This document shows, in pieces, positions 1 through 64,000 of a stretch of DNA of 64,000 bases (its first letter is position 1; every line of letters begins with the position of its first letter). This stretch comes from Cycas panzhihuaensis. Its lineage: Eukaryota; Plantae; Cycadophyta. Made by a program: the position numbers and the translations under genes. The DNA lies in assembly GCA_023213395.1 (NCBI GenBank), contig CM041465.1, positions 150,543,741-150,607,740 on the forward strand, written 5' to 3'. The notes beneath the pieces were generated by a model. The model was given only the letters and a program-made list of their open reading frames with translations, was not told the origin of the DNA and ran no database searches.

Positions 1-22
1 TGAAGTTGTCAATAAAGGAGGG

Positions 23-387
23 TGTTAAATTATAATGTATAAATATATCTATGTATTATTAGTTATTCTATATTATAATTAAATTATAATGTATAATATT
101 ATCAAGTCTACCCCTTGTTGAATAACGAGCCAATTGTATTACCTTATTATGCTGACCAATTATGTTAATATTCGAGCCACTTTGTGGCCTATAAATTATG
201 CCTGAATTCACTTGTTTGTATATAAGATATTTTAGAATGACGAAGCTCTAGCAAATTGAAGACTAATGGTGCCAACTAATTTGGTTGTCTTATTCTTTGT
301 AAATAATTTATATTGAACTGTTATTTATTTTTTAATGCTTTCATTTTTGTATGCACGAGTATTTTAGATCTTGCATTGATTTTTTCA
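23..387 (+). mobile_element. Cop1: 3' LTR of a Ty1/Copia element that extends left of the window
   Basis: A purine tract AATAAAGGAGGG (11-22) is followed by TGTTAAAT...TTTTCA. It shares GAGCCAATTGTATT and GCCTATAAAT blocks with the Cop4 LTRs. Confidence 0.75.
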
Positions 388-939
388 CTATGATCCATAA
401 ACCTTGGTCCCCTTTTAAGGATAATATCCTTATGTTAAGCGCTTTTAAAAATAATGATAAAAAGAAAAGCCCACTCTATAGGCATTAGATACCTTAGAGA
501 TATGAAAGACCCAATTGACATGAATCTAGGAATTCAACCTCTTTGAAGAAGGCCTAGATTAAAGAATTAATAAATCATTCTTCCCATTTATAAAGATTTA
601 AAATCCTTAGAAATATAAGTTGGTTCAACCATAATGTGAGGATTACCCAACTTAGGCTTAATGTAGGTACCCTGAGTGATGGGACACTCCTTCTCTCTTA
701 AATCTTACTTAAAGGACTCACTCTCCCTTTGGGAAGGTGAACTCAAGATAACCATCCAAAACAAAATCCTAACACTAAATAAACTCTAACTTGGTTATTC
801 TTTTGCTTCATCCTTCTTTACCCCTTTGATCTTATACCTTGGTAGGTGGAAAACTAATAGAATTAATCTTAAACTTAGCCATGACTAGGATTAAAAATAG
901 TGATGAGACTAGGATTAAATCCCCTTAAAACCTTTTTTA

Positions 940-1540
940 AACAAATTAGCGTCACATGTATATAACCACTTCATAACTAATGATATGATAACTAATAAAC
1001 TTAATGCAATATGGATGTTTAAATATTATGAGTTGGCATGAATACAATAGTTTTAAAGGCTCTAGTATATGCCCATAGAACCCAAAAAGTTTTTCTATAT
1101 ATAGTTGTAATTACACAAAGCGGTAGAAATGAAATGCTAGGTATTCAATCTAGATTTGGTAATATGGCATGTGTCTTTTATATCCATAGAGAGACTTCAT
1201 TCCATTCATTTTGGTGGCACCTATTTACCAACTCAACTTGGTGCTTAATTAATAAATGTTTTGTGCTTGCTTTTATTGATAAGTTTGGTTGGAATGCTAC
1301 CTTAGTGACATAAAATTCATCCCATTTTCTCTATATTTCACCTAAAATATATTAAGGATTAAAGTTCTCTATACCATCTAAAAATTTAAAAATATTTTCT
1401 TTTTAACACAAAACACCTAAATGCACCTTTTGATTCAAGATCATCCACATTCCTAGTATAAGAAATTCACCTTTATTAAAATTTGTATATCTTCCTTATT
1501 ATTAATCTATTTTCTATAATTTATTAAACATTAAATCTAA
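940..1540 (-). pseudogene. Cop2: highly decayed Copia pol fragment (protease end, GAG-pre-integrase, integrase start)
   Basis: Minus-strand remnants resemble the NLLS(L)GMLDD, LWHxRxxH, LPLC and SGYIHV motifs. The region has many stops and frameshifts. Confidence 0.4.
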
Positions 1541-1879
1541 CATAAATGGAGACCTAATTTTATAAGATTCACTAATAATTAAACATGAAAATTACATTCA
1601 TATTAATGATATAATCTCAAAGTGAAATAATCTCTTATCAAATTTAATAATACAATGTATATGCATAAATATAAGTATTAAAAGGGATCTAATCCCTAAC
1701 TAAATGACACATATGATGTGAGAGTTGTATCCCCCAATGAATCATCACTTACATAATAATTAAATAATCTTAATCTTAATGTATAATATAATACACAACC
1801 TTAAGAGGAGGATCATAGCCTAAGTTATGAGCCATAAATAAACATTAATATCAACACTCCATATTAATATTTATTTCAT

Positions 1880-2311
1880 TTTTTCTAACATCTAAATTGC
1901 CCTAGAAATTTAGAAATCTTTCACATGCCTTTGGTTTAGTAAAGATGTTAGCCAATTATTCTTTTGTTGGACTATACATGATCTATATCACACATTTTTG
2001 AATTAATACTCAAATAAAGGGATGGTGCACCTTAATGTATTTGGTGTCGATATGACACATACTATTTTTTACAATCTTCAAGGTGCTTTATTTGTGATAG
2101 TACAAGATAGTTAGTACTGCTTGTGGTAGTGCCATGTCCTTTAGAATCTTTCATAACTAAATGGCTTTAGTAGTTATTCTAATAGCAGCCTTATATTCTA
2201 CTTCACTCAAGGATAAAACAACAATTTACTACCTTTTATTATTCCATGTGACGATAAATGATCCTAAACTAAGATAATATCCAAAACTTGACCTACTTCT
2301 ATTTACATATA
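1880..2311 (-). pseudogene. Cop3 RNase H
   Basis: Minus-strand LSLSEVEYKAA, TKYIKVHHPFI and QLANIFTK motifs, typical of Copia RH. Confidence 0.85.
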
Positions 2312-2316
2312 TAACC

Positions 2317-4923
2317 TAAAAGTGCGCCTTTGGGGTCATAAAGAACTACTATACACTGGCTATGGGTAGACTTAAAGCATGGGAGCTCAAGTGGTGTATT
2401 GTGATTTTAGCTCACCCTTGAAGAGCATCTATACACCTCATGAGCACTAGTTTAAGGGGCCCACAATATGTGTGTTCCTTTTTTACCTATAGGGTCTAGG
2501 TAGGTAGGTTGGTGATGCATTTAGATAACAAAGAGCTAGGTTTCCTAAGATTATTAAGTGGCATAGGAAGGTTTCTCCTATCCTTAAGAAGGGATGGTTT
2601 TTTTTCTTGCAATAAGGGAAGTGGTGATAAATAGGAAACTGAGGGGAGAAGGAGGGGTTTGGTATGGTTCTTTATTGCTTAAAGTATTCCCTTTGATTAT
2701 GTAAGAAGGCGATGCTCTCTATTTGGATGTTGTACTTTATTTCAAATGCAATGTTTTGGTGTGTCAAAGGTTGTAGTTATGTTGTTACAAGATAAAGCAA
2801 TCAATAACTATAACTAAAAATGCATGATAAATGTAAATCCTCACTCTCAATTCACTCTCTTTATCTTTTGGCACAAAGAACCTTAAAGTTATATACCTAA
2901 AATAAAAGAGTCAATAATGCATTTAAGAGAGGTGTGAAGGAGGAAGGAAGATAAATATTCCTATGTTTATGCAATGTTTATTTTCTTTGATATGTTTTTC
3001 TTTGTTCATGCAAGGAGAAATGTACTCTCTAGGTTAGATTTTTAATTTAATTTTATATGTATATGCAAATGATAAAATAAATTTTTCCTAATATTCCTTT
3101 TCTTTTATGGTGAGAGGGGGAGAAAGAGGTGAGAAGGATCTATTCCTTTCCTTGGTGTGTTTCTCTTTCTTGTGGGTGCAAAAAAAATATGTTTCACAAA
3201 AGTAAATCCTTAACTTTTATCTTGTATATATATGCAAGTGTAAATAATCAAAAGAGAAAACTTGAAAGAAGGTGGTAGCGAGTTTGCTTTGGTTGGGAAC
3301 TTGAGGAACAAGTATTATTAATCAAAAGGAAATAATTATGAGGAAGAGAGGGTTTGGAAGGAGCATACCCAGTTCACAACATCTGATGATGACCTTGACC
3401 TTGCTCTTCCTTATTCCTCTTTTACTAATGTTGAAGGTTCCTTCTTCCACATGAGTTATTGGAGACAATGGGGTCTACTTACCTCCCTAGATCTAACTAG
3501 AAAAATATACAAACAAAGAAAAGAGTAGAGTGAAATGTATATGAGGAAGTAAAATGCTAAACCATAAATTGGTGCTTACCTAAAGATAAGGCTTCATGTT
3601 CTCTTACCAACTATAGAGAGATGTGTCTTCCACCTACATACACAAAGCACTTCCCAAAGGAAATATTGCAACATGTGCATATATGTGTATGTTTCATAAG
3701 ATCCTTTTACCACTAATCAATCAAAGGAAATAAATCAAATATTAATGTTTCCTTTCCAAAGAAATCCAAGCATGCAAAGGGTGTAAGAGATGAGGAGAAG
3801 GGAGTGAAGAGTAGTGCCTCCTCCCTCAATACTTTGAGTATGGTTATGAAAGATTTACAACTCATGTAATTTTTTTTTATCAAAATTTTGAAGAGTTGAT
3901 GGTAGAAAAGCTATAAATTTTGATATTTAAACTAAGAATCAAATAGAAGAGAGTGAAAGTAACTAAAATCATAGCTAAATACCATGGATTCTTATGGAGA
4001 AATAAATATGTACATGTTGCCCCCTTCATGCAAGAGAAACTCATTGTTTATGAAAAAATGGGTGAGGAATAATCCCTTGAGAGAATGCTTTTTGAGAAGA
4101 TTATTGAGTCCTGAAGAGAAAGATAGAGTGCTTGGTCCTTGTAGAAGACAATTTTGAGTGTCTTAGTGTTGGAATCAAACTTCTATTATGTGTTCTTTCT
4201 CAAAACTATGTTGTTCTCTATTTTGTCAAGAAAATGGGCTTGAATAATGAAGAGAATGATGCCTAATTCAAAATGAAAATAGAGTTCTAGGTTTGCCCTA
4301 AGGCATTAGGCATGCCAAGTTGTGTAATTAATGTGGATTTTGAACATTATTAACTGCAATTGGTAAAGTGACAGTCACACCATAAATTTCTTTGTGGTAC
4401 TACAAAAATCTTCACAAGGCACATTAATTAGAGTGGTGGAGGCAATAATCATCATAATGCAGATAACAAACTCTATAGTGTAGAAGAAAGGTATAAAAAT
4501 TAATTGACAGTTAACCAAAGGATGATTAAAGGGGTACTAAATCTTATATCAAACTTCTATAGACTAACTTTGAAGCTCTAAGGTGGTTGGTCACATATTA
4601 AAATATGAGAAAATAAAGTTCATAAGCAATAATAAGTTAAAAGTAAACAAAAACAAAGTTATAGTAACATTGAGAAGTCACCTCATCGATTAGGAGACCA
4701 CATCAAGGGCTTTAAATACCATTAGGCCAAAGTCTTGGTCATCATAGTCGTAAGAATAGACATAAGAAAGCCAGGCAACTCAAGATGTTATGCATCTAAT
4801 GATCATACAAGCATCATACCAAGCATCAAACATAAAGAATGTGATAGGATATGAGATGTAGAAACATACATGCACTTACCTATATTGCAAAATTCCTTAT
4901 CCATTCCTAGTAGTTAGGAAACA
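2317..4923 (-). repeat. Tat1 3' LTR (~2.6 kb)
   Basis: Aligns along its length with 12638-15611. Ends ...GGAAACA next to the PPT TTGCCCCCTT (4924-4933; minus strand AAGGGGGCAA). Confidence 0.9.
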
Positions 4924-5413
4924 TTGCCCCCTTGGCAAAAGAAACTTGCCACTCTAGAGCTAAAATGATGGTGAATGATACTAACACAAGTGTTATTAGT
5001 ACAAACAATAACCAAGAGCTAAATGTATATATAACCAAGGGGTAATGAGTGTCACAATAAATGCATGGATAGTAGGCACATGCTAAGCGGGGAGAAAAGG
5101 TTCAAGACCAAAGTAATCCCACGGCGTGTGACCATGAACCTAAAGCATATGTGGGTCAAATAAGAGAGTGGTGACTAAGGGGGATTCCCTTAGTGGCATA
5201 CCAAATGGGTAGCATGACCCTAAAATAGGGTTCAAAATTTTAGAGAAACCCTTGGGGGGATGAGGGGATGCCCCATCACACCAAGCAAAGATATGAGTCA
5301 GGTAGGTAAATATTTTGGTTGCCATAATTAACCTCATTACTGGCCATTATTCAGAGGTGATGAGAAAGAAAAAGGATAGGGTTACCACTAAGGTCTTTAT
5401 AATGGGAAACCTA

Positions 5414-5842
5414 TTAAGTTGACAAAGAGTCACCTTGAAGTTGAAGGTGATGATCAAGAATAAAGTTAACTAAACTATTGGTCTTAGCATTTTGATTATG
5501 AGGAATATATCAAATATCAACTGAGGAAAAATGGGATAATAAGGATCTAGCTATCATAGACAAAGATCTTAATCTAGGATAAAGGACCCAATAAATTTGG
5601 GTCAATTAGGACATCATGATTTGAGAATCACAGTGTAGGATGATGGGGCTATGATGGAATCAAAATGTGTTAGTTAAGGCTTCAATGATGGCCATGTACT
5701 CTACTTCATTATTCATAGCCTTAGGAAGATACATCTCAAAATGCATAAAATCATGCCTGTAGAGATCACAGATGATCCAGGCTACAATAGAAGTTCCTAG
5801 GTTTCCATGACTACTACCATCAATATAGATGAGTAGTTCCAT
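5414..5842 (-). pseudogene. Tat1 stand-alone cellular/archaeal-type RNase H (aRH)
   Basis: MELLIYIDGSSHGNLG...MNNEVEYMAIIEAL...HCDSQ...HIPHNQNAK, matching the RNase HI catalytic motifs. Confidence 0.85.
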
Positions 5843-7059
5843 TAGGAGAAGAGCAGGTGGAGTCTCAAAAGAGGTAGATAAAAACTTCTCTATAAAGGAA
5901 GGATGGTAGGAAAATAAGTCTAGGCAAGGGACAATAAGTCCTAGAATCATGACCAACATAAATGGCCACTCAACAAGAGGATAGAAGAGCCATATGGCTA
6001 GGCAACTAGGTTTACAAAGGGCCTACCCTATGGAAGGGAAGAGGTGATGGTGAAACAAACTTATCGATTAAGCCCAAGGTTGGTAAGGGATCCACAGGGG
6101 ACTTAATTGGGGGGTGAGATTCTATCAAGTGTAAAACAAGCTAGAATAACTTTAAAAAATAGAATCAATACATCGAAATGAGTCCAAAGAGTATAAACAT
6201 CAAAGGAATTTTAAGCGGGCAAGCTACAAGGGAAAAAGGCTTCCCTTAAAAGGCTAAGAATTATCATTATTACTCATAAAGGTGGAAAAAACGATACCTA
6301 AGAGCCGAAGAGGGCTTAGGCTCTTAAGGAATTAGGAACAAGCTTAAGGAGACAATCCTAACGACTTGATCAAAAGAGGAAGGACATCGAGCCTCGAGGA
6401 GCTTGTTGAATAAAAAAGGGACAAGTGAAGGAAATTAAATTTATTTTTATCTTCACCTATGAGATTTGGATAGAGACTCTCTCTACTACCTTAGTTTCTT
6501 AATTATAGATGAGCTTACTAGAAGAGATAAAACCATTAAATTACTGTGCAGGAGGTGTCATCTAGATCAAGGAGGAGCGATGATAATAGTGAGACTAGAC
6601 CTGGTAGGTGGATCTCAACATTGAACTTTTTATTTGTATCTTTATACTTTATACTTTTTGGTAGTTGGGATGTACCCATTTAGGAGGGAAAGGGCTTAAT
6701 AGCACCCACTTTTAGGCCTGTGAAAGGCTAGACCAAGGTTATGGGGGGCCTTAGTCTTAATGGGCCTAATTTTGGTTAAAAATTTTATCTTTTGATGTTT
6801 ATTTTTTCAATTTTAAGAATTTATTTGTAGGCATCATAGAGTTTTCTATGGTACCACGGATATTATTGTGGTATGACAAAAATTATTGTGGGGCCTACAG
6901 TTTTCTTTATGGTACTATGAAAAAATTTATTATATAGGATAGAAAATAAAAAACTTAGAAAACTTTTAGTTTTGGCTTTAATTATATCTATTTTTAGGTT
7001 TACTAAGAGTGCCTTCTCTTCTATTAGATCATAAATTACTGATTGATTTTTAGGCTATC

Positions 7060-8080
7060 ATGGTAGTGGATAACTATGAGAACATCAGGTCACTGATGTT
7101 GGCCCTTGTAAAGTTTATGGAGGGTGGGGACTGGGAGATTCTAAGATGTTGTGACTTACTAAGGATTGTTGGCTCATATTAGCATGCCTTCGACTAGGCC
7201 TTATTGATATATATCATGTCATATTAGGATCGTTGGCAACACGTATTCCATCTCCCACAGGTGGGAGATCTAACCATCACTTTATCAGATGTATGGAGGA
7301 TCTTGGGAGTCCTAGCTAGCAGGGCACTAACCATGTTAGGAGCATTATCCAGCACTAATGTGGCTTACTAAGAAGTAACCCATCTCTTTTATGGTAGGGG
7401 CCACTAGGATAGGAGGGGAGCATCCATTAGGATAATCATGGTATAATACATTCCTCATGTGAGGAAAATGATCATATTTTCCATTATACTCTAGATTTCT
7501 TGAAAATAAAACTATAGAAACATCCCTAAAGGATGGATGGAGATTATCAAGAGGTGTAACAAGGGGCAAAGATTTAATTGGGTTGCTTTAATAGTGGCCA
7601 ACCTTACTACCCAACTTGACCAGATTTGTGCTATAGGATGGGGTGGATTCTCTTCTTGCTCACTAATATTGTACTAGTTCTTTAATCATTTTTAAGAAGT
7701 AGGACCAGTATTAGGGTCTCAACTCGCATTGACTAGTAGTCCTCTCATTCATCGACAACCATCATGGTTCTAGAGCATAAGAGAGCCCAAGTAGGTGAGG
7801 AGGTTGGTAGCAGCTATATCACTAGGCTTACTCATGCTAAATAACTATGTGAGTCGACCATACTGTACTATCCACTGGGATAATGATGTAAAGGAGGAGG
7901 AGTTTGTAGGGGTCCTAATAGTAGAGTCAAGAGATGATGCTAGTGAGGGAGTGGTAATTGTCAACCCTAAGGTAAACAAGCTATTAACTACTATTGGAGA
8001 GGAGGCCATATTAGCTACAAGAGTGGAGATCTTAGGAGGCAATGAGGAGGTAGCACTAGGGGCACTGGTAGCTTCAAGAG
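7060..8080 (+). pseudogene. Antisense plant mobile domain (PMD, aminotransferase-like/MAIN-like) exon inside Tat1
   Basis: From ATG 7060, in frame: ...ALLIYIMSY*DRWQHVFHLPQVGDLTITLSDVWRILGV, and later QRFNWVALIVANLTTQL. This matches the PMD motifs W..ETHTFHLP.GE.TITL.DV..ILGLP and YSWG.A.LA.LY..L. The early stops are TAG, explicable as CAG/TGG decay. Confidence 0.8.
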
Positions 8081-8232
8081 GTAATCTCCTTTCCTTTTCT
8101 TAGCTACAACTTCCATTCATATCTATTTGATTGAGTGATTTATGATACTGTTATTATTCATTATTATAGATTCTTTTTTTTAATATATATACATACACGT
8201 TGCACTAATATATGGATTTACATGGCTGATAG

Positions 8233-8800
8233 GTAGAGGTATTACAGGGGAGTTGATCAACAAAACCATAGCTAAGTTGTTCCCTCGAGTGTATATGGAG
8301 GGCTATCCTACTATAACAGATAATAGGGAGCCAGGATTAGTATGGCCATATATTACCATATTTTGCCCCATCATTTAGGTCTGAGATATATGGGCTTCAA
8401 AAGCCCAAGAGAGGCATTCAAAGGAGGCCTACTTATAGGTAGAGAGGGACCAACTATAGGCTTGGGTGAGGGATATGGAGACCCAGCCATGACAGAAAGT
8501 GGACCAGGGAGCTTTAGGAGCTAAGATGAGGATTATTTTCCTAGAGAAATAGTTGAAGGGAGTCTAGGAGGAGTGGAATGACCTCTAGGCATGATATGAC
8601 AAGCTTATAGACAAGATGATAGTTAGGTCCTCCTACACACATATAGTGACGCCTTCCCACCGGTGACTATGAGATGAGAGCCACGTTTGTGGTGAGGGGA
8701 GTAAGGCTAGGACCTCACAACAACCTAGGAGGAGCCTTGAGATGACCTAAGAGGAACCTTAGAGAAGCATGGTCCCAAGACCTTAGAGTAGGGCAGTTAA
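8233..8800 (+). pseudogene. Tat1 antisense gene, terminal coiled-coil exon
   Basis: Homologous to 59320-59900 and to 38410-38960 (minus strand); shares an E/R/Q-rich ...YD(K/Q)LID segment. Confidence 0.6.
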
Positions 8801-9179
8801 AGGGCAATGCCCTATGATTACATTTAGATTGGCACATGGGACTTTATATGTGATTTATTTTTAATTAGAGGAAAGGTTATACCTCTAGGGGGTTTCATGC
8901 TATACATGTAGATAATTATACACCCCTTATAAGGATTCTAACTTCTTAGAGTGTATTATATCATTATACCATTTTGCTATATTTGATGATTATATATATA
9001 GAGATAAGGGCCACATTGGTCCTCCCTTTTGATATGGGTTATTCATTTGTTTGATTGTTATGGATATATGGGCACACAAATATATGATATGGATGATTAT
9101 AGATTTTTAATTATATTTTTCACTTTTATTTAGGGCTTAGGGCACATACTAAGAACATATGAGGTAGGGGTTCATCTTA

Positions 9180-12100
9180 GTGAAAACTAGTTCCCTGAAA
9201 AAGATTCCCCAAAAGGGGGAGAGGTTCATTGGGCTCACTATCTTTGGCATCAAAGATAGCTTAGCAAGTAGGAGGAGATGTATAGGAGGATGGACACTCA
9301 TGGTGATAACTTTAACTTATCTTTCATGGACAAACTTAACTTGCCCCTAGCATGAGGAACAAATAACTCCCATTTGATGGAGCCATGGTTGACCCAATGG
9401 GAACTTGTACTTGACATTGATATTAAGCACAACAATGTCTATAAGGATAGTTTTTCCTTCTAGTATAAGGGAGAGGGTAACCATCCCTAAATGGGATTTC
9501 TCACTCCTATTATATCCTTGGAATTTCTAAGGAATGAGCTCGAGAGCTTCTATGCCCAACTTCTCTATCATCTATATAGGCATTGTATTAACTAAGGAAT
9601 TATTATCTATGACACTCCTCTTTATAGTAAAATTAGTAGTATCAATGGTAATGATGAATGGGTAGTACCAAAAGTTTTCTTATTCACTATGAGATGAGAA
9701 ATCTCATGGGTCAAATGAGATGATAGATGGTCTATGGGAGGTGTGCCCATAGTATAGATAGGAGCATCTTGCTAACCATGAGCTTCTCAGGGTAACTCTA
9801 TAGGAAATCTATCATCGAAATGCTTGTGGACACATAGTGTAACTCTTGAAGGATGGAGAAGGCCTTCCCTTTCCCTATGGGTTAGGGAAGAGGCTGCTTA
9901 AAATCATAGCACCAAGGCACACAAGAATGGTCTTTGGAACTATATGATCTTCATTATAAGAGGATCAGTAAGGTGTTGTTATAAGGAAGAGGAGGCTTGC
10001 TTAGCCTCCTTGGAGGCTTAAGACCATGTGATTGGGTGCATGAGAGTGGTCTCAAGCATCTAAATCACTCTCTTCCCCTTATTGTTAGGTTGAGAGGGTG
10101 AGGAGTGACAGGACTTAGGTCTTGACAAAGGAGATAGATCCCTTGGTTTTTTTCCTTTCACTTGATCAGAAGAAGGATTAAGAGATTGCCTATTATTCCT
10201 CGTCCTCCTATTCTAGGTAGGTTGATCCTATTCCTCATGGTTTCAAAAAAGCTCCCTATGAACAGGATGCTCTAGGTTAGGCCTAGAGGCCCTCTTCGAA
10301 GAGACATCACAATGTGGTGAAAGCTCAGAATGTTGCAACCAACATTATGAATCCTCATACAAGCACTCCCTGTGTATATATCATTATTTCTTCTTAGAAG
10401 GAAGTTTTGCATTCCTCCCCTTATAAGATTAGGTAGTTCCACCCCTTATAAGATTGGGTACTTCCACCCTTATAAGGCAAGGTCTGCAATGCTTAGTACA
10501 TAGGGCAATGTGACTCTAAAGAAGCTTAAGAAGGTTGAAGTTTCAATTCTCTATCATATATTTGAAAGAATGCATAACTAAAATGAGGGGATCCATGGTC
10601 CTATCAGTTGTACCAATAGGAGGCATTAGAGATTATTATTGGCTCTTTTGGTCATGCAGGGGAGGAGCTACCTCGTGATGTTATGATTGTTTAAGAGGTT
10701 TCTTAAGACCTACTTAGATCTCAATGGCCTCGAATGTCTAGCATTTAGCTATGGTAGAATCACATGTTATAAACCTCATTTTAAGGACTTCCATGTGTAC
10801 CTCAGGGTAGAGAGCATTGATAAATATCTCTCTTCTCAAGTTATGATTAAGTTCATCATGGCCTCGTTTCAATGATAGGAGTGATTTGACCCCACTTTTA
10901 AAGGGTCAGGCTATATTAAAGTAGTTGACAAACTCATCAACTAACTGCTGGAAAGTAGAAATAGAGTGGGCAAGAAGACAATAGAACCATTTCAATACAT
11001 TTCCTTGTAGGGATCTTGGAAATAGTTTTATTAGGATGTGATCATAGGCCCAATAATTTACACATGCCATGGAGAAGCCACTGACATACTTAATTGGGTC
11101 CTATGAAGAAGTGTCATCAAACTTGGGCACTTTAGGAGGCTAAGGCGACAGGTTGGTCTTGAGAGCCTCGATGGACAAGGGAGTTAATCAATAATCAACA
11201 AAATGATAAATCCCTAGTTGAGTTAACAAATCAACTTGGAAAGTAGAAGGAGATGGGTATGGGTACCCACTCCCGTTGTGTGGAGGGTAAGAAGGATGAC
11301 CATAAGAAGTATACAAGTTCCCACCTAATTGATAGGAAGTGGCTACCTCCATATGAGGATATGCCACATAAGGAGATGGGTGAGAGTGTCTCACCCCACT
11401 ATGATGGTGCATCACATGTATAGTGAAAGTATGTGTATATGCCCCTAGAGGGGAAGTTGCATAGGGGTGTCAAATATGAGGGGGAACAAATCCCTCTTAT
11501 AAAGGAGCTACATATGAAGTGGTACATGTAGTAGGTGGTACCAGATAAGGGATAGAGTTTTTCCTGTATGGTCTACCTATGGGGGATGCAACCCATAGGG
11601 ATGAAGTAGATCCACCCTAGAAGTTGGAAGAGGGTTTGGTATTTGGTCTCCCTGTACCCCCAAGGCTAGAATGTATACCCTAGGGGTGCATAAAGCAAGG
11701 GGTCCACAAGTTATGAATGAGGGTGCATGGGGATGGATCCCCTATGGCCTAGGGCATGGGAATATGAAGGTGCATGAGGTGGAATCAAAAGGGAATGGGT
11801 TACAATTGATTTTGGCATAATTGTTTGGGTAAGAGGTATGCTTAACCCTATTTGGGAGATTAATATATCATAGGGTATCCCTTGAATCAAGGGAGCACTC
11901 GAAGGTGGGGGGACTATAAGAATAGGTCTTGATATCAAAGAGGATATGGATTGAGATGATATGGGAGGAATGAAGATGGAAGAAGACATGGTTATGGTTT
12001 GAAGGAAGTGCTCTAACCACTTAGAAGGTGGTTGGGTACTCACAACTTCAAAACATTACTTGAATGCCTCTACCACATTTCTAGGAGGAGTTCCAGCTTG

Positions 12101-12300
12101 CTCATATAAGGTAGAGGGTTCCTTATATTGAGTGAACCTTAAAGGAAGCTCTTCATGGGCCCTATCACCAAAATGAGAGTGGTCCATAGGGAAAGGTCCC
12201 CCTATGTCATGTGTAGGATAAGGGTGCAATACAGATAGGCTTATGTTTTCTCATTTAGATAATAGATGGGGTCCTCACCTTCTTGGATGGGATCTTAGTA
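9180..12300 (-). pseudogene. Tat1 gag-protease
   Basis: Pro-rich N-terminus, LSIEALKTNL..PKVPKFD gag core and protease KRSVIDNNS...FLMLGAS. Homologous to Tat3, Tat4 and Tat5; it stops just after the protease. Confidence 0.8.
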
Positions 12301-12617
12301 AGGATAGGATGTTCAAGGATGATGCAAATTGGAAACATATAAGCGATATGCCCAATATGATAGATAACCCTCTACTAGTGATCCAGGTTTAGATGTAGTA
12401 ATGTAGTAGTAGAAGGGTTCTTCTTCTGTAAGAAGGAGACTATATAGGTGATGAGAGAAAATGTCACATTCACTTCTCACCCTAAGAACCACAGAAGGAA
12501 GAAGGTTAGTTTTATATGAAGGCATTAAGATTATCAAACACACTACTAATATCATATGAGATAGATAGGAGTTTGTACCAATAAATTAAAGGGATCCTAA
12601 GATTTCCTCACAGGAAG

Positions 12618-12636
12618 GTCCCCAATATGGTCACCA
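12618..12636 (-). other. Tat1 primer-binding site TGGTGACCATATTGGGGAC (Ogre/Tat-type, probably tRNA-Arg)
   Basis: Starts with TGG 1 nt from the 5' LTR. The same motif occurs at 30374 and, degenerate, at 28132. The tRNA identity is inferred from resemblance to the Ogre PBS. Confidence 0.7.
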
Positions 12637-12637
12637 G

Positions 12638-15611
12638 TGGAAGCAGGCCTCCGGGGGGTTACTAAGAACTACTATACATTGGCTATCAGTATACTTAAAG
12701 CATGGGAGCTCATGTGGTATATTATGACTTTAGCTCACCCTCGAAGGGCATTCATGCTCTTCATGAGTGTAGGTTTGGGGGGACAATAATATACATGTTC
12801 CTTTTTTACCTATAGGGTCTAGGTAGGTTGGTTGGTGATGTATTTAGATGGCAAATAGCTAGGTTTCCTCAGATTACTAAGTGGCCTAGGAAGGTTTCTC
12901 CTATCCCTATTCTAGGAGAAGGGATGGTTTTCCTTCTCGAAAGAAGGGACGTAGTGATAAATAGGAAACCAAGGGCAGAAGGAGGGGTTTGGTATGTTTC
13001 CTTATTGCCTAAGCGATTCCCTTTGGTTATGGAAGAAGGTGATTTTCTCTATTTGGATGTTGTACTTTATTTTAAATATAATGTTTTTGTGTGTTATAGG
13101 TTGTAGTTGTGTTGTTGCAATATAAAAAAACAAACAAATATAACTAATAATACATGATAAATGCAAATCCTCACTCTCAATTCACTCTCTTTATCTTTTG
13201 GTAAAAAGAACCTTAAAGTTATATGCCTAAAATAAAAGAGTCAACAATGCATTTAAAATAGGTGTGAAGGAGGAAGGAAGATGAACATTCCTATGCTCAT
13301 GTAATGTTTCTTTTCTTTGATATATTTTTCTTTGTTCATGTAAGAAGAAATGCACTCTAGGCTAGATTTTTAACTTTGTTTTATATGCATATGCATATGC
13401 AAATGGTAGAATAACTTTTTCCTAATATGTCTTTTTTTTTAATGGTGAGAGGGGGAGAAAGAGGAGAGAAGGATCTATTCTTTTCTTTGGATTGTTTCTC
13501 TTTCTTATGAGTGCCAAAGAAATTTTTTTCCTAAAATTAAATCCTTAACTTTTATCTTGTATGTATGTTCAAGTGCAAACAATCAAAAAATCAAACTTGA
13601 AAGAAGGTGGTCGTGAGTTTACTTTGATTGGGAACTTGAGGAGCAAGTATTATCAATCAAAAGGAAATGATTATGTGGAAGTGAGGGTTTGGAAGGAGCA
13701 TACTTGGTTCACAATGTCTGGTGATGACCTTGACCTTTCTCTTCCTTATTCCTCTTTTGCTAATGTTGAAGGTTCCTTCTTCCATGGGAGTCATTGGAGA
13801 CAACAGGGAGCTACCTCCCTAGATCTAACTAGAAAAATATACAAATATAGAATAGAATAGAGAAAAATGCATATGAGGAAGAAAAATGCTAAATCATGAA
13901 TTGGTTCTTACCTTAAGATAAGACTTTATTTTCTCTTACTAACTATGGAGAGATGTGTCTTCCACCTACATACACAAAGCAAAGCACTTCCTAAAGGAAA
14001 TGTTGCAACATGCGCATGTATGTGTATGTTTCATAGGATCCTTTTATTATCAATCAATGAAAGGAACTAAATCAAATGTTAATGTTTCCTTTCCAAAGAA
14101 ATCTAAGCATGCAAAAGATGTAAGGGGTGATAAGAAGGGAGTGAAGGGTAGTGCCTTGATATGGCATGGCATCCCTAATAGGGTGGTCTCCCTAATGTGA
14201 GCAAGGGGAGTCTTCTTGATGTTACAACTTAAATAACAAGTTTTTGAAGGAGGTATAATATGAATATGAGGTAGATCTCCAAGAGAAATTAGCAATGGGT
14301 GCTTGCAAAGTAGTATGGCTACATGGCCTGACATTGAGGTGTAAGGTGCATGCATAATGAGACTTGGCACCATATGTTTTGTGAGGGGATTCCCTAGTGA
14401 GTAAGGGATGCAAAAGTTGGCATGTACACTTGTTTCCCTTCTCCAAACTCCTAAAAGTAAGAGGTGTAAGTCTTGCCTCATGCCTTAATACTTTGAGTAT
14501 GTTTATAAAAAATTTACAACTCATGCAAAGTTGTTTTATTAAAGTTTTGAAGAGTTGATGGTAGGAAAGTTGTAAAATCCGATATTCAAACTAAGAATCA
14601 AATAGAAGAGAGTGAAAGTAACTAAAATCAGAGTTAAATGCAAGGAATTCTTATGGAGAAAAGAAGATACCCACTTCACATAAGAGAAACTTATTGCTTG
14701 TGGTAGAAATGGGTGAGGAAGAATCCCTTGCAACTATTGAGTGAATGCTTTTTGAGAAGATCTTTGAGTCCTGAAGAGAAAGAGAGAGTGCTTGGTCCTT
14801 ATAGAAGATGATTTTGAGTGCCTTAGTGCTAGAATCAAGCTTTTGTTGTGTGTTCTTTCTCAAAACTAAGTTGTTCTCTATTTTATCAAGAAAATAAGCT
14901 TGAATGATAAAAAGAATAATGCCTAATTTAAAATAAAAATGGAGTTTTATTATTTGAGAGGGTGCCCCTAACCATTACACCTCAATCTGGGCTTGCCCTG
15001 AGGTGTCAAGCATGTAAGGGAGTGTAATTAATGTCATTTTTAAATGTTGTTAGCTGTGATTAGTAAAGTAACAACCACAATATGAATTTCTTTATGGTAC
15101 CATAAAGATCTCCATAGGGAACAACAATTAGAGAAGTGTAGACAATAATCATCATAGTATGGACAAAAAACTCTATGGTACAAAAGCAGGGTGCAAAGAT
15201 TAATTGATAGTTAACCAAAGGCTAATTAAAGGGATACTAAATACTATCTTTGACTTCTATAGACTGACTATGAAGCTCTAGGGTGGCTGGTCACATATAA
15301 AAAGGTGACAAAATGAAGTTCGTAAGAAATAATAAGTCAAAAGTAGATGAAAACAGAGTTGTAGTAACATTGAGAAGTCACCTCATTGATTGGGAGACCA
15401 CATCGAGGGCTCTAAATGCTATTGGACCGGAGTCTTGGTCATCATAAGTATAAGAATGGACACAAGCAAGTAATGTAACTCAAGCAATCATGCATCTAAC
15501 AGTCATACAAGCATCAAACATAAAGAATGTGATAGGACACAAGATAAAGAAACATGCATGTACTTACTTATATTGCAAAATTCCTAATCCATTCCTAATA
15601 GGTGGGAAACA
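12638..15611 (-). repeat. Tat1 5' LTR (~3.0 kb)
   Basis: TG...CA termini, adjacent to the PBS and to the TSD. Confidence 0.9.
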
Positions 15612-15616
15612 TAGCC

Positions 15617-16720
15617 TAGTTAAAATTTATAAATCTTATCAAATTAAAATTATTATTATGATGAAATTTGATTCCATATTGAATTGTCCCTTTCAAGTAT
15701 TTGAGGATTTTTTTAATAGTTTTTTAGTGACTCTATTTTGGGACTATCATAAATTTGGATACTATTCCAACTACAAAGGATATATTAAGTCTAACAATAA
15801 TTAAATACATTAGACTTTCTACCAGTTATATGTATAATATTGAATCAACATCAAGTCTACTATTTTTAGTTGTTAATTAAGAACCTATCTTTATGGGGGT
15901 AGGCACAGGTCTATAATTGTCTATTCTAAAATTTAAAAAAAATTCATATGTACTTTACTTATGAGATAAAGACATATTTAGGCCTTTGCCATACTTCCAT
16001 ACTAAGGAAGTAGTATAAAGTTCCAAGACCTATTATCTCAAAGAAATGACTAAGATCTACTTTTAAGTTTGATATCATTGTGATGCTATTACCTATGATC
16101 AGTAGATCATCAATGTACGACACTATGAATATGATATTGTTACTTTATTCTCTAATATATAGATTTTAGTCAACTAGAGATCTCTCAAATCTATTATTTA
16201 GAAAATGCTCATAAATCTTTTTATACCAGGCTCTAGGAGCCTATGTTAGGTTGCACAAGGCCTCTTTGAATCAGGATATCAAGTGATCTTCATACTTTTT
16301 AACAAATCTAGCTGCTTTTTCCATGAAGATTTCTTCATTTAAATCCCTATTAAAAAATATACTTTTTATATCTATCTAGCTTAGTTTCCAATTAAATTGT
16401 ATAACTATCACCTTAATGATTCAAATGATATTTATCTTTATAATAGGAATAAATGTTTCTTAGTGGTCAATCCCTTCTAACTACTTACAACCTTTTGATA
16501 TAAGTCAATCTTTATATTTATCTATAGATCCATTCAATTTAAACTTTTTTCTATAGATCCATTTACATCTAATTATAGGCAATTCCACTAAATCCCATAT
16601 ATGTTTTTTTCTAATAGGTTGGATTTTGAATTCTATAGTTTTATTCTACTTTTGTTCTTTGATTACTTCTTTAGTTATGGATGGTTCATTTGAATCTAAT
16701 ACACATGCCACAAGAGTTAT
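15617..16720 (-). pseudogene. Cop3 reverse transcriptase
   Basis: Minus-strand KWIYRKK, SYIDDLLIIG (~16090-16120) and RLNISFVVG motifs. Confidence 0.85.
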
Positions 16721-18192
16721 GTTCTCTTATTCAGAATGTTGTATTTTTTATTTCTACTTTCCTTTATAATCCATTAATAATTTCTCAACATCCTTGATAG
16801 TTTTTACATACCATTTTAAAAGCTTCTTCTTTGAAAATGAAGATGTTGAATCAAATATTCTTTTTGGATTTAACTTTAGTTATCTCTTTGGTGTCTTTTT
16901 AGATTTTTCTTCTAAAAATTGAAACGATTATAATTCTACTTCATCACCTATATCAAATGGCTCAAATTTAGGTTGAATAATATCATGTGAAGTATTGCAT
17001 TTAGGTGATTCCTCTATTAAAATATAATGATAAATTCCTTATAATATAATTCACTTTGTATAATATGTTGTAATGTTATACTACTGTATTCCTTGTAGAG
17101 GGCATGTAACTCCCTTTGTCGCTTAATGAGCCAATTGTATTTCACTATTAAGTTGGCTAATTATATAATTTTAGGAGCAACATCAAGCCCTATAAATGTA
17201 GGCCATGTCCTTACCCTTGTAAACTTAATGATTCTATTATTAGAGTGAAACTCTACTAGAAATACAATAGCAGACATCAACCAATTTGACCCACATATTC
17301 TATTCACTTAATGTGTGATTTATACTCTATTTGATATTTATTTATGGCATATAAGAGAAGAATATAAATCATGTATTTTTTTCATTTGGTATCAGAGTAA
17401 GTATCTCTTATCTATCTCATGATTTGTTGAAAGTTTTCATTTGAGTGTTATTTAACCTCATTTAAATCTATTTGAAAAATAATTGATGCCATTATAAATA
17501 TACACATGATCCCATTTCAAGCTCGTTTGCTCCATTCTTTGACTCAGTGGAAGGAAATTTAAAGTTGTTGCTTATTTATTGCTATAGATCTTCCTACCAT
17601 TGAGTATTTAAAATTTGATCAACAATCTATTAGAGTGTGCCATATAAATTGTGTTCCACTTGTGGGCCAATTCTTTGTAGGTCTCACTACATTGTTGACT
17701 CATTATGCAAGCCATCACTTAGCTCTTATATTCCTAGACTATTTATAATCCCTGAGACACACTTACATTATATGTAGACTCACGAGTAAATTTACTACAT
17801 AGTATTGGCAATCGTATGTTGCATCCTCACTTTTCCCAACCTATCTCTTTTGTGAATCATATTATAAAACCATCATAGCTATGCACTCATCATATACCCA
17901 TTCAAGAGATGTCTCAATCAATGTACTCATAGATTATCTTACATTACCTCTAGGTGTTGCCTAATTATGGCTTGACCCACCACTATTTGTTCTATTACCC
18001 GTGTCATTGCATCATTGTGTGATGAATCTAAACATGATTAACCACATCTCTTAAAGGACATTTTTATTGTTGGCCACCCCTTTAAGCCTATATTCAACTA
18101 CTTCTTTGTTTAGATCATAAATTGTAATCTCGATCATTTTTTTACATCTCTGGTTTATCACAAATTGTTGAAAATGAGTTATATAAAGATTG

Positions 18193-18234
18193 ATATATAT
18201 ATATATATATATATATATCTGTGTGTGTGTGTGT
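18193..18234. repeat. (AT)n/(TG)n compound microsatellite
   Basis: Directly visible in the sequence. Confidence 0.95.
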
Positions 18235-19399
18235 TATAATGCTTTAAATTAATCAAATTAAATCAAATTATTAATTAAAGTCTGTAGTCCCCTTCTCTCT
18301 CTAGTGAGTAGTCAAATGGTGATACTTAACAACCAAATGTTATTTAGCTAAGAGGGATTAAAGACACCCCTTTTTATTATGATTTTATAAAGATGTCCCT
18401 ACACTATTTTGAGTATATGGAATCAACTTGGAGTTTATTTTCTGCACCATCAAATTTGATGGAGTTTTGATTTAAAGCACTATAGTGTGAAATTACTTTC
18501 AAATTAGTTTGGATATTTTTTCAAGGAATTTAACTCCCCTAAACTTAACTCATTTATTTTGTCTATTTTTAAGGATTATTTTATCAATTGAAGCCTTTAT
18601 CACACTAAATAAGGGGATTTTATTACTACTTTCTATTCATTAATAATTTAGAGGTATTTCTACCTAGTTTTAACTAAAATTTAGGGTGCATTATGGTTGT
18701 AAGTACTCTAATTATGTGTGAAATATTGCTTATTACCTATAAGCATGGTACCTTCCTATTGACCATTCCAAACCATCATCTCATATCATTGATTTACATT
18801 TTTATATGTCCTTTACTTTATAATTAATAAATAACCTTTATCTTTAAGAAAAGACCATATTTAAAATAAACATCAACTTGAAAGATTAATCGAGATAATT
18901 CCTAATTGAATTACTTGAATTCAACCTTGCAAGGGGAATAGTTAGGACCCTTAAAGTTATGACTCTGTATATGTTTTTTCTCTTTCTCAAACTCTATGAA
19001 TAATAGAGAAAGACATTAGTTATAAGTTATATTAATTGGCAAGTTAAAGTGTAAAACCCATTCCTTGGAGTTCAAAAACTAGGCTAGACCTAGAGGAGAT
19101 GAGTTCCTTGGTTGTATTACTTCACTAGACCTATTGCTCAATATAGATTCAATGTAAGTTTATAAATAATATCAAGGAGGTAATCGGCCTTCTATGCTTA
19201 CATATCTAGGTATATAAAGCTTAATTTTCTCATGTACTAATGTATATAGAGTCCCCAAACTACCATTTGGGTGGGCACCACTAGATAAAATAGTAATTGA
19301 GGGCTTCTTAAAGACACATAAAAATTTAGAATTATAGATTAGAAGCCCATCAAGTAGATAACACACAGAAATAATATCTTAAATCCTAGTTTAAAACAT

Positions 19400-22300
19400 A
19401 ATAAACCATTTGATAGTAACAATTTTTTATCTTAGAAGAAATACATCAAATACTTATTAATCATGAATGTTTTTTGGCCATATATAAATGGTGATATTGT
19501 CAAACCTTCTTCTACTAAGGACCCCATTGATCCTAGTGTTGTTATTCCACATAATCCTATTACCTTAGCTACCTTTAGGGCCAAAGATAATATTGTCCTT
19601 TCCTTCATCCATCTTACAGTTGAAGACAATGTTGACTAGAATATCAAAACTATTGATATCTCCCACGAAAGCATGGAGCATAATTTGCCCCCTTTATGAG
19701 AAGAAAGATAAGTCTAGATCCATTAAATTAAAATATCATTTATATGCCATTCCTTATGTTGGTTCCATTGCTTCCCACTTGACTAAAGTGAAGATTATAA
19801 GGAACCATCTTAACACACTAGATGCCCTACCTTTATGACCTTGTGGCTAGTATAGCCAACATCCTTCCTATTGAGTATAATAGTTTTGTCTCTTCATTAT
19901 TTGGTATTTTTCCTCAATGGACTTTAACACTCTAGAAGGACTACTACTTAAGGAAGAGGGTATATTAAAATGCCAAGGAATAACATCCACTTTAGACTTT
20001 ACTCTTACATTTACAATTAGGAATTATGGGAGAAACTATCCATAATAATAGCCTATAGGCTAGTAATTTAGTTCCTTAAACTTAACCGAATAGTATCAAT
20101 AGCCATAATCTTCTTAAAACTAGCAATAATAATAGAATGTCACCTACTTATATTGTGGCAAGACTAGGCACATCATCATAGATTGTAGCAGAAAATAATT
20201 TAAACTATAGCTCATACCAAACCAAACTACCCAACAAGGTGGGTAGAACTTTTAATAGAATAGAAACCATGGAAGGAACCAAAATCAAGGGCATAATAAC
20301 AAGCAACAATAGTAAAGAAATTAACCAAATAATAAAAATTAAGCAAAGAATATGAATTCATAATGAGGAGGCCGTGTAACTAACTCTTAGGTTGACTCTT
20401 AAAACCCATTTTTTGTAGCACTATCTTCACATCATGATGATAGCTCTTAATTGATATATTCTAGTGTTACTTGCCATATGACTGGCACTAAAGAGGTACT
20501 TGTGGACACTCATCTAGTAAAGGCATAAACTATTATTTTTGGAGATAACCTCTCTTATGATGTGACAAAGATTAGGAGAAAACTTACTATCTTAAAGAAC
20601 TTAAATATTTGGCATGACATTAGTAACATCTTATTAGTGCCTAGTATGGAATAGAATCTACTCTTAGTAAGTCAAATTGATAAGAAAATATTTGACACTA
20701 TCTTTATCCAAGGTACCTACACCATTTCTAATCACGCATCTAATCAAATAGTCACTATAGGACATGAGGATAGTGGACTTTATAAACTTGATAGTGTCTC
20801 TCTATTCATTGATCCACAACTAGAAGCATGTTCCATAGTATAAACAACTCACCTTGATAAAGGCAACACCATTATTAATGAAGACCCACTTATTAATAAG
20901 ACTTAAGATGAATGTTTAGACAATGAAGAGCAACCTACTCCAAGATACACTAAGGACCAATTATAATACCAATACCTAGGTCGTCTTAATATGTAAAGTA
21001 TGAACCTCATGTTTAGACTTTAAATGGTGCATAAGTTACCTAAGATTAAATAACATAAATACTTTTTTGAGGCTTGTATCATTGGGAAATATTGTAAGGT
21101 GCCATTTCCTTCCAAAAGAGTATGGTGTGCCTCCAAATTATTGGGTTTAGTTCACTTAGATATATGTGGACCCATGTCAACTCAATATTTTAATGGAAGT
21201 CTATACTTTATTACATTCATCAATGACTACTTTAGGAATGTATGGGTGTACTTTCTTAAGAACAAATTTGAAGATTTTAATAAATTTAGGGATTTCAAAG
21301 ATGAAGTTAAAAATGAGACCAACATGACCATTAAAATTTTGAGATAAGATAATGGAGATGAGTATACATATAAATAGTTCACCATATTTTATAGAGAATT
21401 TAACATCAAGTGCTAATTCTTTGCTTCTTGCACACCCCAATAAAATAGTATTATCAAGATAATGAATTAGACATTGGTGAATAAAGATAAAACAATAGTA
21501 AAAGCTACAAATCTTGCTTCTATTTTTTGGGTTGAAGTTGTATCAACTACTGTATACTTGAAAAATAGGAGTTTAATTATAGTAGTTAGAGAAATAACAC
21601 TCAAGGAGGCTTGGTAAGGCCTAAAGCCTATAGTCTCACATCTTAGAATATCTAATTATATAGCATACATATTTATTCCTAAGGAAAATGAAAAGAAGTT
21701 GGATGATAAAGGCCTAAAATATATATTCATAAGTTATGTACTTGGATGTAAGCTTATAAGTTATATGATCCTATCAGAAGACAATCTTATATATCTCAAG
21801 ATATTATATTTACTAAGGACAATCAAGACTTGGATCTTTCTCAAATTCAAGTTATCTCTAGTGATGATGTTATTGTGCTAGAAGATCCTCCATCACTAAT
21901 TATGGACCCTTATGTGTCATCAACCTCTTATACTCCATGTTCTTTCTTAGCTCATCCTACTTCTCCCTCTACTAAGATCAAAGTATCAAAAAGCTTCCCA
22001 AGTGGTACCTATAAGTGATAAAAGATGCTCCACCACTTTGTGTAGCTCCCAAATGAGAATCAAGGCTTAAGCATTCTATAAACTATGCCTTAATAACACA
22101 TGCTCTTAATACTCCTAATCCTTTTGTATTTGAGAAGGTAGTGAAAGACCAAATGTGGCAAGCTACTATGGATGAAGAGATGAATTCTATCATTAAGAAT
22201 GACACATGGGAGCTTACAAAGTTTTCACTTGGTAAAAAGTTAATTGATTATATAAGATAAAGTTTCATGTTGATGGCTCTATCAAGCAACATAAAGCTCA

Positions 22301-23445
22301 ACTAGTTGTGAAAGATTTTAATAACAAGAGGGGATTAACTATGAAGAAACCTTTGTACTAATAGTCAACATGACCATATTATATCTGGTGATGTTATTTA
22401 TATCTCAATTTAAATAGCCTATATAACAGATGGATGTGAAGAGTGGCTTCCTTAATGGAGAGCTTATTGAAAAAGTTTTCTTAAGACATCCTCCTAGCTA
22501 TGATATTCCTAGAAATTAACACTTAATTTGTAAACTTAAAAAAGTACTTTATGGACTCAAGCAATCATCTCATACCTAATATGCCAAAATTGATGCCTTC
22601 TTTATTAAGCATAGATTTATTTGTTCATCCTTTGATCCTGATCTCTATATTAGGATCTATAATAATTTGATTACCATCATTATTCTCTATGTTGATGACT
22701 TGGAAATTACTAGGAATGATGATGAAGGCATTTTTAGTCTCTAGCATGAACTTAAAAGTAGCTTCAAGATGACTAACCTTAGCTTATTTTATGACTTCTT
22801 TAGAATTAAAGTATATTAAGAACCAAGACATATATTCTTGTCATACTCCAAGTATGTCAATGAGCTATTATGGATGAGTGACTACAAACCTTCTCCCATA
22901 CATATGGAGACTAAGACTAAGCTAATAATGGATGAACATGGCAAACCTTTTGATCCCACACTTTATAGATAACTAGTAGGGAATTTAATTTATCTTACTT
23001 ACACTCATCCAAACATTACATACGTAATTGAGATCTACTCAAGGTACATGTCATAACTCATATTATCACATTAGAAAGTAGCCACTAGGATTCTCAAATG
23101 TATTTGTAGCATTGTGCAACTTGCCCTTGATTATAGCCAAGAAGATATGGTTATATAGAATTCTTGTTAAGCTTGGTCTTCAATAGACCCAAGCCACTCT
23201 TCTATGCTATGATAATCAAAGTGTACTAAAGAAGACAAAGAACCATGTTTTCCATGCATGAACAAAACATATTGAGGTTTATCATCATTTCATCTGTAAA
23301 CATGTAAAAGATAGAGAAGTTAATCTAGTGTATTAACCTACAAAAGAATAAGTAGTAGACATTTTCACTAAAACACTTGGTAAACTAAAGTTTGAAAGGT
23401 TTCAATATGACCTAAGTGTTAAAATTAATGAAGCTAGTATTAAGG
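19400..23445 (+). pseudogene. Cop4 gag-pol (gag, zinc knuckle ~20145, PR ~20450, INT 21099-21650, RT with YVDDL ~22688, partial RH)
   Basis: WPYING, YCGKxxH, LVHLDICGPM...YFITFIND, YVDDL and VVDIFTK motifs, in Copia order (INT before RT). Confidence 0.9.
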
Positions 23446-23817
23446 GAGAATGTTAAAATATAATAACAACTTCTTTATATTGTAATTCACTTTATATAAT
23501 ATGTTGTAATGTTATATTCCTAGTTGAGGGTATGTAAATACATTTTTTGCTTAATAAGCCAATTGTATTTTACCATTAAGTTAGCCAATTTTATAATTTT
23601 AAGAGTGATATTGAGCCCTATAAATATAGATCATGTCCTCAACCTTATAAGTTTGATTATTCTATTATTGGAATAAAACTCTACTAGAAATACAATAGTA
23701 GGCATCAATTAATTTGGCGTGCCTATTATGTTTACTTAATATTTGCTTTATAGTTTATTTGATCTTTGTTTATGGTATATAAGAGAAAAATATAGATCTT
23801 GAATTTCTTTCATCCTT

Positions 23818-24320
23818 AACCTAATCTTCAACCTCAATTGAATCAACATCATGAGTTCTATCTTCTTAAAAAATAACATCATGAGTTATATAAACTTTTT
23901 GAGTAAACATATATACTTTGTATACTTTGCTTTCCTTAAAGTATCTATTAAGGATATACTTCATGCTATTGTCATCCAACTTTTGTCATTTTTCCTTTGG
24001 AATATATATATGCACATTACATCTAAAGATTCTTAGATAACTTATAGTTAGTTTCCTACTTGACCAATCTTCCTCAAGGGTCATATTCTTTATTGCCCTT
24101 GTAGTGCCACTATTTATTAGATATATTATTATATTCATAGCTTCTACCTATAAGAAATCTATTATATCCTTATCTTTCATCATCACTTTGCCTTTTTAAA
24201 CTAAAATTTTGTGTATTAATTTAACAACTCTATTTTGCTGAGGTATGTAGACAATAGCAAACTGCCTTTGAATTCCATGATCCTTATAGAATTGGGTAAA
24301 TTCATTTGAAGTGGACTCTC
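23818..24320 (-). pseudogene. Cop3 integrase C-terminal part
   Basis: Minus-strand (G)ESTSNEFTQFYKDHGIQRQF..YIPQQNRVVK. Confidence 0.8.
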
Positions 24321-25618
24321 TAAAATACTCTAAATTGCAGGTGACCTAGGAAGCTTACATTTTTTTTATAATGATGTGCCTAGGGTATGGAACCTCTATA
24401 TGTGTGAATAGATCCTACAATGCTAATGTTGGGTGTCTATACACTATGTGAGTGTAGTTGCAAGGGAAATCTAAAAGTGGATTAGGAGAAAGAAGCTAAA
24501 CTAAAGGCATCAGGTGTGTACATGTGTATAAAATAAGTATATGATTTTGGTTCCAAATTGGCCTATGGAAAACTAAAGGATATGATATACTCCTAAATGT
24601 AGTTAAATGCTCTTCAATTTTTAATGCACGCACTTAGTTTACTCTAGATTAAGTTTGCAAGTTACCCTTGTAAATTTGGGACTCATGATACGAAAGTCCG
24701 TCCTTATATCTTAGGCTTGTAATAAGGTAGACAAATAGTTGGTCTAACTCCCCACCTTAAAAATATAATGCATGTATGATAAAAAAGGAATGTAACTATT
24801 TCTTCTTTTTTGGGAAGAGAGGGGTAGAATGCATGCAAATCTCTTTTCTTTTCTTTTTTTGTTCTCTTTTTCTTTTTTTCCTTTTTTTTTTTGAATAAAG
24901 AAAAGAAGAAGGGGTGAAAAAGAAGGGTATTTTATAAGGGGAAAAAGAAGTCGATTTTATAAATAAAGTGAGGCTAGGAGGTTGGTGGATTTTTGTTCAT
25001 AATGTGGAAAATATCATCAAACAAAAACCATGAATTTGCTCATGATTTGTGGGATTTGGCTATAAGAAGCTCAAGATTTAGGGGGATTTGGGGCCCATTG
25101 GGCCTCCAAATCTAGCAAGGATTGAATTGAGGCTATCATGATCTTCCCAAGATTCACATTCAAGCATTTATGAGATAACTATCACCATAAAACTTAAATC
25201 TAGGTTGATGACAATCGTACCATAAAGTACTTTGTGATACTACTATTGCAAGTAGAATATAAAGTGGTATACAATAATTGGGTATTTTTCATCAAATAGT
25301 CATGCAATCTAGCCTCTAACTTATAGATGGTAGGCATGAGGATCAACAATAAATAGAAGTCAATAGGAAAACTAAGAAAGCAAGACTTAAAAGGGTAAAA
25401 GTGAGTCAAAAAATGAGATGGAAATGAAGTTGCAAGTATAGGGAAAGCATTATTTCTAGCCTAGGAAGTCCAATGGGTGGACTAAATGGTTATGGACTAA
25501 GGTCTTACTCGTCATTAGTATAGAAGAGGGGAATGGGTGAACAAACAATTAAGCACTCAAGCATATATTAACCATGTAATCTTAAATATCAACTAGTGAA
25601 AAAGAGTTTAGGATATAT
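24321..25618 (-). mobile_element. Tat2: partial LTR of a more distant Tat-like element, inserted in the Cop3 integrase and interrupted by Tat3
   Basis: Cop3 homology stops abruptly at 24320. The minus strand ends ...TTAGAGTATTTTA, like the Tat4 LTR end TTAGGTGTATTTCA, and shares a GTCCCAAATTTACAAGG block. Confidence 0.55.
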
Positions 25619-28600
25619 TATTTCCCAGCTTCCAAGAATGAGGTTTGGATACTTGACTAAATAAGGTAAGTGCAAGTATGTTTTTTCCCCTTTTCACTCT
25701 TTATTGATTTATATTTATAGTTGTGTAGTTAATACATACTTGATTATTGATTCATTCCCCTTTTATATGCTAATGATGATAAGGATGTTAGTCTAGGGCT
25801 TTGATGTCTGCCTAATAGACTTTTTAAGTTAGAAAAGGTACCACCTTAATTGCCTGCAACTTATTTCTTTACTAATTATTGCTTTGTCTTTGCTTGTTCA
25901 GATGTGTTTTTACCTTACTACCACTTGATATTGACTGATTGCTACCTTTAGGACCTGTCACTTTTGAGTTTGCTTAACTATATGATGAAAGGTTAGTGAA
26001 AAATGAATTCTATTTCCTTATTATTTTAGTTTTGGACTATATCAACAGTACCGTGAAGTATGTTATGGTACCATAAACAAATTTATACTACAACTATTAC
26101 CAGCCTAGATTTAAGTTTAATAATGATAATTAGCTTATAAATGATAGATTATTAGCCTTGGTAGGCCATGTTAGCCCTAGGTTAGCTTACAACAGTCTTG
26201 AGAGGCTAAACATGCCTCAATCTTCTTATTTATTTTATTTTCCTTAAGGAAAATCCCTCAAACCATGAGCGTCACTCATGGTTTTTCCTACATTGTGGAT
26301 AGAAAGGCACCAACCCTTCACCCTATTTCATCCATAAAACCGCCTCATTTTTTCAAACGAGTGGAGGAGATATTCCATGCAAGAGTACCCTACTATTATG
26401 CCATCAATTTTTTTCTAGAGCACTAGTAAATTTAAACCAAGCAACTAGATATCATTTGGGAGATTGCAAGCAAGCAACCATAAGCTATTGGAGAGTCTTT
26501 GGGGAAAGATTCAATAACCATTGGACATTATTCCCTTATAAAGGTATAGGCAATCCACTTATCCTTGCTTAGGTTAGTATTCATTCTCTTCTCTACATCT
26601 TGGTCATGTAATATTATGTGATTTCATGATGGAAATTTACTAGCAGATATATTTTGTCACTTATCATCTCATTTACTCAATGAGTGGAGTCTCTTCTTGT
26701 GTTCTTTTCGTATTTCTTGGTTGATCTCTTTGAACAAGTTATAAGATTGGGGAGGTTTTCTAAGTACAACATAGGAAACCACACATATTTGGGAGACGAT
26801 TGCCATTCTAAGGCACCCCAACCCAACCCATCCTATCTCATTCTCTTTTGCTTATAGATTAGAGATTTTTATTTTATGCTTGTACTTATCTTTCTATGAG
26901 CTACATATATGATTGAGCATTATTAGACCTCTTACAGATCTCTTTCTTTTGTGAGGCACTAACTTGTATGTAGGAAGAAGAAAGATAGTTTTTAAGGCCA
27001 TCTATTTTAAGTTCTTTCTTAAAAGAACTACCACATTTCTTCACACCAATTATTTCTAAAGTAGTAAGATTGAAAGTTTATCTTATTATACCTTTCTTTT
27101 TTCATCACAAGGGTGTTTGACAAGCAAAAATGCTACTGAAATCCTCTTAGGAGTGGGTAAGTATTAACTTCATCTCCTTCTTATTATGCTAAGGATGCTG
27201 TAATGCGTAGAAGGAAGCTATTGCTTCATTGACCCACTCTTTTTTGGGTACACATCATCTCTTTTAGTTTATTATTCTTTGTTTGATGCTTTTAAAGGAA
27301 AAGAACGAAGAAAAAAAGAGAAAAGGAAAAGTACAAATATCTCTTTATTTTTCTTCTTATTTCATTTTCTTCTTGTTTTCCTAAAAATGAAATTAAAAAA
27401 ACAAAAGAGAGATAAAGGAATAAGTAAAGAAAAGGTTTTGCTTAGTTTGCCTAGTTTCTTTTTCCCTTTTCTCTTTTATTTTATTTCAAAAAAAAAAAAA
27501 TAGTACAAAGAGAGAGAGAGAGAAAGTAAAGAGAAGGATTTGCTTTAGTTTGCCTAGCTCTTTTTCCCATTCTTTTCCCTCTTTCTTTTATATCAAAAAA
27601 AAGAAATGAAAAAGAGAAAAGGGAAAAGGAAAGGATTGTTTGCATTGCATTTTCTTTATCTACACTTGCTCTTATGTTGTGCTACATTTTTTTAAGTAGA
27701 AGAATGAACTAATAGATTACATACTAGATTTCCAGCCCAAAATATGAGGAGAATCTATGCTAATGCAAGTCTCAAATTTGTAAGAGTAGAATATAAACCC
27801 CACTAGGCATTGGCTAAGTGCATTTATCCAAATTGAGAGAGCATATAGTTGTATTTTAAGAGTTTGTTACAACTTCCCCTTTTTCCATAGGCATCATTTG
27901 ACATCTAAGAGTCATCCATTCCTTTTGATGCATATGTACGCTTACTTGGATGCCCTTAGTTTAGCCTCTTAGGTATAAAGAAGTGACTCCCCTTGCATGT
28001 GCACTCAAGTAGTACATGAGCACCCTATGTTGGCATCTTATGACTCATTGCATATTTGTAGGTCCTACAACCTAGGTCTACCATTATTTAGGTATAATCA
28101 TCTTAGGACATCATTGTTAAAAGCATTCTATTAGCAACCATACTATGGACTTGCCAGTTGGAAAGCTTTGAAACCTTTTAGAAATTTCACATACACCATC
28201 CCCATCACATTTAGGATTTGATAGGGTGTTAAGTAGCAATCCACATATTCCCTACCCTTATCCTCTATTTCCCAGCTTCCAAGAATGGGATTTGGACACT
28301 CAACCAAGTAAGGTAAGTTTAAGTATGTTCTTTGTCCCTCTTCACTCTTTATTTGATTTATTTTTAAGATGGTGTGGTTAGCACATGCTTGTTTGCTTAC
28401 TTGTTGGTCACTTTATGTCCCTTTTTACATGCCTATGATGATTAGGACATTGGTCCATGGCTTTGATATCCACTAATTAGATTTCTTGGGTTGGAAAGGG
28501 TGTCTCACTGACTCCCTATGACTTATTTCTTTCTGATTATTATTTTATTTTTGCTTATTTGGCCTTAGTTCCAGCTTTTTACCACATGCTACTAATTGAT

Positions 28601-30649
28601 TGATGCCTTAAGACCTATTGTTTATGAGACTATTTAATTGCATGAAGGAATTAATGGGAAAATTTAACTTTGTTGCTTTATCACTTAATGTTTTCATTAC
28701 ATTAGTACTATTGCAAAGTATTTTGTAGTACTACATATATATTTGTGGTATCATAAATAACTCTATAGTATGATTGTCACCAATCTATATTTAGGTTTAA
28801 TGGTGATAAATGACTCATAAATGAAGATCTATCAGTTCTAACATTCTATTAGTAGCCCCAAGTCGGTTTACACTTGCTTAAAGAGGCTAAACATGCCTCA
28901 AACTACATAAATTATACCCATTTCAAAGTTAGATTCATCAAACCATAAGTAAGAGCTATGGTTTTTGGTTGATGGTTTCCAACATATTATGGAAAGAAAA
29001 TCACCAACCCATTACCTTCCTTTCATCTATAAATCACCCTTATTTTCCAAAGGGAAAGGGAGAGACATTAAGGCAAGAGTTACTACGCAATTATGCTACT
29101 AATTTTTTGTTAGAATACTAGAAATTGAAAGTAAGCAACTAGCTACTATTGGGGAGATTGCAAGTAAGACATCACAAGCTATAGGGGAGTCCTTAGAGGA
29201 GTGATTTTAGTAACCATTAGCCACCATTCTCTTTCAAGGTATAGGTAAACTACTTTTCGTTTTCTTTGGTAAGACTACTCTCTCTTTTCTTCATCTTATT
29301 CATGCCATGATATGTGATTATGTGATGAGAGTATGCTAGTAAGTTTCCTTCTTATTCATCTTCTTATTTGTTGAGTGAGTTAATTATCCCTTTATGATCT
29401 TTTTCTTATTTTTGAATGATCTTCTTTAATAGGATTAGGGAGGTTTGCTAAGTATGACTTAAGAAACCACTCATATTTGGGGGGTGATTTCCATTATGAG
29501 GCACCCAAACCCATCTAATATTATTCTCTCCTATTTATAGATTATCATTTTAATACTTTGCACCACTCTTTCTATGAGTTACATATATATATTTGAATTC
29601 CATTAATTATCTTATAGATCTCTTTATTTCATGGGATACTAATTTGTATGTAGAAAGGGAAGAGTAAGCTTTTACGGTCATCTACTTAGCATATTCACAT
29701 GAAGAAGGTTATAACAACTACTCACATCGATTACCCTTCAAAGAGGTAAAATGGGAGTTCATTTTGTAATGTTTTTTCTTTGATTTAACAACTTTCATCT
29801 CTCCTTTTTTATCATAAGAGGCTTTCATCAAGCTAAAATACTGCTAAAATTCTTTTAAGGGTAGGTAAATATTAGGCCCCTTTTCTCTCATGGGAGAAGT
29901 TTCACACATTTACATTTATTTTGCATTAAATTTCTAGAGTAGGGGATTAAACCACTAGGTTGCATACTAGGTTTCAAACCCAGATGTGAGGAGTGACCAT
30001 GTTCACATAAGTCCTAAATGTGCAAGGATAAAAATGTAAACTCATTAGGAATAGACCAAGTATATTCATCCAAATTTAAAAGCATGTAATTGTATTTTAG
30101 GAGTGTATTATATTTTCCCTCAATTTTCTGTATAAACTATTTTACGTTATGGGGTTATTGATTCCCTTTAATGCATATATGCTCTCATTTAGATGTCCTT
30201 AATTTAGCCTCTTAAAAAGAGAAAAATGATTACTCTTGAACACATGCTTAAGTAACACATGGGTGCCCTTCATTAGTTTCTTAAGATTCTTTACACACCC
30301 ATAGACCCGCACCTTAGGTTTATTATCATTTAAGTATAATCATCTTAGGTTGTCTCTATTAGGTGTATTTCACTGGTGGCCATATTGGGGACTTGCCAGT
30401 AGGATAGCCATTCACTCATTCAAGGAATTCCTCTCATCACCTCCCCACATTTGGGTTAGTTAGTATGTTAGGTAGTGATCTACATTGTTCTTATCCCTAC
30501 CTTCCTTATATTCTTCCTAAGTAGAGTGGCAAGCTCATGATTGTGACATATATCACATCATTTATGTGGCTTACTATCTTTGGAAGTCCCATCCCCTTAT
30601 GACTTCATCAAATTAAGTGACCAAGAGTCACTAATGTAGGGATTCTTGT

Positions 30650-33600
30650 TAGATTAGGCATACAATTTGTATACCCATGATTAGCCTAAACCGAAGGTTC
30701 CTTACCCTTATGAGGATCTCATCCATGCTGGTGGAGATCCTTCATATCAATTATATGAGTAAGTAAAACCATATCCCATGGTCCTTCATCCACATATACT
30801 TGAGGGGTCCCAATAATATGACCTTGCTCTATATCTACAATATGCATCTATCCCCTTTCTAACACACTAGGGTCAATATGGAGAGTCATTTGCCTTCTGC
30901 GATCTAGCACATATCCCACTTGAGGCCATGATGGAACTATTAAAGGAACGCTATGAAGCAAATGTTGGCCAACCTCCTCCATGATGGCTATAATGGTTAC
31001 TCCCGAGTTTGTCATTTACCTCTTTTATCATTCCTCCTCCTACTTCCACTCAACCTCCATTATTAACCCTCACTAAAATTATGACTACATCATAAATATC
31101 TCTAGGTGCTCCATCTGATCATAAACTTTCACAAGGTGTAAAAACTTCCTAAATACAGGGGAGCATGGCTCCCTTTCACATTATAATCTCACTATTGAGT
31201 GTAGTCCATATGCCTATGATACCTACCACCATACCTCCATGCCCTCATTATCTAGGTCAAGGAGGATTAGACCCCATTCACCCTCATCTGCAACATAGGG
31301 ATCCATCTTTGTACATTCCCTCTAGTTACACTTTACAACACTAGGGGCATGGGGGTTTAAACCCCCTACCTATATATGGAGTATACCCTCTTCATCCATA
31401 TGGGGTCGCCCCTCCTATTAGGGGACCTTTTGGTCAAAACCCCTTGTCCTATCCATTGTCCTAAGTAATGCAATTAGTTCTAACCATGGTCCCCCTTAAG
31501 GAGGACCCTTGCCTCCCTATTCCTCATCTTATTATGCTCTCAGTCCCCTAGGTGCAATGGAGAGCATTCAATCCATGTATCCTCCTTACCCTTGTGTTGG
31601 TCTAAGGAATCCTCACCCACACCCTTATGCATCTTATCCTTATGGAAGACCACCTCCTCTACACCAATTAGAGGGAGTCCCATATGACTCCCCTTCGTAT
31701 CCACCTTATCACCATGGTCATAGCCCTACACCCCTCCTTCTTACCCATCTTATGTAGGTAGTGGATACCCTTATATAGACCTTATAAACCCTCCTTTTGG
31801 CTTTTTAATTAAACTAGGGGTGTGCCTCTTATTGACTATAGGTTGAGCCCCTTTTCCATGGAGGCCCTAAGAATTAACCTACTACCTCATCCCCATGAAG
31901 TGCCTAAATTCGATGACACTTATCCCTAAGACGCCACTACTCGTATTAGAGATTTTTCCATGGCATGCATCAATTATTGGGTGTACAATCACATTTTAAT
32001 AAAATTATTTCCTCAATCACTACAAGGAGATGTATTGAAGTGGTTCTACTACATACCTATGCATTCCATATCTACATTTCAACAATTAGTTGATGCTTTC
32101 ATCAATTATTTCAATGTGGCTTGACCTTTTAAAAGTGGGGTTAAGGCCCTAATTTTGTTTAAACAAGGTCATAATGAATTGAATTATGATTTTGTCCAAT
32201 ATTTCCATGACCTCCTTCACTCTTCTAAGGCCACACTATCAGAAGAGTTGAAGAGGGATATTTTCACAAATGCATTACATCTCGAGGTACACATAAAGGT
32301 CCTCAAAATGGGGGCAACTACATATGAATCCACCATAGATAAACGCTTGGTATTAGAATTGATTAAGATCCAAGTGAATCTAAAATAGATTCCTAAACAT
32401 ATATAAAATTACCAGGAATTGCCTCCCCTATATGACCAAAAAGAAGCCTAACAACCCTCTAGGTCCTCTATCAATACAACTAATAAGACCTTCAACCTAC
32501 TCACTTCTATCATTTATTCATTTGAGTGAATGATAAGGGACCTAAAGTTATAACCAATATAGCTTGCTTTTAAGCCACATCCATCCCCATAAGGATACCA
32601 ATAGGTCCATTAAACTACCTAAGCCTTATCATCTAAAAATGAGGGTACTTAATCATCTCAAGGAAAGAGGATAAGGCCCCCTCCCAAAAAGAAGTGGTGC
32701 TCAGTCCATAGTGAGTGCACCCATGATGATTCAAGGTATTAGAATTAACACCCTGAGCTTGTGTTACTGCATGACCCCCCCATCCTAAGGTGCAAGATCC
32801 ATTCCCTAACCGTAAGGAACAAGATTAAGGGACACAACAACAAAATAGGTAGATAAGATTTAGGAGGGGAGCTCCTCCTCTCCCATCAAATCAATCTAAG
32901 GGTAAAGAGCTTGTCAATACCTCATCCCCTTTGAGCCTAATGGCTCAACCTGTAACATCCTCCTAGACCATAAATAAGGGTAAGAGGATTATTTAGTTAC
33001 TTGAGACTACTCAAGCATGCCTAGTCATATGGTCTCAAGTTACGAAGGAGGCCTGCGAGGCCTCTATGTCGCAATAACTAACATCTTTAGAGAATCCCCT
33101 AACTAAGATTCTTATTATACCAAAGACCATACATGTATGCCTAGGGCACTACGATTTCAAGTGTGCCATCCCCCAACCCATAGGCAAAAGGAAGGCCTTC
33201 TCAATAATTAAAAGACTCCATATAGTCTCTACTAAAATGTCTATGATAAATATTCTAAAGAGTTGCCTCTATTATAGAGCCTTCGTTTTGGAGGCCTTAG
33301 GGTATAATAATGTACCCATCCATACTATGGGCAGTTCTTCATCTTGAGGGTCCACACTCATCATGTTTGATCAACATGACCTTCTAGCAGCCAAGTATAA
33401 GTAGGCTCTATTAGCATTATCCCTTTATAATCTTAATTGAAATGCCTAAGTTCACCCTGAAGAGGATTATTATAGATAGTAGTTCCTTAATCAATATTAT
33501 TCTTGTGTGTATGCTCTAAAAGTTGCAAATAGAGGCTCCTGAGCCTATCCCTTAGAGATGACAAGGGTATGATGGGAATGAGAAGGCACTTTTAGAAATG

Positions 33601-36600
33601 GTGACACTCCCTCTAACCTTGGAAGACAAGACCATGAAAATAGACATTGTTGTCTTAGACATCAATGTAGATTACAATTTCTTATTAGGTTAGCCATGGC
33701 TTGACCAAATGGGAGCCATTTACTCATTATAGTAGGTTCAATTTAAATTTACCCACCAAGGGTAAATTAAGGTTATCACTTGAGAGCCACCCATAACTAA
33801 GTGATCCCACTAATGATGCCAAGCAAATTTCAAAGTGGAAGATAGAGAGAAGGACTTATCTGATCCATCTATCATAGGGTTCTTTGAGAATAAAGTACCT
33901 TATAAGGGGGAGGGTCTCCCTTCCCCTTAATCAAACTTAGTAAATTTTACTCTCATTGGTGTTGGGAGCTATGACTATTTCGCTATTTTTAGTAATATGG
34001 AGTTTGATGATGGTTATAGGGAACTACTATAACAAATTTCTTTCCTCAATGTTACGAGGGGGGAGACATCACAAATTAACACACCATCTCTATTTGGCCT
34101 GAACCCCTATATGTCTAGATTACCCCTACCATAAGTTCTCCCTCTCCACCAAGGAAAGAATCTCCCTATATTAGGGCATGGTTATCTCATCACTTGCTCC
34201 AAATTGTGTATAACTAGTATCTTGATCAAGGGGACCCCACCTCTCTCAAGGATGTGATGAGGGGGCACCATCCCTCTCCTTTCATCCAAGCTACCTTCTA
34301 GGGGAGGCTCCTTTGAGGGGTATATAATAGATTAATTGACCATGTATCAGATGCTCCTTTGGTTATCTTCCACATACTATGTACTATTAATTTGCTTAGG
34401 TATGTGGGGGACCAACCAACCATCAAGTGCTCCTCTATAGGGCCTAATTAATAACCATTGACTAGTAATGAGGATAAGGACTTTGAATTAGTCTTCTCTC
34501 ATGATGAGTCCATCATATATGACCTCATGCCCATTTGACATTCCTTAGTCTAAATGAAGGTAAGGCCTATTATGAGGGTATAATCTAGCTTATTTGAAGA
34601 GTTACCTCACTATGTAGACTGACTATTAGATCATTATCAATTTATTGCACCTTTGCATACTCCCCAACCTCCTATAAGTAAGACTATCCATGGGATAGAT
34701 TGCTTTGAGAATGACAAAGACTTGTTGGAATATCTAGTAGGGATCTCCCTTAATCTACCCTCTAGACACCATAAGCTTGAATTCTAGAAGTGTTTGGCCA
34801 TCAACTTCCCCTTAATTGAGCCTAATGAAGTGATCATTCCCCTAAACTACTTATTGACCAAGCTCCTCATTATTTTAAGGAGGGGAATGTATTATGCATG
34901 GGGGTAACTAAGGATATTGTCCTTACCCCTAATAGGAACATTAAGATCAATATTGAATGCTATTCCTAGGAAGTTAGGGAGTACACAAAACTATTCCATG
35001 AGTTTTACAATGTGTTTACATGGGATATCTCTGACATGAAGAGCATCAACCCTAGTATTATCACTCATAATCTTATGACAATTCTAGGTGACCATCCCAT
35101 CTAACAAAAATAACACCCATGTCACCTAAAATTATTAGCTATAGTTAAGGTGGAAGTAGAGAAACTACAAAGTGTAGGTCTCATTACTTTTATTAATGAC
35201 CCAAAATGGGTATCCAATATAGTCCTAATCACTAAAAAGAATGGAACCATTCATATTTGCATTGATTTCATATACATCAATAAGGCATATCCGAAGGATA
35301 ATTTTTTGTTACTATTTATCAATCAAATCATGTATCATATAGTGGGGTTCAAAGTTATGTTCTTAATGGATGGATTCTTAGGATATAACCAAATTTAGAT
35401 TTCCTTTGAGGACCATCACAAAATATCCTTCACTACTACTTGGGGGATATTCACAATCAAGGCAATGCCCTTTAGCTTAAAGAATGTCAAGGTGACCTAC
35501 TAGAGGGCCATGCAGTTCATCTTTCATGACCTCATTAATAAGATTCTTGATGTCTTTATGGATGACCTAATGACCCTCTCTCATAAGAGGGCTAATCACC
35601 CCACAAACCTGAGGAAGGTCTTTACCAAGTGTAAATACCATGTCAACTTAAATTTGCTCAAATGTATTGTTGTGGTAATAGTTATCAATCTCTTAGGTTT
35701 CCTAGTATTATAAGAAGGAATCTAGGTTGACCCAAATAAGGTTAAGGCTATAGTTGAGATATTGCCCCTAAGACATAATAATAAATCAAGTCATTTCTAT
35801 GGAAGTTGGGTTTCTTAAGGTGCATTTTGGCATACTTTATTATTAATGTGAAACTACTAACCAATTTTCTTAAAAAAGGGACTCCATTCATTTGGACCCC
35901 TAAAGACTAAGAGGCCTTTCAAGAGCTTAAGAGAGCTCTGGTCTCCACTCTAATATTAGCCTCTCCATTATTTGATTAGCCTTTTATCCCTTATATATTA
36001 GTAACTGATGAATCTATCATTGATATGCTTGCCCAAGAAGATGACTTTAAGATCAAAAGAGTTATCTACTTCATAAGTTGCACCTTAGTGGTGGATAAAC
36101 TAAACTATCCTCCTACAGAGAAGGAATGCTTAGCATTGGTGTTCACTATCAACATTACCTCCTTAGTAAAACCACATATGTTATAGTCTAATTAGACTTA
36201 TTACATTATTTAAAGACCCAGTTTGATTTGATAGAGAGGACAAGTAAGTGGGCCATCCTTCTATAAGAATACAACCTTAAGTTTGTTAATCAAAAATCAA
36301 AGAAGGGTATGGTTCTAGTTGAGCAACTCACCGATGCACTAGTTACCAACTTTATGAACATCTCAGTTGATGACTCTCTAGCTAATGAACCCCTTCTAGT
36401 GTTGCAATATGTTGCTCCCATATGTTGGTCAATAACGAATTGTATAACAAAATAATTAACAACCTCATGTAGAAAAAATATCCCATAAACACCAGTAAGA
36501 AGGTAAGGTTACATGTACATGCTTCTACTTGATAATGCTTCCTCATAGAGGACATATTATATAAGAGGTTATTTGATGGCAATTTCCTCCATTACATTAA

Positions 36601-37690
36601 CTTGGAGGAGACTGACCAAGTCCTTTATGAATGCCATGATAACATTTGTAGTGGACACTTTAAGGGCCAATCTATGGCCCAATGAATGTTATGCATGGGC
36701 TTCTATTGGCCAACACTATTAAAGGACACAAATATACCAAGTATTACGACAAATACTAAGAGTATGTTGACATGATCCACTAGCCTTCTAAGGTACTACA
36801 CACAATAATGTCATCATGGCCATTCTCCTAATAGGGTCTTAACCTCATTGGGGCCATAACCCCATCATCCTAGGCCCAACATAAGTTCATTCTAAAGGTA
36901 ATAAAATACTTTGCTAAATGGGCCAAGGCTATCCTTCCATCCTTCATGATGAGTAAAATAGTTGTTACTTTCATCTTTCAACATATTATTTGTTAATTCA
37001 GAGTCCTTGGCATCCTCATTATAGACAATGGGAACCCTTCTTATAATAAAGGGATGGATGAGCTTTGCGAGAAATTTAAAATCCCTTATAAAATATCATC
37101 TCCTTATTACCCTTAGGCCAATGGCTAGATCAAGGCTTTTAATAAGACCTTGATCAACATTCTCAAGAAAACCATTACCCAATTCAAATGGGATTGGCAT
37201 CTCTAGCTTCACTTGATCTTATAGACCTATTATATGTCCATCAAGTTGGCCATAGGTATAATGCCATAACAATGGGTATGTTGTCATTCTCCTTGGTTTA
37301 TGAATTGAAAGTAGTGCTACCCCTCAAAGTTGAAATCCCTTCCTTAAGAATTATGTAAATAAAGAATGGCAATGTCAAGCCTGTCTACTTGATCTCAAGG
37401 TGCTATATGAGAAACACATCTGTGCATATCAAGCTAACCTTGCATTTGAGGCTAAAGCCTAAAAGACACATGATAAACATCTCCAATTGCAACCTCTAGT
37501 CCCTAAGGACCCAAGTCCTTAAGGTAGAATACTTATATGATTGCTTATCCAAATTTGGCTCTAAATGGGTGGGCCCTTTCATGGTCATTATAACCCTAAA
37601 TAATGGTGCATGCTAGATTACTATATTAGAAGGCCTCAAGTTCAAAAAGGTCATCAATGGGTAATTCCTTTAGAGGTTCTATAGTTATCC
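30650..37690 (+). pseudogene. Tat4 gag-pol (gag, PR ~33440-33780, RT ~34950-35760, RH ~35950-36350, INT ~36600-37690)
   Basis: EVPKFD, WVSNIVLITKKNG..ICIDF, MDGFLGYNQI, FMDDL (35555), YPPTEKECLAL, CSGHF and PYYP*ANG motifs, in Gypsy order RT-RH-INT. Confidence 0.9.
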
Positions 37691-37729
37691 TCATAACACT
37701 CCAATATAGGGGGTAGCCAATCGATGCTT

Positions 37730-37935
37730 TGCTATAAGCCTAAACTACCAACAATGCATTCGTATGGACCTAAATTGCTAATATTACTCTAGTATAAGCT
37801 TAGACTACCAAACGCCCACTCCAAAATGAGCCTAAACTACCCTTATTTATGCCATATATCCCCTTGTAAGGGGGCATTATGCAAAAGTATTCCAATTCCC
37901 TTTCTCACTCCAAAATGAGCGTAAATTATCCCCAC
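37730..37935 (+). repeat. Short degenerate repeats with core GCCTAAACTACC just 3' of the integrase
   Basis: About five copies; related copies occur at ~40697-40740 and in the Tat5 repeats. Confidence 0.7.
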
Positions 37936-38409
37936 CTTGGATGTTGTTACCTCTTCAGAAGGTGCCTCACTAAGGTCCATCTCCTACCATTCTTGGCCAG
38001 TGATCAAATTGACCCCATAATGGGGGCATGTGACTCTTCCATGAGTATAAATTGGTAGATAAATGTATGACATCATTTTATGTGGATGGTATGTGTGTGT
38101 GGTATGTGCAAACTACGATGCTATATATATGTGTGAGAGCTACAACACCATGCACAAGAGTAAATGTTAGGTTAAACATGCATAAAAGTAAGAACATAAA
38201 CATGTTAGGATGATGAAACATATAAGATATATCCACATATTAGGTATAAAAGAGATATTATATTTATATAAACACATACACATACAAAATGAAGAATAAT
38301 ATGGATAGGGATACTACATCCCATGAGGAAGCTGGGACCCTTGCAAGGGTATACAACTATATATATAAACTCGATACCCTTGGAGGCCTAGCTCTCCTCT
38401 ACAAAATAC

Positions 38410-38960
38410 AAAACACAAATGTCCTCCCATACCCTCAAGGGGTGTCATCCCCTAGCTATGGTCTCCTCTACTCTAGGGGTGTCTAAGTATCCCTTAAGCT
38501 TCTCCTTGACCATTATGATAGCCCAACCTCACTATCCTTATCTTGTAGATGACCCTCCTCTCTCTAATGTTGCTTTGTCATCATCATAGTACAAGTCTTA
38601 GAAGAGCAGACCATAATCTACTCTACCAGTTGATCATACCTCTCTTAAAGTTGATCTTTCTCTACCTAATGTCTCAAGTATGGAAATTTGTACCTCTATG
38701 CTAAGATCCATCTATATATGTGCAGTTACAATTCGAGGCACTATCTCTATACCCTGTGCCTCCAACTCCCTGACCTAAGCCTATAGTTAGTCCCTTTCTA
38801 CCTAGAGTTTCCCCCTCTCAACTTGAATCTTGTCCTAGTCTAATCGTAGCCTATGGACCTCTACAACCCACATCTCCCTAGCCCTCAATAAAGGGGCAAA
38901 TGTTGTTATATATGGACATTTTAATGTTGGCTCCTCAATATCCACTATATGAGGCTAGCC
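38410..38960 (-). pseudogene. Tat4 antisense gene, coiled-coil exon (no PMD exon recognisable)
   Basis: The reverse complement matches 59430-59890 (the TTTGCCCC..GAGGG block and ..RYDQL..). Confidence 0.6.
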
Positions 38961-40079
38961 CTTTTCATTTTTAGGTAAGCCTTTTTCATCCTCAAATCAC
39001 CTACCTTATATCCTATTAGGTTTTATAGTCCATGGGACTAGATTTTTTCCCTAATTACTAATTTAGTGCCCATGTTAGCCCTTTATACATAAAATACCAT
39101 CTGACCCTTCATTTCTTATGATTTTTACTACCTTTCCTATTTATTCCCTATGCCTAATTCACATCTCTAGCTCAATTGTTTTTAACCATTTGACAACCTT
39201 TGACCATATTGTTAACTCTTTAGTCATTTATACTACCCCATTATTCACCTTAATGAGCTCTTAGGCACTTTTGACTCCTCCTTATTGGCATATATTCCAT
39301 TTATGTCAAATGATATTTTCCTAGTTGTTGTACCATTCTCCTACCATGATTTCATCTGGGCTTAGGATGGTCATATGTACGACTTGGACAAGGGCACTTA
39401 TGATAATTCCTACATGTGCTTGATCATGGTGGATGCACTCCATGGTCATTAATTGGATGAACTTGCTCTATGCATACCCTATTGTTGATGCTTAGGATTG
39501 TCACATGACTTGCCCTTTTATATCCTATGGTTTAACCTCTTTACTAGGTGTTCATGGCTTGGCATTGGTTATATTCAAATGTTGCATGTTGCTACTATGA
39601 TGACTCTCTTAGCCTCTTTATAGTCTAGCCCACCTTTGCACCTACCTCACACTACTTGGGTATGGATATGTGTATCACCTCTTGAAGCTATTCTTAAAAA
39701 AAAAAAAAAAAGTATAAAATAAGGGTATGTTTTAAGGGTGGGATGCCCACCACCACCTTCTTGGTATTCATGGCAGGTCGCATGATGGCCTTATCCCCAC
39801 CTATGATTTGTAGTTTGGGTTTGACTGAGTGGGTTATTTGGGACTTAGATCTAGTTGTTCAGACCCACCATGGTCTCAATTATGATCAAAACCTACTCAA
39901 CATGGTTATTTCTCTACATGGATTTTAGAGGAGTTTTATAATTTTGGCCTATAGTCATTCCTAAAGACTAAGATCTTTTTATCGTTCTAGCCATACTTAC
40001 ACACATGTTTGATCTCCTTTTATTGTTCATTGACTTTTTCTATTCCCACTATTTAGTGATCATATCATTGTATATCCCC

Positions 40080-40500
40080 ATGGCATTGATCATCCACACT
40101 AATGGGGGTATCCATGGGAATCTAGGGCCTTTTGTTATGGCCTAGATCACTTTGGATCACATTGGGAATAACTTAGTTCAATTTGGAGTTTACCTACCTA
40201 AAACTACTAATAGTGAAGCCGATTACACCACCATTACAGAGGCCTTGACTGATGCACTTTGCTTCTAATATGGATCCATATTTTTATGTTGTGACTCCCA
40301 GATTATCGTATCCCAACTTACCCAAGTTTACTAGATCCTTTGCCTATGGTTAAAGTCTCTATCCACATCTACTATAGCCACACCTACTAGGTCTCTCTTA
40401 GCCCAATTCGCCTCTATTGATATTCATCACATCCCTTATGGACTTAACATCAAAGCTACTAAGTTGGTGAACTTCATCTTAGAACATCATTTACTACTAG
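40080..40500 (+). pseudogene. Tat4 stand-alone aRH
   Basis: MALIIHTNGGIHGNLGP...LPKTTNSEADY..ITEALTDAL...CCDSQIIV...HIPYGLN...ILEHHL*. Confidence 0.85.
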
Positions 40501-40870
40501 TGGACACTGGTGGATGGCTCTCCTTTAGCCTAAGGGGCCACACTTTGAGATATATATCTTAGGAGCATTCCCCTCAGGCTCACCTTTAAGGGGCACCCAC
40601 TGATGAGGTAAAACTATGATGGAAACCTTGAGCATACAAAACCCCTTTCAGAAGCTAAGCCATGTTGTTGAAGCTTCCCATATGCTCTAGCGAAAGCCTA
40701 AACTGCCACTCCAACTCTAAAACAAGGGTAAACTACCATACATATTTGTATATATTTATCTTCCTTTCTATCATTTGTATATTTCCCTTTTTATGAAACC
40801 TTTATTTATGAAAAAAAAAATAGAAAACCATTAAATAATAAAAAATATAAAACGATCAAAAAGTCCATAT

Positions 40871-40872
<2 letters not shown>

Positions 40873-40923
<51 letters not shown>
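40873..40923. repeat. (TAA)n microsatellite
   Basis: Directly visible in the sequence. Confidence 0.95.
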
Positions 40924-40925
<2 letters not shown>

Positions 40926-42680
40926 TAAAAAAAATATAAAATATTAAGAAAACCAAAAAAATCTAACCTCTGAAAGACAACTGCTAATGAGGTAAAAGTA
41001 TAACAACCCACCTCAACTCACTTAGTCTTTCTCTCCCTTGGATATTTGAGGTGTTACATCATGTATTTAAGGGTCTTTGAGCTTCCAAGCCCCATTCTTG
41101 GTCCATGCCACCCACCTTGTCTTACCATGGAGGCAACTCCTCCATTATTTGAACGTTCAAGATTTGTAGCCATTGGCCTTTGGGATTGATATAGTCATAA
41201 ACTTATCATCTCTCTTAGCTTGTGCACCTTTGTGTTAGGTTCCTAGGAGGCTAAACTAAGGGGAATCCCCTTTGATTCATTGCTAATAAGGTACCATTAT
41301 GATAGTCACCACCCCATGTGATTTATACATATTTTATTTTTATTATTTTACATATCACATTATTTGTTTTATTAGCATTCACTGTCTTCTATCTTTAGAT
41401 TGAAGAGGTTTTGTTACTAATGGGGCAATGCCTTTTAGCTTCCAAGAATGGGATTTAGATGCTCGACCGAGTGAGGTAAGTTTAGGTATGTTCTCTACCC
41501 CTCTTCACTCTTTATTTGATTTATATTTAAGATGATGTAGTTAGCACATGCTTGTTTGCTTGCTTATTGGTTAATTCATGTCCCTTTTTACATGCCAATG
41601 ATGATCAAAACATTGGTCCATGGCTTTGATATCCACCCATTGGATTTCTTGGGTTAGAAAAGATGCCTCCCTAACCCCCTGTATCTTGTTTCTTTCAAAT
41701 TGTTGTTTCATTTTTGCTTGTTTGGCATTAGTTGCACCTTTTTACCACATGCTACTAATTGATTTATGCCTTCGGACCTATTATTTATGAGATAATCTAA
41801 TTACATAAAGGAATTGATGGGAAAAATCAACTCTATTACATTACTGATTACTGTTTTAATTGTATTAGTAGCACTATGAAATATTTTATGGTACTACAAA
41901 CATGTTCACAATATGACTATCACCAAACCAGATTTAAGTTTAATGGTGACACTTAGCTCATAAATGAAGACCTATCCATTATGACATTCTATAGTAGTCC
42001 CAAGTTAGTTTATATGTACTTAGAGAGGCTAAATATGCCTCAAACTACACAATTTTTATCCATTTCAAAGTTAGATTCATCAAAGAATGAGCAAGAGTCA
42101 TGGTTTTTGGTTGATAGTTTTCCCCACATTATGGGTAAAAAGCCACCAACCCATAACCTTCTTTTCATCTATAAGTCCTCCCATTTTCCAAAGGAAAAGG
42201 GGAAGACATTTGGACAAGAGTTACTATGTTTTTAGGCTACCAAATGTTTCTTAGAACCCTAGCAATTAGGGGAATCCAACTAGCTACTATTGGGGAAATA
42301 ACAAGTAAGCCATCATAAGCTATAAGGGAGTTCGTAAGGGAGTGATTTCACCAACCATTTGGCACCATTCTCTCATAAGATATAGGTAAACCACTTTTCC
42401 TTTGATTGGGTAAGACTTCTCTCTTGTTTCTTCATCTTATTCATGGTAAACCACTTTTTCTTTACTTGGGTAAGACTTCTCTCTCTTTTCTTTATCTTAT
42501 TCATGCCATGATGTGTGATTCTATGATGGAAGTATGCTAGTAACTTTTCTTGTTATTCATATTTTCCTTTGTTGAGTGAGTCTATTCTCCCTTTGTGCTC
42601 TTTTTTTTGTTCTTAATTGATCTTCTCCAATAAGTTATAAGGTTAGGGAGGTCCCCTAAGTATAACTTAGGAAACCACTC

Positions 42681-45600
42681 AGAGGTTAATGTATTAAGGT
42701 CATTTGTATAGATTAATTAAGTGGCCTTAGGATATATTGTTAGCATTAGTCTCTTAGTGAAATGTACTTTATATACATTTAGACAAAATTTTGGGTTCAT
42801 ATCATTAGACAGGAAAATCCTAACCCTAATGCTCACCCTTAATAATAAAAGGTGAACTCTTAAGGAGGGAGTCATTATTCATTCTTACCTCCAAGCTTAG
42901 ATCTCATATCTTGTTTCATCTCTTTTTTATTCTCCATTACTATTGTGTGTATGTGAGTGATTTATTCTGTAGAACCATCCTTCCTTCATGTGGTATCAAA
43001 GCTAGAAGGGGATCTATTCACTTCATTCCACTTGCATAGAGTCATTTTGCCTCTTCTTCACCTTCGATGTGAAGTATTGAGAGCGCACTCATCATTTTTA
43101 ACATTTTGAGAGCTTAAAATTATATTAATTTATATGTTACTACTTTATCTATATGTTCAAAAATTTAGAGGTAAAAAATATAGGTTTTTGAATCTGTTTA
43201 ATTGTTAGAACAATCTCGAAAGCAATAAAAGCCTAAAATTTTATGAAAATTTTGACCATCTTAGATTTTGATAAAATTTGGCATGCAATGTCACCTTACC
43301 AAGAGGATTATTGGTTTCTTTTAGAGCAACTTTAGAGCCTACAATAGTAAGTTTTGGCTAAGATAAGAGGCTACAATTTGTGGATAAGTAACTTAAAGTA
43401 CTTTCCCAATGAAATGCTTTAATCATAAGATAAGACTTTGAAAGTGTTTCTAAGGGATCTAGTAGATTTATGTCTTAGGGTCATTTTAAGATAAATCTCA
43501 TCAAATTTCATCCACTAGTTAGTGAGATATATGCAAATTTCTCATAAAGGCTAAATTTGCTTACTCAACCCCATAAACGACATTGTGAGAGCATTTTGGA
43601 TAATTTTTTTGGCTGATTTTGGGGATGGTGTAGAAGGAAAAGTTTATGTACATGTAAAGATATAACGTTTGACATATTGAAGTTTAATAAATCTAGCAAG
43701 ATTCTACTTTTGTGCTTTTTTGGGCAAAAAATGTTTTTTATACATTTTCAAAAATCTAACTTCACTACTGTATCAAAAATAAAATTATGAATACTTTTTT
43801 CTTTTTCCATTAATTCAAATTCCATCATTTAGGCCTTTATATTTGTAATTTTTAGAAAGTTTTACCCATTTATCATTATTTACAAATTTTATAAAAAATT
43901 TACAAAATAAGAAAAAATAGCATGCATCTAGATTTAGAAAAATTAGTATTTTAGTGGCAAGTTGATCTACTTTGTAGCCTAATATGGCTTTTGTATTAAA
44001 ATTTCTAAAAACATATTTGGAAACATTGCACTAAAGTAAGGGAAACCTTAGATTGGAAGCAACATCTAACTCCTCTGCTAAATCAAGCATGCTTTTTCTA
44101 TTTGCACACATAGCATAAAGCATTATATAAAGCAACAATAATAATAAAGCAAGCAAGCACATTTGGAAACTTTCTATTTTAGTTTTTAGTTATTTATAAA
44201 CAACTTACATTATTCCTAAAAGGAATCTCATTCGTATGATTTATACCACCAGTTCTTAACTTATGTGCACACTCACCTTGGTTGAAATAGACCATGGTTG
44301 GACAAAGTCTGGGCCCTAAGGGAGGTGTGAGTTTCATACTGGCCCTGGTCTTAACTAGAATAGCAATAGAGGGATAGGTTAGCCATATCGATGGCTTCTA
44401 ATTAGGGATAATCTTGATAACAACCCAAGAAATCTGAAAACCTTAATATAAGATTAAAATTAACCTAGTCCAATATCCATCATAGCCGTGAGATACACAC
44501 ATACCATTTGACTCTATGGAGGAGGTATATAGCTGCTCATTAGTGAATTAGGTGAGGACTAAGAGTACCTAGGCTCCATTGTGACTTGGATTTCATCACC
44601 AAGTATAGGTGCGTGTATCATGTGTGAAGGCCCTAATCGTATACTAGAAGCCTTAGGCATCAGAACCTCACCTATATTTAAACATAAGTTAGAGGTCAAT
44701 GGTATGACACATCACCACTCTTTACCAGCTCTATATTAGGCCTCATTCTTGCATCATTTCTTATACTCATAATTGTTGAAAAATAGTTAATCATTGCTTG
44801 CTTTTCATCATAGTATTTATTTCTACATCCCTGATGCGCCATGTATACTAGCCATATATGTCAGGGGCACATACTTCTATCATCTCTTCTACTTCTTCAT
44901 CATCACTATATCATCTCAATTTAAGTAGAATGTCAACTGTATATTGAAAGGCAAAGAAAATTGAGATTTTTGGTACACTAGAGTTAAAAATACTACAAAG
45001 TATGAAGGCCTTTGGAGAGCCCACTTGTAGCCTACACCCATCATACCTGCAACAACTACAAAACCTACTTCTGGTGGATCCACTCCAATAGCTCCTATAG
45101 ATGTTATGACTGAACTATAATGGGAGATAGATAATAAGAAGATTTGTGTAAGAATTATATTAGTTACTAATCACTCCTTGCACAACTTGATTAATGAAGG
45201 GCAACATGATACAACCTTTAAGGTCCTTGAAGTTCTTAAGAAGAACTTTGATACCAAGTCAGATTTAGAATTTATTCATGTTATTCTAAAAATGAATAAG
45301 GGATGAGCTCATAAGATAATAAATTTGTTTTGATCAATAAAACAAGTAATTGACAAAGACTTTAAGACCCAATGTATCACTTGGTCATTCTTGATCTAAT
45401 TATGTCTACATATCCCTGATTATAAAAACTTGCTTGGAAGTCTTCAATCTAGTGGAACAGTGAAGACATTCAACTTCTAAGCACTTACCGAGAAGTTCAT
45501 AGAATTTAACAAGACCTTTGATACCAACTTTGTAGCCTCTAACTCTCTTCCAAATGTAACCTTTAAGGTGGAACAAGAAGCTTGCTACACAAAAAATCAA

Positions 45601-48600
45601 GGTCCCTCTTATGGCAGAGGAAACAACCGAGCAAGATGGAGAGGAAGAAATGTAAGAAATCATCCACAAGGTCAACCAAACCCTCAGTCACAACCTTGAT
45701 AGTCTCAAGTCCAAGGGCCATCTCAATAAAAAGTAAGACAGTCAGGCCAAACTAGTACCTATTCAAGAATTGGTAATCAAACTATTATGTGTGATCAGTG
45801 TAACTGTAAAGGATACTTTACAAAAGACTACAGAACTGCCACTTATAAGTTGGCTAAGTTCCAACCCAAACATAGAGCTCACAATGTTGAAGAAACTTGT
45901 AAAGAATCCTTTAGTGGTGCAAGTTTTGTATAAGCACACTTTCAAAGAATTAATGGATCTTTAGCATCAAATACTGTTGACCAACCAAAGAGATACTTTG
46001 AAGCTCAATGTAGATATATCACTTGTGAATTCCCTTCACCAATGCCAAGCCCTATTGGAATTATAAATAGTATGGCTTTAATTGAAGGACAGTAGATCAT
46101 GGACATAGGCATAACTCAATATATGATGTGCAATCACAGTCTATATCAAACATTTGACTGAAATATTTAAGGAGTTATTCACATGGCTGATAAATCATAA
46201 TAACCTATTGAAAGAATTAGTAACATTCACCTAAAACTCCTAGGCTTAAGAGATTTTACATTGCTTGATGTCCTATACATACCTAATCTTAAAAAAACCT
46301 GCTCTCCTTATCCACACTTGTCTCTTATGGATTTAATCTGAGTGTAACTACAAATAACTAAACTCTTTAGGTCATTCACCCTCCAACTAATCAAGTGGTC
46401 TTGACTAGACGTCTCTCTGGCAAACTCTTTCTACTAAATGAATCTCCATCTTCTGAAGCCTATTGTGCCTAAAGCCCTTGTTCCGATAAAGAATTTACAT
46501 TTAACTCCATCTTGACCTACCCAATGTTTTCACCAGAAGCTCTTTGGCATGCTCACATGGGCCATGTTCATATTGATAGACTTAGGCATCTTTGTAACAC
46601 TCTTCTAAATCTTCCAAAGTTCTTCTCTAAGCCCTTTAAATGTGAAGCTTATATTATTACCAAATCTCATTGACAACCCTTTCCCAAAAATTAGTGAAAA
46701 TCGAGCCATCCATTATAATTGGTATACTCTAATCTGTGCAGACCAATGCCTATTCCTTCACTGAAGGGCAAGTTATATTATATCTCTTTCATTGATGATT
46801 TCACTAGAAAAGTATTGGTAGTTTTTCTACATAAGAAAGATGAAGCCTTCCATGTATTCAAAGAATTTAAAGCCCACACTGAAAAAGAGTCAAGTTATCA
46901 ACTCAAATATCCTCAAACTAATAATGGTGGTGAATATATCTCATATGAGTTTGAAAGCTACTTTTGATACAATGGCATCAAACATCAAACAACAATAGCA
47001 TGTACCCCACCACAAAATAGAGTTAGCAAGTGTATGAATAAGATAATCATGAACATGGCTCAAGCTATGTTGGTATACAAAAATGTACCTATCTACCTAT
47101 GGGTTGAAGCTATATAGACAACTGTTTATTGTATCAATGCTATTATCCCATCAAAGGAAAGACAATCACCTAATGAAAGGTAGTTAGGACAAGCCCTTAT
47201 TATTCACTACTTCAAAATTTTTGGCTTTGTATACTATAGCCACATTCTAGATGTAGATCAAAATAAACTCTAGCCAAGGGCACTTAAAGGTATCTTTGTT
47301 GGATACCCTATGGATAAGAAAGGGTATAAGGTCTTTATACCTTCATAATAAAAAATCATGCTTATTAGAGATGTTATTTTTGTAGAGATAGAGGATTAGT
47401 TTCTTAGATTAGACTCTAAAATATCTTCACATTACTATAATTCCCAACTCGAGGATCTCGTGAAGCTCGCTAACTCAATAAAGACATATGACTAGATGAG
47501 GTGGGTAAAACTGATACTCAAAGTACCTATAGAGCAAAGATGTAGGAATTATTATATACTAAGCTTGAACTAGCAGAACTATACCTTACTCTTAATGAAG
47601 AGCCTTTAATGAACTAAGACACTGTAAAGCATATATCTTGGAGAAATGCCATGAATGAAGAGTACTAATCTCTTATCAAGAATAATACATGGGAGCTCGT
47701 TGATCTACCACTTGGAAGAAAGGTAGTTAAAAATAAATGGGTGTTCAAAAACAAATATAGATCAGACTATACCCTTAAAAAACATAAGGTGAGGTTGGTA
47801 GCTAAAGGATTTACATAAAGAGAAGGCATCAACTACACTGAAGTCTTTGCACCTACAACTAAGTGGCCTACAATTAGAACTCTTGTGGCTTTAGCTACTC
47901 AATAGGGTTGGAAAATCTAGTAGCTTGATATTAAGATTGTGTTTCTTAATCGAGATCTTGAAGAAGAAATTTACATGGTTCAGCCAAAAGGATATAAGAT
48001 CAAAGGTCAAGAGCATAAGGTTTAAAGGCTCAAAAAGTCCTTGTATGGCCTTAAACAAGCCCCTTGTGCTTGGTTTACCAAGTTGTTTAAAAGAATGAGG
48101 TAACTTGGATATAAGGTTTGTGACTACCAAGATATTGATGTAATATTGTTAAAAGGATAAAGTCATTTATCTCATAATTTTTGTGGATGACATGCTAATA
48201 ATAGGTAATAGTGAGTAGGCAATAAACTAGTTGAAAAAGGACCTTGGTAAGATGTTCAAATTGTCTGACCTCGATTTGATGAAATATTATTTGGGAATTG
48301 ATGTAGCATAAAAGAATGAAAAAAATTTTCTCTCCCAAGAAAATTACATCAACGATCTTCTAACTAAGTTTTAGTTAGAAGATGTTTGACTAATGGCTTT
48401 ACCTATGGACCCTCATACCAAACTCTCAGCTGATAGTGACATTAGGAAGGCAGACACAACACTCTATAGGAAACTTGTAGATAGTCTCATCTACACTACC
48501 AATACAAGGCCATATATTGAACAGTCTATCGATATTCTTGCATAATTCATGATAAATCTTAAGCAAAATCATTGGCAGACTGTGGTTTGAGTGTTAAAAT

Positions 48601-49889
48601 ACCTAAAGATAACCAATAAATTTGGTCTATTATATGAACCTAATAATAAGTTTAAGCTTTCTAGATACACAAACTCAGACTTTGCAGGAGATAAAGATAC
48701 AGGAAGATATACATCTCGGTATGTAACATTTCTGGAAACAACACCAATATCATGGAGATCTAAATGACAGAAGATAGCTATTGATTCAACTATCAAAGGT
48801 GAATACATTGCTGCTTCTAAAACTATCAAGGAGGTGATATGGCTTAGAAAATTATTATAAATATTAAATATCAACCAAATAAGTCCTACCAGCCTTTGTA
48901 TAAATTATCAATCAATAATTCACATGGCAAAAAATCTTGTATTTCACAATCATACTAAATACATAAATATAAAAGTCCACAAGATTAGAGAACTTGTTCA
49001 TGATGGCACAATTCAACTAGAATACTACCCCACAACAAATCAAGTGGCTGATATCTTTACCAAACTACTGTAAAGGTGAAGTTTTAATAGTTTCTAAGGT
49101 AGCTCATCTTTAGGGCTTCCATCTTCGACTGATAAAAGAAGATGGCAATAGGATCATCATACTCTATTCTATTCATGAAAACCCCTTGTAGGAGCAGAAG
49201 AATAAGAGTAAGTCTCTGCTCTATCCTATTTGTGAAAATCCCATGTGGGCATGGAAGGATAAAGGCTGTATTAGTTTTAGAAAATTAGAACCTATGAAAA
49301 TTTGAAAGGGCATAGAGAATGCCCAAATGGTATATAGAGACTTAGCAGATTAAGCTATACATTTAAGCTGTTTGGCTATCAAGCTACATCAAAGAGCTAC
49401 CTTAGCCATTTTAATTTATAAAAGGGGCTATAGATATTAGAAAGTATGTGGGTTTTTATTTCCTATGAGGGTTTTCCTATAAAAATGTCATTTAGAATTT
49501 CAATGTATTAATGAGGCTCAAATAAAGACCTTATAGAATAGATTTCTCAAAATGACCTTCCACCATTAAGGGGGGGGACTGAAAGAGGTTAATGTATCAT
49601 GATCATTTATGTAGATTAATTAAGTGACCTTAGGATATATTGTTAGCATTAGTCTCTTAGTGAAATGCACTTTGTGTATTTAGATATAATTTTAGGTTCA
49701 TATCATTAGGTAGAAAAATCCTAACCCTAATTCTCACCCTCAATAATAAAAGGCAAAATCTCAAGGAATGAGTCATTATTTATTCCCACCTCCAAGCTTA
49801 GCTCTTATATCTTGTTTCATCTCTTTTTCATTCTCTATTTCCATTGTGTGCATGTAAGTGATTTATTCGCTATATCCATCTTTCCTTTA
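42681..49889 (+). mobile_element. Cop5: full-length decayed Copia inside the Tat4 3' LTR
   Basis: LTRs 42681-42988 and 49580-49889. PBS TGGTATCAAAGC (42991-43002). PPT G-run 49568-49579. The Tat4 LTR resumes at 49890. Confidence 0.92.
44930..49090 (+). pseudogene. Cop5 gag-pol
   Basis: Knuckle CDQCNCKG (~45790), LWHAHMGH, YYISFIDDFTR..NNGGEY, FVDDML (~48180), NSDFAGD and QVADIFTK motifs. Confidence 0.9.
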
Positions 49890-51199
49890 TGAGGCACCCT
49901 AACCCATTTCATTTTATTCTCTCCTTCTTATAGATCATCATTTTAATGCTGTGCACCACTGTTTCTATGAGCTATATATATATATATGTGAATGCTATTA
50001 GTTATATTATAGATCTCTTTCTTTTATAGGATACTAATTTGTATGCAGAAATGAAAAAGAAAACTTTTATAGCCATCTACTTGGCATACTCATGCAAGGA
50101 AGGTTATAACAACTACTCACATCAATTGTCCTTCAAAGAGGTAAACACTCATTTTATTATGTCTTTCTTTTAATTTAGTAACTTTCATCTCTCCTTTTCT
50201 ATCATAAGAGGCTTTTAACAAGTAGAAATATTGTTGAAATTCTCTTAGGGGTGTGGGTAAGTATTAGACCTCTTTCCTCTCCATCATATAAGAGGTATCA
50301 CAATTCGTGGAAGAAGGTTATCACTACAATCTTCATTTTAGATATATATCACCACCATTTACATTCATTTATTTCTCTTTCTTATTTAATATTAAAAGGA
50401 AAAAGAGAGAGAGAGAGAGAGAGAGGGAGAGATGGAGAGAAAGGAAAGAGTAAAACAAAGAGATTTGCCTTAGTTCTCCTAACTCTTTTTTCTTTTATTC
50501 CCTCATTCTCTCTTACCCAAAAAAAAAGAGAAAAGGAAAAGTCACTTATTTTACTTTTTTCTTTTCATGCATTTGCATTACATTTCTAGAATACAAGATT
50601 GAACTATTAGGTTACATACTAAGTTTCAACCTAGACATGAGAAGGGACTATGTTCACACAAGTCCCAAATCCACAAGGCTAAAAACATAAACCCGTTAGA
50701 AATAGATCAAGTATATTCATCCAAATTTAAAGGCACATAGTTGCATTTTTAGGAGCATATTGCATTTCCCCTTATTTTGCCATATGAATCATTTGACATT
50801 CTAGAGTTACTGATTCCCTTTGATGCATATGTGCTCTTATTTGGATGCCTTTGGTTTAGCCTCTTAGGAAGAGAAAAATAATTACTCTTACACACATGCT
50901 CAAGTAGTACATTAGTACCCTTTATTAGTGTCTTAAGATTCTTTGCACATGCATAGACCTTGCACCCTAGGTCTACTATCATTTAAGTATAAACATATTA
51001 GGTTATCTCCCTTAGGTGAATTTTATCCTCTATTGATATTCCCAAGTAGATTTAATCATTCCATGAATGAGATGGTTCTCTCATCGCCTATGTAGCTTGC
51101 CACCTTTAAAAGTAGAATTGTATTATTCTCCCATCATGTTAATAGATAAGGAATCATTTATAGAGGGGCATCCATTATAATATGCTTATGATTTGTATG

Positions 51200-54100
51200 C
51201 CCTTGAGTGGCTTCACACTAAGGCCCTTTATTCATATAAGGACCTTGCTCATGTTGGTGTGGACTCATCCTACCACATTACTAAAGTAGCCAAAGGTCTA
51301 TCAAGACCCCTTAGCCCCCCTTGTGCATGTCATAGGAGTAGCTCAACCTATTGACGCTACTAAATATTTTGAGCAAGCTCCCACCCCCTCCCCCATCCAT
51401 TATGGTCACTAAGGAGAGTATTCCTCTTCTCAAGAAGCCATTAATACTCCACTCAGGGATACGATATTTCGAGTTGACAACTAGTCAACCCCCCTAAGGT
51501 GGTTACATTGGTTTCTCTTTACTTCAACATCAACTTCTATCATAATCCCAACCCCCACCTCTTTGAATGTCACTACATCCCCTCTCCAAGAGGGTACATC
51601 TAAACTAATGGTCATAGGTGCCCCTTTGAATAAAGGAGCATCACAAGGTGTACAAATTCCCCATGCTGGGACAAGCACATCTCCTCTTCAAATAGTAATC
51701 CCTTAGCATGTTGTAACACCTATCTCACCTCTTTCTTCTACCATACCTGTATGTCCTCACTACTTAAAATGAGGAATCTTAACCCCTATTCATCAACATT
51801 TACACTGAATAGATCTTTTTTTATATGTCCCCCTAGGGTATACATCACAACCTTAGGGGTAAGGGGGTTTAAACCCCTTCCTACCTATTGGGTGGACTTC
51901 CTCTACCCTTATGGGGTTGCCCCTTCTTTTGGAGGACCCTTTGGACAAAATTCACTACCCGATCTTGCATCTCAAAACCCCTACTCTATGCCATAAGTAG
52001 CCCCCTCCCAAGGAGGACTCATGCCCCCTCACATTCTATTCTATTATGCCCCTATTCCTCTAAGGGCACAAGCTCATATTCCACCTACTTATGAGGCATG
52101 TCCCCAAGGTGGATCAAGGTCTCCTCACCCACCTTCCTATGCGACACACCCTTATTTGGGACTTGCTCCTCATTACCAATGAGGAGGAGCCCCGTATGCC
52201 CCTTCCTCCTACATCCCTTATCAATAGGGACACATTTATTTTGTATCTCCTTCCTACCCACAAGATGCTGGAGGTGCATACCATCATTCCTCACTTGCTT
52301 ATTCTCTAAATGAACCATTAGCCCAACTAGGATTATGCCCCTTCATCAATTATTGATCAACCCCTTTATCTATAGAGGCATTATGAATAAACCTCTCTCC
52401 TCATCTACCTGAAGTGCTTAAATCTAATGGCATTTCATCTTAAGACCCTACGAAGCATGTTAGGGCATTTTCCATGGTATGTATAGATTACTGGGCATAT
52501 GATCACATACTAATAAAACTATTTCATAGGTCACTTCAAGGGGACATGGTAAAACGGTTTTGCCATCTCCCTACCCACTCTTTCTCTATATTTCAATAAT
52601 TAATTGATGCTTTGGTCAACTATTTTGATGTGGCTCAACCTTTTAAAAGTAGGGTTAAGGCCCTACTTTTACTCAAATAAGGTCATGAGGAATTAGACCA
52701 TGACTTTGTTTGGCGATTCCATAACCTCATTCAATCTTCCAAGGCCATGTTACTGGATGAGTTAAATAGAGATATATTTGTGAACAAATTCTATCCTAAA
52801 GTGCATATAGAAGTCCTCGAAATAGGGGTGACTACTTATGAATCTGTCATAGCTAAATGCTTGGCATTAGAGTCCATCGAGATCTAAGTTGGTTTAAAAA
52901 AGATTCCTAGAAACTCACAATGTCATGAGGTACCACCTTATCCATGTGACTAAAAGGGGATGCAACAACCCTCTAAGCCTTCTATTAGCATAACTGACAA
53001 AACCTTAGACCTTCATACTTCTATCATTCACTCTTTTGAGTAGATAATAAAGTATCTAAAGTTACAACCAACTCAACCAATGGCTGAGCCACCCACTCCT
53101 CAATAAGGACATTGATAGGTTCATCAAATTGCCCAAATCCTGCCTCCCAAAAATGAAGGCACCCAATCTTCTTAAGGGAAGAGGATAAGACCTCCTCCCA
53201 AAAAGAAGTGGTGCTCAGTCCATGGTGAGTGTGTGCATGACTATTCAAGGTGTTGGACTTAACACCTTAAACTTACACAACCTCATGACCCCCACCCCAA
53301 GGCACTTTTAAACCTAATTTAGAGTAGTATGTCCATCAAGATCTATTCCTCAACCATGAGGAATAAGATTTAGTGACACAATAATAAAGTAGGCAAATAA
53401 GGAATAGAAGGGGCTCCCCTTCTCCTCCTTTCCTCTTAAACCAATCTAAGGTAAAGAACCTATCAATACTTCATCTCCTTCGAGCCTAATGGCTTAACAA
53501 GCAACATCCTCACAACCTAAAAATTAAGGATAAGAGGATCATCTAATTACTTGACACCAGTCAAGTGTGCTCAATCACGTAGTCTTAAGCTGTGAAGGAC
53601 GCTGGTAAATCCTCCACCTTATAATAATAAACATCTTCAGAGAACCCTCTAACTAAGATTTTGGTTATACTAAAGACCATACTTGTGTACCTCGGCACTA
53701 TGATTTTAGGTGTGTCACTCCACAACCTATAAGAAAGGGGAAGTCATTCTCAATAATCAAAGAACTTCATACTATCTCTGTAGGCATGTCCATGATAGAT
53801 GTTCTCCAGACCTATCTTGGTCAAAGAGCCCTTCTTTTAGAGGCTTTAGGGTGTAACAATGCACTCATTCATACCATGGATACTTATTCATCAAGAAGGT
53901 CTACCCTCATCACATTTGACCCACGTGACTTCCCATCAGCCAAGGATAGGCAACTCCATTGGTACTATTCCTTTATAATCATAATTGATATGTCTGAATT
54001 TGCCTTGAAGAGGACCATTATGGATAATGGTTCCTTGACTAATGTAATGGATATATGCATGATTACAAAGCTATACATAGAGGCTCTTAAGCTTATCCCT

Positions 54101-54705
54101 TAGTGATGCAAAGGTATGATAGGAGGAAGAAGGCACTTTTGGGGATGATGACCCTCCCTCTCACCCCCAAAGATAAAATTGTTTAAATGGACATTGTTGT
54201 CTTAGACATTGATGTTAATTATAACCTCTTATTAGGTTGACTTTGGCTAGACCAAATAATAATGGTTTGTTATTCATGATTGGGCCAATTTAAATTTATT
54301 CATCAAGGGCAAATTAAAGTTGTTGCTTAAGAGCCACCACCTATGCACCCATCTCACCAACCATGCCAGGCAATTTTTAGAGTTGTGGATGGGGAAGAGG
54401 ATCTCTCTAATCCATTTGTTAGAAGGTTCTTCGAGGAATAAGGACCCTATGAAAGGGAAGGAGTTCCTCCCCCTTAACTAAACTTGGTATGATTTACTCC
54501 CATCAGGGTTGGGAGCTATGGCTATCTAGCCATTCTTAGTGATAGGGAGTCTAACAATGGGTATGCGAAACCACCACATCAAGTTTCTTTCCTCAACATT
54601 ACAAGGAGGGAATCATCGCAAATTGACACTGCTCCTCCATTTAGACCTAACCCATATGCATTAGGGGTCTCCCCATCATAATCACCCATCTCCCCTATAA
54701 GATGG
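51200..54705 (+). pseudogene. Tat3 gag-protease and start of linker
   Basis: KWCSVHGECVHD and LKRTIMDNGSLTNV motifs; collinear with Tat4 30700-34150. Confidence 0.85.
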
Positions 54706-57668
54706 TGAAACGCTGCCCACGGGGTGGTATCCCTACGTTTAGCAAGAGAATGGATTATGCAAGACTAGGTTGGACTAAACAACAAGGACTCACCTCACAG
54801 GGCATCCGTGCACTGAAGTGCAGATTCGGGACCTACAGAGGTGCCTAGTTGCTTCTAGGTAGTTACAGAAGATGAGACCTTCCTACCCCTCGGATGGCCG
54901 AGAAGAGGAGGAGAGAGCCTGGCAAGTTGCATCTTCTCAAGGGAGTGAGAAGGTAACACGAGAATGAGAATGCACATGTAACATGGTATCTAGGTATAGG
55001 CTTGGCCAAAAGAGCAATGTGCGAGTAGTCCTAGCATGAAATAAACTATCTAAATGTACTAGATTAACCACTAAATAAAAGATATGCAAAGAAGCAAATG
55101 TATGTTCTTTTCCTCTTTTAGTTTCCTATGTGTTTCTTACTACGCAAGCATGTGCATAAAGAACAACACTATAAAGAAAATATGCAAGGATAAGAAAAAT
55201 ACCCAAAACAGCATCTGAATGGAGCGCTACGCATCTCTTTGCTTCCCACTCCTTTCCGCTCCACTTGTTGCACACATGAAATTGATCGGTGATGGATGCC
55301 GTGAACAACTGAAGAGGGGCTAGCTCACCTCCCCAATGTATGCAAGAAGCGAATGACAAATAATGGAAAATAACGAAAAGCAACAAATATGGAACTAACC
55401 TGCAATGGGTTTGTTTCACACGTGACTCCACAAATGCGAGATCCTGCTAATTAAACAAATAAGTATCTCCCTCTCAGAAGAGGGGCCACAAAATAGATCT
55501 AATATGTATACTAAACTTAGAGGAAATAGAATCAAACTAAGCTAAGCATATGCATTATTATTTAATGAAACAACTTTCAACAAAGTTTCCACAAATAGTT
55601 ACCGCAAATGACACCCAAAATAAGAGTATAGCCTCAGAATGGCTAACTCGCCCATGAGAAGTCTCCACTTAGCCTCGAGAAAGGAAAACAAACTCACAGC
55701 AAGAACATGGGGCAATGAATAATGAGAAGGAAAAAGGTAACTAAAAGGTATGCAAGCACCCAAAGAACAAGATGCTATGGACAACAAATTATCTAACTGG
55801 ATGGATTGTAAACTGTTAACTGGTAAGAAGCAGTTTTGGGGCTTATGCGATGCCCAAAACCAACAAACAAAAATCTAAAACCCGCTTGGCAACAGGCTAC
55901 CAATGCTGATTTAGATCCGAAAGTGAGCTTCTAAATTCCCTAACCCAACTTCTAGAAAGACACAAAGGTGCAAAGGAAGAGAAAGTAAGGGACAGAACCC
56001 TTGGGGAGAAGGTAAGCAAGGGGGACTGAACCTGCCTTCTTCCCTCTAACTTCCTCTATATTACCCCCTTACAACAGCCACCTAAACGCAGGCTGGTAGG
56101 AATGATGGGAGAGCACTATGGTCCATAAATCTAGACATCTAGTAATAAACTAAGCAATGGAATCAAGAAAGCAAATAAAATAAATATTTATTTGCTAAAA
56201 AACTATAAAAAGTAGCATAAAGCATGAAGTAAACAAGTAAGGTACCTTGTAGGGAGGAGAAGAAGTATGCATCTATTGGAAAATAGAAGGAAAAAACCAG
56301 CATCCAGTAAGATTTGGTGGCAAGTTTAGAAGAGGAGACAAATATATAAAAAATCCTATTTGTTGGGGCCCTTTGAAGCTTGTGTTTTTTGGGAGTCCTT
56401 GAAAAAATATCCTCCTTGTAGCTTTGAAGACCTGTAAATAGATGTTGAGCTTGTTGTTCCTCAGCATAAGAGACAGCAATGGCCTCTGGTAAAGAGCAGC
56501 AGCTGTGAGTCTTATTCTGTAGTAGTTTTCTGTGGAAGATTTTGTAGAGTTCTTTGTAAAAAATGAGCTAAGAATCCTTGAAAATGAAGAGGAAGTTTAG
56601 TTTTATCCCCTACTCACTGTAAGTGAACATTGGGGATGCTAGGACAGTTCAAATACATAAGTGCCACGTGGCAGTTTTATGAAAAAAATAGAAATTATCG
56701 CGTGATTTAAAAAAAAAAATTGAAACAGTCATACCACAGTAAACTTCACGGCACTATGACAAAGATCGCGGTACTGCTAAGTTTACAGTGGTACGAACCT
56801 GGAAATAAAAAATAAGCAAAAACTAGAGTTTGGAGTAAAACAGAGAGAAAATGAAGGCTAGAAACAGTTAGGGGGAGTACCCAGGTGATGGATAAGTAGC
56901 CAGGAAAGTGAACTAGGTCTCAACTAAGGATTCAATCAGACTTGGAAGAGACTGTAACATGAAGAGGGTGTCGTAAAAAGGGCGAACACGACTGGCCGAG
57001 GCATCCCAAGGGGCCGTGGAGACGAAGTGGGTGGTTGTGCGCCATATTGGGTATAACATTTACTAGAGAATAGCCCCACTGTGAGTCGTCATAGGCTGAA
57101 AGACGTGTGGTAAGCACATGCAAAGTGATCAAACAGGAAGATAATGTAAACATACAGATGTTAGGCAAGCATGTATAAGGTAGTCTACACTAAACAATCT
57201 TAGTTAAACAGGAGTGAAGCGAGAAGCCGAAATGTATACCTAAACTTACCCAAGTCGATGCGTCTCAAGTCCATTCCCAGTAGCTGGGAAACACTACCCC
57301 CTTGGCAGCAGATCCTCACTACTCAGAAGCGTGCTGTGATGGTGAATGCTGACAACTAAAAACCCTCAGTAGCACATGCATATATATATATATATAAACA
57401 AACACGAATAACATATGGCCCAAGGATGTCAGCGAGTGTCATGACAGAACGCGTGGATAAGGGAGATAGAGACGAGGACAACATAGGGGTTGCCTACGTG
57501 TCGTCTAAATGTCGACCTACAAGTGAGTAGAGCCAATGAAGGGGATGCCCCTATTGCCAAAGTGCAACAAGTGATAGGAAGGTACCCAGTAAACTGAACA
57601 AGCACATCAGACTAAAGGGGACCAGAGACTTGGGCACGAGCTGGCTAGGCAAGCCTTAAAGGCGTTCG

Positions 57669-58078
57669 CTAAGAAGAGGGAGGTGATGCTCAAGGATGAG
57701 GCAGACGAGGTTGTCTGCCTCAACATTGAGGTCCCGAGGGATATGCTGAATATCAACTAATGAAAAGCGGGCCAAGAGGGATCTGGTAACTGAAGCAAGG
57801 GTTCTCAAGTGAGGGCATCACACCTAGTAAACCTGGGTGAGATAAGACACCACAACCTGAGAATCGCAGAGCAACACGATGGGTTCATGATAGAAACAGA
57901 GAGCATCAGTAAGGGCCTCAATAGCGGCCATGTATTTGACTTCGTTATTGGTTGCCTCAGGGAGGAAAATCCTAAAACGTAGGAAATCGTGTCCAGAGGG
58001 GCTACAAAGGATCCAAGCAGTGACAGAAGGTCCAGGGTTACTATAGCTTCCATCGTCGGTAAATATGTAGAGGGACAT
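57669..58078 (-). pseudogene. Tat5 stand-alone aRH
   Basis: MSLYIFTDDGSYSNPGP...ATNNEVKYMAAIEAL...CDSQVVV...HIPRDLNVEADNLV...HHLPSS*, with one internal stop and a frameshift. Confidence 0.9.
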
Positions 58079-58602
58079 GAGCGAACACTAAATCCTAGTA
58101 GCGAATAAACAATGGCGAAACAAAGGGGATACTCGAAAGATAGGCAATAAGTGGCCGTGAAGGGTAGGAGGACCTAGCAATGAGGTTACCCAAGGACAGG
58201 AGTAAGCAGTCCAACCACCATATGAGAGCGGGCAGAGAAAAGATGTCCTAGAGCACCAAAGGTTGCTTTGGGAAGCAAAACATGCCCCCAGACGAGGGAG
58301 CATTCCCTTTAGGGATCCCAGGAGCAGAAAATAGCTGCAGAAATGAGTCCAGGGTAGCGAAACGAGCTAAACGAGTATAAACTCAGGCATGCATGGGAGT
58401 GGCATGCAAAATAAGGCAGAAGGGCCCTGGAAAAGGTGCAATAATGGGGTTCCATAAATGCCCTTACAAGAGAGGGCAAAAGGGGTGTCAATAGAGCACA
58501 ACGAGCGATAGGGCCAGAAGGCAAAGGTGATCGGGAAAATGGGATGATCCCAACAGCTGTCATGAGGTCAAAAATAGAAGAAGTGCTCATCGGGGCCCTC
58601 GC

Positions 58603-58611
58603 CTATATAAG
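58603..58611 (+). promoter_or_regulatory. Candidate TATA box of the antisense gene
   Basis: CTATATAAG upstream of a donor-like GTGAGT (~58796). An equivalent TATAAAAGGG is at 39513-39522 (minus strand) and a degenerate copy at ~6408. Confidence 0.45.
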
Positions 58612-59319
58612 GAAATTTGTATGGAAAATGGATTCATTTTCACCAGCTCTCATGAGAAACCAGAGCCATTTCCTTACACAGCGGAGCATCGCCCGACTTT
58701 GGAGGCACACGGGGGATGATCTGACCATTGGATTGGAGTGCAGCAAGAGCCAGCGAGACCATTAAGATGAGATGGCGATGGCCAGGCTAGATCCAGTGAG
58801 TGGATCTCGCAAAACCCTCCCCATTTCAAAGTTTTAATTTCATTACTTTTTGAAGTTTTTTGTGTAATTTTTGTGCCTCTTATGGGCAATTGGAGGCCTC
58901 TCGGAGTCTAAATTAGACCTAGAAAGAGGTAAGACCTGGGCATTAGGGAGCCCTGGTCTTGGTGGGCCTCACAGGGTCCATCAAAAGATTTTTTTTTTAT
59001 TTATTTTTAGGGCAGAAACCCCCCTTCTTAGGGGGGTTGCCATTCGTACCACGCCAATGATCGCGGTGCTATGCTCATTGCCACAAGGCCCCAATCGCCA
59101 CAGGACCCATGCTAAACTTAACAGTACTGCTAAGTTTAGCGTGATACGAAGCTGAAAATTAGAAAAAAGAATATGAGGGGCCTTAAGGCCCCAAATCTCA
59201 GGTAAATAGAGCTGAGAGTCATGGAGGAGCATAGATGACTGGTAGGAGACTAACTTTGATTGATTTTATCATGGTATGCAGTGGGATATATACTGACACA
59301 TGGCATGTTACATTGGTAG

Positions 59320-59900
59320 GTACTGCAGAGGTCAGGAGACTGGTAGAGACCATGGTGAGGGAGATGTTCCCTTAGGTGTATGCAGAGGGGCAACCACCTA
59401 TCCAGGCAGAGGATGTGCCTAGATTGGTAGGTGCTCATATGGAGGCATTTGCCCCATTGGCGAGGGTGAGAGACATCTGGGCTGTAGAGTCCCAAGAGCA
59501 TATGACATTCGGGGGACAGATGCAGCGGGAGCTAGATGAGGCCCGGGGCGAGTGAGACGCACTTTATAGATAGGTCCAGGCTCTAAAGGCTCAAGGCAGA
59601 GCAGGTGGAGACACAGGAAGCACGGTCTGGATAGCAGTGCTGGAGGAGCATCTTTGAGGAGTAGAGGGAGAGAGGGATCATATCTAGGCCAGATACGATC
59701 AACTCATAGACTAGGTGGCGTCGAGGTCAAGTAGGAGCAGGACATACACCCATACAGCAGTTACGACCCCAAGATGGCCACATGACGAGGGGAGCAAGGC
59801 AGGGAGCTCGCGGAGGCCAAGGAGGAGCCTCAGAGGGATGTGGTCCCCAGGAGAGGGATCACACAGGCCCAAAGATGGTACTCTAGGAGTGGGGCAGTAG
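59320..59900 (+). pseudogene. Tat5 antisense gene, coiled-coil exon
   Basis: QMQRELDEARGE*DALYR*VQALKAQ...VLEEHL*GVEGERDHI..RYDQLID, a heptad-like pattern. The stops are explicable as CGA/CAG decay. Confidence 0.65.
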
Positions 59901-60336
59901 TAGTATAGGAGACATGTATATGATTTTGACAGGGGAAAGCACGGGCCTCGAGGGGGTCATATATAGACTCATATGATTATACCCCCCCTGCAAGGATACC
60001 GGCTTCCTATATGTATAATGTAATATATGATTTTTGATATATATATATACGGGGTAATTAGCACCACACTTTGATATGAGAAATTGCATATATCATGCGT
60101 TGATAGATAGCATGTATGTTTTATTTTGTATGTTGTAAATGTTTTGTTGTATGATGCACGTATTTCCTTCCATGTATGGCTATATGTCTAATAGGAGCAC
60201 ACACATCCACCGTGAGTAGAGGTGATAGAGAGGTGTGAGATTAGAAATAGAGCGGCATGCACATCCACAGAGGAGCATAGTGGAATATGTGAAGGAAACA
60301 ACAGGTAAGAAAGAGGAGTAACGATACTCCAAGGTG

Positions 60337-60692
60337 TCGTCCTAATTGGGGGATGCCCAAATAGGAAGGCAAAAGTTCCCAAGAGGATATGGGAACACAG
60401 GTTCCATGGGAGGAACCAGAATGAAAAAAGGAGAAGCCATCTCAAATTGCCATTCTACCTGTGGTTGGAAAGAATGGGAACAACCTAAGATGGTAGTTTA
60501 GGCTCATTTCGGAGCATTGTCCTAGTTGGGGGATGCCCAAATAAGAGGACAAGGCCCCCAAGGAAATGGGAACATGGGTTCCATGAGAGGAACCAGAAGG
60601 AGATGAAGGAGACACCTTAAATTACCATTCAACCCGTGGTTGGGAGAAATGGGAACAATTTAAGATGGTAGTTTAGGCTCATTTCGGAGCAT
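60337..60692 (-). repeat. Two tandem ~178-bp direct repeats in the Tat5 3' region
   Basis: GTCCTA.TTGGGGGATGCCCAAATA...GGTAGTTTAGGCTCATTTCGGAGCAT occurs twice. Confidence 0.9.
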
Positions 60693-60696
60693 GCTT

Positions 60697-63600
60697 CTAG
60701 CACACAAGGTGAGCATCAAGCATAGTCGTAAGGTTGTACATGACGATGGAGGGGTCGATTCCCTTCATGTTAGAGTAGTCCCACGCAAACACATCACAGA
60801 ATTCCTGGAATAGAAGGGAGTATTCCCTCACTTTATCAGGAGTACATTCTGCCCCTACCTTAATGATCTTGCCCAGAGCAAGGACTATGTCCTGAGTTGC
60901 CCCCATACACATAGCATTCCCCTCCTCAAAGTAGAGGGGGGCAAGATCAATAGGAAGGGACAAAATGGAAGACGAGATTGGGTTGGCTAGTGTGGACCCA
61001 ATCGCTAGGACCTTCTGGTGGCCAAGCTTGTGGTGACTAGAAGGTAAACTGGGCATGGAGCCAGCTAAGTGCTCCAACAAAGCCTCATCATCCTCGAAGT
61101 AGTCCACCCCATGGATGACTTGACTTCGAATGGATGAGGTATGGGATGGAAGAGGAGCGATGGGACTAGTATGGCCTGTAAGCTGCCCAACATCCCTAAG
61201 AGACTCTAAGGGAGAGTCAAGGGGAGATCCCTCATAAAAAGTAAGAGGGAATCTCTCAATGCCATCACTTGTGGAAGGTGACAGATGGGGAGAACTAGGA
61301 ATCTGGTGGTCAACACTAGCAATGGTGTGTGACGCAAGAGAATGACCAGGATCTCTGATAAAAGGAGTCTTAGGTGGAGACCTAGAACAAGAAGAGTGCC
61401 CCCTACCAATGCAAAGGAAGGAAATATTATGAGAAAGGTCCTCATCCTCACTATGGGACCCATCACCATCAAACATGGCAAGGTATCCATAGCTTTCGAC
61501 GTCGATGGGGGCAAAACGAGTCAAGTCAGAAGAAGAAGACGCGGGATCTTCTTCATGACAAGAGGGATCTGGGATACCGATCAAGCAGGCTGAGGCATGA
61601 TCAGAAGGGTATTTGCTTCCCTTCATATGGCCATGGCTCGCCTGGGTAGAAGGTCTAGTTTATTTTATGAGCAGTTTCTCATGAGAGACAACTCTCATTT
61701 ATCCATTATGGATGAACTTAAGTTGCCCCCAATAGGTGGAATACATGGCTCCCATTTGGTCAAGCCATGGTCGACCCAGAAGGAGGTTGTAATCAACGTC
61801 TACATCGAGGACAACGATGTCGACAAGGACAGTCTTATCCTCGAGGGTAAGAGGTATCGAGATAGATCCCGGGGGAGTCTTCTTACTACCGTCATAACCC
61901 TGACATTGCCATGGAACAGGTTCCAAGGCGAAAATGCCAAGCTCTTGCATGACGCACAAGAGCATGGCGTTGACGGAAGAACTGTTGTCTACGACAATTC
62001 TTCACAATTTGTAACTAGGAGTATCGATGGTAATCGTGAAAGGAAAGTTCCATTGGCATTCCCTTCCACTGGCTAGGGGAAGATCTCTAGGATCGAAGGA
62101 GATGATGGGTTCACCACTTTAGGTTATGCCCAAAGCGTGAATAGGCATGTCATTCGATCCTAAAGCTTTTAAGAGGAGCATTCGTTGCTCGGGGCAGCTT
62201 CTCAAGACGTCCATGATGGACATCTAGAAACTATAGTAAGAAGCTCTTCAACCACGGAGAAAGGCTTACCCTGCCCTATGGGTTGGGTAAGGGCTCTCCT
62301 AAAGTTGAAGCGACCGGGGCGGACGAGAATGCTCTTGGGAAGTGCAGGAATCTCTAGAGGAATGGCTTCCAGAGGAGGATCAAGGTGTGACGTAGATGCA
62401 GAGGCACCAGTTGCCTCTTTCATGACTTAAGACCAGGTCAAGGCATAGAGGGGAGTGGTCTCAAGCATCTAGATCACCTTCTTTCCCTTATTGCAGGATC
62501 GCGAAGGTGAAGGAGCATGGTGGTCAGGGGAGCACGAAGAGGAAGATGAACCTCGCATACCCTTCCCTCTACCATGTGAAGGGCGAGAATCGAGGGATCT
62601 ATCCCGATTCTGGTTGTTTCTTTGTTGAACATTACGATCATGCTCCCTATGTTTGGGGAACAGATCCCTACGAACGGGTTGATCGAGATTAGGCCTCGAT
62701 GCCCATCTAGGAGATGAATCACATGGTGGGGCATCATGTGGGTGTTGCATCTGACAATGCGAGTCATCGTGAAAACATTCCCCGTGGATGGAGCACCACC
62801 TCTTCTCAAGGGGAGGATCAACTCTCCTCACTTGAGAAGGTTGGGTGCCACCCGCTTTGGGGGGAATGACATGAGAAGCCTGTTGAATTGGTTTGTGGGA
62901 GGTTAGCGATGAAGGGGATTGGAGTTTAAGCTCCTTCATCGTGCACTCAAATGAGCATTTAGTGAAAGTAAGGGGAACTAAAGTCCTCTTAGTAGGATGA
63001 GAGGTAGACCTAACAGGTTGCGAAGGTTTGGTTTCCTTTGCTGGGGAAGGTGCCTCATGACGTTGTGAGGGCTTAAGAGGCCTTTTGAGTCTGGCTTGGA
63101 TCTCAATATCCTCTAATGCTAAGCACTTCGTGATCGTAGAGTCACACATGGTTGCCCCTATTTTGAGGACTTCCACATGCACTTCAGGGCGAAGTGCGTT
63201 AACAAAAAGATCTCACTTTAACTCCTCAAGCAATGTGGCCTTAGTAGAGTGAAGGAGATCATGAAATCGTCATACAAAGTCATGATTCATTTCATCGTGA
63301 CCTTATTTGAGCAAAAAGAGTGACTTCATTCTGCTCTCGAATGGACGGGCTACGTCAAAGTAATTGACGAATTCATCCACTAATTACTGGAATGAAGAAA
63401 TGGAGTGGGTAGGGAGATGGTAGAACCATTTGAGGGTGTCACCCTATAAGGATTGTGGAAATAGCTTCATTAGGATGTGGTCGTAGGCCCAGTAGTCTAT
63501 GCACGCTATAGAGAAACTACGCACGTGCTCAGCTAAGTCTTGTAACAAAGTTCCATCGAATTTAGGAACTTCAGGATGGGGAGGCAGCAGATTGGTTCTC

Positions 63601-64000
63601 AACACCTCAATAGACAACGACGTTGACATGTAGTCTATGAAGGGACATGTCATTACATGGGCCAAAGGATCAACGAATGGTAGAGAGGCAGGAATAGATA
63701 GGGGTGGTAAACCCATCCCTCCTTGGGGAAATGCCTCTTGTTAGAAAGGGGGTTGCGGATAAACGCCTTGGAAGGGAGGTATGTTCCCTTGCGAAGGTGT
63801 GGCAATAGGAGTTACACTGGATGGTAGAAACGAAGGGTGCAGGATTGGATTCTACCCATATAGGCCACCCGTAGGTGGTGCGACCCCATATGGGTGTAAT
63901 AGGTCTACCCCATAAGCAGGAAGATGGTTTCCCCTGCCCTGCCCCCAAGGTTGAGATGCATAACTTGGGGGCAAGTAAAAGGACAGACTACCAAATGGGT
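60697..64000 (-). pseudogene. Tat5 gag-protease-linker plus the first residues of RT
   Basis: EVPKFDG, WCSIHGECFHDDSHC, VDNSSSVNAM..YNLLLGRPWL and FCDVFAWDYSNMKGIDP motifs. Confidence 0.9.

What the first reader, a model, noticed from the sequence alone, without database searches (positions are those of the whole stretch)
4924..8800. Divergent two-gene accessory cassette (aRH head-to-head with an antisense PMD/coiled-coil gene) at the 3' end of a Tat-like family
Seen: three diverged copies (Tat1 4924-8800, Tat4 38410-41428, Tat5 57294-59900) share one layout: pol end, antisense gene, spacer with TATA-like box, independent RNase H ORF, PPT, LTR. The two genes point away from each other. Established: Tat elements carry an extra archaeal-type RNase H, some Gypsy elements carry antisense 3' ORFs including PMD, and the host PMD proteins MAIN/MAIL1 act on chromatin and silencing. 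Inference: a complex-retrovirus-like accessory module driven by an internal bidirectional promoter, supplying RNase H outside the polyprotein plus a possible regulator or anti-silencing factor. I cannot tell whether this exact combination is already described.
Basis: partly seen in the sequence, partly recalled or inferred. Interest (0 to 1): 0.82.

Follow-up and report, generated by a model that had tools for sequence, protein, structure and literature searches.

The report
TatIII retrotransposon with standalone RNase H
These are three decayed copies of a plant jumping gene, likely of a known conifer-type lineage, in which an extra RNase H gene with its own start codon sits back to back with an antisense accessory gene; both parts are already described for that lineage, and the shared two-way promoter is untested.

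Summary
The layout is real in three diverged LTR-retrotransposon copies: antisense gene, non-coding spacer, separate archaeal-type RNase H (aRH), PPT, LTR. aRH hits PF13456 in 3 of 3 copies, starts at an aligned ATG in 3 of 3, and shows gag-like purifying selection (pN/pS 0.38-0.39). Corrections: the PMD part is in Tat1 only (1 of 3); Tat4 and Tat5 keep only the coiled-coil part. Tat1 and Tat5 lack RT-RH-INT, so the order after integrase is shown by Tat4 alone. The TATA box is a consensus match only in Tat5 and points towards the antisense gene, not towards aRH. The combination of post-integrase aRH and an antisense 3' PMD ORF is published for gymnosperm Tat lineage III (TatIII; Tat H/I, structure #3), and aRH as a separate ORF was published in 2023. 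Possibly new details: the antisense gene lies between integrase and aRH, so aRH cannot be a simple Pol extension here; a coiled-coil part; predicted introns; a multi-copy PMD-less form. Whether aRH mRNA comes from an internal promoter or from splicing is untested.

The parts
2317..4923 (-). Tat1 3' LTR (pairs with the 5' LTR 12638-15611, which carries a ~320-bp insertion; 85.8% identity, K2P 0.16; flanking 5-mers match at 4 of 5 bases)
4924..4939 (-). Tat1 polypurine tract
5414..5842 (-). Tat1 aRH gene, own ATG at 5842, one frame, 3 internal stops
   Evidence: PF13456 E 2e-10
5843..6579 (.). Tat1 non-coding spacer, collinear with Tat5's; 65% pyrimidine on the aRH strand; no TATAWAW match
6580..6603 (+). 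Tat1 candidate first exon of the antisense gene (ATG plus 7 codons, then a GT donor-like site); predicted, no RNA evidence
7054..8080 (+). Tat1 PMD-coding part of the antisense gene (PMD about 7060-7700) plus linker; AG acceptor-like site at 7052 in frame with the candidate first exon
8199..8810 (+). Tat1 coiled-coil part of the antisense gene, after an AT-rich (22% GC) intron-like stretch at 8100-8199
9280..11301 (-). Tat1 gag and protease-like regions; RT, RH and INT absent
35350..37690 (+). Tat4 RT, native RH and integrase, with no aRH inside pol (ends approximate)
38403..38990 (-). Tat4 coiled-coil part of the antisense gene; no PMD part
40080..40520 (+). Tat4 aRH gene, own ATG at 40080
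   Evidence: PF13456 E 1.9e-6
41413..41428 (+). Tat4 polypurine tract; 3' LTR starts at 41429
57294..57309 (-). Tat5 polypurine tract; 3' LTR starts at 57293
57656..58078 (-). Tat5 aRH gene, own ATG at 58078, 2 internal stops
   Evidence: PF13456 E 4.2e-14
58604..58611 (+). Tat5 TATA-like box facing the antisense gene
58772..58795 (+). Tat5 candidate first exon (8 codons, GT donor-like site at 58796), aligned with Tat1's; predicted
59271..59900 (+). Tat5 coiled-coil part of the antisense gene; PMD part absent
60697..63740 (-). Tat5 gag, protease and N-terminal stub of RT; rest of pol absent

Best explanation
These are decayed copies of a likely TatIII (post-integrase aRH) Ty3/gypsy retrotransposon in which aRH is a separate gene that would be made as a free ~140-residue RNase H and likely supplies the activity in trans to the element's reverse transcriptase, while the back-to-back antisense gene is a predicted spliced accessory gene with a likely promoter of its own. 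Shown: gene order, orientation, aligned ATG, purifying selection on aRH, a non-coding spacer, PMD homology in Tat1, absence of PMD in Tat4 and Tat5. Inferred: aRH needs a subgenomic mRNA ending in the 3' LTR. I put about 40% on an internal TATA-less promoter in the spacer, about 35% on splicing from the LTR-driven RNA to an acceptor just upstream of the ATG, and the rest on other routes. Inferred: the antisense protein is a nuclear regulator, and its PMD part is dispensable for amplification in some subfamilies.
For: aRH ATG aligned in 3 of 3 copies, 7 codons before the first catalytic position. The ~520-570 bases upstream show no coding signal in any sense frame (pN/pS 0.97-1.15) and shift frame repeatedly between Tat1 and Tat5. 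aRH pN/pS is 0.38-0.39 (95% CI 0.30-0.52) in 3 of 3 pairs, like gag (0.32) and protease (0.35); third-position identity is 0.39-0.46 against 0.77-0.79 at second positions. Closest solved structures are RNase HI proteins 4e19, 3u3g, 4h8k and Rv2228c (E 2e-14 to 4e-9). Tat4 has RT, RH and INT without aRH, and an opposite-strand gene lies in the 2.4 kb between INT and aRH. The Tat1 PMD frame has 8 relatives at E up to 0.001; 4 of the 8 hit PF10536 (E 1e-4, 3e-5, 4e-24, 4e-31). The coiled-coil part has an open natural relative in the same frame (P0012, 61% identity, E 4e-38). TatIII traits in REXdb are a 5-bp TSD, 12.7-17.3 kb and eORF-3'R in 18%; Tat1 has a 4-of-5 5-bp TSD and spans 13.3 kb. Precedent for an internal antisense promoter: maize Grande gene23.
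Against: No RT phylogeny against reference Tat lineages could be run. No transcript, start site or splice junction was observed. No copy keeps all aRH active-site positions, though each position is kept in at least one copy. Selection on the coiled-coil part is weak (pN/pS 0.60, 0.72, 0.80; one CI includes 1), and the opposite-strand frame scores alike (0.66), so this test does not fix its strand. Tat1's own Pfam PMD match is only E 0.19, below the cut-off. Decay of the native RH active site could not be shown. The three pairs come from three copies and are not independent.
Confidence: 0.7

Rival explanations
1. One internal bidirectional promoter drives both genes as a co-regulated accessory cassette.
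For: Head-to-head layout with about 700 bases between the candidate start codons (694 in Tat5, 738 in Tat1); the spacer stays collinear between Tat1 and Tat5 without coding signal.
Against: TATA-like motifs face the antisense gene only; none on the aRH strand in Tat1 or Tat5. Tat4's spacer has about 330 extra bases and lacks the candidate first exon.
Confidence: 0.3
2. aRH is translated from a spliced subgenomic RNA made from the 5' LTR promoter, as env is in retroviruses; the spacer is a promoter only for the antisense gene.
For: The aRH strand of the spacer is 60-66% pyrimidine, and AG dinucleotides after pyrimidine runs lie shortly upstream of the ATG in all three copies (sequence). Splicing of env-like 3' ORFs in plant elements is known (title of Vicient 2001 seen in a reference list; paper not read).
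Against: The acceptor position is not clearly homologous in the three copies. Pyrimidine richness also fits a plant TATA-less promoter (own knowledge).
Confidence: 0.3
3. aRH is the C-terminus of Pol, as drawn for lineage III in 2015, reached by read-through, frameshift or a Pol-aRH splice.
For: Ustyantsev 2015 places aRH at the C-terminus of putative Pol, and the 2026 paper calls the matter controversial. A splice cannot be excluded from DNA.
Against: 2.4 kb with 45-51 stops per frame and an opposite-strand gene separate INT from aRH in Tat4 (stops alone are weak evidence in decayed DNA). The ATG is conserved and the upstream sequence is non-coding.
Confidence: 0.1
4. Both genes are captured passengers with no role in transposition.
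For: All ORFs here are broken; PMD was lost in 2 of 3 copies.
Against: aRH selection matches that of gag; aRH is kept in 3 of 3 copies at about 62% nucleotide identity.
Confidence: 0.05

Closest known systems
Tat lineage III / REXdb TatIII / Tat H-I, structure #3 (post-integrase aRH) of gymnosperms (PMC4408406, PMC6317226, PMC10508981, PMC13468544)
   Same: aRH after integrase; aRH in a separate ORF (2023); antisense 3' extra ORF with PMD (2015); 5-bp TSD; size range.
   Different: In the texts I read, the order INT, antisense gene, aRH (head-to-head) is not stated, and lineage III is said to have PMD without a coiled coil. Here a coiled-coil part follows PMD, introns are predicted, and PMD-less copies are common. 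I could not see Fig. 2B of the 2015 paper, which may show the order.
Ogre (Tat IV/V) PMD-coiled-coil extra ORFs
   Same: PMD plus coiled coil, antisense at the 3' end in lineage V; 431 3'R PMD hits in Ogre.
   Different: Ogre has aRH inside Pol between RH and INT; Tat4 does not.
Retand/Grande antisense gene23
   Same: Antisense accessory gene in the long 3' region with its own upstream promoter; tandem repeats; non-autonomous members.
   Different: Tr28 domain instead of PMD; aRH inside Pol; angiosperms.
Arabidopsis MAIN/MAIL1 (PMD-C)
   Same: Share the PMD family.
   Different: Host genes of another PMD clade; Gypsy-encoded PMDs of angiosperms are clade A; an anti-silencing role was only speculated, for MULE-captured PMDs.

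Membership tests
TatIII (Tat H/I, structure #3) | aRH located after integrase | tested here: met
   Tat4: RT, RH, INT hits at 35.3-37.2 kb and PF13456 at about 40.1-40.5 kb on the same strand
TatIII (Tat H/I, structure #3) | No aRH between PR and RT or between RH and INT | tested here: met
   No PF13456 or PF00075 hit in the three + frames of 31701-37700; decayed sequence lowers sensitivity
TatIII (Tat H/I, structure #3) | RT clusters with Tat H/I | not testable with these tools
   No reference Tat RT set was on hand; the REXdb FASTA supplement is too large to read
TatIII (Tat H/I, structure #3) | 5-bp target-site duplication | tested here: met
   Tat1 flanks match at 4 of 5 bases; not determined for Tat4 or Tat5
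TatIII (Tat H/I, structure #3) | Size 12.7-17.3 kb | tested here: met
   Tat1 13.3 kb despite lacking most of pol; Tat4 about 15.3 kb (28266-41428 plus one 2.1-kb LTR) (range)
TatIII (Tat H/I, structure #3) | PBS for tRNA-Arg or tRNA-His | tested here: inconclusive
   A TGG-starting PBS, 17 of 18 bases alike in Tat1 and Tat4, follows the 5' LTR; no tRNA reference was compared, and likeness to Arg primers is recalled only
TatIII (Tat H/I, structure #3) | Antisense 3' extra ORF with PMD | tested here: met
   Met in Tat1 through relatives; PMD absent in Tat4 and Tat5
TatIII (Tat H/I, structure #3) | Gymnosperm host | tested here: inconclusive
   Host not known; one weak PMD hit is a Ginkgo protein (E 9.8e-4), another an angiosperm protein (E 6e-5)
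TatIII (Tat H/I, structure #3) | Native RH degenerated to a tether | tested here: inconclusive
   Only weak alignments to solved RT/RH; the copy is decayed
Archaeal-type RNase HI (aRH) | DEDD core plus active-site arginine | tested here: inconclusive
   Each position is kept in at least one copy; no copy keeps all
Ogre / Retand | aRH inside Pol between RH and INT | tested here: not met
   Tat4 RH runs on to the integrase zinc finger with no aRH
Bidirectional internal promoter cassette | Divergent transcription start sites in the spacer | not testable with these tools
   No stranded RNA reads were available

The most novel reading that the evidence does not exclude
TatIII elements carry a head-to-head two-gene module driven from one internal promoter region. 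It makes RNase H as a free trans-acting subunit of reverse transcription, together with a spliced PMD/coiled-coil regulator, and PMD-less or pol-deleted derivatives keep amplifying with the RNase H gene on board. This would be the first mechanism for how a retroelement uses RNase H outside Pol.
Probability: 0.3. Interest if true: 0.65.

Novelty: new member of a known kind. Interest (0 to 1): 0.38.

Why it matters
Biryukov and Ustyantsev (2023) leave open how aRH could work from a separate ORF, and a 2026 paper still calls its status controversial. This family shows an antisense gene between integrase and aRH, a conserved aRH start codon and gag-level selection. That argues for a stand-alone gene and names the ~700-base region where its promoter or splice acceptor should lie. 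It is a useful refinement of a known lineage, not a new system.

Tried and rejected
No whole genome is held, so no genome-wide copy set. The search for homologous proteins with Tat5 aRH: 0 of 11 candidates passed. The search for related loci: viral contigs gave 0 loci; metagenome contigs gave 25 loci at 27-38% identity, none with other retrotransposon parts (48 tblastx hits in aRH, 1 elsewhere at 25% identity), so no independent full element was obtained. Sequencing runs: no RNA holder listed. Run X24 (RNA only by guess) laid 63 contigs, none at 99% or more, and says nothing on expression. The RAD-seq run X21 laid 67 reads, all under 95% alike. The coiled-coil part did not align with the PMD/coiled-coil protein P0009 (best E 0.45). 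The Atlas search of P0012 gave only generic coiled-coil look-alikes with low recognition. Pfam found no family for the coiled-coil part. An N-terminal coding extension of aRH was rejected. Whether Tat5's pol deletion is family-wide was not resolved; Tat1 and Tat5 break at different places. Earlier findings of this scan: none relevant. Literature searches found no paper stating the head-to-head order or a promoter for TatIII aRH; figures, subscription papers and REXdb Additional files 1 and 3 were not seen.

Full report
What the window holds. The window is a nest of old LTR retrotransposons with almost no long ORFs. Self-comparison shows Tat1 on the minus strand with LTRs at 2317-4923 and 12638-15611 (85.8% identity, K2P 0.16), Tat4 on the plus strand (5' LTR from 28266, 3' LTR from 41429) and Tat5 on the minus strand (3' LTR from 57293, 5' end outside the window). 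No whole genome was available.

Checking the layout. The aRH segment, the distal part of the antisense gene and the PPT/LTR start are homologous and collinear in all three copies. aRH hits PF13456 in 3 of 3 copies, and its best solved relatives are RNase HI proteins 4e19, 3u3g, 4h8k and Rv2228c. First, the PMD part exists only in Tat1: 6870-8140 has no match in Tat5 or Tat4. Second, only Tat4 keeps RT, RH and integrase; Tat1 breaks off after protease and Tat5 early in RT. Third, a TATAWAW box is found in Tat5 at 58604 facing the antisense gene (chance 0.16), not in Tat1, and only near chance level in Tat4; none faces aRH in Tat1 or Tat5. A second TATAAA-like motif is conserved between Tat1 and Tat5 further upstream and also faces the antisense gene.

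aRH is a separate, selected gene. A methionine aligns in 3 of 3 copies at the start of the domain. Upstream, Tat1 and Tat5 are collinear but non-coding (pN/pS 0.97-1.15 in the three sense frames, many frame shifts). Within aRH, pN/pS is 0.38, 0.39 and 0.39 (CI 0.30-0.52), against 0.32 for gag, 0.35 for protease and 0.84-0.95 for the spacer. Corrected dN/dS is 0.15-0.18 but near saturation. The three pairs are not independent, and the signal reflects the ancestral active lineages, not these dead copies. In Tat4, 2.4 kb containing an opposite-strand gene separate integrase from aRH. No copy keeps the full active site; each position is kept in at least one copy.

The antisense gene. Tat1 7060-7770 scores only E 0.19 against PF10536, but a search of 1.84 billion representatives returned 8 relatives; 4 of the 8 hit PMD, one of them (P0005, PMD E 4e-24) aligning over residues 26-213. 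The relatives align in one frame along the whole domain. The distal part has heptad-like stretches by a crude score and one open natural relative at 61% identity among 359 candidates. Its pN/pS is 0.60, 0.72 and 0.80, the last with a CI that includes 1, and the opposite-strand frame gives 0.66, so selection there is weaker and does not fix the strand. From sequence alone I predict three exons in Tat1: an 8-codon exon with a GT donor-like site that is conserved in Tat5, an AG acceptor-like site at 7052 in frame with it, and an AT-rich second intron near 8100-8199. This is inference without RNA. The Tat5 family is highly repeated: 141,000-165,000 contigs per run lay on 9.4 kb in three DNA runs from three studies. 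Across the stretch where Tat5 lacks PMD (59100-59420), 3,120-6,247 contigs per run were laid, all 30 bins were covered, and the longest pieces differ from the window copy at about 10-15% of bases. This points to a multi-copy PMD-less form, although the listed pieces have only about 20 bases on the upstream side of the presumed junction, short of the tool's 31-base standard for bridging. In run X24 two contigs leave the Tat5 sequence at 59267, about where Tat1 has its PMD part; what they continue into was not tested.

Mechanism. The most likely reading is that Pol supplies RT with a degenerate native RH (published for all aRH-bearing Tat structures; not shown here), and that aRH is made as a free protein from a subgenomic RNA and acts in trans. 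An internal TATA-less promoter (about 40%) and splicing from the LTR transcript (about 35%) both fit the pyrimidine-rich spacer. The antisense gene likely has its own TATA promoter, as maize Grande gene23 has its own upstream promoter. A regulatory role is analogy; anti-silencing is speculation even in the MAIL1 paper, and loss of PMD from amplified copies weakens it as an essential function.

Comparison with what is known. Ustyantsev 2015 (PMC4408406; passages, section 6 whole, supplement legends; figures not seen) reports that gymnosperm lineage III has aRH at the C-terminus of putative Pol and an antisense 3' ORF with PMD, with a coiled coil added in lineages IV and V. Biryukov 2023 (PMC10508981; whole text, supplement passages) places aRH of structure #3 in a separate ORF in conifers, Cycas and Ginkgo and asks how it could function; its text says 'upstream of pol' but its table annotates INT before aRH. 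The 2026 paper (PMC13468544; passages) calls the ORF status controversial. REXdb (PMC6317226; passages, Additional file 5 whole) gives TatIII a 5-bp TSD, 12.7-17.3 kb and eORF-3'R in 18% of 39 elements; its per-element files were too large to read and may bear on the order. PMC7264820, PMC11963269, PMC8775202 and PMC5418596 were read as passages. Six searches found no text stating the head-to-head order or an aRH promoter.

Verdict. A real feature, and most likely a member of TatIII (RT phylogeny untested). The two ingredients are published for that lineage. The order of the genes, the coiled-coil part, the predicted introns and the PMD-less form are refinements that make an open question testable. 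Interest 0.38.

Noticed in passing
window 59930-60010, 8866-8950, 38320-38402: A homologous non-coding motif just past the end of the antisense gene can fold into a long stem in all three copies; 6 of 18 consensus pairs show changes on both sides. Folding z is -4.0/-5.2 in Tat4 and -2.0/-2.7 in Tat5, but -0.1/-0.9 in Tat1. Only three sequences; could be a packaging or 3'-end signal.
   Followed up: partly
window 9150-9300 and 60697: Tat1 and Tat5 lack RT-RH-INT through different deletions but keep gag, protease, aRH and the antisense gene; whether these are amplified non-autonomous subfamilies is open.
   Followed up: partly
window 59271-59900: In Tat5 an ATG in the same local context as Tat1's PMD ATG at 7060 lies in frame with the coiled-coil part, so the PMD-less form may still have had an open gene.
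   Followed up: partly
window 60339-60692: Two copies of a 175-bp tandem repeat directly after the pol end in Tat5; joints in DNA runs suggest variable unit number. Retand elements have similar arrays.
   Followed up: no
window about 4870, 57245 and 41475: A splice-donor-like GGTAAGT motif is conserved about 45-55 bases into the LTR on the element's sense strand in all three copies.
   Followed up: no
window 25619-28107: An older LTR-like copy (about 68% identity) lies directly before Tat4's 5' LTR, and Tat4's 3' LTR is split by a ~6.6-kb insertion at about 42993-49584.
   Followed up: no
window 51740-54657: A further gag-protease fragment of the same family (about 71% identical to Tat4), apparently cut off by Tat5's LTR.
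   Followed up: no
window 17017-17385 and 23453-23813: A 369-bp direct repeat at 80% identity, possibly the LTRs of an unrelated element.
   Followed up: no
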